A stretch of DNA of 64,000 bases from Candidatus Tanganyikabacteria bacterium (GTDB lineage: Bacteria > Cyanobacteriota > Sericytochromatia > S15B-MN24 > VGJW01): positions 4,038-68,037 of the forward strand of contig VGJY01000001.1 in the NCBI GenBank assembly GCA_016867235.1. The letters run 5' to 3'. The notes under the pieces are model-generated. The model made no database searches, was not told the origin of the DNA, and worked only from the letters and a program-made list of their open reading frames with translations. Positions within the stretch are counted from its first letter, which is position 1. The number at the start of each line of letters is the position of its first letter. Made by a program: the position numbers and the translations under genes. Positions 1-64,000 of the stretch are shown one piece after another.

Positions 1-222
1 GAAGCGCACCTCGGCGCCCCGCACGCCGCGCAACGTCACGCGGGAGGGCATCCGCACCTGCTCGACGTGGCTGCCGGCGACTTCCACCACATCCCCGGGC
101 AGGGCCCGCCACAGGGCGTGCTGGATCACGTCCCGCGGGCCGACGAAGAGCACCGACCGCGCGTCCGCCGGCCAGGCCGCAAGGCCGGCCGCCAACCCCG
201 CCACCGCGATCGAGAATCGCAC
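1..222 (-). CDS. Partial CDS (N-terminus only; gene continues beyond window start). Secreted right-handed beta-helix (pectin-lyase/NosD-like) protein candidate
   Basis: Minus-strand frame from GTG at 222 reads MRFSIAVAGLAAGLAAWPADA (signal peptide) then SVLFVGPRDVIQHALWRALPGDVVEVAGSHVEQV..RVTLRG, resembling N-termini of parallel beta-helix proteins; high GC3. Confidence 0.35.
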   Translation of the reverse strand, partial: MRFSIAVAGLAAGLAAWPADARSVLFVGPRDVIQHALWRALPGDVVEVAGSHVEQVRMPSRVTLRGVRGAEVRF

Positions 223-324
223 GAGAGAGAATTACCCGGCCGGCCGGGCGTCCTCTCGGGCGCTGGCTTCCAGCAGGGCAGGGACGAAAAGGTGCGGCAC
301 CTGCACTGGCAGGCCGTGGCGGGC

Positions 325-1452
325 CTAGATGAGCTTGTACTGCCTCATGATCGTCAGGATGTTGTCCTGGTAGGTCGGGCTCGTGGCGTAGATGCCCTGG
401 ATGTCGCGGACGAACTGCACCGGGTCGCGATCGCGGGCGAAGCCCTTCACCGCCTTGTCGTAGTAGCCGTTGTGGAACAGCTTCCCGTGCAGGACCACGG
501 CCTCGTAGAAGTCGTTGTACCTGGCGAAGCGGGCGTTCTCGGTCACGTAGCGGCCGCCCCGCCATTCCTTGGTCTCCTTGACCACGCTGCCGGCGGGCCC
601 GCTGCCCTTGATGCCGAAGATGTTGTAGCCGCCAATGGGGTACTTGCCCCAGCCGCTCTCGAGGGCGGCCTGCGCCAGGGTGACCTGCCAGGGCACGCCG
701 TACTGCCGCTCGGCCTCGACGGCGGCGGGTTTGAGGACGGCGAAGAACTTGGCCTTGTCGGTGGCGCCAAGGTGCGCGAGTTGCTGCGGAGTGACGCGCT
801 TGAGGGCCTCGGGATCGCCCGCCGGTTCGGCCGGCGGCGTCGGCACGGGCACGGGGCGCACGGGCGGCGGAGCCGGCGGATTGGCCGGTTTGGCGCCCTG
901 CGGCAGGCGCAGGACCATGCCCGGGAGGATGACCTCGGGGTTGAGGATCTGATCCCGATTGAGCTCGAAAATCTCGACCCACCGCGACGCGTCGCCCAGG
1001 TAGCGCTGCGCCAGCTTTGGAAGGTTGTCCCCGATGAGCACCAGGGCGTGCCCGGCGGGCGCCTGGGCGGCGGCGAGTTGCCCGTAATCTGGGCCGTAGC
1101 CGGGGGCCAGCAGGGCGGCCGCGGTCGCGGCTTCCGCTGACGGCGCCGGAGCGGCTGCCACGGCTGGCGGCGCGGTGGCCAGGCCTTCAGGCGGGGCGGC
1201 CAGACCTTCCGGCGCGGCGGCCAGACCTTCCGGTGCGGCCGGTACGAGTTGGCCGCTGGCGTCGGTGGTCACCGGCGGCAGCTCGCCGATCGGCGCCATG
1301 CCGTCCCGGATCGGGGGTTGCGACACTGCCCATTGGTCCTGGGCAAGCTGCAGCGCCGGTTCGACCGGGAGGACCGCGGGCGTGACCGGCGCGGTGGCGG
1401 CAATCCAGGGCGATGCCGGATTGCTCGGCGCGTACGCGGTCACGGACGACAT
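325..1452 (-). CDS. Peptidoglycan hydrolase with LysM domain and mannosyl-glycoprotein endo-beta-N-acetylglucosaminidase (FlgJ C-terminal-like) domain
   Basis: LysM motif (LIGDNLPKLAQRYLGDASRWVEIFELNRDQILNPEVILPGMVLRLP) and glucosaminidase motif (AQAALESGWGKY...NIFGIKG...TSPTYQD); Pro/Ala-rich linker with PEGLAA repeats. Confidence 0.8.
   Translation of the reverse strand: MSSVTAYAPSNPASPWIAATAPVTPAVLPVEPALQLAQDQWAVSQPPIRDGMAPIGELPPVTTDASGQLVPAAPEGLAAAPEGLAAPPEGLATAPPAVAAAPAPSAEAATAAALLAPGYGPDYGQLAAAQAPAGHALVLIGDNLPKLAQRYLGDASRWVEIFELNRDQILNPEVILPGMVLRLPQGAKPANPPAPPPVRPVPVPTPPAEPAGDPEALKRVTPQQLAHLGATDKAKFFAVLKPAAVEAERQYGVPWQVTLAQAALESGWGKYPIGGYNIFGIKGSGPAGSVVKETKEWRGGRYVTENARFARYNDFYEAVVLHGKLFHNGYYDKAVKGFARDRDPVQFVRDIQGIYATSPTYQDNILTIMRQYKLI
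1178..1240. repeat. 3 x 21-bp tandem repeat (ggccagaccttccggcgcggc) inside the LysM/glucosaminidase gene, encoding PEGLAA(A/P)
   Basis: Direct reading of three consecutive near-identical 21-mers. Confidence 0.6.
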
Positions 1453-1546
1453 ATCCGGCTTTTCGCCCGGCCGGGCGGAAACACGGTAAAGCGAACCCTA
1501 AGCGAGCGCTAAGCTTCGGCCAAGATAGGCGGCGAACCGCCTCCGG

Positions 1547-2221
1547 CTACTCGAGATCCTTGCGGGCCTGGGCGATGACGTTGGGAATGGTGCGGCCCTG
1601 GATGAAGCCGACCAGCCAGCCGGGAATCCAGGTTCTCATGTCGCCGCGCACCCAGTAACGCACCAGCGTCCACTTCCGGTTGTCCGGGTACGGCGTCATC
1701 ACGTAAGAGCCCTGCATCTCGTCGACGTCGGCCGCGCAATCGCAGTCGCCGCCCGTATTCTTGGACCAGAAAATGTCGCCCCACTTGCCGGCCTCGCCCT
1801 GGCCCTCGAGATCCAGCACGAAGTTGCGGGTGCCGATGGGCCACGGCAGGACCATTTCGTACTTCAGGCGCCGGTAGCCGCCCTGCTCGCCCGCCGCGTT
1901 GCCGCGCTTGGGGGTCAGGTCCTCCTCGACCGAGATGCGCTTGATGGCGTTCTGGTACTTGGGGGTGTTGTTGTGGTCCTCGTAGTACCAGAAGACGTCG
2001 TCGACGCTCGCCTTGACGTAGCCGGCCGAGAAGAAGTCGTTGACCTGGCCCTTGTTGGAGTGGCGGACCGTGATGCCGCCCGCCTTGACCGTGTCCCACT
2101 CGTCGGCCGACAGGTCGAACCTCTGCGGCTTGGTCCGGACCGGCTTGCGATCGGCGGCAAAGGCTGCCGGCAGCAGGGAAATTGCTAGCAGCGTCGCAAC
2201 GCTGCCCAGGGCGAGTTTCAT
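1547..2221 (-). CDS. Hypothetical exported protein (possible SRPBCC/START-like fold)
   Basis: Internal ATG at 2219-2221 gives MKLALGSVATLLAISLLPAAFAADRKP, a signal peptide; high GC3. No confident family assignment. Confidence 0.55.
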   Translation of the reverse strand: MKLALGSVATLLAISLLPAAFAADRKPVRTKPQRFDLSADEWDTVKAGGITVRHSNKGQVNDFFSAGYVKASVDDVFWYYEDHNNTPKYQNAIKRISVEEDLTPKRGNAAGEQGGYRRLKYEMVLPWPIGTRNFVLDLEGQGEAGKWGDIFWSKNTGGDCDCAADVDEMQGSYVMTPYPDNRKWTLVRYWVRGDMRTWIPGWLVGFIQGRTIPNVIAQARKDLE

Positions 2222-2320
2222 CAAGGTCCAGACCCTCCGTAATACAAGCAGGCGTTTGCCCGTCCAGCAGACCTTTGTACCTGGTACCCGCGCAGGGGGC
2301 AAGTGATAGGATTCTCCGAC

Positions 2321-3346
2321 ATGGCGTCCGACATCTTCAACCGCAAGCAGGAGCACCTCGACATCTGCCTTACCCAGGACGTGTCGAGCCGGCTCACGAC
2401 GGGCTTCGAGAAACTCCGCTTCCGCCACCGGGCGCTCCCCGGCATCGATCTGTCCCAGGTCACCACCTGGACCACGTTCCTGGACAAGCCGCTGGGAGCG
2501 CCGCTGCTGATCGGCGCCATGACGGGCGGCACGGCTCGCGGGCGCGAGATCAACCGCAACCTGGCGATCGCGGCTCAGGCGCTCAAGGTCGGGATGGTGG
2601 TCGGCAGCCAGCGCATCGCCATCGAGCACCCCGAAGTCGCCCATACCTTCGCGATCGCCCGGGAGGAGGCTCCCGATATCCCCCTGGGGGCCAACCTCGG
2701 CGCCATCCAGCTGGTAAACGGCTATGGCGCCAAGGAATGCCAGAAGGCCGTGAAAATGCTCCAGGCCGACTTCCTGGTGCTGCACCTCAACGCCCTGCAG
2801 GAGGCCATCCAGCCTCGCGGGCAGACCAACTGGGGCCACGTGCTGCCCCGCATCGCCGAAGTCATCGCCAAGCTCGGGGTGCCGGTCGTGGTCAAGGAGG
2901 TGGGTTTCGGGATCTCGGGCGAGGATGCCCGCGCCCTGCGCGAGGCCGGGGTGGCGATCCTGGACGTGTCAGGCGCTGGCGGGACGTCCTGGGCCCTCGT
3001 GGAGGGCTACCGGCATCCCGACGCCATGTGGAAGAAAGTGGCGCTGCAATTCGGCAACTGGGGCATCCCCACGGTGGACTGCATCCGCGAGTGCCGCAAG
3101 GCGGCGCCGGACGTCCCGCTGATCGCGTCGGGCGGCATCCGCAACGGCATCGACGTGGCCAAGGCGCTGGCGCTGGGCGCTTCCTGGTGCTCGGTCTCCG
3201 GCGGCATCCTGGCCGCGGCCTCCGAATCCGCCGACGCCGTGCAGGAGTGGCTCGACAGCTACATGTCGGAGCTGCGCCTGGCGCTCTTCGCTCAGGGGCT
3301 CCAGTCGGTCTCCGAACTCAAGCCCGAGCACCTGGTCGTCGGTTAA
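2321..3346 (+). CDS. fni: Isopentenyl-diphosphate delta-isomerase type 2 (FMN-dependent)
   Basis: Full-length similarity to IDI-2: MASDIFNRKQEHLDI..., GAMTGG, VVVKEVGFGIS, ASGGIRNGIDVAKALALGA motifs. Confidence 0.85.
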   Translation: MASDIFNRKQEHLDICLTQDVSSRLTTGFEKLRFRHRALPGIDLSQVTTWTTFLDKPLGAPLLIGAMTGGTARGREINRNLAIAAQALKVGMVVGSQRIAIEHPEVAHTFAIAREEAPDIPLGANLGAIQLVNGYGAKECQKAVKMLQADFLVLHLNALQEAIQPRGQTNWGHVLPRIAEVIAKLGVPVVVKEVGFGISGEDARALREAGVAILDVSGAGGTSWALVEGYRHPDAMWKKVALQFGNWGIPTVDCIRECRKAAPDVPLIASGGIRNGIDVAKALALGASWCSVSGGILAAASESADAVQEWLDSYMSELRLALFAQGLQSVSELKPEHLVVG

Positions 3347-3595
3347 GAAACTCGCCGGCAAGTTTAAAGTCCGGATAACCGCCTACGGCTTCTTGACGCC
3401 CTAGATACCGATCGTGGGAATCAGCCCACAGGGTTGGGTGCCGTAAGAGGGACGGGCGCACGTGCGCCCAGGGTGCAGAGGGCCAAGAATGGGTCTACTG
3501 AGGGATATGCTCGCGCTTGCGGTGGGCCAGGGGGCCCAGGAGAGCGCGCCCGCACAGCATGATCTGGTGCTGGTGGCCGGACGCCGCTCGGGGTG

Positions 3596-5098
3596 TCAGC
3601 GGGATCCCAGCTGGATGCGCCGGTCTGCCGGCGGTTCCAGCGTGGGATTCCCCTTGATCCCGTCGAGGACGAAGTCCCTCAGCAGGACGCCCATGTCCTC
3701 GTAGCCCTTGGCCTCGGTGAACGGCGTGTACTTGTCGTTGCCTTGCGCGATGTAGTCGATCGTCGTGATGCGGTAGGTCTTGCCGGGATCCAGCGGGCCG
3801 CCCCCGACGGACAGGTCGGCGATCTGGCCTCCGTCGATGCGGAATGACAGGCCGCTCACCTGCAGCATGCTCACGCGCTTGGACGCGACCATGTCGAGCA
3901 CCTGCTTGAGCTGCGCGCCGGTCATGTCCACCCGGACGATGCGATTCTCGAACGGGAAGACGGTGAACACGTCGGCGACCCTGACGGGGCCGGGATTGAT
4001 CGGTGCGCGCAGGCCGCCGGAGTTGAGGATCGCGACGTCGGCATTGGTCCTGGCGCGGAGTAGATCGGTGGCCCAGTTGCCCAGCTCGCAATCCCGATCG
4101 TACTTGCCGTCGACCGACAGCCCCCTGGGAGCCTGGCCGATCACCTTGGCCATGCGGTCGCGAATCTGGGACTCGTAGCCCTCGACGATCTTCGCCACGC
4201 CGGCGTCCTCGGGCGTGTCGCCCGCGATAGGGACCAGGTAGCCGTTGCTCGAGACGATCTTCCCGCCGTCCACTTCCAGCTCCAGCCGGCCGAGGTACTC
4301 GCCCCACTGGTAGGCCTGCAGCACCAGCGTGGTCCAGTCGCCGCTCTTCACCGCAATCGGCGCATCCACCTTGGTATGGCTGTGCCCGCCCACGATGACG
4401 TGGATGCCCGGCACCTCGGCTGCGAGGCGCTTGTCCTCTTCGAGGCCGCTGTGGCTCATCATCACGATGAAGTCGGCGCCGCGGGCCTTGAGGTCCGCGA
4501 CGGCTTTCTGCGCCACGGGCACCGCCGGCAGGACCTTGAGGCCCTTGCGCTGCGCGGCGGCGATGGCATGCCAGGCGCTGCCCTCGCCCAGGATTCCGAA
4601 GACGCCGACCTTGAGGCCCGAGCGTTCGACCAGCCAGGATGGCACGAAAAGCGGCTTGCCGGTCTGATCGTCCACCAGGTTGGTGTTGATCAGCTTGAAC
4701 TTGCGGCCCTTGTAGACGCGCTGGAGGTTGAGCAGGCCGTCGTCGAGATCGTGATTGCCGACCGTGACCGCATCGTAGCCCGCGGCGTCCATGGCGGCGA
4801 ACTCGGCCTCGCCGTGGAAGAAGTTGAAGATGGGCGTGCCCTGGAAGCAGTCGCCGCCGTCCAGGACCAGCACCCGGCCCGCCTGCTGCGCCTGCTCCTT
4901 CTTGATGATCGTGGCCCGCCGGGCGATCCCGCCGATCGACTTGAGATCCTTCTTGTCGTAGGGCGAAAGGTGGGAGTGCGTGTCGTTGGTGTGCAGGATG
5001 ATCAGCCGCGACGGCGCGGCCTCGGCCGTGGCCGTGGCTCCGCCGAACCCGATGGCGGCGGTGGCGAGAACGATGAGGGCGAGTGTACGGCGAAGCAC
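3596..5098 (-). CDS. Bifunctional metallophosphatase / 5'-nucleotidase (UshA family), exported
   Basis: LHTNDTHSH, GNHDLD and GGHSHT calcineurin-like motifs plus a 5'-nucleotidase C-terminal domain. Maximal ORF reaches 5155, but GTG at 5098 is preceded by AAGGAG and begins the signal peptide LRRTLALIVLATAAIG. Confidence 0.8.
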   Translation of the reverse strand: MLRRTLALIVLATAAIGFGGATATAEAAPSRLIILHTNDTHSHLSPYDKKDLKSIGGIARRATIIKKEQAQQAGRVLVLDGGDCFQGTPIFNFFHGEAEFAAMDAAGYDAVTVGNHDLDDGLLNLQRVYKGRKFKLINTNLVDDQTGKPLFVPSWLVERSGLKVGVFGILGEGSAWHAIAAAQRKGLKVLPAVPVAQKAVADLKARGADFIVMMSHSGLEEDKRLAAEVPGIHVIVGGHSHTKVDAPIAVKSGDWTTLVLQAYQWGEYLGRLELEVDGGKIVSSNGYLVPIAGDTPEDAGVAKIVEGYESQIRDRMAKVIGQAPRGLSVDGKYDRDCELGNWATDLLRARTNADVAILNSGGLRAPINPGPVRVADVFTVFPFENRIVRVDMTGAQLKQVLDMVASKRVSMLQVSGLSFRIDGGQIADLSVGGGPLDPGKTYRITTIDYIAQGNDKYTPFTEAKGYEDMGVLLRDFVLDGIKGNPTLEPPADRRIQLGSR

Positions 5099-5225
5099 GA
5101 CCGGCGCTCCTTTTTGTTGAGGGTTGGTCACGCCGGCACTCGAAACCGGGTCCACGGCACTGCTGGGGTGGGGGCAGCCGGCGTTCCGTAATCCTGGCGA
5201 CGCGCCATGCTATCATGCCGCGTTG

Positions 5226-6116
5226 ATGGCCATCCCGGCGCCGGTCAAGGATCTGTGGACGTTCTGGCGCGACATCGAGGCCAAGACCATGAGAGCCGTC
5301 GATGTCGCGCTTGTCGCCGTGCCCGGTCCCACGCGGGACGCGTGGCGCGACGCCCTGCTGCTCGGCAGCGACCACCGCGAGCGCTTGAAAGTCGTGGATC
5401 CCGACGATACCCGGCCGGTCAGGGCCGATCTCGCTATCGTGCTGCTGGATCTCGCGGCCGCCCCGTGGCGCGATTCATTCCGGGCGCTGGATCGCTTCCC
5501 CCGGGAGCGGATCGTCGCCGTCATCGTCGGGACGGGCAATGCCGAGCCCGGTCGCCAGCGCGAGGCGATCCGGGCGCTGGGCGTCTCCGAGACGCACGTG
5601 CTCCCCGCCGGCAACCTGGCGGATCTCGCGGGCCCGCTCGCGGCGCGGCTGTTTGGCCTGTTTCACGATCTCATCATTCCGCTGGCACGCCACTTCCCTG
5701 TCCTGCGGAGCACGGCGGCGTGGGAGGAGATCCACGCGACCGCCAAGCAAAACGCCATCGTGGGAGTGATCCCGGTCCCGGGCGGCGACATGCCCATCAT
5801 GACCGCCAACCAGATCAAGATGCTGCTGCGCATGGCGGCGATGTTCGACATGCCTCTGAATGGCAAGCGGGCGCGGGAAATCGTCGCCGTCGTGGGCGGG
5901 GGATTCGGGTTGCGCACGCTGGCGCGGCAGCTCGTCAAGGTCGTGCCGGGACCCGGCTGGATAGTGGGCGGCACGCTCGGCTACGGCGGCACGCTCGCGA
6001 TGGGCCGGGCGGCCCTGGAGTACTTCCGGCGGACGGCCCCCGGAACCGGGCCAGTTACCGTGCGGGCCGAGGACTGGCCAGACAAGCGGGACAACGGGCG
6101 AGGAGGCGACGCTTGA
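5226..6116 (+). CDS. Hypothetical protein, DUF697/YcjF-like C-terminal Gly-rich membrane-associated region
   Basis: Internal ATG (MAIPAPVKDLW...). C-terminal IPVPGGDMPIMTANQIKMLLRMAAMF...VVGGGFGLRTLARQL...GGTLGYGGTLAMG resembles DUF697; strong GC3. Confidence 0.5.
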   Translation: MAIPAPVKDLWTFWRDIEAKTMRAVDVALVAVPGPTRDAWRDALLLGSDHRERLKVVDPDDTRPVRADLAIVLLDLAAAPWRDSFRALDRFPRERIVAVIVGTGNAEPGRQREAIRALGVSETHVLPAGNLADLAGPLAARLFGLFHDLIIPLARHFPVLRSTAAWEEIHATAKQNAIVGVIPVPGGDMPIMTANQIKMLLRMAAMFDMPLNGKRAREIVAVVGGGFGLRTLARQLVKVVPGPGWIVGGTLGYGGTLAMGRAALEYFRRTAPGTGPVTVRAEDWPDKRDNGRGGDA

Positions 6117-6121
6117 GCTAC

Positions 6122-6745
6122 ATGGTGGATCTCCACCTGGCCGGCAAGATGGTCCTTGTGGTGGGTGGGGGCCGACTGGCCGAAGCCCATGCCGAGCAAC
6201 TCCTGGTCGCGGGGGCCCGCCTGCGCGTCGTCGCTCCCGAACTCACGACCGGCATGGCCAAGGTCGTCGAAGCGGCCGGGCTCGAATGGGTTGAGCGGGA
6301 CTACCGGGCGGACGATCTTGCCGACGCCTGGCTCGTGCTCGCGCTGACCGACGATCCGGCCACTAACGCGGCAATTTGCCGGGAGGCCGACGAGGCAGGA
6401 CGCCTGGTGTGCGGCGATGGCGACGGGTACCGGGGCAACATTGGCCTGCCGGCGGTGCTGCGGCGCGGCAGCGTGCTGATCGCCGCTTCCGCGGGGGTGC
6501 CGCACCTGGCCCGCCAGATCTTGCTGGAGCTCGAAGAGGATTTCGGTCCGGAATGGGCCGAATATGCCAATCGCCTGGATGCCCTCCACGACCGGATCGC
6601 GGCCGTGCCGGAGGGCATGGAGCGGCAGCGCCTCATCCACCGGCTCACGAGCCCCGCCGTCCTCGGCCTGGTGCGCAGCGGCGACACGGCCGAGTGGCAG
6701 GAGCACCTCGAAGCGGCAATCGCCCATCTGCCGGAGAGGGTCTGA
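6122..6745 (+). CDS. Precorrin-2 dehydrogenase / sirohydrochlorin ferrochelatase family (siroheme synthase N-terminal domain, SirC-like)
   Basis: Rossmann motif LVVGGGRLAEAHAEQLLVAGARLRVVAPE; 207 aa; starts 6 nt after the preceding gene's stop. Confidence 0.7.
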   Translation: MVDLHLAGKMVLVVGGGRLAEAHAEQLLVAGARLRVVAPELTTGMAKVVEAAGLEWVERDYRADDLADAWLVLALTDDPATNAAICREADEAGRLVCGDGDGYRGNIGLPAVLRRGSVLIAASAGVPHLARQILLELEEDFGPEWAEYANRLDALHDRIAAVPEGMERQRLIHRLTSPAVLGLVRSGDTAEWQEHLEAAIAHLPERV

Positions 6746-7749
6746 GCCCGCTGCTGGTTCTGGGCATCGAATCCAGCTGCGACGAGACCTCGGTCGCCCT
6801 CGTCGCGGACGGCGCGGTCATCCGCGCCAACCTGATCTCTTCGCAGGCCGATGTCCACGCCCGCTTCGGCGGCGTGGTCCCCGAGGTGGCCTCCCGCCGC
6901 CATATCGAGGTCGTGTCGCCCCTGCTGGGCGAGGCGCTGGAGAAGGCGGGCGCGACCTGGGAGGACGTGGGCGCCGTCGCGACGACCCGCGGGCCCGGTC
7001 TGGCCGGCGCCCTGCTCGTGGGCATGATGGCCGCCAAGGGCATCGCCTGGGCCCGCGGCGTTCCGCTGGTGGGAGTCAACCACCTGGCCGCGCACATCTG
7101 GGCCAATCGCATGGCCTTCCCCGACCTGCCGCTTCCCTTCCTGTGCCTCCTGGTCTCGGGAGGCCACACGGCGCTGGTGCGGGTGGAAGGCCCGGGCGAC
7201 TTCCGGGATCTCGGCCACACGCGCGACGACGCCGCCGGCGAGGCGTACGACAAGGTCGCCCGGCTCCTCGACCTGGGGTATCCCGGGGGCCCGGCGATCG
7301 ACCGGCTGGCGCAGACCGGCGATCCGCGGGCGTTCGACCTGCCGCGAGCCTTCCTGGAGGGCACCCGGGACTTCTCGTTCTCGGGCCTCAAGACCGCCGT
7401 GCGGCGCCTCGTGGAGAAGCACCGGTTGGCCGGCATCCCGCTCGACGTCGCCGGCATGGCCGCTTCCTTCCAGGCGGCGGTGGTGGACGTGCTGGTGGGC
7501 AAGGCGATCGCCGCGGCTGAGGGTGAGGGTCTGGCCGTCGTGGGGGTGGCCGGGGGCGTAGCCGCCAACTCGGCGTTGCGATCGCGCCTCGGCGAGGCTT
7601 GCGAGGAGCGGGGCTGGCGTTTCGTCTGCCCGCCTTTTGCGCTCTGCACGGACAATGCCGCGATGATCGCGGGCCTCGGTTACGAACTGTTGCGCCTGGG
7701 GCGGGAGGATGACTTGGCGATGCCGGCCGCGGCCCGGTTCCCGCTTTGA
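6694..7749 (+). CDS. tsaD: tRNA N6-adenosine threonylcarbamoyltransferase TsaD (Kae1/YgjD family)
   Basis: LVLGIESSCDETSVALV, HIEVVSP, GVNHLAAH and VSGGHTAL motifs. Start uncertain: GTG at 6694 (overlapping the upstream gene) or CTG at 6742; there is no ATG/GTG/TTG immediately before LVLGIES. Confidence 0.85.
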   Translation: MAGAPRSGNRPSAGEGLSPLLVLGIESSCDETSVALVADGAVIRANLISSQADVHARFGGVVPEVASRRHIEVVSPLLGEALEKAGATWEDVGAVATTRGPGLAGALLVGMMAAKGIAWARGVPLVGVNHLAAHIWANRMAFPDLPLPFLCLLVSGGHTALVRVEGPGDFRDLGHTRDDAAGEAYDKVARLLDLGYPGGPAIDRLAQTGDPRAFDLPRAFLEGTRDFSFSGLKTAVRRLVEKHRLAGIPLDVAGMAASFQAAVVDVLVGKAIAAAEGEGLAVVGVAGGVAANSALRSRLGEACEERGWRFVCPPFALCTDNAAMIAGLGYELLRLGREDDLAMPAAARFPL

Positions 7750-7797
7750 CCGCAACTGGTATAGAATTGCAAAGAGAGGCGACGTAGGAGACGCGGC

Positions 7798-8082
7798 GTG
7801 GATGTAAGCAATTTCCGGACCCTGGGAGAGTGCGATTTCGGCACCATCTGGCTCGTCGAGGGCGAAAAGAAGGTGGTGGTCAACGCCTACCAGGCCGCCC
7901 TGTACTTCAGCGTCGAGGATTTCGCGGCGTTCGCCCGGATGGTCGGCGATGCGGAGCGCCGCTTCGGCGACATCTTCAACCGCAGGCCGCAAGCGCCCGC
8001 GCCGGCGCCCGCCGAGAAGCCGGCGAGCAACTCCAAGATCCGCCAGTTCCGCCCGCTGAACACGCCGGCGCCCGAGGATTAG
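7798..8082 (+). CDS. Hypothetical small protein (94 aa)
   Basis: Intergenic ORF with high GC3 coding bias; no recognisable family. Confidence 0.5.
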
Positions 8083-8147
8083 CCTCCTCGGCACCACCGG
8101 TCCGGCCTGTTTCGCATGCGTTCTCAACGAGGAGGAGGTAAGACGAG

Positions 8148-8810
8148 GTGGTGACGGATTCCGAAATCTTGGACCACGTCCATGCGGTCCTCACCCGCGA
8201 TCCGAGGGTGCGGGACCGCAGCGAAGGGGGAAACATCACGGTTTTCTGCCGGGACGGGCAGATAGTCTTGGCGGGCGAGGTCGAGGAACTGCCGGCCAAG
8301 ATGGTGTCCGAACGCCTGGCCCGGGCGGTCAACGGCGTGCGCTGCGTGGTCAACAACCTGCGGGTCAAGGCCATCCCCAGTCGCACCGACGCCGAGATCC
8401 AGGCGCACCTGATGGACGCCTTCGAGCAGGATCACAGCCTGGACGAGCGCCTGCTGTCGCCGATCGTGCAGGACAGCGTGGTGACGCTCACGGGGACGGT
8501 GGACGCCCTGGCCAAGAAGCGCCTGGCGGGCCTGCTGGCGTGGTGGATCGCCGGCGTCCGCGACGTCAAGAACCACCTGACCGTGGCGCCGGAGGAAGAG
8601 GATTCCGACGCGGAAATCCTGGACTTCGTGTGCATCGCGCTGGAGATGGACAAACTGGTCGACGAGTCGCGCATCGGCGTCAAGGTCAAGGACGGCATCG
8701 TCACCCTGGTCGGCGTCGCGCACAACAGCCAGGAGGTCAGGCTCGCGGAGGCCGACGCCTGGGCGGTCCACGGCGTCAGGGACGTCGTCAACAAACTGGA
8801 AATGGAGTAA
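8148..8810 (+). CDS. BON domain-containing protein (OsmY-like, three BON repeats)
   Basis: Repeated BON-like segments ([34 protein letters not shown]; [34 protein letters not shown]). GTG start preceded by AGGAGGAGG; stop overlaps the ppiB start (TAATG). Confidence 0.75.
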
Positions 8811-9241
8811 TGAAGAAAGCCATCATAAGCACGGAAAAGGGCAACATCGAACTCGAACTCTTCGATAAGGACGCGCCGGGGACCGTCGCCAACTTCGAGA
8901 AGCTCGCCAAGTCGGGCTATTACGACGGCCTGACCTTCCACCGGGTCATCGAGGGCTTCATGTCCCAGGGCGGCTGTCCCAAGGGGACAGGCACCGGGGG
9001 GCCCGGTTACACCATCAAGTGCGAGACCGACGGAAATCCCCACAAGCACGTCCCGGGCGCCCTCTCGATGGCGCACGCCGGCAAGGATACCGGCGGCAGC
9101 CAGTTCTTCATCTGCCACGAGAACGCCGACTGGCTGGACGGCAAGCACACCGTCTTCGGCCAGACCCTCGCGGGCCTGGACATCGTGCGTTCCATGAAAA
9201 ACGGCTTCCGGATGGAGAAGGTCGAAATCGTAGAAGGCTAG
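8810..9241 (+). CDS. ppiB: Peptidyl-prolyl cis-trans isomerase, cyclophilin type
   Basis: Cyclophilin motifs [20 protein letters not shown] and HTVFG; 143 aa. Confidence 0.9.
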
Positions 9242-9414
9242 TGTCCCGCCGCGCTAATTCGTGGTGGGTTGCGGGCTGCGTTTTTCGGTCATGGCGAGGC
9301 GCACGAGAGCGCCGTGTACTTGAAGCGGCGCGGGTACACAAGCTCTCGGGCAACGAAGGCAGGGCCGAAAGGGCGCCGCCGAAGGCGCAACGAGTTAGTG
9401 CGGCGGGACACTAG
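9238..9414. mobile_element. MITE-like element (177 bp) with 15-bp perfect (24-bp imperfect) terminal inverted repeats CTAGTGTCCCGCCGC...GCGGCGGGACACTAG
   Basis: Perfect inverted repeat read at both ends; fills the whole intergenic gap between convergent genes and contains both stop codons (TAG 9239-9241; TAG on the minus strand 9411-9413). Interior is GC-rich with several local hairpins. Confidence 0.4.
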
Positions 9415-9881
9415 GGATAGCGGAACCGGCCGAACTGGTCGGCCAGGCCGCCCTGGACGTACGCCTCGCCCGAGAACGTCAGGGTGAGGCGACCATCGAT
9501 CTCTTCGAGGTAGCCGCGCTCCAAGGCGTCGCGCCATAGGTCTGGCGTGAACGCGTCGTCGGGAAACTCCGCATGCCAGGCCTTGTTGAGCTCCGAGAGG
9601 TCGTACTTCGACCGGCCCTCGTACTTTTCGAGGAAGTAGGCGAGGGTCAGCAGGCGATCGACCAGGCTTTCGGGCTCCTTGAGCGCGAGAAAGTCCTGGA
9701 ACGAGATGTTCTTGCGTACGCGGATGGGTTCGCGGTCGGGCAGCCGCTCGGGTTCGCGGACGGCCGGGTAGTTGAAGACCCTGGCCGCCCACTGGGCCAC
9801 GTGCTGCTCGACGAAATCGCGATCGCCGCGCACCTCGAATTCGAGGTCGCCGCGCCGCATCTTGAAGTGGTGCTCCGCCAC
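9411..9881 (-). CDS. Hypothetical protein (156 aa)
   Basis: ORF with strong GC3 bias; no recognisable family. Confidence 0.5.
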   Translation of the reverse strand: MAEHHFKMRRGDLEFEVRGDRDFVEQHVAQWAARVFNYPAVREPERLPDREPIRVRKNISFQDFLALKEPESLVDRLLTLAYFLEKYEGRSKYDLSELNKAWHAEFPDDAFTPDLWRDALERGYLEEIDGRLTLTFSGEAYVQGGLADQFGRFRYP

Positions 9882-9983
9882 GAGCAGATCTTACCCAATG
9901 GTCGGCCAACCGCCCGCCAGGTATGCTAAAATCGAACTTTCACCATAGATTCACGGCCAAGGAAAAATAGAGGTTTCGCGCGC

Positions 9984-10679
9984 ATGCCTTCCGTGAGCCA
10001 GATCCTGCGTCAAACTCGGGAAGCCAAGGGCATCACCCTCGACGATGTCGCCCACAAGACCTACATCAAGCTGCCCTACCTGATAGCGCTCGAAGAAGGC
10101 CACATCGACCAGCTTCTCGCCCCGGTGTTCGTCTACGGCAACATCCGCCAGTACGCCCGGTTGCTGGGCCTCAATGCCGAAGAACTCGTGCTGCAGTACC
10201 AGCAGGAAGCCAGGCGCGAGCATCCGAAGCTGGCGGCGATGCCCGTGCTGTCGACCGCCGACGCCGACCTCGTGCGCATCCCGGTCTATGCCATGGCCGA
10301 GGCCGGAAACGGCAACGGCAACCTGCGCGCCGGCGCCAACGGCCATGCCGAGCCGGAGACCGGCTCCGTGCCCGCCGACGACGTCCTGCAGCCGATCACG
10401 GCCGCCGAAGTCCACCTGGTCGAAAGGAAGGTGTCAATGGAGCGCCCCCACCCCGTCGCCTTCCAGGGCTCCGACAAGGACGTCGCCGCCGCGCAGACCG
10501 AGGCGCAGCGCATCGTCGCCGAGGCGCAGCGGGAAGCCGACCGCCTCCGGCGGGACGCCGAGAAGTACGCCTTCCAGGTCCTGTCCGATCTGGAGGCCGA
10601 GCTGGGCCGCACCCTGGCCATCATCAAGAATGGCCGGCAGTACCTCCAGCAGCGCCGCCGCCAGCGCCCGGACGCCTGA
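9984..10679 (+). CDS. Helix-turn-helix domain protein (RodZ-like N-terminus, coiled-coil C-terminus)
   Basis: N-terminus LRQTREAKGITLDDVAHKTYIKLPYLIALEEGHIDQLLAPVFVYGNIRQYARLLGL matches the XRE/RodZ HTH module. TGcTAAAAT extended -10 about 55 nt upstream. Confidence 0.65.
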   Translation: MPSVSQILRQTREAKGITLDDVAHKTYIKLPYLIALEEGHIDQLLAPVFVYGNIRQYARLLGLNAEELVLQYQQEARREHPKLAAMPVLSTADADLVRIPVYAMAEAGNGNGNLRAGANGHAEPETGSVPADDVLQPITAAEVHLVERKVSMERPHPVAFQGSDKDVAAAQTEAQRIVAEAQREADRLRRDAEKYAFQVLSDLEAELGRTLAIIKNGRQYLQQRRRQRPDA

Positions 10680-10850
10680 TAGCGCAGCTCGCATGACTTC
10701 GCTCCGGCATGGCGGCCGGCACGGAGGCCGGCCCCACCCGCCGCATCGGTGGCGCAGGCCTCCGTGCCTGCGGCAGAGAGGCGCTAGGCCAATTGAGAAG
10801 CGCTGCTATGGCGTCGCCGGCTGCTTCGTTACGCCGCTGCCTCCCGGCCT
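10677..10850. repeat. Interspersed ~170-bp element, copy 1, containing a conserved stem-loop (GCACGGAGGCC...GGCCTCCGTGC)
   Basis: About 85% identical over >110 nt (weaker to ~170 nt) to the reverse complement of 40610-40786. Both copies begin exactly at a TGA stop (TGATAGCGC.GCTC...). Occupies the convergent gap between the HTH gene and flhG. Confidence 0.5.
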
Positions 10851-11728
10851 TACTTGAAAAGAACCTTGCCCAGCCTCGCGAAGAAGCTCTCCCGGGCGAC
10901 CGGCGCGTGGGATAGGTCCTGCGCCAGGATGGACGCGGCCAGCATGTTCACGCGCTTGCTGGCCAGCGAGTAGGGGTACGCCCGCAGGAAGGGCTGCTGC
11001 TGCAGGACGCTGCGGCCGACGTTGCCGTCCTTCTCGACCCAGCCCAGCAGGCCCACGCGGACCGTGAGGAAGCGCTCGATGATGCCCGAAACCTTGGCGT
11101 GGACGCTGCGCGCCTCCTGCTCGGACTCGACCATGTTGACCACCAGCGAGATCCGCGCCTGCGGATTGCGGCTGTCGAGGGTCTTGATGATGCCGTAGGC
11201 GTCCACGATGGCCGTCGGCTCGGGGGTCGTCACGACCAGGACCTCGGGCGCCGCCAGGACGAAGCCCAGGACGTTTGGCGAGATGCCGGCCCCCGTGTCC
11301 ACCAGGAGCAGTTCGGCGGCGTTTTCGAGCGTCGCCAGTTGCGCGAGTGTGTTGCTCAGCACCGGGGCGTCCAGCGAGGCAAGCTGCGCCACGCCAGAGC
11401 CGCCCGGCACGACGGCGAGGAACGGATCGACCGGGAAGACGATTTCCCAGAGGCCCTTGCGGCCGGCGATCACGTCGGTGATGGTATATGGCGGCGAGAT
11501 GTTGAGGATGACGTCGACGTTGGCCATCCCCATGTCGGCGTCGAAGAGCAGGACGCGGCGGCGCCGCGCCGCCAGCGCCAGGGCCAGGTTGACCGTGAGG
11601 TTGGTCTTGCCGACGCCTCCCTTGCCCGACGTGACGACCAGGATGCGGCTGCGGGGCGGGGCGGCAAGCGGAGCTGCGGCGGCCGGCTGGCTGCCGACCA
11701 GCTCGCGGAGCCGGGCGGCCTGGTCCAC
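10850..11728 (-). CDS. flhG: Flagellar number regulator FlhG/FleN (MinD/ParA-family ATPase)
   Basis: Deviant Walker A VTSGKGGVGKT; MinD-like body; immediately downstream of flhF. Confidence 0.8.
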   Translation of the reverse strand: MDQAARLRELVGSQPAAAAPLAAPPRSRILVVTSGKGGVGKTNLTVNLALALAARRRRVLLFDADMGMANVDVILNISPPYTITDVIAGRKGLWEIVFPVDPFLAVVPGGSGVAQLASLDAPVLSNTLAQLATLENAAELLLVDTGAGISPNVLGFVLAAPEVLVVTTPEPTAIVDAYGIIKTLDSRNPQARISLVVNMVESEQEARSVHAKVSGIIERFLTVRVGLLGWVEKDGNVGRSVLQQQPFLRAYPYSLASKRVNMLAASILAQDLSHAPVARESFFARLGKVLFK

Positions 11729-11759
11729 TAGAGCCTCCTCGGCGGGGCCGGCAGGCGCC

Positions 11760-13121
11760 TCATGGCTGTCCGCCCAGCATGGCCGCGGCCAGGGCCTTCG
11801 CGTCGGCCTCGCGCAGGTCGTCGGGCACCGACTGGCCGTGCGTCATGTACGAGAGGGGCTTGCCGGAGGCCTGGACGGCCGAGACCACGGAGCCGAGCGT
11901 CGCCGCTTCGTCGGTCTTGGTGATCAGCAGCCGATCGACACCGACCTGCGAGAAGCTCTCGATCGCCCGCAGCAAGTTGGCCCGCGTGGCGGTGGCCGAC
12001 AGCACCAGGTGCACCTCGCGCCGCGGCAAGGCTTCCAGGAAGCTCCGCAGCTCGTTGAGGTGCAGCTTGTGCGACGGCGAGCGGCCGGCCGTGTCCACGA
12101 GGATCACCTCGCGGTCGGCCAGGCGGGCGGTCGCGTCGCGCAAAGCGCCCGGCGTCTGCACGACCTCGACGGGGATGCCGATGATGTCGCCGTAGGTCTT
12201 GAGCTGCTCCACGGCCGCGATGCGGTAGGTGTCGATGGTGATGAGGCCGACGGCGCGGCCGCCGAGGCGGAACGTCGCGGCCAGCTTGGCGATGGTGGTG
12301 GTCTTGCCCACGCCGGTGGGGCCCACGAGGATGACGATGGCGGGCCGGGTGCCGGCCTCGCCGGGGGCGATCGGCCCGGCCACCTTCACGAAGCCGGCGA
12401 TGACGTCGGGCAGGCGCTCGGTCATCTGCGTCTCGCCGGCGGCGCCCGCGGCATGCAGCTTCACCAGGGCCTGGCGGGCGAGGGCCGGGTCGAGATCCGC
12501 CTTGACGAGCTGATCGTAGACCTTCTGCTGCGCCGGGGTCCACGACCCCTTGGCGGGCGCCGCGGACTCGAGGCGCGAGACCGCGGCCTCGACCTTGTCG
12601 CCCAGCTTGTCGGCCACCTCGCCCACGGCCGTGCCCACCGCGCGGGACACGACGTCGCGCACCTGATCGCTCAGCTCGCCCAGCACGGCGGTCTTGACCT
12701 GCTCGGCCACCTGGGCCGCAATAGCCGGCGCCGCCGCCGGTAGGCTGCCGGATTGCGCTAGCGCCGCCTCGGCGATGGCCTTGAGCGGATTGCCGGTGGC
12801 GATGGCTGGCCGCTCGTCGGGAGCGGGTGCGTCCCAGGGCCCGATTCCGCCGGCGGGCGCGAGCGGCGCCGTCGGGGTGCGCCGGGGGGCGGGGGGCGGC
12901 CCGAACTCCTCGGGCTCCGGCTCGATCTCTCGCTTCTTGCGCGGCGGCGGGGTCGTGTCGACGGCCGCGAGGACTTCCACAACTTCCTTGCCGAAGAAGC
13001 CAAGGAAGCCGCCCTTGCGAAGCTTGCGCTGGTGCAGGATGACGGCGTCGGGTCCGAGATCGAGCTTGATCTTGATCAGCGCTTCCTGCACAGTAGGCGC
13101 CGTATACTGGCGGATCTTCAC
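11760..13121 (-). CDS. flhF: Flagellar biosynthesis GTPase FlhF
   Basis: SRP-type GTPase motifs (GPTGVGKTTTIAKLA, DTAGR, TKTDE); N-terminal B-domain KIRQYTAPTVQEAL; Pro/Ala linker. Start taken at in-frame GTG 13119-13121, which matches the canonical FlhF N-terminus. Confidence 0.85.
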   Translation of the reverse strand: MKIRQYTAPTVQEALIKIKLDLGPDAVILHQRKLRKGGFLGFFGKEVVEVLAAVDTTPPPRKKREIEPEPEEFGPPPAPRRTPTAPLAPAGGIGPWDAPAPDERPAIATGNPLKAIAEAALAQSGSLPAAAPAIAAQVAEQVKTAVLGELSDQVRDVVSRAVGTAVGEVADKLGDKVEAAVSRLESAAPAKGSWTPAQQKVYDQLVKADLDPALARQALVKLHAAGAAGETQMTERLPDVIAGFVKVAGPIAPGEAGTRPAIVILVGPTGVGKTTTIAKLAATFRLGGRAVGLITIDTYRIAAVEQLKTYGDIIGIPVEVVQTPGALRDATARLADREVILVDTAGRSPSHKLHLNELRSFLEALPRREVHLVLSATATRANLLRAIESFSQVGVDRLLITKTDEAATLGSVVSAVQASGKPLSYMTHGQSVPDDLREADAKALAAAMLGGQP

Positions 13122-13198
13122 CCGAGACCGCCTATCCAGCACCATCTGCTTCGTTGCGCTGCGCCCGCCCGGCCCGCGGCCTCGATCATTCCCCAGCG

Positions 13199-13495
13199 CT
13201 ACTTCTTCTCGGGTGCGGGCTTCTCGGGGGGCACGGGCGGCTTCTTGAGGGCCTGCTTGAGGAGGGCGCCGGCGCTCGGGACGGCCGACGTGGACTTCGC
13301 GGCGGCGGCGGCGGCCTGGGCGGCGCGTTCGTTCTCGGCCTTGATCTCGAGGTAGATTTCCTGCCGGTACACCGGGATGTCGCGCGGCGCCTTCAGGCCG
13401 ATCTTGACCGAGTCGCCCTTGATCTCGAGGACCACGACCTCGATGTCCTCGCCGATCATGATCGACTGGTTCGTCTTGCGGCTAAGAACTAGCAA
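13199..13495 (-). CDS. csrA: Carbon storage regulator CsrA (flagellar, FliW-partnered) with a ~25-aa Ala/Pro/Lys-rich C-terminal extension
   Basis: [48 protein letters not shown] is canonical CsrA; lies directly downstream of fliW. Confidence 0.9.
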
Positions 13496-13539
13496 TGAAT
13501 GGTCTCCCGGCCTCTGCGATCGTAATCAGTATAGCGGGG

Positions 13540-14001
13540 TCAGACGGTGACCGGGGGAGTCTGCGACGCGATGGTCTCGTCCGAGATCAGGCGGGCGCGG
13601 ACCGGGTAGCCCGAATCGTGCAGGACCAGTTGCTTGCCCAGGCGGGTGACCGGATTGATGACAAGCGGACCCAGCAAGTTGGCCGTCATGGCCGCGGGAT
13701 CCTCGGGGATGGTGACCAGTGCGAGTACCAGCGGTTCTTCGCCCTTGGCCAGTTGCAGGGCCTGGCGATCCTCGCCGCCGAGCGAGACCCGGTAATCCGG
13801 GAAGAAGAGCAGCGGATCGATGACCGTGAACGCCAAGGCGGGATCGTCGATAGGCTGGAACCACCGCAGCGGCGCCACTTCGTCCTGGTCTATCAGGAGG
13901 TAGCGCGTGAAATTCTCGAAGCCCAGGATGCCTCCCGCAAACGTCAGGAGGGCGGACTCCTCGAATTCGAGGGTGCCGAACTGTTGAGTTTCGATGTTCA
14001 C
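13540..14001 (-). CDS. fliW: Flagellar assembly factor FliW
   Basis: FliW family similarity (FGTLEFEE..LLTF..GILGFE...YLLI); position between flgL and csrA. Confidence 0.85.
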   Translation of the reverse strand: MNIETQQFGTLEFEESALLTFAGGILGFENFTRYLLIDQDEVAPLRWFQPIDDPALAFTVIDPLLFFPDYRVSLGGEDRQALQLAKGEEPLVLALVTIPEDPAAMTANLLGPLVINPVTRLGKQLVLHDSGYPVRARLISDETIASQTPPVTV

Positions 14002-14011
14002 GGCCTAAGTT

Positions 14012-14917
14012 CTACCTCAGGTAGTCGATCAGCGTTGGTTGGATGACGCGGGAGCCGGCGGCGAGCGAAGCGCGATAGACCGAATCCTGGCGGTTGAGGT
14101 CCGTGATGAGCTTGCTCATGTCGGCATCCTCCGTCTCGCTCTTGAACCTCGAGAGTTCGACGTTTTGATCGGACAAACGCTGCCGGAGCAACTCGAGGCG
14201 CTGGACCTTGCCCCCCACGACGGACTGCTCGGTCAAGAACACCTGCTGGCGCTTGTCGATGACCGGGATCAGATCCTCGATCGCCGCTTGATCGTTGGCC
14301 CGGAGGGCAGCCGAGAGATTGGACATGAGCTGGAAGACGTTGGTCGGGTCTGCGGGATCACTGCCAATGGCCTTGGTCCGCCCGAACACGTCCACTCCCA
14401 AGGTGTTGTATTGTATCGTGACCGCCTTTCCAATGACCAACTGCATCCTGGTCGTATCGGTCGGGTCGGAGGCGTCATCGGGATAGGGTTTGGTGGACGT
14501 GTCGGCCCCGTTGAACAGATAGCGGCCTTCGAAGTCGGAGTTGGCGATGGCGCGCAGGTGGCCGCTCATCTGGTCGATTTCGTTGGCGATGGCGTTGCGC
14601 TCGTCGGAGCTGTTGGTATCCGAAGCGGCGCGCACGGCCAGTTCGCGCACGCGTTGCAGCACTTCGTTGCCCTCGCTGATGGCCTTGTCGGTGGTGTTCA
14701 GCCACGTGATGGCGAACTCGGCGTTCTTCTTGAGCTGATCGCCCACGTCGATGGCCGAGCGCAATGTGAGCGCCTGCGAGAAGCGCACGGGCGCGTCGGT
14801 GGGCTTGTTGATGTCTCGCCCGGTCGACAGTTTCTCCTGGATCGCCAGCATGGCCGAGAGGTTGCGATTGAGGTTGAACAGCGTGGTGTTCGACAGGATG
14901 CTCTGCGTGACGCGCAA
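14012..14917 (-). CDS. flgL: Flagellar hook-associated protein 3 FlgL
   Basis: N-terminal flagellin-like MRVTQSILSNTTLFNLNRNLSAM and a C-terminal flagellin domain. Confidence 0.85.
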   Translation of the reverse strand: MRVTQSILSNTTLFNLNRNLSAMLAIQEKLSTGRDINKPTDAPVRFSQALTLRSAIDVGDQLKKNAEFAITWLNTTDKAISEGNEVLQRVRELAVRAASDTNSSDERNAIANEIDQMSGHLRAIANSDFEGRYLFNGADTSTKPYPDDASDPTDTTRMQLVIGKAVTIQYNTLGVDVFGRTKAIGSDPADPTNVFQLMSNLSAALRANDQAAIEDLIPVIDKRQQVFLTEQSVVGGKVQRLELLRQRLSDQNVELSRFKSETEDADMSKLITDLNRQDSVYRASLAAGSRVIQPTLIDYLR

Positions 14918-14923
14918 GACGCG

Positions 14924-16483
14924 TTACCTCCCCACGGTACCCATCTGGTTGATCACGCGATCGAGCAGGCCGTCGAACGTGTTGATCATGCGTGCCGAGG
15001 CCGCGTACGTGTGCTGGAACTTGATCATGTTGGCCATCTCTTCGTCGAGATTGACGCCCTGTACCGTCTGGCGCAGGTTGTCCACGTGCTCGAGGAGGGC
15101 CTTCTGGTTGTCCAGCAGTTTCTTGGACGTCTGGCCCTGCACGCCCAGGCTCGTCAGCACGTTGCGGTAGAAGTCTTCGGCGGTGAACTTGCCGGCCGTG
15201 ACGGCCGAGGCGATCGTGCCGTCCGTGACGAGCTTGAACTGGAGCTGCGAGATGGCCAGGGCCGTGCCGTTGTCGCCCTTGGGCGGCCAGGTCTCGGAGC
15301 CCGGGGCCCCGCCTGGCGCCCGGCCGGCGGCGATCAGGTCGAGGGCGGCGCCGCCGTTGGCCGAGAATACCGGATTGAGCGACATGTTCGAGGCGTTGAT
15401 GATGGTGGCGTTGAACTGCGACGCGACGCCCTTGCTGGAGTCGATCGTGAAGAAGTCCGGGCCGTAGCCGGGCTGGAGCGTGCTGCCGGCGCGGTGCAGG
15501 TCGTTGACCGAGGTGGCGAGCTTGTTGGCCAGCACATCGAGCTGGTACGCCAGGCCGCCGGGCGTGTTTGGCTGGATCGAGCCGGGCGGCACGACCGGCC
15601 GGCCGATCACCTTGTCGCGCATGTCGAAGAGGCCCTTGAAGATCCCGCCCATGTACGCCGGCGGGATGGGCTCCTTGTCGTAGGCGACCGAGTTGAAGGA
15701 AAGCTCGCCGTTGTTGACCAGCTCCAGCTTCTGGGCCTTGTCGCCCTGCACGACGGCCTTGCCGAAGATGAAGACCCACGTGGTGCCGTCGGAACGCTGG
15801 CTCTGCTCAAGGCGAGTATAGCGGCTCAGCTTGTCGAGAAGCAGGTCGCGCTGGTCCATCAGGTTGTTTGGCTGGACGTTGGCGCCGAGCGCCGCCGAGA
15901 TCTGGGCGTTGAGCTGGGCGAGCTGGTCGATCATCCCGTTGACGTCCTTGACCGCCGCGCCGATGCGATCGTCGATGTCCTCGCGGAGCTTGAGCAGGCC
16001 GGAGCCGATTTCGTTGAAGCGGTTGGTCATCGCCGTGCCGGTCTCGCGGAGATTCGCGCGGGCCGCGGCCTCGGTCGGGCGCTTGGAAACTTCGTTCCAG
16101 GCCTCCCAGTACTTGCTCATCAGCTTCTGGAGGCCGGTATCGGAGGGTTCGTTGAACAGGCCCTCGATCTGGTTCATGATCCCCGAAAACGTGTCCTGCT
16201 CGCCGTACTTCACCGTGACGTCGCGGAACTGCTGGTCGAGGAACTGGTCGCGGACGCGGGTCACCATCTCGACGTCGACGCCGCTCCCGAGCGAGGACTT
16301 CGTCGGGTCGGCCTGCAGCGTGAGGGGGAACGCCGAACTGGCCGCGGCGACCTTCACGGTCTGCCGCGAGAAGCCTTCGGTATTGGCGTTCGCGATGTCG
16401 TGGCCGGCGGTGTTGATGGCGTTCTGCGCCGCCCACAGGCCGCGCGTGGATAGATTGATGCCGGCGAAATTGAGATCGGCCAG
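14924..16483 (-). CDS. flgK: Flagellar hook-associated protein 1 FlgK
   Basis: C-terminus GVNLDEEMANMIKFQHTYAASARMINTFDGLLDRVIN is typical. The conserved N-terminus (ADLNFAGINLSTRGLWAAQNAINTAGHDIANANTEGFSRQ, aligning to B. subtilis FlgK residues 5-40) lies in frame upstream of the first ATG/GTG/TTG (16357). 5' end is therefore set at CTG 16481-16483, which sits 8 nt after a GGGGAGGG Shine-Dalgarno. Confidence 0.8.
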   Translation of the reverse strand: MADLNFAGINLSTRGLWAAQNAINTAGHDIANANTEGFSRQTVKVAAASSAFPLTLQADPTKSSLGSGVDVEMVTRVRDQFLDQQFRDVTVKYGEQDTFSGIMNQIEGLFNEPSDTGLQKLMSKYWEAWNEVSKRPTEAAARANLRETGTAMTNRFNEIGSGLLKLREDIDDRIGAAVKDVNGMIDQLAQLNAQISAALGANVQPNNLMDQRDLLLDKLSRYTRLEQSQRSDGTTWVFIFGKAVVQGDKAQKLELVNNGELSFNSVAYDKEPIPPAYMGGIFKGLFDMRDKVIGRPVVPPGSIQPNTPGGLAYQLDVLANKLATSVNDLHRAGSTLQPGYGPDFFTIDSSKGVASQFNATIINASNMSLNPVFSANGGAALDLIAAGRAPGGAPGSETWPPKGDNGTALAISQLQFKLVTDGTIASAVTAGKFTAEDFYRNVLTSLGVQGQTSKKLLDNQKALLEHVDNLRQTVQGVNLDEEMANMIKFQHTYAASARMINTFDGLLDRVINQMGTVGR

Positions 16484-16531
16484 GGTCTGGTGCCCTCCCC
16501 GTCACTCCCCCGAGTGCTGGTTTCCTGGATG

Positions 16532-17038
16532 CTAGGCGGTCCGGTTCAGGAGTACGCTACCGGACTTCGCGGGGCCCTCCTGTTCGGGCCCGTATAACAT
16601 ATCGGCAAGCCGCTCCTCTGGGTTGAGGATGCTCCCGATGACTTCCATCGAGTATTTGACGAATTCGAGGGACGTCGAAAGCAGGAGTTCGCAACGCTCG
16701 TTGCCCTCGCGCAGGCGCGCGGCCCGCTCCAGGAGCGCTTCGCGCAGCTTGGCGAGGCGTACCCGGGACGCCGCGGGGAGCCGATCGATGATGTCGGACA
16801 GCGGCGCGCCGGTCGGCAAGCCGATCTCGGCTGCGAGCTCCGCGGATGCGACGGCGCGGTCGCGCTCGAAGGCGCGCAACTTCTGCTGCTCTTCGGCTTC
16901 CCTGGCCAGGAAGCGCTCGAGAGAGGCGACCTGCCCGCGCTTGATGAGCGCCAGCTTGAGCGGAAGCCGGGTCAAAAACGCCGAGTAGCCCTTGGCCTCC
17001 GCCTCGAGGATCGACTCCAGGCGGGTCGTGTCGGCCAT
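16532..17038 (-). CDS. flgN: Flagellar chaperone FlgN family protein
   Basis: Size, coiled-coil character and position between flgM and flgK. Confidence 0.7.
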   Translation of the reverse strand: MADTTRLESILEAEAKGYSAFLTRLPLKLALIKRGQVASLERFLAREAEEQQKLRAFERDRAVASAELAAEIGLPTGAPLSDIIDRLPAASRVRLAKLREALLERAARLREGNERCELLLSTSLEFVKYSMEVIGSILNPEERLADMLYGPEQEGPAKSGSVLLNRTA

Positions 17039-17041
17039 GGG

Positions 17042-17356
17042 CTACTTTCTCAGGTCGTCGATGTCGAGTTGCTCGGCACCGCGTTCGATGATGGCGTTGG
17101 CGACCGACTCGCCGGTTGGTTTGTAGGTTCCCTTTTCGACGGCCTCGCGCAGCTGAGCCACCTTCTCGGCCCGGGTCGCAGGACCCGCCTTGATGGCGGC
17201 GCCGAAGACTTTCAGAGCCTCTGCCGGCCCGGAAAGTTCGACATTGACGGCAGCATCGGCGGCTTTAGGTGGTGCCTTGACCGCCTCGGCTTCCTTCTTC
17301 CGCTGTGTCGCGGCCACATCGCTCGTCTGAGCGATCAGACGCGGATCGATTCTCAC
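17042..17356 (-). CDS. flgM: Anti-sigma-28 factor FlgM
   Basis: 104 aa; conserved C-terminal FlgM region (KVAQLREAVEKGTYKPTGESVANAII); GTG start; sigma-28 promoter upstream. Confidence 0.75.
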   Translation of the reverse strand: MRIDPRLIAQTSDVAATQRKKEAEAVKAPPKAADAAVNVELSGPAEALKVFGAAIKAGPATRAEKVAQLREAVEKGTYKPTGESVANAIIERGAEQLDIDDLRK

Positions 17357-17401
17357 GGTGTATCACCCCGATTTCACTTGGGATGCCCTGTCCCAATCAT
17401 C

Positions 17402-17429
17402 CTATCGGCTCCGATTCTCCGGAACTTTA
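17402..17429 (-). promoter_or_regulatory. Sigma-28 (FliA) class III flagellar promoter: TAAAGTTC-N12-GCCGATAG
   Basis: The minus strand reads TAAAGTTCcggagaatcggaGCCGATAG, ending 46 nt upstream of the flgM GTG; matches the TAAAGTTT-N11-GCCGATAA consensus. Confidence 0.55.
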
Positions 17430-17471
17430 GGGCCAATCCGCGAGGGCATCTCGGCAGGATGCGCGGTAACT

Positions 17472-17852
17472 TTAATGCCTGGCCTCCCGCTTTGGGGCCG
17501 GTGCGGGATCGCCGGCGCCATCGGCCGGCTCCCGCTCGCCGGTCAGCTCCTCGACCATCTTCTCGAAGCAATCCTGGCAGAACTCGCCGTGCTCGGGCGG
17601 CTTGCCGCAGCGGATGCACCTGAGCAGCTGGCGATTGAGGTGCTCGAACGCGACGTACTTGCCATGCTTGAGGAACCCCCGGACCTCCTTGGCGCCGAGA
17701 CCCAGGGCGCGCTCGATCTCCTCCAGGGTGGCCTCATGGTTCTCCGACAGGAACTGGAAAAGTTTCACGTAGGTTTCACGACAAGGCGCGCAAAGCTTTT
17801 CGGGGCCGACCTGGTTGAACGCGCGTTCGCAGTTTCGGCAGTTGACGAGCAC
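17472..17852 (-). CDS. Flagellar operon zinc-ribbon protein, TIGR03826 / YvyF-like
   Basis: CxxC...CxxC zinc-ribbon pairs (CRNCERAF, CAPCRE, CIRCGKPPEHGEFCQDC); position immediately upstream of flgM as in B. subtilis yvyF. Confidence 0.65.
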   Translation of the reverse strand: MLVNCRNCERAFNQVGPEKLCAPCRETYVKLFQFLSENHEATLEEIERALGLGAKEVRGFLKHGKYVAFEHLNRQLLRCIRCGKPPEHGEFCQDCFEKMVEELTGEREPADGAGDPAPAPKREARH

Positions 17853-17867
17853 GTCGCCCTCCGCGGC

Positions 17868-18293
17868 CTACCTGGCGTACTTGTCGCTCCGCAGCTCGTG
17901 GCCGAACTCGGTCCGGCGCCCCTGTTGCTGCGGCGCATCCTCGGCCTCGCCGCCCTGCGGCGCCAGGGCGTCGCCGATGCCGCCCATGACCGCTCCGGCG
18001 CACCGCTTGCATAGCCGACCGCGGTCGATCTCGGCCCCGCACTTCTCGCAAGTCCAGCGCACGTCGGAGTTGCCGGTCATCAGGCGCCCGGTGCGAAACC
18101 ATTCCAGGATGAGGCTTTCCTTGACCTGGGTCTGCTCGGAGATCACCGACACCTGGGTCTTCGGATTGTCGCGCAGAAACTGGTAGACCTTCTCGAACTG
18201 CGCGTCCTCGATGTCCTGGCAGTCGCGGCAAATCTTGACATTGGGGAGCTTGTTGAAGGTCTTGCCGCAGCGCGGGCAATTGGACAACGCCAT
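17868..18293 (-). CDS. Second TIGR03826 / YvyF-like flagellar operon zinc-ribbon protein (tandem paralog)
   Basis: MALSNCPRCGKTFNKLPNVKICRDCQDIEDAQFEKVYQFLRDNP parallels the downstream paralog (VNCRNCERAFNQVGPEKLCAPCRETYVKLFQFLSEN). Confidence 0.65.
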   Translation of the reverse strand: MALSNCPRCGKTFNKLPNVKICRDCQDIEDAQFEKVYQFLRDNPKTQVSVISEQTQVKESLILEWFRTGRLMTGNSDVRWTCEKCGAEIDRGRLCKRCAGAVMGGIGDALAPQGGEAEDAPQQQGRRTEFGHELRSDKYAR

Positions 18294-18337
18294 CCGGGGA
18301 CTCCTTTGCGCGGTGGGGGCGAAAGTTCGCCCCGAGG

Positions 18338-18748
18338 TTAGTCTAGTCCCTGAACGGGGGAAGGCGCAACCTTCGCGGGCTTTTCGGGGGGGACCGTGCG
18401 CACGAGCTCACGGTAGATCGAATCGGCGAAGCCCAGGCTGCTCCGGCGCGCCATCTCGCGGCTGGTCTGCTGGTCGAGCATGTCGCGGAAGATCTTGTTG
18501 GCCTGGCCCTTGCCCAGGAGGTCCTGCCCCAGGTGGGTGGCGCGCATCGCCGAGAGGATCTGCCCGACCATCACGGCCTCGAACTCGCGGGACAGGACCT
18601 TGAGCTTGCGCCGCTCCGGGTCCAGCTTTGCATCCTCCGGGGAGAGCAGCGGCGGTCCGAAGGCCGTGCCGCCAAGGCCCGAGCGCTCGAGGCCCGAGCC
18701 CTGGATGACACGCGTGCTCGCCGGGAGGGGGGCGAGGTAGTCCGACAT
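18338..18748 (-). CDS. Flagellar rod-binding protein (FlgJ N-terminal-domain-like; Rod-binding family)
   Basis: Rod-binding motif region FEAVMVGQILSAMRAT; follows flgG. Confidence 0.7.
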   Translation of the reverse strand: MSDYLAPLPASTRVIQGSGLERSGLGGTAFGPPLLSPEDAKLDPERRKLKVLSREFEAVMVGQILSAMRATHLGQDLLGKGQANKIFRDMLDQQTSREMARRSSLGFADSIYRELVRTVPPEKPAKVAPSPVQGLD

Positions 18749-18760
18749 TGCCTAGCGCCC

Positions 18761-19543
18761 CTACCGCTTGAGCGTGTTGGCCATCGCGAGCATCTCGTCG
18801 GACGTCTGGATGGCCTTGGAATTGGCTTCGTAGGCGCGCTGCGCGACGATCAGGTTGACCATCTCGTCCACGACGCGGACGTTGGAATTCTCGAGGAAGC
18901 CTTGCAGCACGTTGCCGAGGCCTTCGGTGCCCGGGAGGCCCTCGATGGGCTCGCCCGAGGCGCTGGTCACGCCGTAGAGGTTGTGGCCCAGATTGGTCAG
19001 GCCGGCCGGATTGATGAAGCGCACGAGCTGGATCTGGCCGAGCGTGACCTGGCTCCCGTTCAAGGAGCCCGTCACCAGGCCCTCCTGGCTCACGTTCGGG
19101 CGGATGATGCCCTGCGGGAGCGAGATGTTCGGGATGAGGAGCAGGCCTTCCTGGGTGAGGATCTGGCCGCTCCGGTCGATCTTGAAGGAGCCGTCCCGCG
19201 TGTAGCCTCGCGTGCCGTCCGGCATCTGGATCTGGAAGAAGCCGTCGCCCTCGATGACCATGTCCAGCGGATTCTCGGTCTGCACGAAGTCGCCCTGCGA
19301 GAAGACGCGCATGATGGCCACCGAGCGCACGCCCGAGCCCACCTGGGTACCCACCGGGATCACCGTGCCGCCCGAGACCGGGACTCCCGCTTCCGCGGCG
19401 GTGCGGTAGAGCAGGTCCTGGAACTCGGCGCGGGCCTTCTTGTAGCCCGTCGTGTTCACGTTCGAGAGGTTGTTGGAAATCACGTCGGTGTTCAGCTGCT
19501 GCGCCTTCATGCCGGACGCGGCGCTGTACAACGCTCCCATCAT
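18761..19543 (-). CDS. flgG: Flagellar basal-body rod protein FlgG
   Basis: N-terminus ALYSAASGMKAQQLNTDVISNNLSNVNTTGYK and C-terminus NVRVVDEMVNLIVAQRAYEANSKAI. Confidence 0.85.
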   Translation of the reverse strand: MMGALYSAASGMKAQQLNTDVISNNLSNVNTTGYKKARAEFQDLLYRTAAEAGVPVSGGTVIPVGTQVGSGVRSVAIMRVFSQGDFVQTENPLDMVIEGDGFFQIQMPDGTRGYTRDGSFKIDRSGQILTQEGLLLIPNISLPQGIIRPNVSQEGLVTGSLNGSQVTLGQIQLVRFINPAGLTNLGHNLYGVTSASGEPIEGLPGTEGLGNVLQGFLENSNVRVVDEMVNLIVAQRAYEANSKAIQTSDEMLAMANTLKR

Positions 19544-19595
19544 GGCCGGTGGGGTCTCCTCTCTTGCTCTCTGGCGATGCTTCGGCGCGGGCGGC

Positions 19596-20375
19596 CTACG
19601 CGGGCCTGGCGATGTCGTTGACGGCGCGGCCCAGGGTCTCGTCCAGCGTGGTCATCGTGCGCTGGGACGCCTCGTAGGTGCGCAGGGCGCTGATCATGTT
19701 GACCATCTCGGTGATCGGGCTGGCCGACGACATCTCGAGGAACCCCTGGTGGACCGTGAAGTTCCTGGATGTGAAGACGGGGATGCCCGGCCCCGGGACG
19801 TAGTAGTTGGCCCCCTGCTTCTTGAGCTGGTTCATCGGGTCGGGGACGGTCACGATGCGGAGCTTGTCGATTTCCTGCGTGCCCGCGATGACGGTGCCGT
19901 CATCCGAGATGGTGAGCCTGCCGCGGTCGGGGAGGAGGATCTCGCCGGCTCGGCCCAGGACGGGGTTGCCCTCGCCGTCCACCAGGCGGCGCTGCGGGTC
20001 CACATGGAACTCGCCGTTGCGCGAAAGTACCTCGTTGCCCTGGCGATCGCGGATGACGAAGAAGCCGTCCCCGCGGAGGGCGAGGTCGCTCGGGTTGTCG
20101 GTGTCCTTGAGATCGCCCTGGGAGTGCGCCGCGCTGATCTGGTCGACCATCGCGTCGATGTAGATCGTGCCCAGACTGTTGATCATGGCCGGGGCACCGA
20201 GGCCGGGCACCGCGGGCTGCATCTTGAGCATGTGCATCGGCGTACGGGCGCGGAACAGCGCCAGGTCGCGCTTGAACCCCACGGTGTTCAGGTTGGCCAG
20301 GTTGTTGGAAATGACATCCTGCTGCGCCATCTGGGTCACCATGGCCGAAGCGGACGTATAGATCCCGCGGATCAA
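19596..20375 (-). CDS. flgF: Flagellar basal-body rod protein FlgF (FlgG paralog)
   Basis: Rod-protein N- and C-terminal conserved domains (GIYTSASAMVTQMAQQDVISNNLANLNTVGFK ... VNMISALRTYEASQ). Confidence 0.75.
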   Translation of the reverse strand: MIRGIYTSASAMVTQMAQQDVISNNLANLNTVGFKRDLALFRARTPMHMLKMQPAVPGLGAPAMINSLGTIYIDAMVDQISAAHSQGDLKDTDNPSDLALRGDGFFVIRDRQGNEVLSRNGEFHVDPQRRLVDGEGNPVLGRAGEILLPDRGRLTISDDGTVIAGTQEIDKLRIVTVPDPMNQLKKQGANYYVPGPGIPVFTSRNFTVHQGFLEMSSASPITEMVNMISALRTYEASQRTMTTLDETLGRAVNDIARPA

Positions 20376-20449
20376 ATGGTGCTACTCCCTCCCACATGCG
20401 GCCCCCGTACGGCCGCCTGAATTATCAATTCGGCAGCCTTGCCCGGAAG

Positions 20450-21025
20450 TTAAGGCTGGTTGCCTTGGTAGATATCCAGGACCCGGCGGACGAAGGCCTG
20501 GGTCTCGCGGTAAGGGGGGACGCCCTTGTGGCGGGACACGGCGTTTTCGCCGGCGTTGTACGCGGCCAGGCCCAGCGACAGGTCGCCGCCGAACTTGCCG
20601 ATCATCCGCTTGAGGTACTTGCCGCCCCCCGTCATGTTGTCGACCGGGTCGTAGGGGTTGCGCACGCCGTAATCCCGCGCCGTCTCGGGCATGAGCTGCA
20701 TGAGGCCCATGGCGCCCTTGTGGCTGCGCGATCGGGGATCGCCGCCGGATTCGACCCGGACCACCGCGGCCAGGAGCTTGGGGTCCATGCCGGACTTGCC
20801 GGCCGCCTTGGCGAGGGCGGCCGCGAAATCGTAGCTCTGGGTGCTGGCCTCGCCCGGGTCAATCTGATCGGGGCCGGCATCGCCAGGGGCATAGGATAGT
20901 CGGGTGGGGCCGGCCTCCGTGCCGGCCTCGGGAGGCCGCGGCGGAACGGGCGGTGGCACGAAACGGGCCTCGATCTCGCGGATCCGCGAGAGGATCTGGT
21001 CGAGGCCCGACGGCTCCAGGCTCAT
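20450..21025 (-). CDS. Lytic transglycosylase (SLT domain), flagellum-associated
   Basis: SLT catalytic region VVRVESGGDPRSRSHKGAMGLMQLMPETA...AAYNAG; located within the rod gene cluster. Confidence 0.8.
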   Translation of the reverse strand: MSLEPSGLDQILSRIREIEARFVPPPVPPRPPEAGTEAGPTRLSYAPGDAGPDQIDPGEASTQSYDFAAALAKAAGKSGMDPKLLAAVVRVESGGDPRSRSHKGAMGLMQLMPETARDYGVRNPYDPVDNMTGGGKYLKRMIGKFGGDLSLGLAAYNAGENAVSRHKGVPPYRETQAFVRRVLDIYQGNQP

Positions 21026-21034
21026 CGCCCGAGC

Positions 21035-23041
21035 TTACACCCCCAGCAGCCAGTCCAGCTTGCGGGCCGGATCGTCGCCCTGCGTGGGTTTGGGGCGTGG
21101 GCGGGGGCGCGGCGCGACTTGCGGCGCCAGCGGCGCGGCGGACCTGGGTGCGGCCGGAGCGGTGGACAGGCGCTCGACCTGATCGGCCAGCGCCGCCAGG
21201 GTGCGGCGGATGTCGGCGAGTTCGTCGCCGCCTTCGCCGCCAGGCCGGCGGGTACGCATGGACAGGTCGGAAAGCTTCGTGCTGACCTGCTCCTGCCAGG
21301 ACGACAGGCGCTCGGTCCGATCGATCAGGCGGGCCTGCTCGGCCCGCAGGGGCTCAACCAGCTGGCGCAGATCGTCTCGCTCCGCCGTTATCTCCGCCAG
21401 TTGCCCGGCCAGTGCGTCGCGTTCTTCCCGGAGCTTGTCCATGTCGGCCTCGATTCCACGTAGTACGGCTAGTTCTTCTTCGCGTTGCGCCAGGCGGGCT
21501 TCGAGATCGCCGGCTCGCTTATGTAGGGTTTCGGCAGTGGCGCTGGCCGTCTGGAGGGTGATGGCCGCCTGGTTGGCTCGCTCGAGCGCGGCATCGCATT
21601 CGACCTTTGCGGCGTCCCGCGCGGCTTCGGCCATTGCGAGCCGCTGCCGCAACTCGCCTGCCTCGTCGGCGGCCTTGGCTGCCACGTCGGCCTGCTCGGC
21701 GGCGTTTGCCGCGGCGGCGGTATCCAGGTCGGCACGCAGGGCCGCCACCGCCTCGCGCAGCTGGGCGATCTGGTCCCTGAGGCCCTCCGCCTCGATTTCG
21801 GCGGCCTTCCGCGCGGCGGCGGCAGCGTCCGCCTTGGCCAGGGCCTCCTGCCGCTGGTTGCCGGCGGCCTCCAGCTTCACCTCGGCGATGCGCGCCGCCT
21901 CGCGCGCTTCCTTGAGCGCGTCTTCGAGCCGGGTCCCATGCTCGAGAGCTTCATGGAGCCGGCCGGCCAGGTCTCCGACGGCCTGCTCGCCGGCGGCCTC
22001 GCGCTCGGGTAGATCCTGGAGCTGCTGCTCGATGAGATCCCGCTCGGCCGCCAGTTTGTCCCGCTCGGCGACCAGATCCGCGTGCATCGCGACCAGCTTG
22101 TCGTGGGCTTCGGACAGCGCGGCGAACTCGGTCTCCACCGCGGCCAGCCGCTCCTGCGCCGCCTGCTTGTCCGCTTGCAACTCGGCGAGCTTCTCCTGGA
22201 GGTGCGCGTCTCGCGCGCCGTCCGGCTGCTCGGTGCCGCCTTGCGGGCCGTCCGGCTGGTCGGCGAGCCTGGACCCGCCGCCCGGCGCCGCCTCGCTGGA
22301 AGCTGCAAGTCGCTCCTCGACCTCGGCCAGTCGGTCTTCGAGCCGCCGACGCTCGTCTACGGCTTCCTGGAGCTGGGCCCGCAAAGCGGACTTCTCGCTG
22401 TCGGCCTCGACCAGGCGCAGGGCCGAAGCCCGCGCCTCCTCGGCCTGCGCCAGCCGGGTCTCGAGGTCCCTGATCTGCTCCTGCTGGTCGGACCCGGGTG
22501 GCGGCCCGGCCTCGTCGCGATCGCGGGCGGCGCGGGCCTGCTCCTCGCGCAGCGTGCTGACCAGCGCTTCGGCGGCGGCCAGGCGGCTCTGGAGCGCCGC
22601 CAGATCGTGCTCGTGATCGGCTATCTGCGTCCCGAGGATTTCCCGCTCGGACGTCATGCGCGACACTTCGCGCTCCCGCGCCTCGATCTCCTCGCCCCGG
22701 GCGACGACTTCCGCCCGCAATCGCTCCACTTCGCCCTCGAGGTGATCCACCGCGACGCGGAGGTCGGCCGCCGCCTGGTCGGCGGGGCCCCCCTCGGGCT
22801 CCTGCCGGGCCGCCCTCTCGAGGTCGGCGCGAGCCGCGGCGAGTTGCTCTTCGGCCTCCTTGAGCGTCGTGCGCTGCTCGTCCACGGTGACCTTGAGCCG
22901 CCGATTCTCGTCGCGCAGCGAGTTGTACTTGCCCTCGATGGACTTGAGTACGACCTTGAGCTGCTCGGGGGTGATCGTGCCGAGCGGATCGTCGGTCTTC
23001 TTGAGAAGACCGCCGAGTTGCTTGCTCAGCTGATCAAACAA
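21035..23041 (-). CDS. Large coiled-coil protein (668 aa; E/A/R/L-rich heptad repeats), function unknown
   Basis: Long ORF with uniform coiled-coil composition and strong GC3. The opposite-strand Ser/Ala-rich ORF is its shadow. Starts 6 nt downstream of the ParM-like gene. Confidence 0.65.
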   Translation of the reverse strand: MFDQLSKQLGGLLKKTDDPLGTITPEQLKVVLKSIEGKYNSLRDENRRLKVTVDEQRTTLKEAEEQLAAARADLERAARQEPEGGPADQAAADLRVAVDHLEGEVERLRAEVVARGEEIEAREREVSRMTSEREILGTQIADHEHDLAALQSRLAAAEALVSTLREEQARAARDRDEAGPPPGSDQQEQIRDLETRLAQAEEARASALRLVEADSEKSALRAQLQEAVDERRRLEDRLAEVEERLAASSEAAPGGGSRLADQPDGPQGGTEQPDGARDAHLQEKLAELQADKQAAQERLAAVETEFAALSEAHDKLVAMHADLVAERDKLAAERDLIEQQLQDLPEREAAGEQAVGDLAGRLHEALEHGTRLEDALKEAREAARIAEVKLEAAGNQRQEALAKADAAAAARKAAEIEAEGLRDQIAQLREAVAALRADLDTAAAANAAEQADVAAKAADEAGELRQRLAMAEAARDAAKVECDAALERANQAAITLQTASATAETLHKRAGDLEARLAQREEELAVLRGIEADMDKLREERDALAGQLAEITAERDDLRQLVEPLRAEQARLIDRTERLSSWQEQVSTKLSDLSMRTRRPGGEGGDELADIRRTLAALADQVERLSTAPAAPRSAAPLAPQVAPRPRPRPKPTQGDDPARKLDWLLGV

Positions 23042-23047
23042 GGGGAC

Positions 23048-24082
23048 CTAGGCCTCGAGGACTTCGGCCATCTCCCGCTGCGGCACGCGCAGGGCGAATT
23101 CGTAGGCGCCCTTGACGTTGTAGTAGCGGCAGTCGTTTGCCAGGATGAGGTCGCGCAGGTACGGGAACTGGACGAGCAGCGGGTAGAGCACCTGGCCGAA
23201 GCCGCCGACCAGCAGCATGTGGTCGATGGACAGGTCGCGCCAGACCTGCTTGACCGTGAGCGCGATTTGCTGGGCCATGAGCTCGCACAGCTCCTGGTTC
23301 ATGTCGCCAGGGATGGCGATTTCCTGGCCGTTTTCGATGTAGCGGCCGGTGGTCACGGCCTCCATGGCGGCCAGCGGATTGACCCGCGCCACGCCGCTCG
23401 CCGTGAGGAAATCCGAGATGGCTTCGACGAGCCGGATGCCCGCGGCCGACGTGTTGTGCCCGCTGAACTTCGCCAGCTCCTTGGGCAGCTTCACCACCAC
23501 CCAGTCGGTCGAGAGGTGCCCGGGGTCGATGACCGCCGTGAGCTCGTCGGGATTGGGATCTAACTGGCCCTCGAGGGTCGCGGCGTAGATGGCGCCCAGC
23601 GGCCGCGGCAGCACGTCCACCTGCGCGATGTCGAGCGTCATGGGATGCCCGCAGAACTCGAAGCGATGGGTGCGAGCCCAGGTCGCCACGTGCTCCTCCG
23701 CGTAGCCGGGACGCCTCGCGACGAACACCGGGATGCCCAGGCCCAGCTTGAACCGGGGCGTGCCCTGCAGGCGGCGCTTGCGCGTGTAGAGCCCGAGTGC
23801 GGCCAGCAGCAGCACCAGGTTGAGATCGTCCTGGAAGAGGTCGATGTCGTTGACCGGGAACAGGAAGGGCTGCTCGCTGGCGTGGCGGCCCACGGTGTAC
23901 AGGTGCTTGCCGGCCTTCACCGACAGGTTGCTTTCGAGGGACTCCTCGAGGAGCTTGCTCGAACCCCGGGACACGGCCGACACCGGTCCCCCGACGAGGG
24001 TCGGAAAGGTGTAGAGCGCCTCGCCGTCGTAAATGCGAATCTCGCTGCGGCCTAGGTCGACGCCAAGCGTAATCGGTTCCAT
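23048..24082 (-). CDS. Actin-like ATPase, ParM/StbA family
   Basis: Actin-fold motifs: phosphate-1 LGVDLGRSEIRIY, phosphate-2 VIDPGHLSTDWVVV, adenosine MLLVGGFGQVL. Confidence 0.7.
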   Translation of the reverse strand: MEPITLGVDLGRSEIRIYDGEALYTFPTLVGGPVSAVSRGSSKLLEESLESNLSVKAGKHLYTVGRHASEQPFLFPVNDIDLFQDDLNLVLLLAALGLYTRKRRLQGTPRFKLGLGIPVFVARRPGYAEEHVATWARTHRFEFCGHPMTLDIAQVDVLPRPLGAIYAATLEGQLDPNPDELTAVIDPGHLSTDWVVVKLPKELAKFSGHNTSAAGIRLVEAISDFLTASGVARVNPLAAMEAVTTGRYIENGQEIAIPGDMNQELCELMAQQIALTVKQVWRDLSIDHMLLVGGFGQVLYPLLVQFPYLRDLILANDCRYYNVKGAYEFALRVPQREMAEVLEA

Positions 24083-24234
24083 GGGCGGTCTGCGCTCCTA
24101 CAAGATCGAGGTGGGTCGTCACTCCGGGACAAGCCCGAGGTTTGAAGTGGGGGCGGGTTGCCCAATTGTAGCAACAAACACGTGCGGCGTCGGTGGAAAA
24201 CTCGAACTTCCGCTCGTGCTAGAGTGGCCAGCGT

Positions 24235-25143
24235 ATGCGGGTTTGGGCAGTACTCGGGTTCGCCGCCTTGGCGGCGGGATGCCGGGACGCGGCGCCACGA
24301 CTGCCTCCGATGGCAATGCGCACCCTCGCCGCCGGGCCGGCCGCAGCCGTCGGGATGCTGCCCGACCGGTCGCTGCTCGTGGGCGCCGGCGGAGCCCTCT
24401 GGGTGGTGTCGTCCGCCGACGGCGCGACCCGGCCGGTGGCCCTCGATTACGGCGCGGCGAAGCGCCGGTTGCAGGACGTTCGCGCCATCGCATGCAATCC
24501 GGCGGGCACCTGCGCCATCGCCGATCTGGCCAACAACCGGGTGTGGGCCTGGGAGCAGACCGGCACGCGGCCCGGCGCGGTCACCGCGTCGCTCAAGCCC
24601 CTGGCCGGGAGCGGAACCGCCTTCTACCCCATCGGCGACGGCGGGCTCGCGGCTTCCGCGCAACTCGACGCCCCGCGGGGCGTGGCCTGGCTTCCCGACG
24701 GCTCGCTCGCCCTGTCCGACACCGGCCATGGCCGGGTGCGCCTCGTCGCGGCGGATGGCCGGATCGTCACCTTGGCGGGCACCGGCCTTGCCGGCGCGCC
24801 CGGCGACGCGGGGCCTGCCGGCAAGGCCGTCCTGCTGGCACCAGGTCCCCTTGCCGCGGGGCCCGACGGGAGCCTGTTCGTCGTCGAGACGGGCGCTCCC
24901 CGCGTGCGCCGGATCAATCCGGATCGGCAGATCGAGACCCTCGCGACCGAACCGGTCGCCGCCCTCGCGGTGACGCCCGGCGGCGTCGTCGTGGCCGCGG
25001 TGGGCCGCGAGATCCGGACCGTCGGCGCCGGCGACGGCCAGGCGGTGGCCCGCGACCTGCATGGTCCGGCGGGCCTGGCCGTCGCGGCGGACGGCACCCT
25101 CGCAGTCGCGGACACCGATCGGGTGGTCCTCCTGGAGCCCTGA
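24235..25143 (+). CDS. NHL-repeat beta-propeller lipoprotein
   Basis: Lipobox LAAGC; repeated units of the form PxGVA...DGSL.V.D.G..RVR. Confidence 0.6.
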   Translation: MRVWAVLGFAALAAGCRDAAPRLPPMAMRTLAAGPAAAVGMLPDRSLLVGAGGALWVVSSADGATRPVALDYGAAKRRLQDVRAIACNPAGTCAIADLANNRVWAWEQTGTRPGAVTASLKPLAGSGTAFYPIGDGGLAASAQLDAPRGVAWLPDGSLALSDTGHGRVRLVAADGRIVTLAGTGLAGAPGDAGPAGKAVLLAPGPLAAGPDGSLFVVETGAPRVRRINPDRQIETLATEPVAALAVTPGGVVVAAVGREIRTVGAGDGQAVARDLHGPAGLAVAADGTLAVADTDRVVLLEP

Positions 25144-25217
25144 GAGAAAGGTTATCTCCGGGTTAAGAAAAGTTGAGGACGGCACCAAGGTGTGCGATAA
25201 ACAGATCAGTCTCGACC

Positions 25218-26630
25218 ATGAGCCCACGTTCCCTGATCGTCCTCCTAGCCGCTCTCCTGGCCGCCGCCTGCGGGCAGGCGCCGTCGGGCTCCGGGGGCGG
25301 CGGGTGGAGCTTGCCGCCATGGCCCGGCCAGGCGCCGCCCGACCGGCCCGAGGTGGTCACGGCTTTCCCCAGGGGCTTCATGTGGGGCGTTGCGACGGCC
25401 GGCCACCAGACCGAAGGGTACGACCAGACGTCGCAGTGGGCCAAGTGGGCCGCGGCGGGGCGCACCGCGCAGTTGCCGGGCCGGGCCACCGACTCGTGGC
25501 ACCGGTACCGCGAGGACTACGACCTGGCGAAGGGGATGGGCCTCAACTCGTTCCGGTTCTCTATCGAATGGGCCAAGGTCGAACCGCAGCGCGACCGGAT
25601 CGATCAGGCCGTGGTCGACCACTACGTGCGCGTGGTGGATGCCGCCCGGGAACGCGGCCTGGAGCCCATCGTGACGCTGCACCACTTCACGTACCCGGCG
25701 TGGCTCGACACCTACAAGCAGCCGACCGGCGGCTATCCCGGGTGGGAAGACGTCTATACCGCCCAGGAGTTCGCGGATTACTCCCGGCTCATGGCCCGGG
25801 TGCTGCGGGGCAAGGTCAAGTACTACGTGACGCTCAACGAGCCCAACATCCAGGCCATGCTGGGCTACCTGGCCGGCATCACGGTCCCGGGAAAGCGGAG
25901 CCGGGCGGCGTTCGGCAGCGTGCTCGAGAACTTCTCGCGGGGCCACGCCCTGGCCTACGACGCGATTCACGAGGAGGATCCGCAGGCCCTGGTCTCCACC
26001 AATCTCTTCCGGATGCTCAACGCCACGAATCCGTCCGCCGAATTCCCGGTGGACCCGGCCGAGGGCTTCATGGACGGGCTGTTCGGCTGGCGGGACGGCG
26101 CCAGTGCCCCGCTCATCAAGGTCGGTCCGGACGCGGAGCCGCCCAAGGGCCTGCGCAAGCTCGACTACGTGTCTTTCGACTACTACTTCGCCTACCGCTG
26201 GATGGAGGCGTTGCGGATCGCGACGCAATGGGACTGGCCGGTCGTTCCGGAAGGCATCTACACATCGCTCAGGTACTATCACGACCGCTACCACCTGCCG
26301 ATCCTGATAGCCGAGAACGGCATGGCGACCGAGGATGGCAAGCCTCGGCCCGACGGCTGGTCCCGGGAATCCTTCCTGGTCAACCACGTCTTCCAGGTCC
26401 GCAAGGCGGTCCTGGAGGGCGTCAAGGTCCTCGGCTACGTGCACTGGTCGCTGCTGGACAACTACGAGTGGGGCTCGTTCAAGCCGCGGTTCGGCCTGTA
26501 CCGGGTCGACTACGCCAAGCCGGACCTTCCCCGCATCCCGACCCCGGCGGTCGGCGTGTTCAAGCGCATCGCCGAGGCCAACGATCTGCCGGCCGATCTC
26601 GAAAAGCGCTACGTCGGAAAGAAAAACTGA
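25218..26630 (+). CDS. Glycoside hydrolase family 1 protein (beta-glucosidase-like), lipoprotein
   Basis: GH1 signatures FMWGVATAGHQTEG, TLNEPN (acid/base Glu), IAENGMA (nucleophile Glu) and HWSLLDNYEWG; lipobox LLAAACG. Confidence 0.8.
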   Translation: MSPRSLIVLLAALLAAACGQAPSGSGGGGWSLPPWPGQAPPDRPEVVTAFPRGFMWGVATAGHQTEGYDQTSQWAKWAAAGRTAQLPGRATDSWHRYREDYDLAKGMGLNSFRFSIEWAKVEPQRDRIDQAVVDHYVRVVDAARERGLEPIVTLHHFTYPAWLDTYKQPTGGYPGWEDVYTAQEFADYSRLMARVLRGKVKYYVTLNEPNIQAMLGYLAGITVPGKRSRAAFGSVLENFSRGHALAYDAIHEEDPQALVSTNLFRMLNATNPSAEFPVDPAEGFMDGLFGWRDGASAPLIKVGPDAEPPKGLRKLDYVSFDYYFAYRWMEALRIATQWDWPVVPEGIYTSLRYYHDRYHLPILIAENGMATEDGKPRPDGWSRESFLVNHVFQVRKAVLEGVKVLGYVHWSLLDNYEWGSFKPRFGLYRVDYAKPDLPRIPTPAVGVFKRIAEANDLPADLEKRYVGKKN

Positions 26631-26710
26631 CTCTCAACCTGAAACCAGCGGGCCGGTGCTTTCGTCCTAGATCACGCACGTAGTATCGTGCAAGCTTGCT
26701 TCGCACGCAC

Positions 26711-28129
26711 ATGAAAGATCTGTTTTCCGAACTCGTCGCCTACGTCTCGGCGCTCGGCCTGACTTTCGGCTCGCCGGCGTACGCGCCTGCTCCGCCGCAG
26801 GAGCCGCAGGCCCGCCCCGCGGCGGCGCTCGCCAGGCTGGGCGAGGACGGCCGCAGGCCCCTCTCGTACCTCGAGGCGCAGCGGACCATCCCGGTCGAGC
26901 CGGGCGCGGCGCTCCGGTTCCCGCGGGGCTTCATGTGGGGCGTGGCGGTGTCGGGTACCCAGGTGGAGGGCAACGACCACCACTCGAGCTGGGCGGCATG
27001 GGAACGCATGGGACGCACCCGCGAGCCCAAGGGCCTGGCTACCGCTTCCTGGGAGCGTTACGAAGAGGATCTCGCGCTTGCCGCCCGCACGGGGGCCACG
27101 GCCTTCCGGATGTCGGTCGAGTGGAGCCGGGTCGAGCCGCGCCCGGGCGAATTCGACCACGCGGCGCTGGCCCGCTACGCCTCGGTCGTGGCCACCGCGC
27201 GGCGCCTGGGCATCGAACCGGTCGTCACCCTTTACCATTTCGCGTATCCGGCCTGGCTGGAGGGCGGCTGGGAAAACGTGGCGGCGCCGGCGGCGTTCGC
27301 CCGCTACGTCGAGACCGTGGCGGCCGCGTTCCGCGGGAAGGTGCGCTACTGGATCACCATCAACGAGCCGAACCTCGAACCCGGGCTCGGCTACCTGGTG
27401 GGCGTCTTCCCGCCGGGGCGGATGAGCCCGCTGGCCTTCGCGCGAGCCACCGAGAGCATCCTGCGGGCGCACGTGGCGGCCTACGACGAGCTGCATCGCG
27501 CCGATCCGGGCGCGCTGGTGTCCACCAACGTCTTCCGGATGGTGCGGCGCCAGGGCCAGGAGACCGTCACCTGGCTGCCTGCGATGGAGCCGGGCGAGGT
27601 GATGATGGACAGGCTCGCCGCGTGGGTGGACGCGCCGGGCGCCCGGCCGCGCCGGACGCTGGACTACGTGGCGTTCGACTACTACTACGCGTTCACCCTT
27701 CCGGAGTTCTTCCAGCTTGCCGATTACTGGCGGTGGCCGGTACACCCCCCCGGAATCTACGACGCGGCCCGCTACTACCATGACAGGTACCGGTTGCCGG
27801 TGCTCGTGGCCGAGAATGGCATGGCCGAGCAGCGCCGCCAGGTCCGCCCTGACGGCTGGACGCGCGAGGCGTTCCTGGTCAACCACGTCTACGAGTTGCA
27901 GCGGGCAGCCGCCGAGGGCGTGCCGGTGCTCGGCTACTTCTACTGGTCGCTGATGGACAACTACGAGTGGGGCTCCTACACGCCGACCTTCGGGCTGTAC
28001 CGGGTGGATCGCGACGATCCGCTCCTGCGGCGCAAGCCCACGCAGGCCGCCGACGTTTACCGGCGCATGGCTCGCGACAACGGCATCCCGGGAGATCTCC
28101 TCGACAGGTATCTCTACCGGCGATCGTGA
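26711..28129 (+). CDS. Glycoside hydrolase family 1 protein, tandem paralog
   Basis: Same motif set (FMWGVAVSGTQVEG, TINEPN, VAENGMA, YWSLMDNYEWG); paralogous to the upstream gene. Confidence 0.8.
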   Translation: MKDLFSELVAYVSALGLTFGSPAYAPAPPQEPQARPAAALARLGEDGRRPLSYLEAQRTIPVEPGAALRFPRGFMWGVAVSGTQVEGNDHHSSWAAWERMGRTREPKGLATASWERYEEDLALAARTGATAFRMSVEWSRVEPRPGEFDHAALARYASVVATARRLGIEPVVTLYHFAYPAWLEGGWENVAAPAAFARYVETVAAAFRGKVRYWITINEPNLEPGLGYLVGVFPPGRMSPLAFARATESILRAHVAAYDELHRADPGALVSTNVFRMVRRQGQETVTWLPAMEPGEVMMDRLAAWVDAPGARPRRTLDYVAFDYYYAFTLPEFFQLADYWRWPVHPPGIYDAARYYHDRYRLPVLVAENGMAEQRRQVRPDGWTREAFLVNHVYELQRAAAEGVPVLGYFYWSLMDNYEWGSYTPTFGLYRVDRDDPLLRRKPTQAADVYRRMARDNGIPGDLLDRYLYRRS

Positions 28130-28136
28130 CGGCTCG

Positions 28137-28391
28137 TCAGCTCGCCTGGTCCCGCCGCCACTTCTCGAGGTCGGACACCCGGCTCTCGAGCGACACGTGG
28201 GCATCGTGCAATCGACCGAGCGCATCCAGGACAGCCGCTTCGAATCCGGCGGTGCGGGAATCGGCTTCGACGATCTCCTGGCGGATTTCATCCAGAGACC
28301 CGAGAATCCGCTGCACGCCCGCCTGCCGCGCGTCGCGCTCCGAGGCGATCATCGCCGTCAGATCCTTGTATGCTCGGCTGAGTTCGTCCAT
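28137..28391 (-). CDS. Hypothetical small coiled-coil protein (~84 aa)
   Basis: ORF with good GC3; internal ATG start; no family assignment. Confidence 0.4.
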   Translation of the reverse strand: MDELSRAYKDLTAMIASERDARQAGVQRILGSLDEIRQEIVEADSRTAGFEAAVLDALGRLHDAHVSLESRVSDLEKWRRDQAS

Positions 28392-28572
28392 CTCGCTGAC
28401 CGTTGCTTGACAGCATACCATAGTGACGGCAGGAAGTCAAATTCCGGGATTCCGTGGGCTGCCACGTGCCTGTAACCTCGGCGGGACTCCCGGAACGCGA
28501 TCGGCAATCGGAAGATCCAGGAGCTCTCCGGGACGCTGTTCGAATACCTGGAGAGCCGATCCAGGCGGTAAC

Positions 28573-29337
28573 ATGGGCGATATGGAGAACCAAGACGTCG
28601 CGACGCTCGATCCCGTAAGTACTCCCGAGGCGCCGCCGCCGGACCCGGTCGAGGCACAGGCAGCCGATGCCGAGCTCGATCGGCTGATCGGCATCGTGCG
28701 GGAACCCCTGGCCAGGCTGGCCGTGCTGATCCACCGCATCCGCGAGCGGCGGCTCTACCAGGCGCTGGGGCACGAGTCGTTCGAGGCCTACATCGGCGGC
28801 AAGCAGCTCCAGTTCAGCCGCTCGTTCGTGTTCCAGCTCGCCAAGGTGGGCAAGATGCTCGACGCCGTGGGCGTCGATCCGATTGCGCTTCCCGAGCAGA
28901 ATCTGGAGATCACCAAGCTCGCCCAGATCGCGCGGCTGCCCGATCCGCTCGAGCAGCGGCAGATCATCGAATCCGGGGCCTTCGCGGCGGGCGAGGAAGA
29001 AGCCCGGCAGCTCGCCGACATCCCGGTGCGCGAGCTCTCCACGCTGGTAGATCAGCGACTGGGCAAGGAGCCGCGGGCTGGCCGGGGCATCCGCACGCTT
29101 TCGCAAACCTACGACGAGGAGATGCCCTGGGAGGGGCCCAACCAGTTCGACGACGCGACGGCGGGCGCCATCCCCCACCAGTTCGCCCGGGAACTGCGCA
29201 TTCCCGGGCCGGCGGACGGCGAGTGGCGCCGCCTGATCGACGAGCTGGGACAGGCCATCCGGCCGCTGGCCGGTCCCGAGCGGGACGACGCCATCAACGC
29301 CCTGTCGCGCCTGTACCAGGAGCTGGTGGGGTACTGA
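28573..29337 (+). CDS. Hypothetical protein (254 aa), possible HTH/DUF3102-like region
   Basis: Internal ATG (MGDMENQ...); LYQALGHESFEAYIGGKQLQFSRSFVFQLAKVG is reminiscent of DUF3102-type DNA-binding modules (weak). Confidence 0.5.
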   Translation: MGDMENQDVATLDPVSTPEAPPPDPVEAQAADAELDRLIGIVREPLARLAVLIHRIRERRLYQALGHESFEAYIGGKQLQFSRSFVFQLAKVGKMLDAVGVDPIALPEQNLEITKLAQIARLPDPLEQRQIIESGAFAAGEEEARQLADIPVRELSTLVDQRLGKEPRAGRGIRTLSQTYDEEMPWEGPNQFDDATAGAIPHQFARELRIPGPADGEWRRLIDELGQAIRPLAGPERDDAINALSRLYQELVGY

Positions 29338-29347
29338 CGGGGGCAGA

Positions 29348-29376
29348 TTGAACCGGCAGGACTGACGTGCTAGCAT
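29348..29376 (+). promoter_or_regulatory. Sigma-70-like promoter TTGAAC-N17-TAGCAT for vapBC; the -10 element lies 7 nt before the vapB ATG (near-leaderless)
   Basis: Direct reading of hexamers and spacing. Confidence 0.4.
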
Positions 29377-29383
29377 CTGATGC

Positions 29384-29629
29384 ATGCGCACCACCCTGAA
29401 CATCGATGACGACGTCCTGGCGGCCGCGAAGGAACGGGCGCGGCGGGAGCGCCGGAGCGCCGGGGAGGTCCTTTCCGAGCTGGCGCGCCGCGGGTTGACC
29501 GCCTCGACCGGCGGCCCGGGCGATGGCGAGGGTGAGGCGTTTTTCGGATTCCGGCCGCTCCGTCGGCGCACGGGCACGATCGTAACTACCGAGCTGATCG
29601 ACAGACTGCGCGACGAAGGCCCGTACTGA
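29384..29629 (+). CDS. vapB: Type II antitoxin VapB (ribbon-helix-helix)
   Basis: MRTTLNIDDDVLAAAKERARRERRSAGEVLSELARRGL; 5 nt before the PIN gene. Confidence 0.8.
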   Translation: MRTTLNIDDDVLAAAKERARRERRSAGEVLSELARRGLTASTGGPGDGEGEAFFGFRPLRRRTGTIVTTELIDRLRDEGPY

Positions 29630-29633
29630 ACCG

Positions 29634-30062
29634 ATGCGAGCCCTGCTCGACATCAACGTCCTTCTCGCGCTTTTCGATACCGGCCACCAATCTCATGGGC
29701 GGGCCCGGGAATGGCTTGAGCAGCATATCGAAGAGGGATGGGCCTCGTGCCCGATCACGCAGAACGGGTTCGTTCGCATCGCCAGCCTGCCAGCATTTCC
29801 GAATCACGTCTCACCCGCGGAGGCCGTCGATCGGTTGGCGGAGGCGACCCGGTCCGGGTACCACGAGTTCTGGCCGGACGACCTGAGCATCCTGGACGCC
29901 GCGGTGGCAGACCGAACGCGCATCCATGGCGCCAAGCAGATCACCGACGTCTACCTTCTGGCGCTCGCCGTCCAGCACGGCGGATGCTTCGTCACGTTCG
30001 AAGACCGGATCCCGCGCTCCGCGGTCCGCGGCGCGAAGCCGAGCCACTTGCTGACACTCTGA
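29634..30062 (+). CDS. vapC: Type II toxin VapC (PIN-domain ribonuclease)
   Basis: PIN domain with acidic residues (LLDINVLLALFD..., ...DVYLLALA...). Confidence 0.85.
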   Translation: MRALLDINVLLALFDTGHQSHGRAREWLEQHIEEGWASCPITQNGFVRIASLPAFPNHVSPAEAVDRLAEATRSGYHEFWPDDLSILDAAVADRTRIHGAKQITDVYLLALAVQHGGCFVTFEDRIPRSAVRGAKPSHLLTL

Positions 30063-30106
30063 CCGGCCCCGGCAACACCGCGGTGGCCGGGGCCGGATCC
30101 TGCCTC

Positions 30107-31348
30107 CTACTCCAGGTTCGCCAGTTCGGTCTTGACGATGCCGACCACCAGGTCGTCGAGGTTGTTTTCCTGGACCGGGCCGACGTGGTGCGGGGTGTCG
30201 CCGCCGTAGGTGATGTAGAGGAACTTGCCGCCGGTGTACTGGGCGAACTGCCGGAAGACGTACTCCCCCTGGTTGTCCAGGCCGGACGCGGCGATCGGGA
30301 AGATCTTGATGCCGGCCGCCGCCGCCTTGCGCAACTGCTCGGGATACGGGAAGTCCTGCGCGTAGTCCAGGTGCGGCGGGGCGTCGCCCACCACGAACAT
30401 CAGCCGCACGCTGTCGGTCTCGGTCCACGAGAGCTTGTTGATTGCGGCGTGCAGGGCTTCCTGCACGGCCTCCGGGTAGTCGCCGCCGCCCACGGCGGCC
30501 AGGGCCGCGAGGCGCTCCTTGAATGCCGGCAGGTCCTGGGTGAAGTCGTGGGTGCGGGTCACGAAGTCGTCGTTTCGGTCGCGGTAGGCGACCAGGCCGT
30601 AGCGGACCGCGAGCGATCCGGCCGGCAGGCTCTTGATGCGGGCCGAGATGTCCCCGGTGGTCTGCTGGATGCGGGCCAGTTCGTCGCCCATGCTGCCGGT
30701 CACGTCGAGCACGAAGGCGATGTCGAGCGTCTGCGGCACCGCGCCGCGGGAACCCGGCAGTGCGAGGGTCGCGCTGCGATCGGCAAGCGTGGACTCCAGC
30801 GCCATCTCGCCCTTGCGGACCTGCACGGCGAGATCCCCGGTTGCCGCGCCGGCGGGCGCGAAGACCAGGGCGCGGCCGTCGCTGCCGCTCTTGAGCGTCG
30901 CGACGGGGGACGTGCCGGCCAGGACCGTCAGGGAGGCGTCCGGCACGCTCTTGCCGGCGGCGTCCACCACCCGCACCACGAAGCGGTTCGAGACCTCCAT
31001 CCGGCGGACGTCGGGTGCCTGGTAGGACGCGAGGTAATCCAGATACCGCCCGAATTGGGCGTTGTCGTCGAGTTCGCCACCCTTCAGTCCCGACTGGCCC
31101 TGGCCTTTCTCGGGCGCGTATGCGTCGGACGCGACCAGTCCGGCCGCGCTGTTGCCCACCGCCGGCGCGCCCTCGGCGGACGGTCTCGGGAGGTAGACGG
31201 CGTCGGTCGGGGCGGAGCCCGGCCCGCCGCCGGCGGCGAAGCCCTTCGCGGGTACGCCGCCGGTCACGACCATGCCCGAGGCGCAACCGGCCAGCAGGGC
31301 CCCCAGCAACGCCAGGGAGAGCGGAGCGGCGAAGAATCTGCGTGCCAT
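30107..31348 (-). CDS. von Willebrand factor type A domain lipoprotein
   Basis: Lipobox LLAGCASG; VWA/MIDAS motif DIAFVLDVTGSMGDEL. Confidence 0.8.
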   Translation of the reverse strand: MARRFFAAPLSLALLGALLAGCASGMVVTGGVPAKGFAAGGGPGSAPTDAVYLPRPSAEGAPAVGNSAAGLVASDAYAPEKGQGQSGLKGGELDDNAQFGRYLDYLASYQAPDVRRMEVSNRFVVRVVDAAGKSVPDASLTVLAGTSPVATLKSGSDGRALVFAPAGAATGDLAVQVRKGEMALESTLADRSATLALPGSRGAVPQTLDIAFVLDVTGSMGDELARIQQTTGDISARIKSLPAGSLAVRYGLVAYRDRNDDFVTRTHDFTQDLPAFKERLAALAAVGGGDYPEAVQEALHAAINKLSWTETDSVRLMFVVGDAPPHLDYAQDFPYPEQLRKAAAAGIKIFPIAASGLDNQGEYVFRQFAQYTGGKFLYITYGGDTPHHVGPVQENNLDDLVVGIVKTELANLE

Positions 31349-31450
31349 CGGAAACCTCCTCGTGAGCGCCTTGACGCTCCAGAAGATGGCTTCCGGCAGT
31401 AACGCTACCGATAACGCGTTCCGGGTAGATCAGATTAAGATGTTGGCTCC

Positions 31451-32791
31451 ATGCAGCTAGTTGTCGGCATAGGAAAAGGCAAGCTAAGCGCCCACGTGGT
31501 AATCCCCGAGGGCTATCAGCCCACGGCCCTCGAGGTCCGCAAGTCGCTCCTGAACGCGGGCGTGACCTACGGCTTCCTCGAGGACGTGATCTCGCAGCTC
31601 GGCGATGAGGCCGCGCCTGGAGAGTACGAGGTGGCCAAGGGCGAGCCCGCCATCCAGGGCGAGGATGCGTCGGTCGAGTACTTCTTCCGTACGGGCAAGC
31701 CCGACCTGACGCCCCGCATCCTGGAGGACGGCAAGACCGATTACTTCAATCTCGGCGTGGCCGAGAACGTCCCGGAGGGGCAGGTCCTGGCGCGCAAGAA
31801 GCCGGCGGTTCCGGGTCAGTCGGGGCGGGCCGTGACCGGCGAGGAAATCCTGCCCAAGGGCGTCCGGGACATCCCGATCCGGGCCGGCAAGGGGGCGACG
31901 ATGTCGGCCGACGGTCTGGAGGTGATCGCCGACGTCCCGGGCATGCCGAGCATCTACCGGGGCGTCATCTCGGTGTCGCAGATCTTCGTGGTGGAGGGCG
32001 ACGTCGACTTCTCGGTGGGCAACATCGACTTCGACGGGCACGTCGAGGTCGCGGGCACCGTGCGCAACAACTTCCGCGTACGCGCCAAGGGAAACATCAT
32101 CGTGCAGGGCACGGTGGAGGGAGGAATCCTCGAGGCGGGCGGCTTCATCATGGTGATGGGCGGGGTACGCCAGAATTCCTCCCTGACGTCCGAGGGCGAC
32201 ATCCAGGTGAGCTTCATGGAGCACTCGCGGGCCCGGACGCCGCAGAACCTCTTCGTGAAGGACGATCTGCTCTTCTCCGAGGTGGACGTGGACGGGTCGG
32301 TGGTGGTCGAAGGGTCCCTGATAGGCGGCCAGTGCAAGGCCGACGTCGCGGTAAAGGCCGACACCTTCGGCAGCAAGATGGGCACGCCCACCCACGTGAT
32401 TCTCGCGCCGCGGGAGAAATGGTTCGGCGTGCTGCACCAGCACGAGGACCGCATGACGGACATCAAGTCCAACCTCGAGAAGGTCGAGGAAGGCATGCGC
32501 ACGCTCGATAACTTCCGCGAGCGGTACAAGGGGCTGCATCCCGACAAGGAAGCCCTCTACCAGCGGCTTTCCGAGGTGGCGACCGGGCTGAAGCAGGAGA
32601 CCGTCGAGGTCACGAAGCTCGTCATGCAAGCCAAGGCCAAGTGCGATTCGCTCCCCGACCCCAAGATCATGGTGCGCAAGTTGATCCATCCGGGCGTGCA
32701 TGTACGCCTCAACGACTCGTTTCTCCACAACGAGTCAGATCTCCTGGTTACGTCTTTGTACGAGGCGGAAGGGCGAATTCAGTACCTCTGA
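31451..32791 (+). CDS. FapA / DUF342 family protein (flagellar assembly protein A-like)
   Basis: About 450 aa with the characteristic Gly-rich beta-helical repeats (VEGDVDFSVGNIDFDGHVEVAGTVRNNFRVRAKGNIIVQGTVEGG...) followed by a C-terminal coiled coil. Confidence 0.7.
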   Translation: MQLVVGIGKGKLSAHVVIPEGYQPTALEVRKSLLNAGVTYGFLEDVISQLGDEAAPGEYEVAKGEPAIQGEDASVEYFFRTGKPDLTPRILEDGKTDYFNLGVAENVPEGQVLARKKPAVPGQSGRAVTGEEILPKGVRDIPIRAGKGATMSADGLEVIADVPGMPSIYRGVISVSQIFVVEGDVDFSVGNIDFDGHVEVAGTVRNNFRVRAKGNIIVQGTVEGGILEAGGFIMVMGGVRQNSSLTSEGDIQVSFMEHSRARTPQNLFVKDDLLFSEVDVDGSVVVEGSLIGGQCKADVAVKADTFGSKMGTPTHVILAPREKWFGVLHQHEDRMTDIKSNLEKVEEGMRTLDNFRERYKGLHPDKEALYQRLSEVATGLKQETVEVTKLVMQAKAKCDSLPDPKIMVRKLIHPGVHVRLNDSFLHNESDLLVTSLYEAEGRIQYL

Positions 32792-32921
32792 GCCCTGGTC
32801 TGATTAGTGGGAAATCCCCGACGAATCTTCAGACTTGTTCATATAGGATTCGTAATCGAGAGATCGGTTGCCGGGTATAACCGGTAATAGAGGCTATCCC
32901 GGCCTCCGGAGATCAGGTGCG

Positions 32922-34277
32922 ATGGGCGAAGATGCCGATAGCGGCCTGCTGCATACCTACACGGTAGAGGTGGCGCGTGACCGAATGTCCGCGCGCGTGG
33001 CCGTCAGCGTGGAGGGGAGGCGCCCCACCTATCTCGAACTCTCGGCGGCACTCGAGCGGGCCGGCGTCGTGTACGGGGTGGACGATGTCATCGTGCACCG
33101 GATCGCGGCGGGCATCGAACCCGGAGAGTACGTCGTGGCCAAAGGCGAACCCCCGGTGGCGCCGATCGACGGCCGCGTGGATTTCTTCTTCCGTACGGGT
33201 CCGCGCGTCCTGATGCCCAACCTCCTGGCCGACGGCCGCGTCGACCATCACGACCTGGGCGCGTTCGAACTGGTCGAGGAAGGCCAGTTGCTTGCCCGAA
33301 GAACGCCGCCGGTGTCGGGTCAGCCCGGGATGACCGTCACCGGCGAAGAGATCCCTGCCAAGACTCCGCGTGACGTGTCGCTGAAGGGTGGCCGAGGCAC
33401 CCAGGTTTCCCTAGACGGCTTGCTGGTATTCGCTGCGATCAAGGGACAACCGGTCTTCAGCCGGGGCCTCATCGTGGTCAACCCCAACTTGCGGATCGAG
33501 GGCGATATCGACTACGGCACGGGCGACGTCGGCTTCGACGGCAACGTCGAGATCCTGGGCGAGGTCAAGCGGCAGTTCACGGTCCGGGCCACGGGAAACA
33601 TCTACGTCCACGGCGCGGTGGACGGCGGCGTACTCCAGGCCGGCGGCTCCATCGTCGTGGAGGGCGGGTGCCGGGCCGGAGCCGTGCTGACGGCCGGATC
33701 GGACGTCCGCGCCCGCTACATCGAGTACTCGCGCGTCACCTGCGACGGGCACCTGATCGTCCGGGACGATCTGATGTTCACCCAGGTCGAGTGCGGCGGC
33801 ACCGTGCAGGTCGAGGGTGGTCTCGTCGGCGGCTACTTGGAGGCCGACATCTCGGTCCGGGCCGAGTCCCTCGGGAGCCGCCTGGGTACGCCTACCGAGA
33901 TCTGCCTGCGGCCCCGCGCCAAGTGGGCGGCCAAGATGCGCGAGGCCGAGGAGACCGCCGAGGAGATGCGGGCGCACATCGCCGAGATAGAGGCGGCCGT
34001 CGGCGAGGCGCGCGGCAGGCAACGGACCGACTTCGACGGCGTCATGACCAAGCTAGCCATGGCGCTCGACAAGTTCCGGGCCGAACTCGCGACCGCGACG
34101 GCCAGGCAACTGATGGCTCGCAAGCGCTTCGAGGCCCTGGGACATCCCAAGGTGTTCGTGACCACCGTGATCCATCCCGGAGTGCGCATCTTCCTCAACG
34201 AGGCCGTGGCGAAGTTCGAGTCCGACCAGCTATGCACCACCTGCTACGAGGAGGGCGGCAGGGTCCACGTCGCTTGA
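32922..34277 (+). CDS. FapA / DUF342 family protein, tandem paralog
   Basis: Collinear with the upstream paralog (IEGDIDYGTGDVGFDGNVEILGEVKRQFTVRATGNIYVHGAVDGG...). Internal ATG at 32922 was chosen by alignment with the paralog's N-terminus. Confidence 0.7.
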   Translation: MGEDADSGLLHTYTVEVARDRMSARVAVSVEGRRPTYLELSAALERAGVVYGVDDVIVHRIAAGIEPGEYVVAKGEPPVAPIDGRVDFFFRTGPRVLMPNLLADGRVDHHDLGAFELVEEGQLLARRTPPVSGQPGMTVTGEEIPAKTPRDVSLKGGRGTQVSLDGLLVFAAIKGQPVFSRGLIVVNPNLRIEGDIDYGTGDVGFDGNVEILGEVKRQFTVRATGNIYVHGAVDGGVLQAGGSIVVEGGCRAGAVLTAGSDVRARYIEYSRVTCDGHLIVRDDLMFTQVECGGTVQVEGGLVGGYLEADISVRAESLGSRLGTPTEICLRPRAKWAAKMREAEETAEEMRAHIAEIEAAVGEARGRQRTDFDGVMTKLAMALDKFRAELATATARQLMARKRFEALGHPKVFVTTVIHPGVRIFLNEAVAKFESDQLCTTCYEEGGRVHVA

Positions 34278-34376
34278 GCCGCCGGATAGAGATGTTGGTG
34301 ACGTTCGGCATAAGCGTTCGCGAGGGGCCCGATTTAGTGTTAGGATTGCCGCCCGAGAACCCCTACGAACGAAGGA

Positions 34377-37037
34377 TTGCAGCCGATGCCGCTGGACCGC
34401 CGCCTGCTCGTCGCAGGCACTGTCGCCCTCCTGGCGATCGGAGGAATCGCCGTCGCGGTGACGCGCCAGAGCGAAGGCGATGCCCCGAAGGGCAGACAGG
34501 CTGACCCACCGCGGGCCGCGGTTCCCGCGCAAAACGGCGCCGTGGCGGCCGCGCCGGCCGCCACAGGGGGCCTCCCGCCCAACGAGCTTGGGCTCGTGCC
34601 GATCCTCGAGTACCACGGCATCGGCCGCACCGAGGCGCGCTGGGTACGCACGGTCGATAATTTCCGCCTGGATCTCGCGTGGCTCGAGAAGCATGGCTAC
34701 GTGACCGCGACCGTGCTTGACATGCTGGCCGGCTTCCCCGACATGCCGGCCGGAAAGAAACCGGTGGTCCTGACCTTCGACGACGCCCGCGGCGACCAGT
34801 TCGTGGCCAGCGGCATCGATGCCGGCGGCCTGGCCGTCCCGGCTCCCGCCAGCGGCGTCGGGGTGATGATGGACTTTTCCCGGAAGCACCCCCATTTCGG
34901 CCACCGCGCCAGTTTCTATGTCCTGCCCACCTTCTTCGAGGACGACAAGACCGCCGGTGCCAAGCTCCGTTTCCTGGCGGCCAACGGCTTCGAAATCGGC
35001 AACCACACCTGGTCGCATCTGATGATGAAGAAGGCGCCGCCGGCCAAGATCCGCGACGAGCTCACCCGGCTGCAGGCGGCCGTGCGCGAGCACCTCGGGC
35101 CCGACGGCGCCGAGTTCCGCACGCGCACGATCGCCCTGCCCAACGGGTCGATCCCCGGGACCCCGGCCCAGCAGGCGGCGGCAGTGGGCGGGCCGACCGA
35201 ACCCATCCACGTCGAGGCCCTCTTGCTGGTCGGCGCCAATCCGGCGCACTCGCCGTACTCGAAGGACTTCAACCCGCTGCGCCTGGCCCGCATCCAGGCC
35301 GTGGACGATCAGTGGCGGCAATGGTTCGGCCGCAAGAACCCGAAGGACATGGCCGGCAAGGAGACCTTCGAGCCGTACGTCTCCGACGGCAACAAAGCTG
35401 CGGTGACGTTCCCGCCCAGGTTCGAGTCTCGCCTCGACAAGGGCCGCCTGCGGGGGGCGCAGCCCCGGATCTGGACCGCCGAGCCGGGCGACGTGGCCGC
35501 CTCGCCCGCCGCGGCTTCCGGGTCGCCTCTGGCCAGCGCCAGCGCCCAGGACGCCGCGGCACCAGACGCCAGCGACAGTGTGGCGGACGCCGCGGCGCCG
35601 GAGCCCAGCGCCAGTCAGCAGGATGCAGCGGCGCCGGAGGCGAGCACGACCGCGCAGGTCGCCGCCGCGTCCGGCTCCCACCTCCACCCCGGCTACGGCG
35701 AGCCGCTGCCCTCCGGCGGCCGGTACCAGGACGGGCGCATCTTCCACACGGTCCAGAAGGGCCAATCGTTCGACGGCCTGTTCTGGAAGTACCTGAAGTT
35801 CACGGACTCCTACACCGGCCCCGAGTTGCGCGACCGCATCATGAAGGTCAACGCATTCAAGCATCCGTGGGTGACTACCGGCCAGGTCTTCGAGGTGCCC
35901 GACGTGCGCAAGGCGCCGCCGCGGCCGGTCCCCAACGGCCTGCCGCCCACCTCCGACATCCGCGGTATCTATTGCACGTCCACGACGGCGAGCTTCGACC
36001 GCATCTTCAAGCTGGCCAAGGCGCTCAAGGCGGTAGGGGGCAATGCGGTGGTCTTCGATGTCAAGGACGGGCCGATCGCCTACCTCTCCAAGGATTCCAA
36101 GGTCCGGGAGATGAGCCAGTGGGACAACACTATCCGCGATCTGCCCAAGCTGGTCGAGAAGCTGCATGCCATGGGGATGCACGTCATCGCCCGCCAGGTG
36201 CTCTTCAACGACCCCGTCCTGGCCAAGAGGCGACCCGACCTGGCCATCCGCAGCAAGGCCACCGGGAAGCCGTGGCTCGAAAACGGCAAGCTGCGCTGGG
36301 TGGATCCGGGCCATCCCGAGGTCCAGGACTACAACCTGCGCCTCGCCAGGGAACTGGCCGAGTCGGGGGTCGACGAGATCCAGTTCGACTACGTGCGCTT
36401 CCCGGCCCAGGGCAACACGAAGGACTGCAAGTACTCCTTCGACGACACCAAGACCGCCAAGCACGAGATCATCACCGGCTTCCTGAAGCGGGCGCATGAC
36501 GACCTACGTGCTCACAAGGTCCTGCTGGCGATAGACGTCTATGGCGTGATGGCCTGGCAGAAGGACGTCGACCTGCGCGTGACGGGGCAGAAACTCGACG
36601 ACATGGCCAAGTACGTCGACGTCATCTGCCCGATGGTCTATCCGTCGCATTTCTATCCGCCGTTCGACGGCTACAGCCGGCCCGCCAACGAGCCCTACTA
36701 CTTCGTCTCCCAGGGCGTCGAACGGGTGCGGCGCATGGTCGGCCCCGACGGGCCGGCCATCCGGCCGTGGCTGCAGGCCTTCCCGTACATGGTGAGCAAT
36801 TACAACCCGGGCTACGTGAGTCGCCAGATCCAGGCGAGCCGGGACGGCAAGGGCATCGGCTGGCTGCTCTGGAACGCGAGCAACAAATACGACATCGCCT
36901 TTGCCGGCGTCGGCAACTGGAACAAGATCGCCAGATCGACTCCGGTGGTCCCGGTACGGGTCAAGGGCGACGAAGCGCGAGCCGCGAAGGCCGCGAAGGC
37001 GGCCAACGCGGCCCCGGCGCCATCCCGGACCCCCTAG
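34377..37037 (+). CDS. Fusion protein: N-terminal polysaccharide deacetylase (NodB/CE4) plus C-terminal putative glycoside-hydrolase TIM-barrel (DUF4015-like)
   Basis: NodB motifs VVLTFDDARGDQF and GFEIGNHTWSH. C-terminal NAVVFDVKDGPIAYLSK...WVDPGHPEVQDYNLRLARELAESGVDEIQFDYVRFP matches DUF4015. N-terminal TM/signal segment; Ala/Pro/Asp-rich linker. Confidence 0.75.
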   Translation: MQPMPLDRRLLVAGTVALLAIGGIAVAVTRQSEGDAPKGRQADPPRAAVPAQNGAVAAAPAATGGLPPNELGLVPILEYHGIGRTEARWVRTVDNFRLDLAWLEKHGYVTATVLDMLAGFPDMPAGKKPVVLTFDDARGDQFVASGIDAGGLAVPAPASGVGVMMDFSRKHPHFGHRASFYVLPTFFEDDKTAGAKLRFLAANGFEIGNHTWSHLMMKKAPPAKIRDELTRLQAAVREHLGPDGAEFRTRTIALPNGSIPGTPAQQAAAVGGPTEPIHVEALLLVGANPAHSPYSKDFNPLRLARIQAVDDQWRQWFGRKNPKDMAGKETFEPYVSDGNKAAVTFPPRFESRLDKGRLRGAQPRIWTAEPGDVAASPAAASGSPLASASAQDAAAPDASDSVADAAAPEPSASQQDAAAPEASTTAQVAAASGSHLHPGYGEPLPSGGRYQDGRIFHTVQKGQSFDGLFWKYLKFTDSYTGPELRDRIMKVNAFKHPWVTTGQVFEVPDVRKAPPRPVPNGLPPTSDIRGIYCTSTTASFDRIFKLAKALKAVGGNAVVFDVKDGPIAYLSKDSKVREMSQWDNTIRDLPKLVEKLHAMGMHVIARQVLFNDPVLAKRRPDLAIRSKATGKPWLENGKLRWVDPGHPEVQDYNLRLARELAESGVDEIQFDYVRFPAQGNTKDCKYSFDDTKTAKHEIITGFLKRAHDDLRAHKVLLAIDVYGVMAWQKDVDLRVTGQKLDDMAKYVDVICPMVYPSHFYPPFDGYSRPANEPYYFVSQGVERVRRMVGPDGPAIRPWLQAFPYMVSNYNPGYVSRQIQASRDGKGIGWLLWNASNKYDIAFAGVGNWNKIARSTPVVPVRVKGDEARAAKAAKAANAAPAPSRTP

Positions 37038-37225
37038 GGGCCCGCTTCTCACACGGGCAAGCCCGCCGCAAACCCGGCGCAACGATTCGCGCGGACAAGA
37101 CCCTTGGAGCGGAAGAGGATCGAGCGGGAGCCCGGCATGCCGATGGAACTGCGGCCGGCGGGCTACCCGATGCCCGGGCGCATGGATGTGCCCGCTCCGG
37201 CACGGATGGCCATTTCCAGGTTGCG

Positions 37226-38362
37226 GTGGTGTCGACGAGCGGATTTGCGACGCATGACGCGCGCTGCGGGTTGTGCCAGTTCACCTTCGAGGCGCTTGCC
37301 CCCCGAGCGCGAGGTAGCGTGCTGCGGTGGCGCGACTCGGATCGGTGCCCGTGGTACGAGGGACCGAACCCGGTGTTCTACGCGGTCTGGGTCTGCCCAA
37401 GCTGCCACTTCGCGGCCTTCAGGGAGGAGTTCGCGAGCTCTCCCGGAAAGGCGCGGGACGCTGTCCAGGAGGCCCTTGCCGCGAGCGCCCCGTCCGCGGC
37501 GGCCGTCGCATTCGACGGCACCGAGCGCAGCCTGTTCGCGGCACTCACCAGTTACCAGCTGGCCCTGACCTGCTACGAGGCGCGCAAGGCGGCGCCGGAG
37601 GTGCTGGCGGGCTTGGCGCTTCGCGCCGCCTGGATCTGCCGCTACGCCGGCGAATTGCGGCGCGAGATAGGGTTCCTGGCCAAGGCGCGCGACCAGTATC
37701 TCGAGGCGTTCGAGCGCGGCGTGCGCCGTGACGCGCTCCTGGACGATCTGGCGATCGCGTTCCTGGTCGGCGAGCTGCAACTGCGTACGGGGCAAATCGG
37801 CGAGGCGTGGCAGTACTTTCGCGTGGTCCAGGAGGCGAAGGATACCGCGCCCGTCCTGGCGGCCCTGGCCCGCGAACGGCAGGGTGACGCCATGCGCGCG
37901 CAGCGGGTGCGGGAGTTCCTCGAAAAGGTGCCGATGTTCGTGCCGCTGGGCGAGCGGGGGCTCTCGCTCGTCTCGGTCCACGGGAGTGAGCAGACGTACC
38001 GGCCGGGCGCGGCCATCGTGAGCAAGGGTGGCGCCGGCGAGGCGATGTTCGCCATACTCTCGGGCGAAGTGCGACTGTACAATGCCGAGGAGCCCCAGGG
38101 CGAGCCGATCGTCACGCTGCGGCCCGGCGAGACCTTCGGCGAGATGGCGCTGTTCACCGGCGACGCGCACCCCGAGACCGCCGTGGCCTGGGCTCCGGCC
38201 CGGGGCGGCGACAAGGTTGTGGTGCTGGAGATCAACCGCACCGTGTTCCGCAACCTCGTAAAGGCCGTACCGGACGTGGCGTTGCGGGTGGCCGTCGCCA
38301 TGTCGCAGCGCTACGCGCGGGCCGCGCATGCCGAGGTGTTGCCGGAGCCTTCTCCGGTGTGA
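37226..38362 (+). CDS. DUF2225-like zinc-ribbon/TPR-like domain fused to a cyclic-nucleotide-binding (cNMP) domain
   Basis: CGLCQ...CPWYEGPNPVFYAVWVCPSCHFAAF then a cNMP fold (GGAGEAMFAILSGEVRLY...GETFGEMALFTG). Paralog of 60470-61738. GTG start inferred by alignment with the paralog. Confidence 0.65.
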   Translation: MVSTSGFATHDARCGLCQFTFEALAPRARGSVLRWRDSDRCPWYEGPNPVFYAVWVCPSCHFAAFREEFASSPGKARDAVQEALAASAPSAAAVAFDGTERSLFAALTSYQLALTCYEARKAAPEVLAGLALRAAWICRYAGELRREIGFLAKARDQYLEAFERGVRRDALLDDLAIAFLVGELQLRTGQIGEAWQYFRVVQEAKDTAPVLAALARERQGDAMRAQRVREFLEKVPMFVPLGERGLSLVSVHGSEQTYRPGAAIVSKGGAGEAMFAILSGEVRLYNAEEPQGEPIVTLRPGETFGEMALFTGDAHPETAVAWAPARGGDKVVVLEINRTVFRNLVKAVPDVALRVAVAMSQRYARAAHAEVLPEPSPV

Positions 38363-38381
38363 ACCGGGCTGCGTTTCTGCC

Positions 38382-38476
38382 TGGGCACGGCTTGCCGTCC
38401 TTCACGCAGGCAGGCAGCCGCCCGCCATCGTGACGCTTTTCGTAGGTTCCCCGCGGGCGGGGATAGCGTGTTAGGA
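38382..38476. repeat. ~95-bp direct repeat, copy A (flanks the COG1373 ATPase gene; overlaps its last 6 nt)
   Basis: About 85% identical to 40011-40105 in the same orientation; contains the CCCCGCGGGCGGGG hairpin. Confidence 0.6.
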
Positions 38477-39802
38477 GCCGGACCCTGCACCTCTGGCCGC
38501 GCCGTCGAGCAGGAAGCGCCAGGCAGGAGTCACCTCGATTCGCCGGCCTTCGCTCTCGAGAACCTCCTGCTCGCTCCACGTCACCACGGTTGCCGCCTTG
38601 GCCTCCACCTCGCGCATCGCCTCCCCGAGGGCCGCCAACTCGCGCTTGCGAGTCGCCCGGTCCGCCAACGACTGGCTGACTTGGACGAGTGCGGGGACGC
38701 GACCGCGATCCGGTATCGCGAAGTCCACTTCGCGGCCCGTCCGGGTCCGGTAGTAGCGGATCTCGGAGTGCCGGCGCCGCAGCGCCATGAATACCAGGTT
38801 TTCGAGGAGGTGGCCCGAGTTGACGAGGAGCCCTGACGTCACCGACGTGACCAGGGAGTGGTCAACGCAGTAGATCTTCTTCGGGTTGGCGAGGCTCCTG
38901 GTCAGCGAGGCGTCGTGGAGACGCACGGTGAACAGGAAGTATGCATCCTCGAACCACTCCAGGTACTCGGAGACCGCGGCCTTGGGTGCCCTGTGCCCGA
39001 GAGCCTTGAGATGCCCGGTGAGACCGTTGATGGAGTAAAGCGACCCCGCGTTGTCGATCAGCCAGTAGGCCAGATCCGTCAGAGCCTTGGGGTGAGAGAT
39101 GTCGTGGCGTTCGATCAGGTCCCTGAACAGGATCGCGTTCAGGTAGTCCTGGTGGGTGGCGATCCGCAGATCGCGCCGCAGTCCGGCTACCTCGGGAAAT
39201 CCCCCCTCGGCCCAGTAGCGCTCGAAGGCGTCCTGCACCAGCAGCCTGCCGCGTGTGGAGAGGGCTTCTCCGGCCGGCACGCCCGCGAATCTCAGGTATT
39301 CCCGGAAAGAAAACGGGAACAGCTCCCAGGACAGGGCACGGCCACGCATCTGCGTGGCGACTTCCTTCGACAGGAGCTTCGCCGACGAGCCGGTCAGGTA
39401 GATCTGGCACTTCTCGGTGCGCAAGAGCCGGTCGATGAAGGGCTCCCAGCCCGGCACCATCTGGATCTCGTCGAAGAAGCAGTGGACGGTCTCGGTATCC
39501 TTCTTCGCCGGATAGAGGCCGAAGTAGGCCTCGACGATCGCGCCGAGGTCGTCGTGCCGCATACCGTGAAGGCGGTCGTCGAAGAAGTTGAGGTACAGGA
39601 TGTTCTCGCGAGGCACATCGCGGGCGAGCAAGCCATGCATGACCTGGGACAGGTAGGTCGACTTGCCGCACCGGCGAACGCCCACCAGGACGGTGGCCTT
39701 GCCCGGGACAGGTGCCACCTGCAACTCCCTCGGAACGCCCGGCTCCAGACGACCATCCTGAGAATCCAGGATGAGCGCCTTGAGCATCTCGACGAGGGAC
39801 AT
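38471..39802 (-). CDS. AAA+ ATPase of the COG1373 family (AAA_14 + DUF4143)
   Basis: Walker A VGVRRCGKST; conserved COG1373 architecture; 443 aa. Confidence 0.8.
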   Translation of the reverse strand: MSLVEMLKALILDSQDGRLEPGVPRELQVAPVPGKATVLVGVRRCGKSTYLSQVMHGLLARDVPRENILYLNFFDDRLHGMRHDDLGAIVEAYFGLYPAKKDTETVHCFFDEIQMVPGWEPFIDRLLRTEKCQIYLTGSSAKLLSKEVATQMRGRALSWELFPFSFREYLRFAGVPAGEALSTRGRLLVQDAFERYWAEGGFPEVAGLRRDLRIATHQDYLNAILFRDLIERHDISHPKALTDLAYWLIDNAGSLYSINGLTGHLKALGHRAPKAAVSEYLEWFEDAYFLFTVRLHDASLTRSLANPKKIYCVDHSLVTSVTSGLLVNSGHLLENLVFMALRRRHSEIRYYRTRTGREVDFAIPDRGRVPALVQVSQSLADRATRKRELAALGEAMREVEAKAATVVTWSEQEVLESEGRRIEVTPAWRFLLDGAARGAGSGS

Positions 39803-39817
39803 CGTCTTGTCTCCTGA

Positions 39818-39833
39818 GATCGGTAAAGAACTT
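39818..39833. promoter_or_regulatory. Perfect 16-bp palindrome GGTAAAGAACTTTACC between the putative promoter and the RBS of the COG1373 ATPase gene (candidate operator)
   Basis: Direct reading; located 16-31 nt upstream of the ATG (39802), minus strand. Confidence 0.35.
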
Positions 39834-39955
39834 TACCACTTTTTGCAGAAACCGGCAACAAGAGTTTCCGATCGGGCAGGCGAGGCGGTCCAACGGGCTC
39901 TGCTTCATGCCGGCGCCGAGCAGCATGGCCTCGGTGCCGGCGTCGCGCCGATCGG

Positions 39956-39998
39956 TGTCGAGACGGTCGGCGTCGAGACGGTCGGCGTCGCGGCCGGC
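39956..39998. repeat. Short tandem repeat (~2.7 x 15 bp, gtcgagacggtcggc)
   Basis: Direct reading. Confidence 0.4.
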
Positions 39999-40010
39999 CT
40001 GGCGCTCAGG

Positions 40011-40105
40011 TGGGCACGGTCGGCCGTCCTTCACGCAGGCAGGCGACCGCCTGGCATCGTGACGTTTTTCGTAGATTCCCCGCCGGCGGGGCTGGCGTGT
40101 AAAGA
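40011..40105. repeat. ~95-bp direct repeat, copy B
   Basis: Matches 38382-38476. Confidence 0.6.
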
Positions 40106-40221
40106 TTGATGTGAATTCACCGCCGGTGTTGAGAATCTCTCTCAACAAGCCCCTCGAATGTGTCGTAGTGTCACTTTCGAGGTTAACTTAACCTTTCGGG
40201 TCGTGATGGGCCTGGACCGAC

Positions 40222-40473
40222 CTATCGGGCGCCATCTCGGGGGGCGACCCAGAATGGCGGTGTCCTTCCTGTGCGAGAGACAAGCACGCGTCCGACCCCG
40301 CCGCGTAACGCGGTCTTGATGCGCTTCGCCATCGGCTCGCGCTGCGGGGTCCTCCAGCGGTCGGTGAAAACGCACGGCAGAACCTGCTCGAAGCCCAGGT
40401 CCCGTCGCGCCTGCTCGACCTTGTGGTAGGTCGAGCAGGCGCGACGTCCACGACGACGAGCCATGTCCCGAAG
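40222..40473 (-). pseudogene. Possible gene remnant encoding a basic 83-aa peptide (MARRRGRRACSTYHKVEQARRDLGFEQ...)
   Basis: ORF with atypically low GC3 and rare CGT codons for this genome, inside a degenerate segment between repeats; no confident homology. Confidence 0.2.
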
Positions 40474-40609
40474 CTCACCATCGGATGCGTAGCGCCTGGA
40501 GCGGGGGACCACCTTGGAGCCAGTCTCGCAGGCGGACGGCGTGGTGATCCAGGTGGGCCGCAAGGGGGCGTTCCTCGCCTCCCCACGGCGTGGGCCTCTG
40601 CAGCGCCTC

Positions 40610-40786
40610 GGTCCGCCCGGGGAAGGGGTCGCCAAGCACTTGCTTGATGGCGCCTCATAGCGGCGCTCAAATGACCTGGCGCCTATCGGACGCAGGCACG
40701 GAGGCCTGCGCCACCGATGCAACGGGTGGGGCCGGCCTCCGTGCCGGCCGCGATGCCGGAGCGAAGTCATCAGAGCCGCGCTATCA
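40610..40786. repeat. Interspersed ~170-bp hairpin-containing element, copy 2 (inverted relative to copy 1)
   Basis: Reverse complement aligns to 10677-10850; begins at the TGA stop of the 66-aa ORF (40784-40786). Confidence 0.5.
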
Positions 40787-40984
40787 GTAGAGCGATCCCG
40801 CCCGGCCTGCGGCCGCGAAGATCTTCCGCCGGGCGGCGGCGATGTCCTTGGCGTCGATGTAGTCCAGGGAGTCGGCGCCTTTCCTGATCTCCTCGGCGAC
40901 GTCACGGAGTGTGGACCCGACGGGCGTCTTGAGCCGTCCCTGGTACTTCGCCAGGTACCTGAGCATCCGGTCCTGGTTGCGCAT
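40784..40984 (-). CDS. Hypothetical small protein (66 aa)
   Basis: ORF with protein-like composition immediately downstream of the second COG1373 ATPase; no family assignment. Confidence 0.4.
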   Translation of the reverse strand: MRNQDRMLRYLAKYQGRLKTPVGSTLRDVAEEIRKGADSLDYIDAKDIAAARRKIFAAAGRAGSLY

Positions 40985-41131
40985 CTTGGCACCGATGAGA
41001 TCCCGGGAAACCGGGATGGAAAGAGGACCCTGTCTACCGACCCCAGCGAGGTCGCAATGACGGGCACCCCTTCACTCATTGACCCTTGCTTGGTTATCTT
41101 TTCCCCGGCCAAGGCGCGACAAAGCAGATCC

Positions 41132-42400
41132 TCATGGCCCCAGGGCCCCGACCGGAATGACGAGCACTCCGTCGTCGCGCCGGTACGTGTATCCCGTGGC
41201 GGTGAGGACTCCGAGACAGGCGGGCTTGCGAACGGTTCGCCCGGCCAACCTGAGCAGGGCCGTCGCGGCGGCGTCGATGTCGGCTGCGCCGAGCTTCACC
41301 TCGAAGGCGGCCCAGGCGCCGTCTTCCCTTTCGATCACCGCGTCGCATTCGAGATCTCCCTTTTCCTCGCGATAGTGCAGCACGGAGGCACGGGCGGCCT
41401 GGGCGAAGACCCTGAGATCCCGCACCACCAGCGACTCGAACAGGAAGCCAAAAGTACGCAGATCCCCGAGGAGGCCGGCCGCGTCGCGATGCAAGAGGGC
41501 GGCCGCAAGGGCGGGATCGGCCAGGTGCCGCTTGGGCGCGGCGGTCAGACGCGAGCGCGATCTCAGTTCCGGCTGCCAGGCTGGCTGGTCTTCCACGACC
41601 ATGAGCCGTGCAAGTGCATCGAGATACTCCGTTCCTGTCCATCTCGAAGGGCCGCCGCCAGCGCCGCCGCCAGCATCCTCGCCCGCCGCCCGCTGGACGA
41701 TCGTGGCGAGCCTGGCGGGGTGAGCGACGACCTGCGCGAAGGCGTGCAAGAAGCGCCGGACGCGCACCGGATCGCGACGAACGCCGTCGACGGTGTGGAT
41801 GTCGATGTCGACGATCGTATCGACGTAACCGCGATTGAACCGTACGGCTGCTTGCTCGTCTGCCATGAGGAGAGCGGGCCAGCCCCCTGTTGCGACTTCG
41901 CTGGCATAGTCCCTCACGGTCAATTCTGATCGCGCCGGCTCCGGTCCCTCTCCGTCGAGCAGCCGGGAAATGGAGGCTGCGCCCGAAGACTTCCCGCGTT
42001 CGAACAGCGTCATGGGGCGCATCTGCACTATCGAGAACCTTCCAGCTCCGCCATGGCGCCGGATGTCGGCCGGACGCCGTGCCGAACCCGTCAACAGGAA
42101 CTGTCCCGCCAGGCCTCGATCGTCCACGGCGCGCCGGACCGCGTTCCAGATCTCCGGAACGATTTGCCACTCATCCAGCAAGCGCGGCGTCGGGCCGTCA
42201 AGGACCAACCGGGGATCCACTCTCGCAGCCAGCGCCGCCTGGGGGTCCAGGTCGAGCAAGACCTCGCTTCCGGCATGTTGGCGAGCGGACTCGGTCTTGC
42301 CGCAGGCCTTCGGCCCCTCGATCGCGACCGCTCCAAGGGCACTCATGGCGTCGCTGACCTCGCGGTCCACGACGCGGGGTCGGTAGGTTCTTCTGGTCAT
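41132..42400 (-). CDS. AAA+ ATPase of the COG1373 family (second copy)
   Basis: Walker A IEGPKACGKTE; DUF4143-type C-terminus; 422 aa. Confidence 0.8.
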   Translation of the reverse strand: MTRRTYRPRVVDREVSDAMSALGAVAIEGPKACGKTESARQHAGSEVLLDLDPQAALAARVDPRLVLDGPTPRLLDEWQIVPEIWNAVRRAVDDRGLAGQFLLTGSARRPADIRRHGGAGRFSIVQMRPMTLFERGKSSGAASISRLLDGEGPEPARSELTVRDYASEVATGGWPALLMADEQAAVRFNRGYVDTIVDIDIHTVDGVRRDPVRVRRFLHAFAQVVAHPARLATIVQRAAGEDAGGGAGGGPSRWTGTEYLDALARLMVVEDQPAWQPELRSRSRLTAAPKRHLADPALAAALLHRDAAGLLGDLRTFGFLFESLVVRDLRVFAQAARASVLHYREEKGDLECDAVIEREDGAWAAFEVKLGAADIDAAATALLRLAGRTVRKPACLGVLTATGYTYRRDDGVLVIPVGALGP

Positions 42401-42426
42401 TACCGACAGTTCTCGAGACGAGAGTC

Positions 42427-42518
42427 CACAGTATCCGAAGATCCAAGTCTACAGTTACCGACCGATTCAGTCTACGGTTTCCGAGCGAACCGGTCAACAA
42501 CTTCCGAGGATGCCAATC
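42427..42518. repeat. Four tandem 23-bp direct repeats (consensus tACAGTTtCCGAnnnannnaGTC) in the divergent region between the COG1373 ATPase and the alpha-2-macroglobulin gene
   Basis: Motif starts at 42428, 42451, 42474 and 42497 with exact 23-bp spacing. Confidence 0.5.
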
Positions 42519-42686
42519 GGGCTCGCCTAGCCACCGCCGTCTGTCGAGGTCGGAGCGGGGCCTGGCATCCAGGGGATTCGACGCTGCATCCGACAGTCTG
42601 AAACTTTGCTCGCAAGCAATCCGGTCTAAGATGCATTAGCCAGCCAGGTCGGGTTGGTTGGCCTTGAGAGACAGGCGGGACTCGAA

Positions 42687-45600
42687 ATGTCGCATGCATC
42701 CCGGAATGCTCGGCGCGCGCGTTTTCTGGCAATCGGCGCCGCGATCGCCGCGGTCGGCCTGGCGGCCGGCCTCGCCCTCTGGAGTCCCCACGGGACGGCG
42801 GCTCCCACCCCCGGCAAATCGCCCGAAGTGCACCTCAAGCTCGACGATCGCTGGAAGCTGGTAGACAAGCTCATCGAGGAGCAGAAGTTCGAGGCGGCGG
42901 CCAAGGAGGTCCGGGGCATCCTGACCGCGGCCAAGGCGACCGGGGACCAGGCGCAGTGGACCCGCGCGCTGATCCGCGAGGTGCAGTTGCGCATGGGGTT
43001 GCACGGCTACGAGACCGCCGTCCGTTTCCTCAAGGAAGAGCCGTGGCCCGAGGCGCCGTTGCACCGGACGACGCTGAACCTGTTCTACGGCCACGCGCTC
43101 GTGCAGTACGCGCAGGCCTATGCATGGGAAATCGGCAAGCGCGAACGCGTCGCCGCCGCGGGGCCGGTGGACCTCAAGAAGTGGACCCGGGAACAGATAC
43201 ACGACGCGGCGGCGGCGGCATACGCCCACGCGTGGCGGGATCGGGTCGCGCTGGGGCGCGAGCCTGTGGGGCGGCTGGCCGAATACCTCTCGCCAAACGA
43301 CTATCCGGCCGGCATCCGCGGGACCTTGCGCGATGCGGTCACCTACCTGTTCGTCGAGTTGCTGGCGAACTCGGGCGGGTGGACGCCCGAGCAGGCAAAC
43401 GACCTGTTCAGGCTGCCGCTCGCCGACCTCATCGCCGGCGACCCGGGCAAGTCGGCGGCAATCGACCCCGCCAACCCCGCGGTGCATCCGCTCCTGCGCG
43501 TCGGGGCGCTCCTCGACGATCTCGAGAGCTGGCACCGCGAGCGGCGGAGCGCCGAAGGTGCCCTGGAGGCGCGGCTCGAGCGCTTGCGCCGGCTGCACGC
43601 CGCTTTCGATCTGCCCGCCGACCGCGAGCGGATCACCGGGCACCTGCGCCAACGCCTGCCGGCGTTCCGGGGCGTGCCGTGGTGGAGCATGGGCATGGCG
43701 ACGCTCGCCGAGTTCGTGCAGGCCGAACCGGTCGCCGATAACCTGGTGCGGGCCAGGCAGATCGCGATCGAGGGCCAGCGAGCCTACCCCGATTCGGTCG
43801 GCGGGCAGCGCGCCAACCACATCGCCCGGCGCATCGAGGCGCCCGACTTCCAGGTGACGGCCATGGCGGCCGACGGGCCCGGTCGGCGGAGTGTGCTGGT
43901 CAGCCACCGCAATCTGCCCGAGTTGCACTTCCGGGCGTATCCGGTCGATTTCGAGGCGCGCCTGGCCAGGACCGTGGAGAGCGGCCTCCTGCCGAGCTAC
44001 CGCGATCTCGAGCAGATCGTCCGGGGGCAGAAGCCCGCGCACGCCTGGCGGGTGAAGCTCCCCGCGACGCCCGACTTCAAGGACCATCGCACCTTCGTCA
44101 CGCCGCCCATGGCCAGCCCGGGCGTGTATGTGGTGGCCGCCTCGGCGCGCGCGGATTTCGGCTCCGGGGACAACCGGGTGATGGCGGTCAACGTCAACGT
44201 CACGGACCTGGTCATGCTGTCCCGGGAAGACGGTGAGGGCGGTTTGGCGGTCACCGTGCTGTCGGGCCGGACGGGCAAGCCGGTCGCCGGGGCGACCGTG
44301 TCCCTGTACCGCTACTCCTGGCGCAAGCCGCCAGAGCGCATGCGCCGCGACCGCACCGGTGAGGACGGCGAGGCGGCCTTCCCGTGGCAGTCGCGGGAAG
44401 ATGTCGGCGAGTCGAAGTTCCTGGTGGGGCGGCTGGGAGAGCACCTGGCGCTCGACCAGAGCTATTTCTCGCTCTACAAGCCTTCGGCTCCCACCGAGTC
44501 GGATGCCGCGCTGATCTACACGGATCGGAGCATCTACCGGCCCGAGCAGGAAGTGCGCTTCAAGATCGTGGCGTTCCGCGGCCGCGGCGACCAGGCCCGG
44601 TACCGCACGCTGCCGGGCCGCGACCTGCGGGTGTCGCTCTACGACGCCAACGGCCAGGAGGTGGACGGGAAGAAGGTCCGTACCAATCGCTACGGCACGG
44701 CTTCCGGCATTTTCCGCGTACCGGCCGGCCGCGCGCTCGGCCAGTGGCATGTCGCCACGTCGGTCGGCGGCTCGCAGTACGTGCGCGTCGAGGAGTACAA
44801 GCGGCCGACTTTCGAGGTCAAGCTCGAGGATCCCGAGGCCGCGTTGCGGCTCAACAAGCCGGCGACGGTGGCGGGCACGGCGCGCTACTACTTCGGCCTG
44901 CCGGTCACTGCCGGGAGCGTGCGCTGGCGCGTCACGCGCGAACCGGTGTATCCCTGGTGGTGGGACTGGGACTGGTGGGGAGCGGGCCAGGGGCGGTCCG
45001 GGGCGCAGGCCATCGCCGGGGGCACGGCGACGCTGGGCGCGGACGGCAAGTTCAAGTTCACCTTCACGCCCGAGGCGGACGAGCGCGCGGCCAAGGGCCT
45101 GTCATACCGGTACGCGGTGGCGGCCGACGTGACCGACGAGGGCGGCGAGACGCGATCCGCCGACCGGGCCTTCCGGCTCGGCACGGTGGCGATCGAGGCC
45201 GCATTTCGCACCGACGCGGCCTTCTTCCGGCCCGACGCCACCGGCGCGATCGTCGTCACCCGCACCGATCTGGACGGCGTTCCGCGGGCGGGAAAGGGCT
45301 CCTGGCGCCTGATCGCCCTGCGGCAGCCCGCCGCGGCGACATTGCCCGCCGACATGTCCCGCACGGCCGGTCCCGCGGCCGACGGGTCCGAGCAGGCGGG
45401 CGACACCGAGGAGGCGGACGGCGAGGCCGATCCGGACGAGCCGGGCGAGACCTCGGCCGGACCGGGTGCGCCGCTGACCAAGGGCGACCGGTTGCGAGCG
45501 CGCTGGGAGACGGGCTACGGCGCCGAGGCCGCGTTGCGGCGCTGGGCGGATGAAAAGCAGCTTTCCCGGGGCGACCTGGCGCACGGCGCCGACGGCGAGG

Positions 45601-48600
45601 CCCGGGTGGCGATCGAGGGCCTGGCGCCCGGCGCCTACCGCCTCCGCTACCGCACCGAAGATCCGTACGGCGCGACCTTCGAGGCGGCCAGGGAATTCGT
45701 GGTCGCGGGCGCGCCGATGGCCCTGCCGGCCGTGCTCATGGCCGAGCATTCCGCCGTGCCCGTCGGCGGCACGGCGCGGATCCTGGTGGCTTCGGGGCTC
45801 CCGGACCAGGTCCTGCTCTTCGATCTCTACAAGGCGGGCAAGCTCGTGCGCCGGCAGCGGCTGGCTTCCGGCCGCGAACGGCACGTCGTCGAGATCCCCG
45901 TGGGCGAGGGGGACCGCGGCGGCTTCGGCGTGAAGCTGACGGTCCTGCGCGATCACCAGCTCATGACCTTGACGCAGGCGGTCTTCGTCCCGTGGGACGA
46001 TAAGCAGCTCCAGGTGTCGTTCTCGACTTTCCGCGACAAGCTCCGGCCGGGCGGGCGCGAGACATGGAAGGTTACGGTCAAGGGGCCGAAGGGCGCGCCG
46101 GTGGAAGCCGGCGGGGCCGAACTGCTGGCCTACATGTACGACCGCAGCCTCGACCTCTTCGCACCCCACGCGCCCGCCGACCCCCTGGCCCTTTACCCCA
46201 ACCGCACGGGCGTTTCATGGGCGCGGGCCAGCCTGGGGAGCGTGTCGCCGCAGTGGCTCTGGAGCGATTTCGCCGGGTTGCCCTACTACCCGTCGCTCTC
46301 GGGCGATCGGCTGATCTTCTTCGACAGCTACGGCATCGGCGGCCCGGGGTACCGCCACGGCGGCTACCGGCTGCGATCGGCCATGCCGATGGCGCCGGCC
46401 CCGGCCGGCGCGCCCGCGATGGAGGCGGCCGACCGCATGGAGCAGGCGCCGGCCCGGAAGGCGGAGAGCCGCAGCGACCGGAACGGGGAGGACGAGCGCA
46501 AGTCGACCGAGGGCGACAAGACCAAGGGGTTTGGCGTGGCGTCCGGGCGCGGCCAGGCCGAGGGTCCGCAACCGGCGCCGCTGCGGAGCAACTTCGCCGA
46601 GACGGCTTTCTTCCAGCCCCACCTCGAGGTGGACGAGGACGGCGCCGTCGGCTTCGAGTTCGAGGTGCCCGATTCGGTCACCGCCTGGAACGTGTGGGTC
46701 CACGCGATCACCGCCGACCTGAAGGGCGGCGCGGTGCGCAAGGAGGCCCGGAGCGTCAAGGACCTGATGGTGCGGCCGTACATGCCGCGCTTCCTGCGCG
46801 AGGGGGACAAGGCCGAGTTGCAAGTGGTGGTCAACAACGCCACCGACAAGCCGCTGACCGGCCAGGTGACGCTGGACATCGTCGATCCCGACTCGGGCGC
46901 CAGCATCCTGGGCGAGTTCGGTCTGGCGGGAGCGAAGCCGCTCGCATTCAAAGCCGCCGCCAAGGGATCGGGCAAGGTCTCCTTCCCGATCGCCGCCCCG
47001 AAGCGAGTACGGCCGGCGGCATTCAAGGTGGTGGCCCGGGCGGGCGACGATTCGGACGGCGAACTGCGGCCCCTGCCGGTGCTCCCGGGCCGGATGCATC
47101 TGGCCCAGTCCCGGTTCGTGACGCTGCGCGACGTCGAGAAGCGGGACATGGTCTTCGCGGACATGGCCGCGGCCGGCGCGGATCCGAGCCTGGTGCACGA
47201 CTCGCTCGTCGTCACCGTGGATGCGCAACTCTTCTACCAGGTGCTCGAAGCGTTGCCGTACCTCATCGAGTACCCGTACGAGTGCACCGAGCAGACCATG
47301 AATCGCTTCGTCTCGACGGGCATCGTGTCCTCGGTCTTCGAGCAGTTCCCGGCGATCGGGAAGATGGCGGCCGAGTTCGCGAAACGCGAGACGCAGTACG
47401 CCTCTTGGGCCGACGACGACCCCAACCGCAAGCTGACGCTCGAGGAGTCGCCATGGCTGCGCATCGCCAGGGGCGGCAGCGGCCAGGACAAGGGCCTGGC
47501 GAAGATCCTCGATCCGCGCATCGCGCGGGCCACCCGCGACACCTCTCTGGCCAAGCTCCGGCAGGCGCAACTGCCGTCGGGCGCCTTCCCCTGGTGGGCC
47601 GGCGGCCCGCCGTCGCCCTACATCACGCTCTACCTGATGCACGGCTTCGCCAAGGCGGTCGAGTTCCAGGTGGACGTGCCCAAGGACGTGGTACAGCGCG
47701 GCTGGAACTACCTGGCCGACGAGGTCCGCAGGGACATGCAATGGGCCTTCGCGCACGACTGCTGCTGGGAGTTCTTGACCTTCGTGAACTACGTGGCGAG
47801 CTCGTATCCCGACCAGTCCTGGACCGGCGATGCGCTCACCGCCAAGGAGCGCAAGCAGATACTCGACTTCAGCTTCCGGCACTGGAAGCGCCACTCGCCC
47901 TACCTCAAGGGCTACCTCGCCCTCACGCTCAAGCGCATGGGCAGGCCAGCGGACGCGAAACTGGTCTGGGACGGCGTGATGGATTCCGCGAAGACCACCC
48001 GCGACGAAGGCACCTCGTGGGCGCCCGAGGATCGCGCGTGGCTCTGGTACAACGACACGATCGAGACCCACGCGTACGCCCTGCGGACGCTCATGGAACT
48101 CGAGCCGCGAGACGCCCGGCGCGACGGCATCGTCCAGTGGTTGCTGCTCAACAAGAAGCTCAACCACTGGAAGAGCACCCGCGCGACGGCCGAGGTCATC
48201 TATTCGCTGGTCCACTATCTCAAGGCCGAGAAGCAACTGGGCATCCCGGAGCACCTGGCGGTGCAGGTCGGCCCGCGCTCGCAGGAGTTCCGCTTCGATC
48301 CCGAGAAGTACACGGGCAAGAAGAACCAGGTCGTGGTGCCGGGCGCAGAGGTCGACCCGAAGACCATGCACAAGGTCGTCGTCTCGAAGACGACGAAGGG
48401 CTTCGCCTTCGCCTCGGCGACCTGGCACTATTCCACCGAGAAGCTCCCGGCGGCCGACCGGGGTGATCTGCTCGGCGTCAACCGGAGCTACTTCCGGCGC
48501 GAGCACACGTCCGGAGGGTGGGTGCTGCGGCCATTGCAGGAGGGAACCAAGGTAGCCGTGGGCGACCAGGTGGAAGTGCACCTGTCCATCCGGGCCCGGC

Positions 48601-48905
48601 ATCCGGCCGAGTACGTCCACCTGCGCGATCCGCGGCCGGCGGGCTTCGAGCCAGACTCGCAGCTCTCGAAGTGGAAGTGGGATCTGGGGTTGGCCTGGTA
48701 CGAAGAGATCCGCGACAGCGGGACCAACTTCTTCTTCGAGGCCCTGCCCCAGGGCGAGTACACGCTCAAGTACCGCCTGCGCGCCGCCATGCCCGGCACC
48801 TTCCGGGTCAGCCCGGCAACGCTCCAGTCGATGTACGCCCCCGAGTTCAACGCCTTCTCGGCGGGAACCATCGTCGGCGTCGCCGGGTCGGGAGATCAGC
48901 AATAG
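42687..48905 (+). CDS. Bacterial alpha-2-macroglobulin family protein (~2070 aa) with thioester motif
   Basis: Thioester site EYPYECTEQTM; MG/A2M domain organisation; N-terminal signal/anchor MSHASRNARRARFLAIGAAIAAVGLAAGLALW. Confidence 0.85.
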   Translation: MSHASRNARRARFLAIGAAIAAVGLAAGLALWSPHGTAAPTPGKSPEVHLKLDDRWKLVDKLIEEQKFEAAAKEVRGILTAAKATGDQAQWTRALIREVQLRMGLHGYETAVRFLKEEPWPEAPLHRTTLNLFYGHALVQYAQAYAWEIGKRERVAAAGPVDLKKWTREQIHDAAAAAYAHAWRDRVALGREPVGRLAEYLSPNDYPAGIRGTLRDAVTYLFVELLANSGGWTPEQANDLFRLPLADLIAGDPGKSAAIDPANPAVHPLLRVGALLDDLESWHRERRSAEGALEARLERLRRLHAAFDLPADRERITGHLRQRLPAFRGVPWWSMGMATLAEFVQAEPVADNLVRARQIAIEGQRAYPDSVGGQRANHIARRIEAPDFQVTAMAADGPGRRSVLVSHRNLPELHFRAYPVDFEARLARTVESGLLPSYRDLEQIVRGQKPAHAWRVKLPATPDFKDHRTFVTPPMASPGVYVVAASARADFGSGDNRVMAVNVNVTDLVMLSREDGEGGLAVTVLSGRTGKPVAGATVSLYRYSWRKPPERMRRDRTGEDGEAAFPWQSREDVGESKFLVGRLGEHLALDQSYFSLYKPSAPTESDAALIYTDRSIYRPEQEVRFKIVAFRGRGDQARYRTLPGRDLRVSLYDANGQEVDGKKVRTNRYGTASGIFRVPAGRALGQWHVATSVGGSQYVRVEEYKRPTFEVKLEDPEAALRLNKPATVAGTARYYFGLPVTAGSVRWRVTREPVYPWWWDWDWWGAGQGRSGAQAIAGGTATLGADGKFKFTFTPEADERAAKGLSYRYAVAADVTDEGGETRSADRAFRLGTVAIEAAFRTDAAFFRPDATGAIVVTRTDLDGVPRAGKGSWRLIALRQPAAATLPADMSRTAGPAADGSEQAGDTEEADGEADPDEPGETSAGPGAPLTKGDRLRARWETGYGAEAALRRWADEKQLSRGDLAHGADGEARVAIEGLAPGAYRLRYRTEDPYGATFEAAREFVVAGAPMALPAVLMAEHSAVPVGGTARILVASGLPDQVLLFDLYKAGKLVRRQRLASGRERHVVEIPVGEGDRGGFGVKLTVLRDHQLMTLTQAVFVPWDDKQLQVSFSTFRDKLRPGGRETWKVTVKGPKGAPVEAGGAELLAYMYDRSLDLFAPHAPADPLALYPNRTGVSWARASLGSVSPQWLWSDFAGLPYYPSLSGDRLIFFDSYGIGGPGYRHGGYRLRSAMPMAPAPAGAPAMEAADRMEQAPARKAESRSDRNGEDERKSTEGDKTKGFGVASGRGQAEGPQPAPLRSNFAETAFFQPHLEVDEDGAVGFEFEVPDSVTAWNVWVHAITADLKGGAVRKEARSVKDLMVRPYMPRFLREGDKAELQVVVNNATDKPLTGQVTLDIVDPDSGASILGEFGLAGAKPLAFKAAAKGSGKVSFPIAAPKRVRPAAFKVVARAGDDSDGELRPLPVLPGRMHLAQSRFVTLRDVEKRDMVFADMAAAGADPSLVHDSLVVTVDAQLFYQVLEALPYLIEYPYECTEQTMNRFVSTGIVSSVFEQFPAIGKMAAEFAKRETQYASWADDDPNRKLTLEESPWLRIARGGSGQDKGLAKILDPRIARATRDTSLAKLRQAQLPSGAFPWWAGGPPSPYITLYLMHGFAKAVEFQVDVPKDVVQRGWNYLADEVRRDMQWAFAHDCCWEFLTFVNYVASSYPDQSWTGDALTAKERKQILDFSFRHWKRHSPYLKGYLALTLKRMGRPADAKLVWDGVMDSAKTTRDEGTSWAPEDRAWLWYNDTIETHAYALRTLMELEPRDARRDGIVQWLLLNKKLNHWKSTRATAEVIYSLVHYLKAEKQLGIPEHLAVQVGPRSQEFRFDPEKYTGKKNQVVVPGAEVDPKTMHKVVVSKTTKGFAFASATWHYSTEKLPAADRGDLLGVNRSYFRREHTSGGWVLRPLQEGTKVAVGDQVEVHLSIRARHPAEYVHLRDPRPAGFEPDSQLSKWKWDLGLAWYEEIRDSGTNFFFEALPQGEYTLKYRLRAAMPGTFRVSPATLQSMYAPEFNAFSAGTIVGVAGSGDQQ

Positions 48906-48941
48906 GTGAGAGGGAGCCCCCGGGGCCCCAAAAAGAAAGGT

Positions 48942-48964
48942 GGAGGGACCTCGGGGGTCCCTCC
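48942..48964 (-). terminator. Rho-independent terminator for the minus-strand carboxypeptidase gene (9-bp GC stem followed by a T-rich run on the minus strand)
   Basis: ggagggacc-tcggg-ggtccctcc; the minus strand continues acctttcttttt. Confidence 0.4.
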
Positions 48965-49065
48965 GGGCTACCTAGTGCCTTGCTGCGTTGAAACTGCGAC
49001 GGTTACGACAACTGCGGGAAGGTTTCGAGAGGTGCGGGATGTCGCACTAGGAGATTTTTAAAAGC

Positions 49066-50532
49066 TTACCGTGACCAGGCCACTTCCGTCGGACCCCAGG
49101 GGCCGTTGCCGACCCGCGCGCGGACGTAGACGAGCCGCTTTCCGCCGGTTGTAGGTAGTTTCCCCGCAATTTTGCTTCCGGTGCCGGGAGCCGCCGGCCG
49201 GTCCACGAAGGCCTCCACGGTCGCGCCGTCGGGGGCCGTGACTCGCCCATCGGCGGCCACCTTGACCTCGGGCCCGAAGACGGCGCCCGGGTTGTCGGCG
49301 GTCTTGAGCAGGTAGCGGGCACCTGGCTCGCTCTCCTTCCAGAACGTGGCGACGCGGCTGTAAGGTGGATCGAAGCCGTCGCCCCACGAGCCCATCTCGG
49401 TCGTGTAGGACAGGATGCCCTGCTGGCCGAAGGCCCAGTCGGTGGTGTCGCCGCTGGTGCGGTAGAGATCCTTGCTCTGCTGCGGCTTGTAGCCCGAGAG
49501 CTGGCCAAGCTTCTTGCCGATGGCCGGGAGCCGGCCGTCCGGCGGCGGATCGTCGGTGTAGCCCCAGGGCCACAGGATCAGGTTGGAAAAGCTGTGGTAG
49601 GTCATCAGGTAGGTGAACTTCCGCGAGCTCACCAGCTTCATCACGGCCTGCACCTCGGGCTCGGAGCCGGCGGCCTTGCCGCGGTAGGTCGGATCGTCTG
49701 GCCGAGTGGACGCGCCGCCCTCGCCCCAGTGGTAGGCGTAGTTGCGATTGAGGTCCACGCCGGGGCCATAGGCGCCCCAGAACACGTTTACCAGGCTGGT
49801 CTCGGGATCGGTGTTCTTGCGCCAGTCCTCGCCCTTGGCGGCGCGGGCATGCCCGTCGGGATTGACCATCGGCACCACCCATATGTCGCGGTTTTCCACG
49901 GCGGCGGTGACCTCGGGATCCTTGCCGTAGCCGTCCACGAGCATCTTGGCGACGCCCAGAGCGACTTCCGGCGTCGCTATTTCGCGGGCGTGGTGGCAGG
50001 CGAGGAAGACCACGCCGGGCTTGTCGGCGGCATCGCCCTTGCGGATGTGCAAGCCCCAGATGCGGCGGTCGGCCTTGCCCTTGATGGTCTCGTACGTGGG
50101 GCCGAGGTCGACCAGTTCGGCGATCTGGTCGCCCTTGGCGGCCAGGCTCTTGAGGTCGGCGAGCATCGTGTCGTAGGTGTGATAGCCCTTGTCGAAGTTG
50201 TTGAAGGTGCGGAGGCGATCGGGAGCGGGCTGCACGTTGATGCCCAGCCCCTTGACCACGCCGAGCTGGCCCTTCGTGAGCGTGCCGAACGCCCGCTTTG
50301 CCGCTTCGTCCACGCCCCAGACGTCCATGCCGGCGTCGGCGAGCTTCGTGAGGACCCCGGCGTCTTTGTAGTCGACGGCCACGCGGACCACGTCGCGGCC
50401 TTTCGCGAAGGCGGTCTCCAGCCAGGCGGTGTCGACCCCTTGTACGCGGGTCTGCACCGGCAGGCCGCAGCCGGCGACGATTCCGAGGGTGGCGGCAGCC
50501 GCAGACAGGGACTGCCAGGCTCTCCGGGTCAA
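49066..50532 (-). CDS. M14-family zinc carboxypeptidase, lipoprotein
   Basis: M14 motifs HAREIATPE and HSFSNLILWPWGY; TTG/CTG start at 50532 gives MTRRAWQSLSAAAATLGIVAGCG (lipobox). Confidence 0.8.
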   Translation of the reverse strand: MTRRAWQSLSAAAATLGIVAGCGLPVQTRVQGVDTAWLETAFAKGRDVVRVAVDYKDAGVLTKLADAGMDVWGVDEAAKRAFGTLTKGQLGVVKGLGINVQPAPDRLRTFNNFDKGYHTYDTMLADLKSLAAKGDQIAELVDLGPTYETIKGKADRRIWGLHIRKGDAADKPGVVFLACHHAREIATPEVALGVAKMLVDGYGKDPEVTAAVENRDIWVVPMVNPDGHARAAKGEDWRKNTDPETSLVNVFWGAYGPGVDLNRNYAYHWGEGGASTRPDDPTYRGKAAGSEPEVQAVMKLVSSRKFTYLMTYHSFSNLILWPWGYTDDPPPDGRLPAIGKKLGQLSGYKPQQSKDLYRTSGDTTDWAFGQQGILSYTTEMGSWGDGFDPPYSRVATFWKESEPGARYLLKTADNPGAVFGPEVKVAADGRVTAPDGATVEAFVDRPAAPGTGSKIAGKLPTTGGKRLVYVRARVGNGPWGPTEVAWSR

Positions 50533-50720
50533 GTTCGCACCTCCGCGCACGATCGCGTAATCCGCTCCCACGTTCCGATCGAGTTTAGGTCCATTTGAAG
50601 GGAAAGTAAAGAGGAAGTTAAGAGGATGGATGGTCGGGGGCGGAGGGGGACAGCCGGCGCCAGTCACAGCGGGAAACCCGGCGCCCGGGTTAGAATGGGC
50701 GCGAGGAGCCGATCAACTTC

Positions 50721-51710
50721 TTGCTGGACAACGCCATCCTCGAAGCAAACGAGCGCGTCCGCGGCGTCGCGGAGCGCTTCTCCGAGATCATCGGGGAGGT
50801 TCGGCGGGTTATCGTGGGCCAGGCGGCCCTGCTTGACCGGCTGCTGATCGCCCTTCTGGCCGACGGGCACATCCTGCTCGAGGGCGTGCCGGGGCTGGCC
50901 AAGACGCTCAGCATCAGCACCCTGGCGCGAGTCATGCAGGCCGAGTTCAGCCGCATCCAGTTCACGCCGGATCTGCTGCCTGCCGACATCCTGGGCACGT
51001 CCATCTTCGACGCCAAGAAGGGCCGTTTCACCACCAAGCGCGGCCCGATTTTCGGCAACCTGGTGCTGGCCGACGAGGTCAACCGCGCGCCCGCCAAGGT
51101 GCAGAGCGCCCTCCTCGAGGCGATGCAGGAGCGGCAGGTGACGATCGGCGGCGAGTCGATGCCGCTTCCCGACCCCTTCCTGGTCATGGCGACGATGAAC
51201 CCGCTGGATCAAGAGGGGACCTACGCCCTGCCCGAAGCGCAACTCGACCGCTTCATGCTCAAGGTGCGGGTCAGTTATCCCAGCAAGGCCGAGGAACTCG
51301 AGATCATCGACCGCATGAGCACCCGCACCGACGTTCGGCTTGAGAAACTGGGCACGCCCGACCTGGTCCTGGAGGCCCGGCGCCTGGTCGACGACATCAT
51401 CGTGTCGGACAAGATCAAGAAGTACGTCGTGGACCTCGTCTTCGCGACGCGCTTCCCGAAGGAAGCGGGCTTCGACGATCTGGCCGGTCTCATCGCCTAC
51501 GGCGCTTCCCCGCGCGCCAGCATCTACCTGACCAAGGCCGCCAGGGCGCACGCCTTCCTGCGCAAGCGGGCCTACGTCCTGCCCGACGACGTCAAGGCGG
51601 TCTGCGCCGACGTCCTGCGTCACCGCATCTCGCTCACCTACGAAGCCGAGGCCGAGGATGTCTCGGTGGAAGCCGTCATCCGGCGCATCCTGGCCATGAA
51701 GGTCCCGTGA
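50721..51710 (+). CDS. moxR: MoxR-family AAA+ ATPase
   Basis: Walker A LLEGVPGLAKT, Walker B LADEVNR, sensor motifs; TTG start after a GAGGAG RBS. Confidence 0.9.
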   Translation: MLDNAILEANERVRGVAERFSEIIGEVRRVIVGQAALLDRLLIALLADGHILLEGVPGLAKTLSISTLARVMQAEFSRIQFTPDLLPADILGTSIFDAKKGRFTTKRGPIFGNLVLADEVNRAPAKVQSALLEAMQERQVTIGGESMPLPDPFLVMATMNPLDQEGTYALPEAQLDRFMLKVRVSYPSKAEELEIIDRMSTRTDVRLEKLGTPDLVLEARRLVDDIIVSDKIKKYVVDLVFATRFPKEAGFDDLAGLIAYGASPRASIYLTKAARAHAFLRKRAYVLPDDVKAVCADVLRHRISLTYEAEAEDVSVEAVIRRILAMKVP

Positions 51711-51834
51711 GTTCTTCTCCGGCTACCCTTTCACCCGTACGCGAGCACCACGCCGGGCAGGGATGCCCGGCGAACCGTCATGGACGGCACTGCGGGGGGG
51801 CTCGGGGGGGCGGCACCCCCCCGAGAAGGCGACA

Positions 51835-52860
51835 ATGAGCCCCGAACCCAGGGATTTCCGCCGCCGCCCCGGGCCGAAGAGCGGTACCGGGCCTCTCGCA
51901 TTCAAGAAGGCGGCCAGGCGCGCCGGCCAGGCGGGGCGCATCGTCACAGGCACCTCGGCCGCTCAGGCGACTCCCGAGAGCGTGGCGCGGCGCATCCGCC
52001 GCCTGGAGATCCGCACCGATCGCCTGGTCAGGACGATCCTGGGCGGCGAGTACCGCAGCGTCTTCAAGGGGCGGGGCATGCAGTTCGACGAAGTGCGCGA
52101 GTACCAGGAGGGCGACGATCCACGCACCATCGACTGGAACGTCACGGCCCGCATGGACCGCCTGTTCGTCAAGAAGTACGTGGAAGAGCGCGAGCTCACG
52201 GTCATCCTGGCGGTCGACATCTCGGCGAGCCTCGATTTCGCCACGGCGGGAGAGGATCTCAAGCGCGACCTCGCGGCCAAGTTCGCGATGGCCATCGCGT
52301 TGACGGCGATCGCCAACAACGACCGCGTGGGCCTGTTCCTGTTCACCGACGGCACCGAACGATTCATCCCCCCGCGGCGCGGCCGCACCCACGGCCTGCG
52401 GCTCATCCGGGACATGCTGGCCTACCGGGCGCGCGGGCGGCAGACCGACTTCACCGCGGCCGCCGGCGCCCTCGCCCGCTTGCTCTGCAAGCCCGCCACG
52501 GTCTTCGTTTGCTCGGATTTCCTCGCGTCGGACCTCGACGCCCTCAAGCGCCTCACGGGCAAGCACGACGTCGTTGCCGTCACCCTGGCCGATCGCGCCG
52601 AAGAGGACTTGCCCGAACTCGGTCTGGTGGAGTTCCGGGATCCCGAGACCGGCCAGCAGATCGTCGTCGATACCGGCGACCGGGGGGTGCGGGAGCACTA
52701 TCGCGAGAAGGCGCAGGCGCGGCGGCGGCGGCGCCAGGCGGCATTCCGCGCCATGGGCGTCGACGAGGTCGAACTGTACACCCACGAGTCGTTCCTGCGA
52801 CCGCTGTTCGCGTTCTTCCGGCAGCGGGGGTCGCGGCGGGTGCGCCGGCGGGCCCGATGA
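51835..52860 (+). CDS. DUF58 domain protein (MoxR-associated, VWA-like)
   Basis: DUF58 core DDPRTIDWNVTARMDRLFVKKYVEERELTVILAVDISASL; follows moxR. Confidence 0.8.
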   Translation: MSPEPRDFRRRPGPKSGTGPLAFKKAARRAGQAGRIVTGTSAAQATPESVARRIRRLEIRTDRLVRTILGGEYRSVFKGRGMQFDEVREYQEGDDPRTIDWNVTARMDRLFVKKYVEERELTVILAVDISASLDFATAGEDLKRDLAAKFAMAIALTAIANNDRVGLFLFTDGTERFIPPRRGRTHGLRLIRDMLAYRARGRQTDFTAAAGALARLLCKPATVFVCSDFLASDLDALKRLTGKHDVVAVTLADRAEEDLPELGLVEFRDPETGQQIVVDTGDRGVREHYREKAQARRRRRQAAFRAMGVDEVELYTHESFLRPLFAFFRQRGSRRVRRRAR

Positions 52861-54524
52861 TCCCGCCCCCCTGCGGCGAGGTTCCGCTGCTTGCGGCGCT
52901 CCCGCCGGCGCTGATCGCGGATGCCCGGCCCGGAGCGCCGATCGTCATCCCGCTGGCCGCCGATCCGGCGACACCCTCGGCGGCAGGCGGGCCGACCGGG
53001 GATGCGCTCGAGATCCTGGCCGATCGGGTGGAGGTGGATCTGGACGACGAGGTCCTTCAGGCGCGTGGCGGTGTCCAGGTGGCTTACCTCGACTATCGCC
53101 TCAGGGCGGCCGAACTGCTCTACGACGCCATCAACGATCGGGGCCGCGCGGGCGGAAAGATCCACCTGCGGACGACCGCCTACCAGATCGACTCCGAGCA
53201 CATCGAGTTCGACATCCGCAACGAGCAGGCGATGGTCGGGCCATGGAGCGGGGTCGCGGCCGGCCGCGGGCGCCTGTCGGGAGCGTTCCTGTTCGTGTCG
53301 CCGTCGTACGCCTACGCGTCGGGCGCCACTTACAGCCCATGCATGGCCGACGACCCGGGTTACTTCCTGGCCAGCGAGAAGTTCGAATGGTTTCCGTACA
53401 ACGGCCGGCAGCACTTCGAGGGGGACAACGTCACGGTCCACCTGTCCGGCGCGCCGGTCGCGAAGGTGCCGTTGCTGCGCACCGCGGTGGAGCCGGGGGA
53501 AGAACTCGAGCGCGAGCGGCGCCGCCCCGGGCAGGCCGTCGACACGCAGCTTGGCTACAACACCTATGACGGCGCCTTCGCCACGGGCAAGGGGACGTTC
53601 CAGCTCGCGGACGGCCACCTGGGCACCATTCCGGTGCGCATCACCCAGGGGCGCGGCCTGCTCATCGGCACCACCCAGAATTTCGCCTGGGAGCGCTGGT
53701 CGTTCTCCGGCGACGCCACCTACCAGACGCGGTATCAGGGCGGAACCGCCGGGCCCCGCGCCAACGTGACCGGGCTGACGACCATCCCGCGCGGCCCGGC
53801 CCTCTCGGTCGGCCTCGGCTATCGCTCCGACGTGGCGGGCCAGGCGGTGCACCGCTTTCCCGAGGTGGGCGTGACCTTCCCGGGCGTCTCGCTGGGGCCG
53901 CTCGCGCTGACCGCGGGAACCCGCCTGGGCTACATGATGGAAAACTATCCCGATCCGACCGCACCCCCGCCCGATCCCATCAACCCGTTCGCCCAGCAAC
54001 CCGAGAAGATCGGCGTGCGCGCCGCGGCGGCCGGCTATCGGCTGGGCGTCGCGGCACCTGCCTGGCGGCCCAACGGCTTCTGGGAGTCGCAACTGTACAC
54101 CGCGGGTTCGGTCGCCATGTACCTCGAGCGCGACGAGCCCGGGGAGTGGAGCCGCAGTCCGCGGCACCAGGCGGTAGGTACGCTGGGTTTGCGCAACACG
54201 CAGCGCTGGACGGATTTCCTGTCGACCCAGGTGGGCCTCGAGTCGCACCGCACTGAAGGCCTGTCCCCCTTCCTGCACGACCGCGCCTATCCGTCCGACA
54301 TGATCTCGCTGGGGTTCACGCTGCAGCCCCATGCACGGTGGGCGCTGTCAGCCGGCACGCTCTTCTCGCGACCGCCCGACCAGCCCAGTTTCGCCCGCAA
54401 CGACCTCACGGTGCGACTGGGATACAGCGGTCCCTGCCTGTCGTGGGCGATCTCGATGCAGATTCTGTCTTTCCAGCCGTTTTCGCCCGCGATTTCCTTC
54501 GACTATCAGATCGGCTCCCTCTGA
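52857..54524 (+). CDS. LptD/OstA-like outer-membrane protein (putative LPS-assembly protein)
   Basis: OstA-like N-terminal domain (LEILADRVEVDLDDEVLQARGGVQVAYLDYRLRAAELLYD...GKIHL), an LptD-like TSC/YSPC region, and a Gly/Tyr-rich beta-barrel C-terminus; ATGA overlap with the DUF58 gene. Confidence 0.5.
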   Translation: MIPPPCGEVPLLAALPPALIADARPGAPIVIPLAADPATPSAAGGPTGDALEILADRVEVDLDDEVLQARGGVQVAYLDYRLRAAELLYDAINDRGRAGGKIHLRTTAYQIDSEHIEFDIRNEQAMVGPWSGVAAGRGRLSGAFLFVSPSYAYASGATYSPCMADDPGYFLASEKFEWFPYNGRQHFEGDNVTVHLSGAPVAKVPLLRTAVEPGEELERERRRPGQAVDTQLGYNTYDGAFATGKGTFQLADGHLGTIPVRITQGRGLLIGTTQNFAWERWSFSGDATYQTRYQGGTAGPRANVTGLTTIPRGPALSVGLGYRSDVAGQAVHRFPEVGVTFPGVSLGPLALTAGTRLGYMMENYPDPTAPPPDPINPFAQQPEKIGVRAAAAGYRLGVAAPAWRPNGFWESQLYTAGSVAMYLERDEPGEWSRSPRHQAVGTLGLRNTQRWTDFLSTQVGLESHRTEGLSPFLHDRAYPSDMISLGFTLQPHARWALSAGTLFSRPPDQPSFARNDLTVRLGYSGPCLSWAISMQILSFQPFSPAISFDYQIGSL

Positions 54525-54553
54525 GATATGCTCCGCGCCGGGGGGCGAGGAAG

Positions 54554-54805
54554 ATGGCAGAATTCACGGTCGGCAGGCATGCGCGGAAGTTCGGGGTGGC
54601 GGCGGTACTGGAGGCGGTCTCCGACGTGTCCTTTCCGCTCAGCAGGGAGCGCCTGATCCTCCTTTGCGGCGACCGCGAGGTCGAGGTCCGCCCCGGCACG
54701 CGGCGAAAGCTGGGGGATCTGGTCTCGCGGTGCGCCGAGTGCGAGGATTTCAACTCGGCGGAAGATCTGATCTCGCAGATCGAGAGCGAGATGGTGACCA
54801 CCTAG
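54554..54805 (+). CDS. Small protein, DUF2795-like
   Basis: AVLEAVSDVSFPLSRERLILLCGDREVEV...LGDLVSRCAECEDFNSAEDLISQIE fits the DUF2795 pattern; GAGGAAG RBS. Confidence 0.5.
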   Translation: MAEFTVGRHARKFGVAAVLEAVSDVSFPLSRERLILLCGDREVEVRPGTRRKLGDLVSRCAECEDFNSAEDLISQIESEMVTT

Positions 54806-54812
54806 CAGCCTG

Positions 54813-55454
54813 CTAGGGCGGCTGATCCCACTCGTGCTTCGCCTCCGATTCGGCGAGCTTCTCCACCTGTTCGCGAGTCGCCCGCAAGTGGACGGCCGCG
54901 CCTTCGACTCGCTCGATCCAGCCGGGCGGGATCAGCAGGTCCCGGCCGAAGACGAAGCCGCGGCGCACCATGATTCCGGCGAGGGCGCCGCATTCGGCGA
55001 TGACGTCGGAGACCTCGCCGCAGCGCCCGTCGAGGCACTCGACTCTCATCCCCTTGTCGATCACGGCCTGGGTGTCGCTGACGGCCACATGCTCGATCGG
55101 CAAGGGCGTCGGATGCTGCTCCCCGGCCAGCGAGGGCGGGACGCGCGTCCAGAGCACCGGGCAGGGTGTCTCGGTGGTCGCGCCTTGCCACGCCAGGCCC
55201 TCGGTCGTCGGCAGGCAGTAGTCCACGACCACGAAGCGGGGCATGCCGGCGATCTCGGCGCGCGTGGCGTCGACCACCAGGCGATCGTCGCGCCGGGAGA
55301 CCAGCGAGATGGGCACGACCACGGCCCCCGCCGGACCGTACTCGACGACCAGGCTGTCGACCTTGCGGCTGGCCGGGTCGACGATGACGCGCTGGATCGA
55401 TCCGCACGGTTCCCCGGTCCGCGTCCAGATCGCGCTGCCCAGCTTGATGTCCAT
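54813..55454 (-). CDS. PRC-barrel domain protein (two PRC-barrel-like repeats)
   Basis: 213-aa ORF with two repeated PRC-like segments (G..CG.I..V.VD...R..D.LVV); divergent from fliH. Confidence 0.7.
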   Translation of the reverse strand: MDIKLGSAIWTRTGEPCGSIQRVIVDPASRKVDSLVVEYGPAGAVVVPISLVSRRDDRLVVDATRAEIAGMPRFVVVDYCLPTTEGLAWQGATTETPCPVLWTRVPPSLAGEQHPTPLPIEHVAVSDTQAVIDKGMRVECLDGRCGEVSDVIAECGALAGIMVRRGFVFGRDLLIPPGWIERVEGAAVHLRATREQVEKLAESEAKHEWDQPP

Positions 55455-55572
55455 CGGCGGCCTCCGCAGGAGGAGGCTGCCAGGGTCCCGGGATGGCGTA
55501 AAGGGCCGGCTGGCCGCAGGCTCTCCCGGGCGCCGGCCGCGGCACGCTGATTCCCTCCTCTCTCCCGGGTAC

Positions 55573-56943
55573 ATGCGGGATGTGGCCCTGATCAAGGGAA
55601 GCAAGGTAAACCAGGCCGGGGTCGTCGTCGTCCAGGGCGAGCAGGTCATCCAGGAAGAGGCGAAGGCCCCGACCGGGCGCGCGCGCGAGCGCAAGGGGAC
55701 GGGCTCGCTCAAGGCCGACCCAGTGATCGTGGGCGGCAATGCGCCGATCGCCCCGTCCCCCGTGGAAGACACGTCCCCCGAGCCCACCGCGCCGGCGGCC
55801 GCCGAGGAAGCGGAAGGGCCAGAGCCGGCATGGCAGCGCGAGGAGGCGGTACCGGCGGCCGACCCGCCGCCGCCCGGCGACGGAGGTGACCCGGTCGAGG
55901 CCTGGGACACGGCCCGGGACCAGGTTCTGCGTGCCGCGGGTTCGCTGGCGGAGCTCGCGGCCGAGAATGCGGCAGCCGAGGGCGAGTGCGCCGCGGACCT
56001 GTACGACCAGCTCTTCGGGGAGGCGTCCGGGCGCATCACCGGAGCGCTCGGCGACGGGCCAGAAGGCGAGAACGCCCTGGACGCCATCGTGCCGGCGCTC
56101 GAGCGCCAGGCGGCTGCGCAGGCGGAACTCGCCGCGGCGCGCGCGGCGGCGCGGGCCCGGTGGCGGGAAATGGCGACGGCCGAGGAGCAGATCGCCGCCC
56201 TCCTGAGCCAGTTCGACGTGCCGGAGAGCGCGAGCTCCCGGATCCTGGGGGAACGCGAGCAACTGCTGGCCGAGGCCCGCCTGAAGGCGGCGCAGATCCT
56301 GACCGACGCCCAGGAAGAGGCCGCCCGGATCCGCGCCGATGCGGAGCAACAGGGGGCACAGGCCCTCGAGGACTTCGAGCTGACGCGGCTGGAGCGTTTC
56401 GAGCAGCTGCGCGAGGAAGCGCGGGCGGCCGGCTACACGGAGGGCCGGGCGCAGGCCGACGAAGAAGGCGCCAAGATCATCGAGGAGGCCATCGAGACGC
56501 TGAACCGGGCGCGCCTGTCGTATCCGCGGGCCGTCAAGGAGAACCAGGAGAAGCTCATCGAACTGGCGTTGCAGGTCGCCGAGAAGATCATCGGGGCGGA
56601 AATCGAGGCCCGCCCCGACGTGGTGCTGGAAACCCTCGACGTGGCCCTCACGCGGGTCACCGATCTGGAGTCGGTGCAGATCCGCGTCCATCCCGACGAC
56701 CTGCCGATCGTCAAGGAGAAGGAAGACGAGTACCGCGACCTGCTCGCCCAGGTGAAGAAGCTGGAGTTCGTGCCGTCGCCCAAGATCCAGCGGGGCGGGG
56801 TCTTCATCGAGACGAGTTCCGGCACGGTGGACGCCACCCTCAAGACCCAGCTATCCATCATTGCGGAGGTGCTTCGCGGCGTCCGGAAGGAACTCGACGA
56901 GATCGCCGACGCCGAGAACGAGGCGTTCGAGGAGCTGGGCTGA
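55573..56943 (+). CDS. fliH: Flagellar assembly protein FliH with a long low-complexity N-terminal extension
   Basis: C-terminal FliH domain (LALQVAEKIIGAEIEARPDVVLETLDVAL...VQIRVHPDD...GGVFIETSSGTVDATLKTQL); directly upstream of fliI. Confidence 0.7.
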   Translation: MRDVALIKGSKVNQAGVVVVQGEQVIQEEAKAPTGRARERKGTGSLKADPVIVGGNAPIAPSPVEDTSPEPTAPAAAEEAEGPEPAWQREEAVPAADPPPPGDGGDPVEAWDTARDQVLRAAGSLAELAAENAAAEGECAADLYDQLFGEASGRITGALGDGPEGENALDAIVPALERQAAAQAELAAARAAARARWREMATAEEQIAALLSQFDVPESASSRILGEREQLLAEARLKAAQILTDAQEEAARIRADAEQQGAQALEDFELTRLERFEQLREEARAAGYTEGRAQADEEGAKIIEEAIETLNRARLSYPRAVKENQEKLIELALQVAEKIIGAEIEARPDVVLETLDVALTRVTDLESVQIRVHPDDLPIVKEKEDEYRDLLAQVKKLEFVPSPKIQRGGVFIETSSGTVDATLKTQLSIIAEVLRGVRKELDEIADAENEAFEELG

Positions 56944-56968
56944 TGAGTTGCCCCCCGAGGAGGCTCTC

Positions 56969-58306
56969 ATGATCTTCCCCGTAGAGCCTTACAGGCTTGC
57001 GCTGCGCGACATGGAGCCGGTCCGCGCCCGCGGCCAGGTCACGCAGTTGGTCGGGCTGATCGTCGAGGCGTTGCTCCAGGGCGTACGGATGGGCGAGCTC
57101 TGCTACATCTACTCGCAGGATCGCAAGACGATCTTCCCGTGCGAGGTGGTGGGCTTCAAGCCGCGCCGCGTCATGCTGATGCCGCTGGTCGATCTCGAGG
57201 GGATCGGGGCAGGCTGCGACGTGGTCGCGACCGGCCGCATGGTCAGCGTCAAGGTCGGCCCGAAGCTGCTGGGGCGGGTCCTCGACGGTCTGGGCAACCC
57301 GATCGACGGCAAGGGGCCGCTGGAGTACGAGACGACCTACGCCCAGATGAATCCGCCGCCCAACTCGATGAAGCGCGCGCTCATCGACACGGTGGTTCCG
57401 ACCGGCATCCGGGTCATGGACGGCTTCCTCACGCTCGGCAAGGGCCAGCGCATCGGGATCTTTGCCGGATCGGGCGTGGGCAAGAGCATGATGCTCGGCC
57501 AGATCGCCCGCCAGACGAAGGCCGACCTGTCGGTCATCGGCCTGGTCGGGGAGCGCGGGCGCGAGGTCCGCGAGTTCCTGGAGCAGTCGCTGGGCGAGGA
57601 GGGCCTCAAGCGCTCGGTCGTCGTGGTCGCCACGTCCGATTCGCCGAGCCTCATGCGCTTCAAGGCGCCGCTCGTGGCGACCAGCATCGCGGAGTACTTC
57701 CGGGACCAGGGCAACGACGTGTTCCTCATGATGGACTCGATGACCCGCTTCGCGATGGCGATGCGCGAGATCGGCCTGGCGGTGGGCGAGCCGCCGGCCC
57801 AGAAGGGCTACACCCCGTCGGTGTTCGCGCTCATTCCGAAACTGCTCGAACGGGCCGGCACCAGCGATGTCGGGTCGATCACGGCCATCTACACGGTGCT
57901 CGTGGACGGCGGCGACATGGACGAGCCGATCGCCGACTGCGTCCGGGGCGTACTCGACGGCCACATCGTCATGCTGCGCAGCATCGCGGCGCAGGGCATC
58001 TTCCCGGCCATCGACGTGCTGCAAAGCGTATCCCGTCTCATCGAGGTGCTGGCCAGCCGGGAGCACAAGCTCGCGCGCCAGGCCGTGTTCCAGATGATCG
58101 CCGACTACAAGGAAGTCCAGGACCTGCTCAACGTGGGGGCGTACGTGCGGGGCTCGAACCCGGCGTACGACCGGGCCATCTCGATGTGGGACCAGATCAA
58201 GGGCTTCCTCAAGCAGGATCTGAACGACAACACGCCGTTCGACGAGACCGTCAAGCAACTCAGGATGCTCGGGTCCACGACGTCGGCCGCGTCGATGTTC
58301 ACATAG
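56969..58306 (+). CDS. fliI: Flagellum-specific ATP synthase FliI
   Basis: Walker A GSGVGKSM and full F1/T3SS-ATPase similarity; GAGGAGG RBS. Confidence 0.9.
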   Translation: MIFPVEPYRLALRDMEPVRARGQVTQLVGLIVEALLQGVRMGELCYIYSQDRKTIFPCEVVGFKPRRVMLMPLVDLEGIGAGCDVVATGRMVSVKVGPKLLGRVLDGLGNPIDGKGPLEYETTYAQMNPPPNSMKRALIDTVVPTGIRVMDGFLTLGKGQRIGIFAGSGVGKSMMLGQIARQTKADLSVIGLVGERGREVREFLEQSLGEEGLKRSVVVVATSDSPSLMRFKAPLVATSIAEYFRDQGNDVFLMMDSMTRFAMAMREIGLAVGEPPAQKGYTPSVFALIPKLLERAGTSDVGSITAIYTVLVDGGDMDEPIADCVRGVLDGHIVMLRSIAAQGIFPAIDVLQSVSRLIEVLASREHKLARQAVFQMIADYKEVQDLLNVGAYVRGSNPAYDRAISMWDQIKGFLKQDLNDNTPFDETVKQLRMLGSTTSAASMFT

Positions 58307-58358
58307 ATTTGCCCGAAAATTTCGCCCTCGCTCACTTCTCTGCGGGGCCGGCTGGGTA

Positions 58359-58868
58359 TTGATACGTTGGCGAGATTTGACGTATCGCCCCAGGAAGGCG
58401 TCCCAAATTAACAGCAGAAGTCGTGTCAACAGACCGAGGAGGCCTGCGCCGAGCCGCAGCACGGCGCTTGCGGCGTTCCTGTCGGTCCCGCCGAACTCGA
58501 TCATCGGGCACTTGAGCGATCCCTGGTGCTACACGGTCGGCGACGACACGTACTTCGTGCTGACCCAGGAAGAAGCCCGCTCGACGTGCGCCCACGGGAT
58601 CGAGACGCTTCTGCCGGCGGGAATTCCCGCGGAGGTGCTGGCGCGGTACTGGCGCGGGGTGCCCCGCGAGGCGGCCCTCGAGCAGGTTCGCCGCATCCAG
58701 CGCAGACGCGACCGGGACTCCGCGGCCGAGGATCTGCTCGATGCCCTCGACGAGCGGTGGGCTACCGACCTGATCGAACGCGACGGCTTGGAGCATTGGC
58801 TCGAACGAACGTTGAAGATGTCCTTCGTCGGCCGCCGGGAGGCGTACTCGATCTTCAAGGCCGGCTAG
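58359..58868 (+). CDS. Hypothetical protein (start uncertain; not convincingly FliJ-like)
   Basis: ORF after fliI with reasonable composition in its C-terminal two-thirds; possible TTG start near 58512. Confidence 0.35.
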   Translation: MIRWRDLTYRPRKASQINSRSRVNRPRRPAPSRSTALAAFLSVPPNSIIGHLSDPWCYTVGDDTYFVLTQEEARSTCAHGIETLLPAGIPAEVLARYWRGVPREAALEQVRRIQRRRDRDSAAEDLLDALDERWATDLIERDGLEHWLERTLKMSFVGRREAYSIFKAG

Positions 58869-59046
58869 CTCGGAGAACGGGCGGCTACGCGATCGCGGAT
58901 CGGAGGTCCCGTTCTGTTAAATCCTCGTTAGGCAAGAATAAATCTCTGTTGGCAGGGTTTCGTTCGTACGGGTTAAGCCTTAGACTCGATTTCGTAAACG
59001 TCAGGTTAAGAACAGCCTAACGCTCAACGAAGGAGTCGAGTAAGAG

Positions 59047-60378
59047 ATGCGGCGGATTGGGTTGGCCCTCGGGGCCGTCACGGTAGCGGCGAGCCTGGCC
59101 GGCTGCGGGATGTCCCCGGCGAACGGGCTGGGCACGAATGCCTTCAAGGGTCTGGGGTTCACGACGAAGAGCAGCGATGCCGAGTGGACGATCATGCTCC
59201 ACCTGGCCGCTTCCAACAACCTCGAGTCGTTCGCCTACATCAACCTCAACGAGGCCGAAGCCGGTATCAACAGCGACAAGGTCAACTTCATCGTGCTCTT
59301 CGACGGCAACAAGAAGGGCGACTCGAAGATCATGAAGGTCGTCCGGGATCCCAAGGGCATGAACACGACGCTCGTCAGCCCGACGATCGACGACAACGGC
59401 GCGGTGGTCCCCAAGGACACCAAGGAGATCGACTCGGGCGACTACCGCACCGTCCAGAAGTTCGTGCAGTGGACCGCCGCCAACTACCCCGCCAAGAAGT
59501 TCGCCTACGTGAGCTGGGACCACGGCAGCGGCATCTTCGCCCCCAACGGCCAGCGCATCAATCTCGGCCCCGGCGTCGATCGGATGGCCCTCAAGCGGCA
59601 GATGCGGGCGAGCAACCAGCCCATCAGCTCCCAGGGCTTCGCGTGGGATGACGAAACCGGCAACCACGTCACCACCGCCCAGTTCACCGACATCCTCAAG
59701 GCTGCTCCCAAGCCGTTCGAAATGACCGGCATGGACGCCTGCCTGATGGCGCACGTCGAGATGGCGTACCAGATGCAAGGCTACGGCAAGAACCTGGTCG
59801 CATCCGAAGAGCTCGAGCCGGGCCTCGGCTGGGACTACAACGAGTGGCTGTCGGCCCTGTCGGCCAATCCGTCCGCCGACGGCGCCGCGCACGGCGCGAT
59901 GATCGTCAAGGGCTTCCACAAGAGCTACACCCCGGGTGGCGCTCACTACGGCGGCCGCCAGCAGGACGTCACGCTGTCCAACCTCAGCTACGACGCGGTG
60001 AAGAACGACCTGACCCCGGCGCTCAACAACCTGTCGGATCAGCTCCTCGCGCAGATGGCCACCGACAAGGCCGCTATCAAGGCCGCCCGCAGCGGTTCGG
60101 TCGAGTTCTACAACTCCGATTGCGCCGACCTGGGCAGCTTCGTAGCCAAGATCGAGTCGGTGGCGAGCCTCAAGGGCGCCGCCAAAGCCGTCCGCGATGC
60201 GTATGGCAAGGCCGTCACGGCCGAAGCGCACGCCGGGTCGGGCGTCGAGGGCGCCAGCGGCGGAGTCGTCTACTTCCCCGAGAGCAAGTGGTCGTGGAAG
60301 AAGGATTACGACGATGCCAGCAAGATCGCCTTCGCCGGTGAGAAGTGGCGCACCTTCCTCGCCGAGTTCATCAAGTAG
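59047..60378 (+). CDS. Clostripain-like cysteine peptidase (family C11), lipoprotein
   Basis: C11 catalytic dyad context (YVSWDHGSGI; GMDACLMAHVEMAYQM); lipobox LAGCG; AAGGAG RBS. Confidence 0.8.
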   Translation: MRRIGLALGAVTVAASLAGCGMSPANGLGTNAFKGLGFTTKSSDAEWTIMLHLAASNNLESFAYINLNEAEAGINSDKVNFIVLFDGNKKGDSKIMKVVRDPKGMNTTLVSPTIDDNGAVVPKDTKEIDSGDYRTVQKFVQWTAANYPAKKFAYVSWDHGSGIFAPNGQRINLGPGVDRMALKRQMRASNQPISSQGFAWDDETGNHVTTAQFTDILKAAPKPFEMTGMDACLMAHVEMAYQMQGYGKNLVASEELEPGLGWDYNEWLSALSANPSADGAAHGAMIVKGFHKSYTPGGAHYGGRQQDVTLSNLSYDAVKNDLTPALNNLSDQLLAQMATDKAAIKAARSGSVEFYNSDCADLGSFVAKIESVASLKGAAKAVRDAYGKAVTAEAHAGSGVEGASGGVVYFPESKWSWKKDYDDASKIAFAGEKWRTFLAEFIK

Positions 60379-60393
60379 GACAGAGCAAAGCAG

Positions 60394-60419
60394 GTCCCCC
60401 CGGGAACTCCCGGGGGGAC
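60394..60419. terminator. Bidirectional terminator hairpin (11-bp GC stem) between convergent genes
   Basis: gtccccccggg-aact-cccggggggac. Confidence 0.45.
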
Positions 60420-60469
60420 TTCTTCGTGCGCAGGGGCCTACCCAACCGGGAGGCGCGCCTTGACCTGCC

Positions 60470-61738
60470 CTACTCTTCCGCGTGGACGCCGAAGAAGCGC
60501 TTGATCTTGTCCAGCAGGATCGACTGCTCGTGCTCGCGGGCGGCATCCGACGCCCCGGCGGCCGCCACTTCGCGCGGCGGCGCTTCGGCCGGCGCACCGG
60601 CCGCGACATGGGCAGGCACTCCGGCGTTCTGGGCCTTGCGCGAGGAGATCTTCTCGGCCACGCCCTGCGCGACCTCCGGCACGACCTTCAGCAGGTTGCG
60701 CACCGCCGGCTTGCGGATCTCGATCAGTTCGACGTACGGTTCGGGCTGCCCCTTGCGGTGCGGCGCGTCGTCGCCGGCGACGACAGTGGCGCTGCGCGGC
60801 TCGCCGGTGAACAGGCTCATCTCGCCGATGGTGTCGCCCGCGCCGAGGACCGCGACCGGATCGCAGGCGGCGGGATCGTCGAGGTACACCCGCACCTTGC
60901 CGCTCGCGATGACGTACATCGACTCCCCGGCCTCGCCCTTGGTGCACACGGTCGTGCCCGGCTTGAAGGACTTGATCTCCGTGTTGACGGCCAGGAGACC
61001 GCGGCCCTGATCGCCCATGGGGCCAAGGAGCGCGATGTCGTCCAGGATCTCCTTGACGCGGACGGCCTGCTTCGAGTCGTAGAGCCGATCCTTCGCGGAG
61101 CGGCCCAGGTTGTCCTTGGCGTCCGGCGCCTGGATCAGCAGCATGAAATAGCGCATCGCGTCGGGTATCTTGCCGGTGCGGAGCATCAGCTCCCCGATCA
61201 GGAAGGCGACCTGGAGATCGTCGACGTGCTTGTCGCGCCGCAGGCCGCCCTCGAACGCCTCCTTGTAGAGGTCGCGGGCCATCTCCAGGAATCCCAGCTC
61301 GCGGCGCAACTCGCCGGAGTAGCGGCACATCCAGCCGGCTCGCAGGGCCACGCCGGCACGGACCTCGGCCGGGAAGGAGCGGGCGGTGTAGCTGTTGAGG
61401 GCTAGCTGGAAGCTTCGGAGAGCCGCGAACAGGGAGCGCTCGACCTGGTTGTAGTTGACCGCCATCCCTAGCTGATCGGCCTTGAGGAGATCGCGCAGCG
61501 GGCCGAGGGAGCGCGGCTCGAGGGTCTTGAAATCATCCTTGTACGCCGCGAACTTGCAGGATGGACAGACCCAGACCAGGTAGTAGAGCGGATTCGGGCC
61601 CGAGTAGTACGGGCAGAAGTCGTTGTCGCGCCGCAGCAGGCTCGCGGAATGGGCGCGCGGCGTATAGTACGTGAACACCGCCTCGCAGAGCGGGCACGTA
61701 ACCTCGCGGCTGACCATCGCGTTTCCGCTCTGGGACAT
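60470..61738 (-). CDS. DUF2225-like zinc-ribbon/TPR-like domain fused to a cNMP-binding domain (paralog of 37226-38362)
   Basis: CPLCE...CPYYSGPNPLYYLVWVCPSCKFAAY plus a cNMP fold (GEAGESMYVIASGKVRVY...GDTIGEMSLFTG). Confidence 0.7.
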   Translation of the reverse strand: MSQSGNAMVSREVTCPLCEAVFTYYTPRAHSASLLRRDNDFCPYYSGPNPLYYLVWVCPSCKFAAYKDDFKTLEPRSLGPLRDLLKADQLGMAVNYNQVERSLFAALRSFQLALNSYTARSFPAEVRAGVALRAGWMCRYSGELRRELGFLEMARDLYKEAFEGGLRRDKHVDDLQVAFLIGELMLRTGKIPDAMRYFMLLIQAPDAKDNLGRSAKDRLYDSKQAVRVKEILDDIALLGPMGDQGRGLLAVNTEIKSFKPGTTVCTKGEAGESMYVIASGKVRVYLDDPAACDPVAVLGAGDTIGEMSLFTGEPRSATVVAGDDAPHRKGQPEPYVELIEIRKPAVRNLLKVVPEVAQGVAEKISSRKAQNAGVPAHVAAGAPAEAPPREVAAAGASDAAREHEQSILLDKIKRFFGVHAEE

Positions 61739-61798
61739 ACGTTTCCACTATAGCAAGAACGTGAAGGAAGCCGAAAGGGAATCGATCAAAAACTGTCA

Positions 61799-61822
61799 CG
61801 CGGCCCACATGCGTGGGCCGCG
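61799..61822 (-). terminator. Rho-independent terminator (10-bp stem cgcggcccac/gtgggccgcg; T-run follows on the minus strand)
   Basis: Perfect hairpin then tgacagttttt on the minus strand, downstream of the small minus-strand ORF. Confidence 0.45.
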
Positions 61823-61862
61823 TTGACGCGGTGTTCGAGAGCTTGCGCCTGAAACAGATCTC

Positions 61863-62090
61863 TTATGGCCGATGGAACGAACGAACGGCCTGCTCCACCG
61901 CGTCGAGGAGCTTCTTGAGCATGTCGAGCCGGGTCTGCATGTCGAGCATGTAGGCCTGGAACTCTTCGGGCGACATCCCGCCGGCCTTGCCGACGTTGGC
62001 GGCCTTCGCCTTGATGTCGCGCAGCAGGTCCTGTACGCCTGCGCTGATGGTTTCAACTGTGTTGACACCTGTTACGTGAATGGAACCCAT
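61863..62090 (-). CDS. Hypothetical small protein (~75 aa)
   Basis: MGSIHVTGVNTVETISAGVQDLLRDIKAKAANVGKAGGMSPEEFQAYMLDMQTRLDMLKKLLDAVEQ; good GC3; terminator downstream. Confidence 0.45.
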   Translation of the reverse strand: MGSIHVTGVNTVETISAGVQDLLRDIKAKAANVGKAGGMSPEEFQAYMLDMQTRLDMLKKLLDAVEQAVRSFHRP

Positions 62091-62243
62091 CGTCCCGTCC
62101 TTTCTCTTGGGCGCCGACCGCTCCCGACCCACCGCGGGCCAACGTTCAGCTTGATATCCCGCTTTCGTTATCCCCAGGGCCTTTCAGCCCTTGCGGGTTT
62201 TAATGAAAAAACAAAGCTACCCGCTCCCCGCTTAACGAGCGGC

Positions 62244-63662
62244 TTACGAGGAGGCAACGGGAGCCTTCAGGCGGTCGATGGCCTCTCCGAGGCGGCGCAA
62301 CGTGCGCTCCCGGCCGAGCAGGTGCGCGACCTCGAACATGCCCGGAGATACCTTCCCGCCGGTGAGCGCGACCCGCACGGGCTGGATCACCTGGCCGGCC
62401 TTCAAGCCCGACTCGCCGGCCTGCTCGCGGAAGGCCGCCTCGATCGCCGGGACGGTCCACTCGGAGAGCGCGCCAAGCTTGCCGGCCAGCGCTTCCAGGA
62501 CCGGGAGGATATTCGGCGTCAGCAGCTCCTGGCGGGCCGCCTCGTCCCAGGTGAGATCGTCCGCGAAGAAGTAGCGCGCCTGGTCGACCAGATGGACCAG
62601 CGTGCGGCTCCGCTCGATGAGGGCGGCGACTACTCCCGGCAGGCGCGGTTCGGCGGCGCCCGGCGCGATGAGCCCGCGCGCTTCGAAGTAGGGGCGCGCG
62701 CGGCGCGCTATTTCCTCTACTCCCAGGCGCCGGATCCAGTCCCCGTTGAGCCACTCGAGCTTGGCATAATCGAACACGGCGGCGGACTTTCCGACGCCGG
62801 AGAGGTCGAAGGCGGCGATCATCTCGTCCCTCGTGAAAATCTCCTGGTCGCCGCTGGCCCACCCCAGGCGCGCGATGTAGTTGACAAGCGCCTCGGGCAG
62901 GTAGCCGTCGTCGCGGAACGCCTGGATGGAGACCGCGCCGTGACGCTTGGACAGGCGCTTCTTGTCGGGCCCGAGGATCATCGGAATGTGGCCGAAGCGA
63001 GGCTGCGGCAGGCCCAGCGCCTCGTACAGCATGACCTGCCTGGGCGTGTTGGAGAGGTGATCGTCGCCGCGCAGCACGCGGGTGATCCTCATGGCGGCGT
63101 CGTCCACGACCACGGCGAAGTTGTAAGTGGGGACGCCGTCCGCCTTCAAGACGATGAAGTCGTCGATCTCGGCGTTGTCGAAGCTCACGGCGCCATGAAT
63201 CAGGTCGTCGACCGTGGTCCGGCCCTCGTGCGGCGTGCGAAAGCGAATGGCACCTGGCACTCCGGCGTCGGCCCCGACGGGGGCGTCGGCGCAACGGCAC
63301 TTCTCAACGTGGTCAGGGTCGTCGGTCTTGGCCTGGCAAACGCACCGGTAGGCCTTGCCCGCGGAGAGCAGGCGCTCGGCCGCCTCCTGGTACATGGCGA
63401 GGCGCTCCATCTGGAAGTAGGGCCCGTCCGGCCCGCCGACCTCGGGGCCTTCGTCCCAGTCCAGGCCCAGCCAGCGGAGCGCGTCGAAGATGGCGGCCGT
63501 GTACTCGGCGGTGGACCGCGCGGTGTCGGTGTCCTCGATGCGGAGCACGAACGCGCCGCCTTGGTGGCGGGCCAGCAGCCAGTTGAAGAGCGCGGTGCGC
63601 GCCCCGCCGACATGCAGGTAGCCGGTGGGCGAGGGGGCGAAGCGAAGCCTGGGAGCGTCCAT
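62244..63662 (-). CDS. gltX: Glutamate--tRNA ligase
   Basis: Class I aaRS motifs HVGGARTALFN (HIGH) and KLSKR (KMSKS) with full-length GluRS similarity. Confidence 0.9.
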   Translation of the reverse strand: MDAPRLRFAPSPTGYLHVGGARTALFNWLLARHQGGAFVLRIEDTDTARSTAEYTAAIFDALRWLGLDWDEGPEVGGPDGPYFQMERLAMYQEAAERLLSAGKAYRCVCQAKTDDPDHVEKCRCADAPVGADAGVPGAIRFRTPHEGRTTVDDLIHGAVSFDNAEIDDFIVLKADGVPTYNFAVVVDDAAMRITRVLRGDDHLSNTPRQVMLYEALGLPQPRFGHIPMILGPDKKRLSKRHGAVSIQAFRDDGYLPEALVNYIARLGWASGDQEIFTRDEMIAAFDLSGVGKSAAVFDYAKLEWLNGDWIRRLGVEEIARRARPYFEARGLIAPGAAEPRLPGVVAALIERSRTLVHLVDQARYFFADDLTWDEAARQELLTPNILPVLEALAGKLGALSEWTVPAIEAAFREQAGESGLKAGQVIQPVRVALTGGKVSPGMFEVAHLLGRERTLRRLGEAIDRLKAPVASS

Positions 63663-63743
63663 TTGCCTCAATTATATCGGGCGGCGCGCCGGAGCCAAAT
63701 GGCGCGCGCGGGCGCTACTACCGGAGACGGAAGGTTGCGAGAG

Positions 63744-64000
63744 AGAGGACCAGGTTGCTGGTGGCCTTGCTCGCGGCCGGCACCGTCCTGGTGCCGGTCG
63801 CGGGAGATCAGTTCCGGTACTCGGTCTCTACCGGCGAGCACGTCACGCTCGAGGTGCTGCGCGTGGAGCCGCGCGCCGAGCAACTCGTCGCGACGGTGCG
63901 GGAGCGCCGGGTCTGGCCCGACGGCACGAGCGAGGAGGCGCAGTTCGACCTCGTCCGCACCGCCCAGGCACTCGCCTTGGACATGCCGCCGGCCGCCGAC
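63744..64000 (+). CDS. Partial CDS (5' portion), exported hypothetical protein
   Basis: Open frame to the window end that begins with a hydrophobic signal-like segment (LLVALLAAGTVLVPVAG) after a GAGAGAGAGG purine tract. Confidence 0.3.

What the first reader, a model, noticed from the sequence alone, without database searches (positions are those of the whole stretch)
9238..9414. 177-bp MITE-like element whose terminal inverted repeats supply the stop codons of two convergent genes
The sequence CTAGTGTCCCGCCGC (9238-9252) is perfectly inverted as GCGGCGGGACACTAG (9400-9414), and extends to 24 bp with 2 mismatches. The ppiB stop codon (TAG 9239-9241) and the stop codon of the minus-strand gene (TAG on the complement of 9411-9413) both sit inside these repeats. 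The element is exactly the whole intergenic space. Its interior is GC-rich with nested hairpins. Two readings fit. One is a miniature inverted-repeat transposable element inserted at a CTAG/TA site. The other is a structured small RNA gene closed by a long terminal helix that also acts as a bidirectional terminator.
Basis: seen in the sequence. Interest (0 to 1): 0.6.

Follow-up and report, generated by a model that had tools for sequence, protein, structure and literature searches.

The report
Orphan MITE-like palindrome between convergent genes
A 177-base DNA palindrome fills the gap between two genes that face each other in an uncultured bacterium; it is most likely a small non-coding "jumping" element that landed on their shared stop signal and now forms an RNA hairpin at both gene ends, which is an ordinary kind of feature.

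Summary
Window 9238-9414 is a 25-nt, 92% inverted repeat closing a whole-length imperfect palindrome. It folds into one rod hairpin (-110 kcal/mol, z = -9 on the + strand). It runs exactly from the ppiB stop codon to the stop codon of the convergent 156-aa gene.

It matches no Rfam family, 6S RNA included. Six orthologous loci lack it: their spacers are 22-39 bp (four loci, one of them a duplicate of the same sequence) or 142 bp, or hold other genes. It is therefore a gain in this lineage.

Both stop codons sit at positions shared with orthologs. Removing the element plus one TA leaves GGCTAGGG, in which both stops share one CTAG. That is the footprint of a TA- or CTAG-duplicating transposon (IS630/Tc1-mariner or IS5 style).

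The neighbouring convergent spacer holds a second, unrelated TA-flanked palindrome of about 130 bp. That one is repeated in the window, so this genome does carry such elements.

No second copy of the 177-bp element and no parent transposase was found. However, the source genome was not visible in the searchable collections, so mobility is inferred, not shown.

Verdict: probable orphan MITE, probably acting as a 3' hairpin or bidirectional terminator. Low to moderate interest.

The parts
8810..9241 (+). ppiB-type cyclophilin gene (143 aa). Its TAG stop (9239-9241) lies inside the left CTAG.
   Evidence: Pfam Pro_isomerase E = 3.5e-43. The identical 143-aa gene is called on Logan contig L001. 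The stop is at the same position as in orthologs L011, L005 and L004.
9238..9241 (.). Left CTAG. The proposed target-site duplication is TA (9239-9240) or the whole CTAG.
   Evidence: Sequence. CTAG is rare: 31 sites in 64 kb, about a third of them at stop codons.
9241..9262 (.). Left terminal inverted repeat, GTGTCCCGCCGCGCTAATTCGT.
   Evidence: the repeat finder I1: arms of 25 nt including CTAG, 92% complementary.
9263..9389 (.). Palindromic body. It comprises short interrupted helices (9265-9276 / 9378-9389) and a 13-bp helix (9278-9290 / 9363-9376). These are followed by a weakly paired internal loop (9291-9303 / 9349-9362) and an apical hairpin (9304-9348) whose loop is at 9323-9330.
   Evidence: MFE structure and helix list. 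Aligning the two halves gives 62 matches, 22 mismatches and 8 gaps.
9390..9411 (.). Right terminal inverted repeat, ACGAGTTAGTGCGGCGGGACAC.
   Evidence: the repeat finder I1.
9411..9414 (.). Right CTAG. The proposed duplicated TA is at 9412-9413. The complement of 9411-9413 is the stop codon of the 156-aa gene.
   Evidence: Sequence and ORF list.
9411..9881 (-). Convergent 156-aa gene of unknown function. It belongs to a small family found only in uncultured bacteria. The C-terminal domain looks like a winged helix.
   Evidence: No Pfam match. Twelve homologs among 5.8 billion protein clusters. AlphaFold2 mean pLDDT 77; best Foldseek PDB matches are winged-helix domains at E about 0.03. The C-terminus ...RYP* is shared with P0002.

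Best explanation
The 177-bp feature is a non-coding, whole-length imperfect palindrome: a core of about 171 bp flanked by TA inside CTAG. It was gained in this lineage by insertion into a single CTAG in which the stop codons of ppiB and the convergent 156-aa gene overlapped. In other words, it is a MITE-type non-autonomous element. It would have been moved by a transposase that duplicates TA (IS630/Tc1-mariner style) or CTAG (IS5 style).

CTAG and TA are rare in this 68% GC genome and are concentrated at stop codons. Such an element therefore tends to land on stop codons, and the duplication leaves both reading frames intact. Once in place, both convergent transcripts read into it and fold it into a long hairpin with a 25-bp closing helix. 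That hairpin most likely works as a bidirectional terminator or 3'-end stabiliser, and it is a potential RNase III substrate.

Shown: the inverted repeat and the fold; absence from orthologous loci; stop positions shared with orthologs; the C-TA...TA-G flanks; and a second, repeated, TA-flanked palindromic family in the same genome.

Inferred: mobility, the transposase type, and the terminator or stability function.
For: 1. Anatomy.
- 25-nt terminal inverted repeats at 92%.
- Whole-length palindrome folding at -110.3 kcal/mol, z = -9.1.
- No homolog of any six-frame translation in 5.8 billion protein clusters.
- Size and shape match the literature description of bacterial MITEs: 100-400 bp, terminal repeats ending in TA, transcripts forming very stable stem-loops (PMC5896051; PMC2229807).

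2. Insertion polymorphism.
- In orthologous loci the ppiB / 156-aa-gene spacer is 22 bp (L005), 35 bp (L012 and L013, which are the same sequence), 39 bp (L011) or 142 bp (L004). In L007 other genes lie between the two.
- None of these spacers shows significant similarity to the element.

3. Clean empty site.
- The ppiB stop is at the position shared with orthologs and is TAG in L011, L005 and L004.
- The other gene ends ...RYP*, as in P0002.
- Deleting 9241-9412 gives GGCTAGGG, with both stops in one CTAG.
- A comparably compact convergent junction exists elsewhere in the window: CTAGCAGCCTGCTAG at 54802-54816, between two Pfam-supported genes.

4. Target logic. There are only 31 CTAG sites in 64 kb, and about a third of them are stop codons.

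5. Precedent in the same genome.
- The next convergent spacer holds a TA-flanked palindrome of about 130 bp (10680-10811).
- A second copy lies at 40657-40783 on the other strand (114 of 132 aligned columns identical). Both copies sit directly after a TGA stop.
- Orthologous spacers at the first site are only 13-68 bp.

6. Assembly hint.
- Two Logan contigs from SRR7985589 are 100% identical to window 5781-9293 and 9364-10716.
- Three of their four ends lie inside the two palindromic elements. This is the pattern expected where a k-mer graph meets a repeat.
Against: - No second copy and no parent transposase was found anywhere: the window, JGI metagenomes (two hits, both single-arm chance matches in coding sequence), GTDB genomes, IMG/VR (both hits chance), plasmids and phages, and the protein database. 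A single-copy 'MITE' fails the defining criterion.
- These negatives are weak. The element's own locus was not returned by any of those collections, so the source genome is effectively unsampled there.
- Insertion requires an ancestral state with no spacer between the two genes. Four recovered orthologous loci have a 22-39-bp spacer carrying a small hairpin.
- The CTAG flanks are not independent evidence. They follow automatically from two C-TAG stop codons, and about 17% of genes here end that way.
- G-U pairs favour the + strand (9 against 3 in the MFE structures; 8 against 3 in the half-against-half alignment). The + strand folds 27 kcal/mol better. This hints at selection on an RNA rather than neutral decay of a DNA palindrome.
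Confidence: 0.5

Rival explanations
1. A hairpin that evolved in place. The short terminator hairpin seen between these two convergent genes in relatives was replaced or expanded in situ, for example by palindrome extension or template switching, into a 177-nt rod that runs from stop to stop. It was never mobile. It acts as a bidirectional, U-tract-independent terminator and 3' protective structure.
For: - It is single-copy in every search that could be run.
- Relatives have small hairpins at the same place.
- A native mini-palindrome that includes two convergent CTAG stops exists at 54802-54816 without any element. Stops embedded in a palindrome therefore do not require a transposon.
- The G-U bias towards the + strand suggests selection at the RNA level.
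Against: - It has no significant sequence similarity to the orthologous spacers.
- At 177 nt it is far longer than any other terminator-like hairpin in the window.
- Neither strand has a U-tract, and the terminator scan finds nothing.
- The neighbouring spacer gained a demonstrably repeated palindrome. That shows insertion is how such structures arise in this genome.
- The clean C-TA...TA-G footprint is unexplained under this view.
Confidence: 0.27
2. A structured regulatory RNA. It would either have its own promoter or be processed from the ppiB 3' UTR. A 6S-like RNA polymerase decoy is one possibility: long closing stem, central bubble, terminal hairpin. Another is a double-stranded RNA substrate that couples the decay of the two convergent mRNAs.
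For: - The architecture resembles 6S RNA at a coarse level: closing stem, 13 x 14 internal loop, apical hairpin, 177 nt in total.
- Fold z = -9.1, and the + strand is 27 kcal/mol more stable than the - strand.
- There are 9 G-U pairs on the + strand against 3 on the - strand.
Against: - No Rfam family matches, even at E <= 10 on the element alone. The only hit is a 16-bit hairpin-shape match to plant MIR918. None of Rfam's 6S RNA families matched.
- There is no promoter-like site.
- It is absent from all relatives, so no covariation test is possible and there is no conservation.
- A perfect 25-bp closing helix is atypical of 6S RNA and would invite RNase III cleavage (my own knowledge of 6S RNA).
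Confidence: 0.1
3. An assembly artefact (fold-back chimera) or a chance inverted repeat.
For: - Palindromes can be produced by amplification or assembly errors.
- The Logan assembly does not span bases 9294-9363.
Against: - The palindrome is imperfect (62 matches, 22 mismatches, 8 gaps). A fold-back chimera would be perfect.
- Logan contigs from SRR7985589 reproduce 56 nt and 51 nt of its two ends, joined to the correct flanks, at 100% identity. Whether that run is independent of the window's source is not known.
- Fold z = -9.1, and the self-reverse-complement match has E = 1.5e-6.
Confidence: 0.03

Closest known systems
Bacterial TA-duplicating MITEs linked to IS630/Tc1-mariner transposases (RUP of Streptococcus pneumoniae, Correia/NEMIS of Neisseria, Nezha of cyanobacteria)
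   Same: - Size of 100-200 bp, non-coding, with terminal inverted repeats of about 25 bp.
- TA at both ends.
- The whole element folds into a long RNA hairpin when co-transcribed with neighbouring genes.
- Intergenic location at gene 3' ends (PMC2229807; PMC5896051).
- IS630 itself targets CTAG and duplicates TA (my own knowledge of the family).
   Different: - Those families are defined by tens to hundreds of copies and by ends that match a resident IS. Here only one copy and no transposase are known.
- There is no sequence similarity to any of them (Rfam).
IS5-derived MITEs that duplicate CTAG (for example MITEPsy1 of Pseudomonas syringae)
   Same: MITEPsy1 is a 100-nt element with 18-nt terminal repeats. 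It inserts at CTAG or YTAA and duplicates 4 nt (PMC3189936). The CTAG...CTAG flanks here fit this equally well.
   Different: - The ends here (TGTCCCGCC under this reading) do not resemble the GGAAGGT/GAGGGTG-type IS5-family ends listed in that paper.
- Copy number is unknown.
- Because CTAG is itself a palindrome, a TA duplication and a CTAG duplication cannot be told apart.
The about 130-bp palindromic repeat in the same window (10680-10811 and 40657-40783)
   Same: - TA-flanked, whole-length imperfect palindrome.
- Sits immediately after a stop codon.
- Occupies a spacer that is only 13-68 bp in relatives.
   Different: - Its sequence is unrelated, and its ends are different (GCGCRGCTC...).
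- It folds no better than shuffles (z about -2) and equally well on both strands.
- It is demonstrably present in at least two copies.
6S RNA (Rfam RF00013 and related models)
   Same: Total length of about 180 nt and a rod shape with an internal loop.
   Different: - No covariance-model match at all.
- The closing stem is perfectly paired for 25 bp.
- The apical arm is short.
- It is not conserved in related genomes.
Bidirectional intrinsic terminators between convergent genes
   Same: A hairpin placed between two convergent stop codons. Relatives have such small hairpins at this site.
   Different: It is five to ten times longer than usual, has no U-tract on either side, and is not homologous to the hairpins in relatives.

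Membership tests
MITE (miniature inverted-repeat transposable element, generic) | Small (about 100-400 bp) and non-coding | tested here: met
   Total length 177 bp. The six-frame translation has no homolog in the protein database. It lies wholly between two stop codons.
MITE (generic) | Terminal inverted repeats | tested here: met
   Arms of 25 nt, 92% complementary, with the outer 15 nt perfect.
MITE (generic) | Flanking target-site duplication | tested here: inconclusive
   TA (or CTAG) is present on both sides. These bases are also the two stop codons, and CTAG is itself a palindrome, so a duplication cannot be separated from an extension of the inverted repeat.
MITE (generic) | Multiple dispersed copies in the genome | tested here: not met
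   No second copy in the 64-kb window or in any collection. The rest of the source genome could not be searched, so the test is weak. Logan contig ends inside the element are a hint of further copies, not proof.
MITE (generic) | Presence/absence polymorphism at orthologous sites | tested here: met
   Absent from L004, L005, L007, L011 and L012/L013. These relatives are distant (45-70% protein identity), so no exact empty site was seen.
IS630/Tc1-mariner-derived MITE | Ends matching a resident IS630-family transposase gene | not testable with these tools
   No sequence with matching ends in the window. Pfam was run on only 15 of the window's ORFs and none was a transposase. The rest of the genome is unavailable.
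IS630/Tc1-mariner-derived MITE | Insertion at TA (IS630: CTAG) with TA duplication | tested here: met
   C-TA-[GTGTCCC...GGGACAC]-TA-G. This is compatible but not exclusive, since an IS5-type CTAG duplication fits equally.
6S RNA | Match to the Rfam covariance models (closing stem, central bubble, terminal stem with conserved positions) | tested here: not met
   No match at E <= 1 in 1.1 kb, nor at E <= 10 on the element alone.
REP/BIME elements (RAYT-associated, GTAG- or CGTC-tagged 20-40-bp palindromes) | Short 20-40-bp palindrome with a GTAG or CGTC head, in high copy number | tested here: not met
   The element is 177 bp, its ends read CTAGTG and not GTAG/CGTC, and only one copy is known. 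The family definition is taken from the abstract of PMC3733652.
Intrinsic (Rho-independent) terminator | GC-rich hairpin followed by a U-tract | tested here: not met
   The terminator scan finds no site on either strand in 8700-10100. The bases after the stem are GGAUAGCGG on the + strand and CCUUCUACG on the - strand. Hairpin-only termination is still possible.
Retron msr-msd | Adjacent reverse transcriptase gene | tested here: not met
   The neighbouring genes are a cyclophilin, a BON-domain protein, a winged-helix-like 156-aa protein and an HTH_25 protein.

The most novel reading that the evidence does not exclude
The element is not just a dead transposon. It would be a lineage-specific structured RNA taken over from a palindromic insertion: a rod with a 25-bp closing helix, a 13 x 14-nt internal loop and G-U pairs biased to the ppiB sense strand. 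It would either be released from the ppiB 3' UTR as a 6S-like or double-stranded regulatory RNA, or serve as a shared RNase III site that couples the stability of the two convergent mRNAs.
Probability: 0.07. Interest if true: 0.5.

Novelty: new member of a known kind. Interest (0 to 1): 0.25.

Why it matters
If this is a MITE, it is one more example of something already known. In high-GC genomes, TA- or CTAG-targeting elements are funnelled onto stop codons, and they can slip between two abutting convergent genes without damaging either. In doing so they supply a ready-made long hairpin at both 3' ends.

It also shows that this poorly sampled uncultured lineage carries at least two families of such palindromic elements. 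That matters mainly for annotation and assembly, because short-read contigs break in them. It also gives a candidate case of a mobile element turned terminator.

It does not open a new question. The only route to higher interest is the low-probability case that the + strand hairpin is a functional RNA.

Tried and rejected
- **Rfam.** I scanned the locus at E <= 1, the whole window at gathering thresholds, and the element alone at E <= 10. The only result was a meaningless 16-bit match to the plant miRNA precursor MIR918. 6S RNA, SRP RNA, Y RNA and the like are rejected.
- **Searches for further copies.**
  - The 15-mer with up to 3 mismatches, blastn and nhmmer in the window found nothing.
  - An exact 24-mer in GTDB genomes found nothing.
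  - A 19-nt arm pattern in JGI metagenomes gave two hits, L008 and L009. Both are single-arm matches in coding sequence, so they are chance.
  - The same arm pattern in IMG/VR gave nothing. A two-arm gapped pattern in IMG/VR hit L016, a GGGACAC-rich repeat tract, and L017, coding sequence. Both are chance.
  - Sensitive blastn against plasmids and phages gave only short chance hits.
  - A concatenated six-frame translation searched against 5.8 billion protein clusters, meant to catch ORFs called across other copies, gave nothing.
- **Remnant of the ancestral spacer.** CGTGGTGGGTTGCGGGC looked similar to the L011 spacer, but it was not significant in blastn, so I dropped it.
- **Inversion of the inner segment** as the cause of the Logan contig break. 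Rejected because the short inner repeats would place the breakpoints elsewhere (reasoning).
- **Integron attC site.** The ends do not fit the RYYYAAC/GTTRRRY motifs as I recall them, and ppiB is a syntenic housekeeping gene rather than a cassette (my reading).
- **Retron.** No reverse transcriptase is present.
- **Taxonomy.** The only GTDB relatives are MAGs labelled simply 'bacterium', so no phylum-level context was obtained.
- **Raw folding energy in sliding windows.** This does not single out the element, because 80%-GC coding regions reach similar values. Only the composition-corrected z-score does.

Full report
**1. The observation**

- Window 9238-9262 and 9390-9414 are inverted repeats of 25 nt with two mismatches (92%). 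The outer 15 nt are perfect.
- The ppiB-type cyclophilin gene (8810-9241; Pfam Pro_isomerase E = 3.5e-43) stops at TAG 9239-9241.
- The convergent 156-aa ORF (9411-9881, minus strand) stops on the complement of 9411-9413.
- The feature therefore fills the whole gap between the two genes.

The 177 nt form one rod-like hairpin of 68 base pairs.
- On the + strand it folds at -110.3 kcal/mol, against -73.5 +/- 4.0 for dinucleotide shuffles (z = -9.1).
- On the - strand it folds at -82.9 kcal/mol (z = -6.7).
- The helices are a 25-bp closing stem, short interrupted helices and a 13-bp helix (9278-9290 / 9363-9376). These are followed by a weakly paired internal loop of about 13 x 14 nt (9291-9303 / 9349-9362) and an apical hairpin (9304-9348).
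- At the DNA level the two halves align with 62 matches, 22 mismatches and 8 gaps. It is a real but imperfect palindrome, not a fold-back assembly artefact.
- It is the only long-range inverted repeat of this type in the 64-kb window. None occurs in 54 kb of related loci.

**2. What it is not**

No Rfam family matches. I scanned the locus at E <= 1, the whole window at gathering thresholds, and the element alone at E <= 10. The only result was a 16-bit hairpin-shape hit to a plant miRNA precursor. 6S RNA was the most tempting analogy because of the closing stem, internal loop and terminal hairpin at about 180 nt. It is not supported. No promoter-like or canonical terminator-like site was found. 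No translation of the element has a homolog. No reverse transcriptase, integrase or transposase is adjacent.

**3. Comparison with relatives**

The 156-aa protein belongs to a tiny family: 12 clusters among 5.8 billion, all from metagenomes. I recovered the encoding contigs of several members.

| Locus | Arrangement between ppiB and the 156-aa gene homolog |
|---|---|
| L005 | 22-bp spacer |
| L012 / L013 (same sequence from two assemblies) | 35-bp spacer |
| L011 | 39-bp spacer |
| L004 | 142-bp spacer |
| L007 | other genes lie between them |
| L002 | no ppiB nearby |

- None of these spacers has significant similarity to the element. They carry short, ordinary terminator hairpins. The 177-bp structure is therefore a gain in the window's lineage.
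- The ppiB stop is at the same position as in L011, L005 and L004, and it is TAG in all three.
- The 156-aa gene ends ...RYP*, like its 70%-identical relative P0002, which uses TGA.
- The element therefore did not truncate or extend either protein.

**4. The insertion footprint**

The junctions read C-TA-[GTGTCCC...GGGACAC]-TA-G. Removing the core plus one TA gives ...GAAGGCTAGGGATAGCG.... In that sequence both genes stop within one palindromic CTAG and overlap by two bases.

This is the footprint of two known transposon types.
- IS630/Tc1-mariner-type elements have a TA target, which for IS630 itself is CTAG, and duplicate TA (my own knowledge). RUP and IS630-Spn1 are cited for this in PMC2229807.
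- IS5-type elements duplicate CTAG. MITEPsy1 is an example (PMC3189936).

The two cannot be told apart, because CTAG is its own reverse complement.

The required ancestral state, convergent genes with almost no spacer, is plausible here. At 54802-54816, two Pfam-supported convergent genes are separated by 7 nt, and their stops lie in the mini-palindrome CTAGCAGCCTGCTAG.

CTAG is strongly depleted: 31 sites in 64 kb. About a third of those sites are stop codons. TAG is a frequent stop in my rough gene set (22 TAG, 20 TGA, 12 TAA). A CTAG- or TA-seeking element would therefore often land on a stop codon.

One caveat applies. Because the flanks are the stop codons, the 'duplication' is not independent of the observation that the stops lie within the repeat.

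**5. A second, repeated palindrome next door**

The adjacent convergent spacer lies between the RodZ-like HTH_25 gene (9984-10679) and the FlhG/ParA-like gene (10850-11728). It contains a whole-length palindrome of about 130 bp at 10680-10811.
- A second copy lies at 40657-40783 on the opposite strand, with 114 of 132 aligned columns identical.
- Both copies are flanked by TA. Both start right after a TGA stop codon (TGA-TA-GCGC...) of a gene on the same strand.
- The orthologous spacers at the first site are only 13-68 bp.

This genome therefore does carry TA-flanked palindromic repeats that insert at gene 3' ends. This is the strongest indirect support for reading the 177-bp element the same way. 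The two families share no sequence.

**6. Copy number, the missing test**

I found no second copy of the 177-bp element in any of the following.
- The window.
- GTDB species genomes.
- JGI metagenomes, where both hits were chance single-arm matches in coding sequence.
- IMG/VR.
- Plasmids and phages.
- Called proteins.

None of those collections returned the element's own locus either. The source genome is effectively not searchable, so the negative result is weak.

One hint points the other way. Two Logan contigs from run SRR7985589 are 100% identical to window 5781-9293 and 9364-10716. Three of their four ends lie inside the two palindromic elements.

If those contigs come from a k = 31 graph (my recollection of the Logan pipeline), a contig that enters a repeat ends 30 nt after the last copy-specific base.
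- For the proven repeat, this places that base at 10686. That is exactly an A/G difference between its two copies.
- For the 177-bp element, it implies that 9264-9393 is shared with another sequence in that sample.
- A coverage dropout across a strong hairpin would look similar, so this is a lead and not evidence of mobility.

**7. Mechanism**

The most likely history is an insertion of a non-autonomous element into the shared CTAG, with both stops preserved by the duplication (confidence about 0.5).

The present-day effect is inferred. Both convergent transcripts run into the element, and each forms a long hairpin whose base is a 25-bp helix. That would block 3' exonucleases, cause hairpin-dependent termination in both directions, and make a good RNase III substrate, as has been shown for Neisseria Correia/NEMIS elements (PMC2229807).

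The + strand fold is 27 kcal/mol better and has 9 G-U pairs against 3 on the other strand. This is unexplained. It is the main reason to keep some weight on RNA-level selection. With only 12 such pairs in total, the imbalance is not statistically significant.

**8. Rivals**

| Explanation | Confidence | Main point for | Main point against |
|---|---|---|---|
| Terminator hairpin evolved and expanded in place, never mobile | about 0.27 | single copy everywhere searched | no homology to relatives' spacers; the neighbouring repeat shows insertion is the local mechanism |
| Independent structured sRNA, 6S-like or derived from the 3' UTR | about 0.1 | shape and strand bias | no Rfam match, no promoter, no conservation |
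| Artefact or chance | about 0.03 | Logan assembly does not span 9294-9363 | imperfect palindrome; ends reproduced in Logan contigs of SRR7985589; z = -9 |

**9. Verdict**

The MITE reading is partly supported, because the defining multi-copy test could not be met.

This is best filed as a probable new, orphan member of a known kind: bacterial TA/CTAG-targeting palindromic MITEs acting as 3' hairpins. Interest is about 0.25.

Noticed in passing
window 10680-10811 (+) and 40657-40783 (-): A second, unrelated family of TA-flanked, whole-length palindromic repeats of about 130 bp, with a 24-27-bp core hairpin. There are two copies in the window, with 114 of 132 aligned columns identical. Each starts directly after the TGA stop of a gene on the same strand (TGA-TA-GCGC...). 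Orthologous spacers at the first site are only 13-68 bp, so this too is an insertion. It folds no better than shuffles (z about -2) and equally well on both strands.
   Followed up: partly
window 54802-54816: Two Pfam-supported convergent genes (DUF5789, 54338-54805 +; PRC-barrel/DUF2171, 54813-56087 -) are separated by only 7 nt. Both stop codons lie in the mini-palindrome CTAGCAGCCTGCTAG. This looks like a natural 'empty-site' arrangement.
   Followed up: partly
window 5781-9293 and 9364-10716 (Logan contigs L001 and L010, run SRR7985589): These short-read contigs are 100% identical to the window. They stop inside the 177-bp element on both sides, leaving 9294-9363 unassembled, and also inside the 130-bp repeat at 10716. 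That last end is exactly 30 nt past the A/G difference between the two repeat copies at 10686. The pattern is compatible with k = 31 repeat branching, or with a coverage dropout at hairpins.
   Followed up: partly
window 9411-9881 (-); relatives P0002-P0012; L007 3406-5486: The 156-aa neighbour belongs to a very small family with no Pfam match (12 clusters, all from metagenomes or MAGs labelled 'bacterium'). It has an N-terminal beta-hairpin plus helix, a variable linker, and a C-terminal domain that looks like a winged helix (AlphaFold2 pLDDT 77; Foldseek E about 0.03). It usually sits between a RodZ-like HTH_25 gene next to the FlhF/FlhG flagellar genes and the BON-ppiB pair. In L007 it overlaps the end of an SMC_N/AAA_23 ATPase gene, which suggests an operon.
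   Followed up: partly
whole window (rough gene set of 54 ORFs): Stop-codon usage looks unusual for a 68% GC genome: TAG 22, TGA 20, TAA 12. CTAG is strongly depleted (31 sites in 64 kb), and about a third of the sites are stop codons. The gene calls rest only on a simple GC3-based heuristic.
   Followed up: no
window 40100-41130: About 1 kb has no convincing gene apart from a 66-aa ORF (40784-40984, -). It lies between two paralogous AAA_14/DUF4143 ATPase genes (38471-39802 and 41132-42400). It contains a perfect 19-bp hairpin (40403-40446) and copy 2 of the 130-bp repeat.
   Followed up: no
L016 4520-4790 (IMG/VR contig IMGVR_UViG_3300021560_000085): A viral contig picked up by chance carries a dense tract of GGGACAC/GTGTCCC motifs in both orientations over about 250 bp. 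It looks like an array of protein-binding sites. It is unrelated to the finding.
   Followed up: no
L005 about 4008-4075 (shown reverse-complemented): The RodZ/FlhG spacer of this relative contains a tandem direct repeat, ACAAGTAGCGCCCTGAC x2, that includes the stop codon region.
   Followed up: no

Follow-up and report, generated by a model that had tools for sequence, protein, structure and literature searches.

We analysed a 64-kb stretch of a Candidatus Sericytochromatia genome (the window) and identified a short repeated element that is most likely a MITE-like non-autonomous transposon. The element is non-coding, carries terminal inverted repeats and an apparent 3-nt duplication at its flanks, and occurs in dispersed copies that are present at some loci and absent from orthologous ones. 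It would probably be mobilized in trans by a DDE transposase of the IS5 superfamily, an enzyme that we infer. The start of both window copies at a stop codon appears, judged from sequence, to be a target-site duplication of transposition.

Results

A near-palindromic repeat with terminal inverted repeats

Copy A (10677-10811, + strand) and copy B (40786-40655, − strand) align with 88% identity over 129 nt. The corresponding arms (10676-10804 and 40659-40787, 129 nt each) are 88% complementary, and 0.00 chance matches are expected in the window for a 22-mer of the repeat. The two-copy repeat described in an earlier note is therefore real, and its observation of unrelated flanks, which argues against a segmental duplication, holds on both sides of A and B. 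The weaker similarity that it traced out to ~170 nt was not recovered: the alignment ends with a unit that measures 126 nt in B and 129 nt in A, with a 3-nt triplet on either side. We regard the sequence as a dispersed repeat and not a gene duplication, in agreement with the note, whose candidates included an intergenic repeat or insertion sequence remnant.

Both copies open with CTGATAGCGC(A/G)GCTC right at an in-frame TGA (Table 1). The imperfect 11-nt terminal inverted repeats are complementary at 9 of 11 positions (TAGCGCGGCTC and GAGCGCCGCTA), the arms are ~70–75% palindromic overall, and the whole element is a near-palindrome. Its end positions are set by five identical copies (B and four from metagenomes) in differing flanks, where divergence begins exactly outside T(G/C)A...TGA. 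The element has no transposase coding capacity: its open frames give only homologue-free peptides, and a search of 5.8 billion proteins with the open-frame peptide returned no homologue. No further sites resembling the terminal inverted repeats were found in the window. Copy A lies between convergent genes immediately 3′ of a stop codon, and is flanked by flagellar and cell-shape genes in conserved synteny.

Table 1 Coordinates of the element, its hairpin units and its host gene remnants in the window
Feature	Position	Strand	Description
Copy A, putative left target triplet TGA	10677..10679	+	Doubles as native-position stop of the RodZ-like HTH gene (9984..10679)
Copy A, core	10680..10808	+	129 nt, older and diverged; 88% identical to B
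Copy A, terminal inverted repeats	10680-10690, 10798-10808		TAGCGCAGCTC, AAGCGCTGCTA
Copy A, centre	10714..10772		Two 25-nt REP-like hairpin units, head to head, 9 nt apart
Copy A, unit 1	10738-10714	−	GGTGG GGCCGGC CTCCGT GCCGGCC
Copy A, unit 2	10748-10772	+	GGTGG CGCAGGC CTCCGT GCCTGCG
Copy A, putative right target triplet	10809..10811	+	Now reads TGG through decay; from here the empty orthologous site is again homologous, in exact register
Solo short hairpin unit	20901..20930	−	30 nt; 29/30 identical to the left-arm unit of copy B; distinct from the 126-nt element
Cas1 pseudogene, downstream part	40478..40654	−	Same frame (GAIKQVLGDPFPGRTE), in-frame deletion of ~95 aa, Cas1 C-terminus (...LRIRW)
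Copy B, putative right target triplet TGA	40655..40657	−	Cas1 frame runs on straight after
Copy B, core	40658..40783	−	126 nt, young; base-identical to metagenome copies L023–L026 (L025, L026: first 121 nt)
Copy B, terminal inverted repeats	40783-40773, 40668-40658		TAGCGCGGCTC, GAGCGCCGCTA
Copy B, hairpin units	40725-40749, 40715-40691	+, −	
Copy B, putative left target triplet TGA	40784..40786	−	Closes the 66-aa ORF; opposite a conserved Trp of Cas1 homologues
Cas1 pseudogene, upstream part	40787..41065	−	~residues 941–1022 of RT-Cas1 protein P0173; includes the 66-aa ORF 40784..40984

Identical copies in metagenome contigs

A metagenome scan yielded four more copies that are base-identical to B, on contigs of two JGI samples (L023, L024, L025 and L026) where the flanking sequences are unrelated, bringing the known copies to six. 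One sequence is thus found at five places, and copy A has diverged from it by 12%. Sites outside the window comprise two transposase genes that the element interrupts, a position ahead of a gene start and one 15 nt beyond a TAG stop. In L025, the element lacks its final 5 nt and the flank contains a direct duplication of 18 nt; in L026, the right side is cut off by the contig end. Logan contigs with the two neighbouring genes break off 37 and 25 nt inside the element, as is expected of a multi-copy repeat, and one SRA run carries the element junctions. Viral contigs gave no match to the left-arm 18-mer, and a full-text literature search found no paper describing the element sequence.

Empty and restored sites

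The case for mobility rests on four sites that are either empty or can be restored by removing the element. (i) L029, the closest syntenic orthologue of the copy A locus (82% amino acid identity), lacks the element, and the window is longer by exactly the core plus 3 nt. The HTH orthologue of L029 ends with a stop (TAG) at the position homologous to the TGA of copy A, and the best local match beyond (window 10816-10845 to L029 1642-1670; score 33 versus 18.7 ± 2.9 for shuffles) starts 7 nt past the triplet in both sequences. (ii) Once the core and one TGA are taken out of L023, the frame of an IS1182/IS5-like transposase is open again over 548 aa; its translation from the first Met, a 525-aa protein, has a single DDE_Tnp_1 match, at 292–492, that spans the junction. 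(iii) A similar removal from L025 reopens the frame of an IS630-type transposase, which then runs without a stop for 392 aa or, counted from the first Met, 376 aa. (iv) Removal of the core and one TGA from copy B leaves a gap-free, colinear alignment with RT-Cas1 in which the TGA codon is opposite a conserved Trp.

A gain of 3 nt is accordingly observed at three independent sites (L023, copy A versus L029 and copy B versus Cas1). A TA duplication of the IS630 type was rejected, since the L023 frame is kept only by removing the core plus 0 or plus 3 nt and the L029 and Cas1 comparisons both need +3. Copy A is absent at all orthologous loci from L029 to L033. The same spacer lacks the element in four related genomes, where it is 28–90 nt long; treated as decayed older copies, these spacers gave alignment scores no better than shuffles.

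The 66-aa ORF, which the earlier note had taken for the gene upstream of copy B, proved to be a piece of a Cas1 pseudogene in which TGA replaces the conserved Trp. The upstream part of this pseudogene shows 66% identity to RT-Cas1 (E 8e-27) and scores above the Pfam threshold for Cas_Cas1, and the downstream part shows 82% identity (E 7e-20); a Cas2 remnant was not confirmed by Pfam. Copy B would be a recent insertion at a TGA within a Cas1 gene that was already decaying. Such an insertion requires a prior TGG to TGA mutation of the Trp codon, which counts against the transposon reading.

Target triplet and stop codons

The flanks read C-TGA...TGA-G in copy B and L023, G-TGA...TGA-G in L024 and C-TCA...(TCA-G) in L025. 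TGA is thus found on both sides of three identical copies (B, L023 and L024) and TCA at the left of two (L025 and L026), with the context of the duplicated triplet being C-T(G/C)A-G. TGA and TCA are the only triplets seen among the six copies, against a background of 63–68% GC, and are compatible with either T-S-A or T-N-A. Since the two triplets are reverse complements of each other and the element looks alike on both strands, the triplet seen depends on orientation. The right flank of the copies with TCA at left is uninformative (L026 truncated at the contig end, L025 anomalous), so that duplication and the insertion of an element-borne TGA beside T(G/C)A are not strictly separated.

The claim that the element starts exactly at a TGA stop is borne out for both window copies, which lie at an in-frame TGA, but a link to translation termination is not, as TGA and TCA are non-stop triplets elsewhere. 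The four further copies did not extend the pattern: only two of the six have an in-frame TGA at the element start, and one of these (copy B) is not a native stop. Starts at stop codons would arise because a TGA stop is itself a possible target triplet that is duplicated on insertion. The left duplicate of a TGA stop would keep the gene intact, so that such insertions survive selection.

We propose that a transposase encoded elsewhere binds both ends of the element and integrates it at a T(G/C)A triplet, by preference in the palindromic context C-T(G/C)A-G, via 3-nt staggered cuts, and that gap repair then copies the triplet to both sides. Copy A would be an old insertion of this kind at the TGA stop of the RodZ-like HTH gene. 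The 3-bp duplication of a T-N-A-type triplet, found here in a C-TNA-G-like context, makes a DDE transposase of the IS5/PIF-Harbinger superfamily the most likely enzyme: NuwaII targets C-TNA-G with a 3-bp duplication (PMC4482050), and the IS1031 group has a three-nucleotide insertion site (PMC2516522). Neither the window nor the metagenome and orthologue loci examined yielded an autonomous insertion sequence that shares these termini, and the ends of the IS1182/IS5-like host of the L023 copy are unrelated to those of the element. Transposase families in Pfam gave no match among the scanned window ORFs, that is, all except flagellar-cluster ORFs at 13.2–20.4 and 23.0–24.1 kb and a few short ORFs.

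Central hairpin units and their wider family

The central 25-nt units consist of a GGTGG or GGTAG head, a 7-bp GC stem and a CTCCGT or GTCCCT loop. The stems of the two units of copy A differ at two positions, each of which is compensated inside its own arm, and this suggests a hairpin-recognising single-strand mechanism over a classical DDE mechanism. Five units occur in the window, one of them intragenic: the solo unit lies within an SLT-domain gene (20450..21025) and codes for EAGTEAGPTR in a Pro-rich linker, which around EAGTEAGPT is too variable among SLT orthologues to show an insertion.

In other phyla, the unit family is plentiful (46 units in 22 loci versus ~1 expected). A base-identical unit recurs in MAGs from no fewer than six distant lineages, namely Planctomycetota, Acidimicrobiia, Limnocylindrales, Acidobacteriota and several Desulfobacterota-type orders. 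In one Planctomycetota MAG, a 45–46-nt doublet of units resides in frame inside housekeeping genes, among them those for 2-oxoglutarate dehydrogenase E1 and ValRS, and is always read VGPASVPAGRDAGPT. BLAST against plasmids gave just two matches, each of 30 nt, both to the short unit and both from Rathayibacter, and a full-text literature search did not turn up this sequence, or the peptide that it encodes, in any relevant context. The central hairpins thus belong to a cross-phylum REP-like family. The unit might further be a hairpin-specific mobile motif that spreads horizontally on a pan-bacterial scale, with the 126-nt element as its REPIN-like vehicle rather than an ordinary DDE-type MITE, a tentative reading that we consider unlikely; the motif would then combine a REP-like form with RPE-like tolerance within proteins and use a putative mobilizing enzyme.

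We also weighed whether the element is itself REPIN-like and owes its mobility to an HUH/Y1 transposase that acts on single strands (RAYT or IS200/IS605-type). The two inverted hairpins would then form its core, insertion would take place 3′ of T(G/C)A without duplication, and the right TGA would be the element's own. The build of the two units (GGTGG head, 7-bp stem, CTCCGT loop), the compensated stem differences and the abundance of the family in other phyla agree with this proposal, as does the resemblance of the variant GGTAG heads to the GTAG head of REPs, and the sequence data fit an element-borne TGA as well as a duplicated one. The left triplet, however, is TGA or TCA beside an otherwise identical interior, which needs target degeneracy if the target is strand-specific and is natural if the triplet is duplicated. 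Moreover, DDE elements typically have a symmetric C...G context and inverted repeats that reach the very ends, as seen here, no Y1_Tnp match was obtained among the scanned window ORFs, and five units per 64 kb is far below REP densities. We therefore consider this mode of transposition quite improbable and retain the MITE-like transposon as the preferred reading.

Folding and host function

The whole element, and not its centre alone, folds as one long imperfect hairpin with a folding energy of −83 to −88 kcal/mol. Of the stem-loop described earlier (~11 bp with a ~30-nt loop), the stem is indeed shared by both copies, with 12 bp (GGCACGGAGGCC/GGCCTCCGTGCC), but the loop comprises only 9 nt because CCACC/GGTGG and more pairs lengthen the stem. 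Compared with shuffled sequences, copy B reaches z = −4.4 and copy A z = −1.1, no better than shuffles. Covariation between A and B was not found in these two sequences, whose differences lie in bulges.

Such a very stable, GC-rich hairpin, which in copy A sits directly 3′ of a stop codon between convergent genes, could be a host-selected structured RNA or 3′-end element at gene ends, i.e. an intrinsic terminator, an mRNA-stabilising hairpin or a small RNA. We find this very improbable. Against the terminator family suggested in the earlier note, neither copy contains or adjoins a T-tract or terminator-like site. The small RNA that it also listed has no Rfam match even at permissive thresholds (nothing at gathering thresholds; sole noise match MIR5534, E = 0.58), and no promoter features were found at the element. 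The copy A spacer is without the element in the four relatives, other copies break transposase genes or the Cas1 pseudogene or precede a gene start, copy A does not fold better than its shuffles, and no covariation links A and B. The central GC-rich hairpins may have an incidental effect on mRNA 3′ ends; nothing points to a selected host function.

Segmental duplication, gene conversion or an assembly artefact limited to this contig would suit a metagenome-assembled genome with just two full copies in the window, but has next to no probability in view of the unrelated flanks, the identical copies in four other contexts in independent assemblies, the junctions in the SRA run and the divergence of copy A, which is unlike an artefact. 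An integron attC-type recombination site following gene cassettes is exceedingly improbable too: the imperfect palindrome, the attC-like length and the starts at ORF ends fit, but RYYYAAC and GTTRRRY cores are absent from the sequence, the scanned window ORFs contain no integrase, copies lie within genes with a 3-nt duplication, and the neighbours of copy A are syntenic genes and not cassettes.

Discussion

The element resembles the bacterial MITEs derived from the IS5 superfamily (IS5 and IS1031-type; relatives of PIF/Harbinger-Nuwa) in being short, non-coding and bounded by inverted repeats, in folding into one hairpin, and in its dispersed multi-copy occurrence, its 3-bp duplication of the T-N-A type and its entry into intergenic DNA and mobile elements. 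It differs from them in that two REP-like units take the place of a deleted transposase gene in the interior, in that only TGA and TCA triplets are seen, and in that no parent was found in the loci examined.

With the REPINs and REPs of Pseudomonas, Enterobacteria and Stenotrophomonas, which are associated with RAYT, it shares two inverted palindromic units, a 5′ head beside a GC-rich hairpin, a longer hairpin formed by the whole, and stems that covary between units. In contrast to these, the head is GGTGG or GGTAG and not GTAG, 3 nt are gained at insertion, density is low, copies lie in genes, and no RAYT was found among the scanned window ORFs. To our knowledge, REPINs make no target duplication.

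Terminator-like pneumococcal repeats (SPRITE; PMC10969869) and mRNA-stabilising REP hairpins are likewise stable stem-loop repeats at gene 3′ ends, whereas the element described here has no U-tract, is not conserved and is not confined to 3′ ends. Rickettsia palindromic elements (RPE) are mobile palindromes that persist in frame within protein-coding genes (PMC10969869). The short 45–46-nt doublet of the Planctomycetota MAG and the solo unit in the SLT gene are similar in being intragenic. The 126-nt element, in contrast, has TGA-TAG at its edge and breaks the genes in which it lands, and no tolerated in-frame insert of it was found; the intragenic habit is that of the short unit, mostly in other genomes.

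The element is an ordinary kind of selfish DNA, and what is new is its occurrence in an uncultured relative of Cyanobacteria. For annotation, it accounts for an apparent 3′-end motif, a spurious 66-aa gene and contig breaks in the assemblies of this lineage. By its position in a decayed RT-Cas1 adaptation gene, copy B marks a CRISPR locus that is being lost, and the wider REP-like family, which tolerates in-frame residence in essential proteins, is open to systematic study. A MITE that most likely was recently active is thereby documented in Sericytochromatia, the uncultured non-photosynthetic sister class of Cyanobacteria, and would illustrate cleanly how a transposon can settle at gene ends without damage when its target triplet is also a stop codon.

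A palindromic repeat with fixed ends

The hairpin repeat described in the earlier note was recovered in both window copies, with positions 10676-10804 and 40659-40787 forming 129-nt arms that are 88% complementary and with 0.00 chance matches expected within the window for the central 22-mer of the element. Both copies start with CTGATAGCGC(A/G)GCTC at an in-frame TGA, which is the stop codon of an HTH_25/RodZ-like gene (231 aa, 9984..10679, plus strand) for copy A and the end of a 66-aa ORF (40784..40984, minus strand) for copy B. The entire element, not merely its central 12-bp stem, folds as a single long imperfect hairpin on either strand. The weaker similarity previously extended to 170 nt is not real: the likeness between the copies stops ~130 nt from the TGA. 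Copy A (Table) is an older copy, and copy B is a young one.

A metagenome scan with the left-arm motif of the element retrieved four contigs (L023-L026) from two samples (Ga0194119 and Ga0194120), each carrying a copy with base-for-base identity to copy B. Because these identical copies have unrelated flanks, the boundaries of the unit are fixed. The 126-nt core, TAGCGCGGCTC...GAGCGCCGCTA, ends in terminal inverted repeats with 9 of 11 positions matched, and its arms are ~70-75% palindromic overall. Copy B, L023 and L024 are flanked by TGA...TGA, the left triplet of L025 and L026 is TCA, and counting one further base per side gives C|T(G/C)A|G at the insertion sites. Since the two triplets are reverse complements, this pattern is explained by a near-symmetric element entering the same double-stranded triplet in either orientation.

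Empty and restored insertion sites

The window belongs to a Candidatus Sericytochromatia MAG. The HTH -> <- flhG <- flhF synteny is kept in four related genomes, whose HTH-flhG spacers (28-90 nt) lack the element; a fifth locus has an additional gene between HTH and flhG. In L029, the closest relative (82% protein identity), the spacer finds its best local match in the window segment past copy A. The register is exact, both sequences lying 7 nt beyond the triplet, and the score is 33, whereas shuffles average 18.7 +/- 2.9 and 1 in 1000 of them scores as high. When the core of copy A is deleted, the window retains exactly three extra bases relative to L029. A reading of the relatives' spacers as decayed copies was rejected by alignment. 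From its stop codon, the empty site of L029 (1635-1643) reads TAGCGCGGC, the same 9 nt with which the element begins (TAGCGCGGC...); this resemblance to the terminus is absent from the other insertion sites, and overall similarity is not significant. The likeness is probably due to chance; an insertion preference for end-like sequences may also account for it.

The element splits an IS1182/IS5-like transposase gene in L023, where removal of the core and one TGA gives a 548-aa stop-free frame, and the restored protein (525 aa from the first Met) has a single DDE_Tnp_1 match (292-492) across the junction. Removal from an IS630-type transposase gene in L025 likewise gives a frame of 392 aa free of stops (376 aa when read from its first Met). 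The L023 frame is restored only by removing core + 0 or core + 3 nt, and the L029 and Cas1 comparisons require +3 nt; these results exclude an IS630/mariner-type duplication of TA.

The L025 copy (about 686-841, locus coordinates) is missing 5 nt at the end of its core. In their place, and rather than a simple 3-nt duplication, it has 18 nt of the left flank directly duplicated (GGTGCTTTGGATCCCTCA), after which come the expected TCA and flank. Aberrant repair, following either insertion or an attempt at excision, may have produced this copy. The L026 contig ends at core position 121, where the L025 core also stops, as an assembly-graph branch from an L025-type variant would produce.

Copy B interrupts a Cas1 pseudogene

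The 66-aa ORF, previously taken as the gene upstream of the repeat, is a Cas1 fragment according to phmmer, Pfam and tblastn. In an exhaustive phmmer search its 66 residues match internal segments of far larger proteins, the best being an RVT_1 + Cas_Cas1 fusion (RT-Cas1) and the others Cas1 (Pfam). The two tblastn matches (Table) share one frame, and with the core and one TGA removed the alignment is gap-free across the insertion point (...GRAGSLY-X-GAIKQVLGDPFPGRT versus ...GRAGALY-W-GALKRVLGKRFPGRT in RT-Cas1). The 'stop' of copy B is thus a TGA replacing a conserved Trp codon (TGG) of Cas1. Farther along, an in-frame deletion of ~95 aa has removed the catalytic part, and copy B thus lies in a decaying Cas1 gene. 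Given the youth of copy B and the TGA at each of its ends, the simplest history is that TGG had first become TGA in the pseudogene and that the element then inserted into the resulting CTGAG target.

Neither an RT domain nor a CRISPR array was seen near the pseudogene, and the locus resembles a CRISPR adaptation module in the course of being lost. Overlapping the Cas1 stop is a putative Cas2 remnant (~40140-40480, minus strand; MVSFGTWLVVVDV..., past a frameshift ...KVEQARRDLGFEQVLPCVFTDRW), for which Pfam gave no confirmation; it contains a perfect 16-bp palindrome (40443-40406, CGCGCCTGCTCGACCT-ACCACA-AGGTCGAGCAGGCGCG).

Table. Features of the window
Feature	Position	Strand	Description
Copy A core	10680-10808		129 nt; 12% diverged; flanks TGA...TGG
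Solo short unit	20901-20930	-	third match in the window; 30 nt, 29/30 identical to left-arm unit of the element
GH1 paralogues, tandem pair	25173-26630 and 26696-28129		glycoside hydrolase family 1; origin of D1 and D3, two direct repeats of the scan
Direct repeat pair	38382-38476 and 40011-40105		95 nt, 85% identity; flanks AAA_14/DUF4143 ATPase gene 38471..39802
Decayed RT-Cas1-type Cas1 gene	40478-41065	-	N-terminus absent, C-terminus intact
Cas1 match 1	41032-40787	-	RT-Cas1 residues 941-1022, 66% identity, E 8e-27 (tblastn)
Cas1 match 2	40612-40478	-	RT-Cas1 residues 1135-1179, 82% identity, E 7e-20 (tblastn)
23-nt tandem repeat	42423-42484		2.7 copies, AGTCTACAGTTTCCGACAGATCC

Insertion at stop codons

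That the repeat starts at an in-frame TGA holds for both window copies, but the triplet is the target and its duplication, not a termination signal. In-frame TGA is found at two of six copies, one being the pseudogene nonsense codon; two others lie in transposase genes, one shortly before a ribosome-binding site and start codon, and one 15 nt past a TAG stop. Under a crude gene model, the window has 222 non-disruptive T(G/C)A sites, of which 16 are stop codons, and 17 CT(G/C)AG sites, of which 2 are; insertion on a stop is therefore a minority outcome, harmless because the left duplicate keeps the stop. Two copies in six on stops exceeds expectation only mildly.

A short hairpin unit shared across phyla

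Each arm of the element contains a 25-nt unit made up of the head GGTGG, a stem of 7 bp and the loop CTCCGT. Between the arms the stem differs (GGCCGGC versus CGCAGGC) at two positions, both with compensation inside the arm concerned. Its 21-mer is not element-specific: a genome scan found 22 loci (L001-L022), 16 in one Planctomycetota MAG (DASXUX01) and the others in five further distant lineages. They hold 46 units versus ~1 expected, with heads (GGTGG or GGTAG) and loops (CTCCGT/GTCCCT) fixed and 7-bp stems covarying. Examples lie in L003 near 1142, L005 near 6668 and L020 near 7406. The unit is a cross-phylum, REP-like family, of which no published description was found in the literature.

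In the Planctomycetota MAG, a 45-46-nt unit doublet lies in frame in long ORFs and is always translated as VGPASVPAGRDAGPT or the equivalent from the other strand. In a 2-oxoglutarate dehydrogenase E1 the doublet falls where the protein has 11 residues more than its solved homologues, and in ValRS it falls within a variable loop. This in-frame behaviour recalls that of Rickettsia palindromic elements (review PMC10969869). The solo unit of the window lies inside a flagellar-cluster SLT-domain (lytic transglycosylase) gene (20450..21025) and encodes EAGTEAGPTR in a variable Pro-rich N-terminal linker, where orthologue comparison gave no insertion signal either way.

Likely mechanism of transposition

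The element is short and non-coding, has inverted repeats to its very ends, and combines a fixed 3-nt gain with a palindromic target; this anatomy matches a MITE moved in trans. The duplication resembles the 3-bp T-N-A type, often C|TNA|G, characteristic of the IS5/PIF-Harbinger superfamily, as described for NuwaII (C|TNA|G; PMC4482050), and the IS1031 group of the IS5 family has a three-nucleotide insertion site (PMC2516522). Since this duplication characterises the superfamily, a putative DDE transposase belonging to it is favoured, which would act in trans on the element. We consider it improbable that a hairpin-recognising HUH enzyme drives REPIN-like transposition, with the right TGA borne by the element and adjoining a T(G/C)A target: the interior is REP-like, and duplicated and element-borne TGA predict identical sequences for informative copies, yet three features argue against it, namely that TGA and TCA alternate in copies otherwise the same in sequence, that the target context is symmetric, and that unit density is low.

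The dispersed, IS-derived repeat favoured here was among the candidates of the earlier note; its terminator and small RNA did not survive. No terminator-like or sigma-70-like site occurs within or beside either window copy, and no Rfam family matches, permissive thresholds included. Copy A folds no better than shuffles (z = -1.1), copies A and B show no compensatory changes between them, and relatives do not conserve the element. Among the Pfam-scanned window ORFs (all except the flagellar-cluster ORFs at 13.2-20.4 kb and 23.0-24.1 kb and a few short ORFs) there was no transposase or integrase, and the window has no further site with the termini of the element. No partner element was found there or in the other loci retrieved.

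Other repeats and wider significance

The 95-nt direct repeat holds a hairpin, CCCCGCC(C/G)GCGGGG, is unrelated to the element and matches no Rfam family; it might mark another boundary, of a mobile element or a cassette, or be a regulatory region that the two sites share. The L026 copy of the element has a third homologue of the GH1 type (47-53% aa identity) beside it. The 23-nt tandem repeat lies in an AT-richer spacer upstream of a bacterial alpha-2-macroglobulin gene (2083 aa, 42654..48905).

Assemblers typically break contigs at multi-copy repeats. Among Logan contigs of run SRR7985589, that of the HTH gene (L027) stops 37 nt into copy A and that of the 66-aa ORF (L028) 25 nt into copy B; these breaks at both window loci are practical evidence that the element fragments assemblies of the Sericytochromatia lineage. 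MITEs are a known kind, to which the element adds a member in an under-studied lineage, and the cross-phylum hairpin unit is a lead worth following.

Follow-up and report, generated by a model that had tools for sequence, protein, structure and literature searches.

CTG start codons are rare but already documented in bacteria. The initiator tRNA decodes CUG as fMet far less efficiently than AUG, with a mismatch at the first codon position as for GUG and UUG, and the place of CTG in NCBI translation table 11 rests on plasmid RepA. Among the described cases, rpsL (encoding ribosomal protein S12) has a CTG start that is conserved in Deinococcus-Thermus and has peptide support, and Deide_03051 also starts at CTG (Baudet et al. 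2010, PMC2830850). The E. coli plasmid protein RepA uses a CTG start as well (cited in PMC2830850), and the non-canonical starts of infC (ATT/ATA) and pcnB (ATT) serve regulation (PMC2830850). Measured with reporters in E. coli, initiation from CUG reaches about 1-2% of the AUG level; constructs of lower expression gave 0.02-3% (bioRxiv 10.1101/063800). Structures indicate that ribosome recognition of the initiator tRNA modulates the discrimination against CUG (PMC11497404).

To these cases we can add flgK of a Candidatus Tanganyikabacteria bacterium as a further conserved example. We analysed a stretch of 64,000 nucleotides, hereafter the window, in which flgK appears intact and functional, with translation most likely starting from the CTG at 16483-16481 of the minus strand and giving a full-length product of 519 aa; we put the probability of this reading at roughly 80%. 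The Tanganyikabacteria, a freshwater clade, were proposed from Lake Tanganyika metagenome-assembled genomes (MAGs) and placed within or next to Sericytochromatia, a non-photosynthetic cyanobacterial class (PMC8245535).

Like rpsL in Deinococcus-Thermus, flgK is a chromosomal gene for a conserved protein that lacks a canonical start; in both genes the CTG lies at the position expected from homologs and is conserved in related genomes, and standard gene callers misannotate the N-terminus. The two differ in that rpsL is highly expressed, with peptide evidence and a phylum-wide CTG, whereas flgK encodes a low-copy junction protein and its CTG is seen by comparison in two species. As with RepA, CUG would serve as a bacterial initiator under the direction of a Shine-Dalgarno (SD) sequence. 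However, RepA is a plasmid replication protein whose low expression is part of copy-number control; a regulatory role of the flgK CTG would be hypothetical. The resemblance to infC and pcnB would lie in a near-cognate start retained by selection in a gene needed at a low or controlled level, but the weak codon of infC is the sensor in the IF3 autoregulatory loop, and no such loop is indicated for flgK.

The gene belongs to a late flagellar operon at 13199-18293 on the minus strand, consisting of two copies of yvyF followed by flgM, flgN, flgK, flgL, fliW and csrA. In order and content this operon matches the Firmicute type of B. subtilis, whose gene order we take to be yvyF-flgM-flgN-flgK-flgL-fliW-csrA, with YvyF present twice in the window. 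The host, in contrast to B. subtilis, belongs to a Sericytochromatia-related lineage with 68% GC. To our knowledge, flgK in Bacillales starts at a canonical codon. The main genes around the start under study are as follows.

17868-18293 and 17472-17852, minus strand: yvyF paralogs, late flagellar operon
16532..17038, minus strand: flgN, FlgK/FlgL export chaperone (PF05130), directly upstream of flgK
14924..16483, minus strand: flgK, proposed CDS with CTG start, 519 codons plus stop (translation, Pfam, TIGR02492; identical to MBM3266023.1)
14012..14917, minus strand: flgL (Pfam Flagellin_N), directly downstream of flgK, TTG start with GGAGGT 8 nt upstream
13540-14001, minus strand: fliW, late flagellar operon
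13199-13495, minus strand: csrA, late flagellar operon

Non-ATG starts are common in this cluster, namely flgL TTG 14917, fliW GTG 14001, csrA TTG 13495, flgM GTG 17356 and a TTG for the gene at 20375 (all on the minus strand). A scan for SD-like motifs gave GGAGGT for flgL, GAGGT for fliW, GGAG for csrA and GGAGG for the gene at 20375. Outside its own lineage, the window FlgK is closest to proteins of Brevibacillus and Paenibacillus (35-37% identity), though the MAG is placed with Sericytochromatia.

The elements that bear on the start of flgK are listed below together with their state in L001, a separate NCBI assembly (GCA_040960315.1) that holds the closest relative, with 82% FlgK amino acid identity.

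16487..16516, minus strand: leader block CACTCGGGGGAGTGACGGGGAGGGCACCAG of 30 nt, without a difference between the window and L001, holding a predicted hairpin and the SD
16502..16504, minus strand: in-frame TGA that closes the flgK frame upstream (sequence and translation), out of frame in L001
16493..16500, minus strand: SD sequence GGGGAGGG, separated from the CTG by 9 nt; L001 has the same motif with a spacer of 7 nt
16481..16483, minus strand: CTG, proposed initiation codon, homologous in position to the starts of relatives
16355..16357, minus strand: GTG, internal Val43, the first codon of canonical start type in the frame, taken as the start by the JGI and Logan/ENA entries (477 aa)

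The sequence-only reading that drew attention to this gene had placed the first ATG, GTG or TTG of the flgK frame at 16357 and the upstream closure of the frame at the TGA 16502-16504, and the minus-strand sequence and its translation agree with both. No canonical start (ATG, GTG or TTG) occurs in the flgK frame between the TGA at 16504 and the GTG at 16357; the CTG lies exactly 42 codons before this GTG, and the stretch between them translates as L-ADLNFAGINLSTRGLWAAQNAINTAGHDIANANTEGFSRQT, in agreement with the earlier reading. The GTG itself encodes Val43 in L001 too. The same reading had singled out the CTG as the sole plausible initiator, and it is indeed the only near-cognate codon (one base off ATG) between the upstream stop and the conserved N-terminus, in the window as in L001. 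As for the strong SD claimed before it, the motif GGGGAGGG is present, but the spacer measures 9 nt (10 nt counted from the GGAGG core) rather than 8 nt.

We then asked what the 42 codons encode. The protein read from the CTG matches TIGR02492 (flgK_ends, the NCBIfam FlgK equivalog) from residue 8 to residue 512, against profile positions 2-436 of 437, with 318 bits (cutoff 170.75 bits). The helical domain PF22638 (FlgK_D1) and the C-terminal PF06429 (Flg_bbr_C) score 179.6 and 40.4 bits in FlgK, respectively. When the first 60 aa were scanned alone, the rod-type N-terminal motif PF00460 was found at residues 10-38 with 21.6 bits against a cutoff of 20.7, a marginal match that was not reported in the full-length FlgK scan at E<=0.001. 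In the alignment with the solved Salmonella FlgK chain 9go6_A, query residue 9 pairs with chain residue 5, and with FlgK of Bacillus sp. AFS073361, used instead of B. subtilis, query residue 6 pairs with subject residue 5. Since the TIGR02492, PF00460, Bacillus and 9go6_A matches reach residues 6-10, a protein started at the CTG would have a normal FlgK N-terminus, and one started at GTG 16357 would be without it. These matches bear out the earlier assignment of the 42 codons ahead of the GTG to the FlgK N-terminus. In FlgK, this N-terminal segment comprises the D0 helix and the export signal.

For the start codon in relatives, we compared the DNA of every relative with at least 49% FlgK identity and of further loci reached via FlgN. 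In nine related sequences, the position equivalent to the CTG is occupied by ATG, TTG or GTG. The codons found at the homologous position are as follows.

ATG: L004, L005, L006/L007 and L169
TTG: L002, L003, L008 and L170-L173
GTG: L174
CTG: the window and L001

The homologous start sits two or three codons before a conserved Asp-Leu-Asn-Phe, and all relatives have a GGAGG-type SD upstream of it. Orthologs of flgN precede flgK in all related loci, and the flgN-flgK-flgL order of the window also occurs in L002-L008 and L170. L001 carries CTG at the same codon together with an identical GGGGAGGG, and from the flgN TAA to the shared internal GTG, L001 has no canonical start. Comparison of the flgK 5' ends thus places the CTG at the start position of the relatives and shows that L001 shares it. 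Orthologs beginning at the downstream GTG, which would have spoken for a shorter FlgK in this lineage, were not among them; wherever a relative has a canonical start, it lies at the position of the CTG. The free variation of the relatives among ATG, TTG and GTG speaks against flgK strictly requiring one particular start codon.

Among the relatives compared, CTG is known in two independent sequences only. Scans of genome and metagenome contigs for closer relatives gave nothing above 37% identity, and a protein search with the N-terminal 160 aa of FlgK returned distant partial FlgKs only. The FlgN search added relatives of up to 71% identity with ATG, TTG or GTG and no more CTG carriers. The two CTG sequences make up a clade of their own in a neighbour-joining tree of FlgK (no bootstrap), with an ATG/TTG clade as sister and TTG in the outgroup, so a single TTG-to-CTG transition is the simplest history. 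The CTG would probably have arisen by one T-to-C transition from TTG in the common ancestor of the window organism and L001, and have been kept by both.

The window and L001 flgK genes align over 520 codons without gaps, with an overall divergence of dS ~0.5, which allowed the selection on the two parts of the gene to be compared.

Codons 2-42, window against L001: 13 synonymous and 6 non-synonymous steps, dS 0.62, dN/dS 0.11
Rest of flgK, window against L001: 116.6 synonymous and 117.4 non-synonymous steps, dS 0.45, dN/dS 0.26

Since dN/dS is 0.11 with 13 synonymous differences, we read codons 2-42 as translated and under strong purifying selection. Across the relatives, the amino acids at positions 2-8 (ADLNFAG) are kept although synonymous codons replace one another; the window and L001 are separated here by a single synonymous change and no non-synonymous one. 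By the same comparison, the CTG has evidently been retained while the window and L001 diverged substantially.

A rival reading places initiation at another non-canonical codon downstream of the CTG. The other in-frame near-cognates are ATC (codon 9, 16459-16457) and ACG (codon 13), either of which would give a FlgK 8-12 residues shorter. AUC is about as weak an initiator as CUG in E. coli (bioRxiv 10.1101/063800), and the ATC is kept in all relatives, though it encodes a conserved Ile there. Both codons lie at least 33 nt from the SD, however; for ATC the distance is 33 nt, too far for SD-directed placement, and there is no nearer SD-like motif. The conservation of residues 2-8 as protein, with synonymous codon variation, also speaks against an ATC or ACG start, and it is the CTG, not ATC or ACG, that is homologous to the canonical starts of relatives. 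We consider initiation at either of these codons improbable.

The sequence-only reading had left the choice between CTG initiation and a sequence error. In the latter case, the contig would carry a mistake of sequencing or assembly, or a variant from a minority strain, in place of a true TTG, ATG or GTG at 16481-16483. The window is a metagenome-assembled contig, and a single T-to-C change from TTG would yield the observed CTG; exact look-ups of the 477-aa product for an independent assembly of the window flgK locus gave no match. But the CTG and its context recur in L001, a different species-level sequence from a different assembly (dS ~0.5). With this rare codon found again in a second species and a separate assembly, an error is very unlikely, and of the two options CTG initiation is favoured.

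If the true start were GTG 16357, FlgK would be truncated and the 42 codons upstream untranslated. This GTG is the first canonical start codon and is used in the JGI and Logan/ENA entries. An SD scan found no SD upstream of it, however, and the 41 codons ahead of it carry the 13 synonymous differences and the dN/dS of 0.11 given above. The codons before it also match the beginning of both the full-length FlgK model and the solved chain, and none of the canonical-start relatives begins at the Val43 equivalent. We give this start very little credence.

Loss of the canonical start is one route to gene inactivation, and flgK could be a pseudogene without a start codon in a lineage that is losing motility. 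Against this, the frame is intact over its 520 codons with zero indels relative to L001, the neighbouring flagellar genes are intact, and dN/dS values of 0.11 (N-terminus) and 0.26 (rest of the gene), with dS ~0.5, point to selection that continued after the CTG arose, which makes decay of the gene hardly credible. Taken together, a translated, constrained frame and a CTG kept through divergence argue against both the pseudogene and the downstream GTG.

Least probable of all is recoding, by a start at the out-of-frame GTG (16505) plus a frameshift or by readthrough of the flgN stop to a FlgN-FlgK fusion. In its favour, the window has a GTG 22 nt ahead of the CTG, and the flgN stop shares the frame of flgK in both the window and L001. 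But the GTG and CTG are 20 nt apart in L001, which would call for a different shift, readthrough in the window would cross two stops (TAG and TGA), the linker frame differs between the window and L001 with linker lengths of 39 to ~120 nt in relatives, and GTG 16505 overlaps its only SD-like motif with zero spacer. The change in frame follows from the 2-nt indel between SD and CTG (spacer of 9 nt in the window, 7 nt in L001), which also puts the window TGA out of frame in L001. Because of this indel, we exclude coding upstream of the CTG on comparative grounds, and neither a conserved frameshift nor a FlgN-FlgK readthrough is tenable.

With initiation at the CTG as the preferred reading, we turned to the leader. 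The flgN stop TAG lies at 16534-16532 on the minus strand, leaving a 48-nt spacer to the CTG. A hairpin, CACUC-GGGG-GAGUG (16516-16503), is predicted within the leader block in both the MFE and centroid folds. The block is identical at 30 of 30 positions between the window and L001 while synonymous sites differ at pS 0.34-0.42, which suggests that the flgK leader block is constrained. The 106-nt flgK leader is less stable than its shuffles (z +2.07). We considered whether an open initiation region compensates for the weak codon and rejected the idea, as structure (-35..+36 window) and predicted accessibility showed no difference between the CTG sequences and the ATG, TTG or GTG relatives. No Rfam match was found in the window flgK leader at E<=1.

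The ATG and TTG relatives have a longer flgN-flgK leader of about 85-120 nt (spacers at L002:2879-2965, L004:2911-3000, L005:2923-3015, L169:1457-1545 and L170:3005-3092). In these longer leaders, a conserved CGGGGGAGGAC motif directly follows the flgN stop and precedes two hairpins, for which compensatory changes at three pairs give support. Of these features, only the first G-rich motif and the SD remain in the window and L001, and both hairpins are absent. The window flgK leader (16487-16516) contains two GGA-containing G-rich motifs, GGGGGAG and GGGGAGGG, the latter being the SD. Such a pair of motifs is reminiscent of CsrA targets with their two-site layout, and the operon itself includes csrA and fliW; CsrA control of flgK translation would be possible.

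As for the mechanism, the SD GGGGAGGG 9 nt upstream would position the ribosome on the CTG in ordinary SD-directed initiation. The initiator tRNA would pair with CUG and give an N-terminus of (f)Met-Ala-Asp-Leu-Asn-Phe, so that the N-terminal peptide from the CTG start would read (M)ADLNFAGINLSTR. The one organism with systematic measurements shows CUG to be a very weak initiator, and we found no compensating feature at flgK. Since the FlgK junction needs only ~11 subunits per flagellum, a weak CUG start is plausibly tolerable for this protein. The flgK start site shows ATG, TTG, GTG and CTG among relatives, and such free turnover would fit a weak constraint on start strength for very low-copy proteins. 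The gene thereby adds a comparative example of a CTG start that persisted through substantial divergence, without a new mechanism. It is also conceivable, although we think it unlikely, that the CTG was selected as a throttle, through a very low FlgK level, re-initiation after flgN or a leader-bound regulator. If so, the start codon would be a control point in the flagellar assembly of non-photosynthetic cyanobacterial relatives.

The CTG start matters mainly for annotation, and the correct start already stands in the NCBI record. The 90% cluster of the window FlgK consists of three entries, all from one 72,715-bp contig. NCBI MBM3266023.1, named FlgK of a Candidatus Sericytochromatia / Candidatus Tanganyikabacteria MAG, has 519 aa, begins MADLNF, which corresponds to the CTG start, and is identical to the proposed FlgK. 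The JGI and Logan/ENA entries have 477 aa and begin at GTG 16357. The expectation that automated callers would truncate FlgK by about 42 residues therefore holds for JGI and Logan/ENA but not for NCBI. In the JGI and Logan/ENA entries, the 42 residues are lost in both CTG-bearing species, and these sources also misplace the start of several relatives despite a good TTG there. What is missing is the N-terminal helix with the export-signal region, so structure prediction, domain calls and the inference of motility in a poorly known lineage could all be misled by such truncated models. Among the relatives, the gene calls P0007 and P0008 begin at an internal ATG (MRGL...) despite a homologous TTG with SD, and P0004 probably begins five codons too early, at an ATG abutting the SD. 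The start regions of the miscalled relatives lie at L002:2965-3001, L008:1025-1064 and L005:3001-3018.

Finally, we looked at the rest of the window. A heuristic scan of ~50 coding frames found no other window gene in which a coding-like GC3 signature ahead of the first canonical start goes together with a near-cognate codon and an SD at proper spacing; only flgK stood out, and we rejected a genome-wide habit of non-canonical starts on this heuristic basis. No tRNA gene, and with it no unusual initiator tRNA, was found within the window. An 804-aa antisense frame at 14039-16453 on the plus strand, running across flgL and flgK, was set aside as a high-GC artefact, as its GC1 of 0.91 and GC3 of 0.60 mirror the real genes. 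Elsewhere in the window, a very long open frame of ~2,090 codons at 42630-48905 on the plus strand has a strong coding signature (GC3 0.91).
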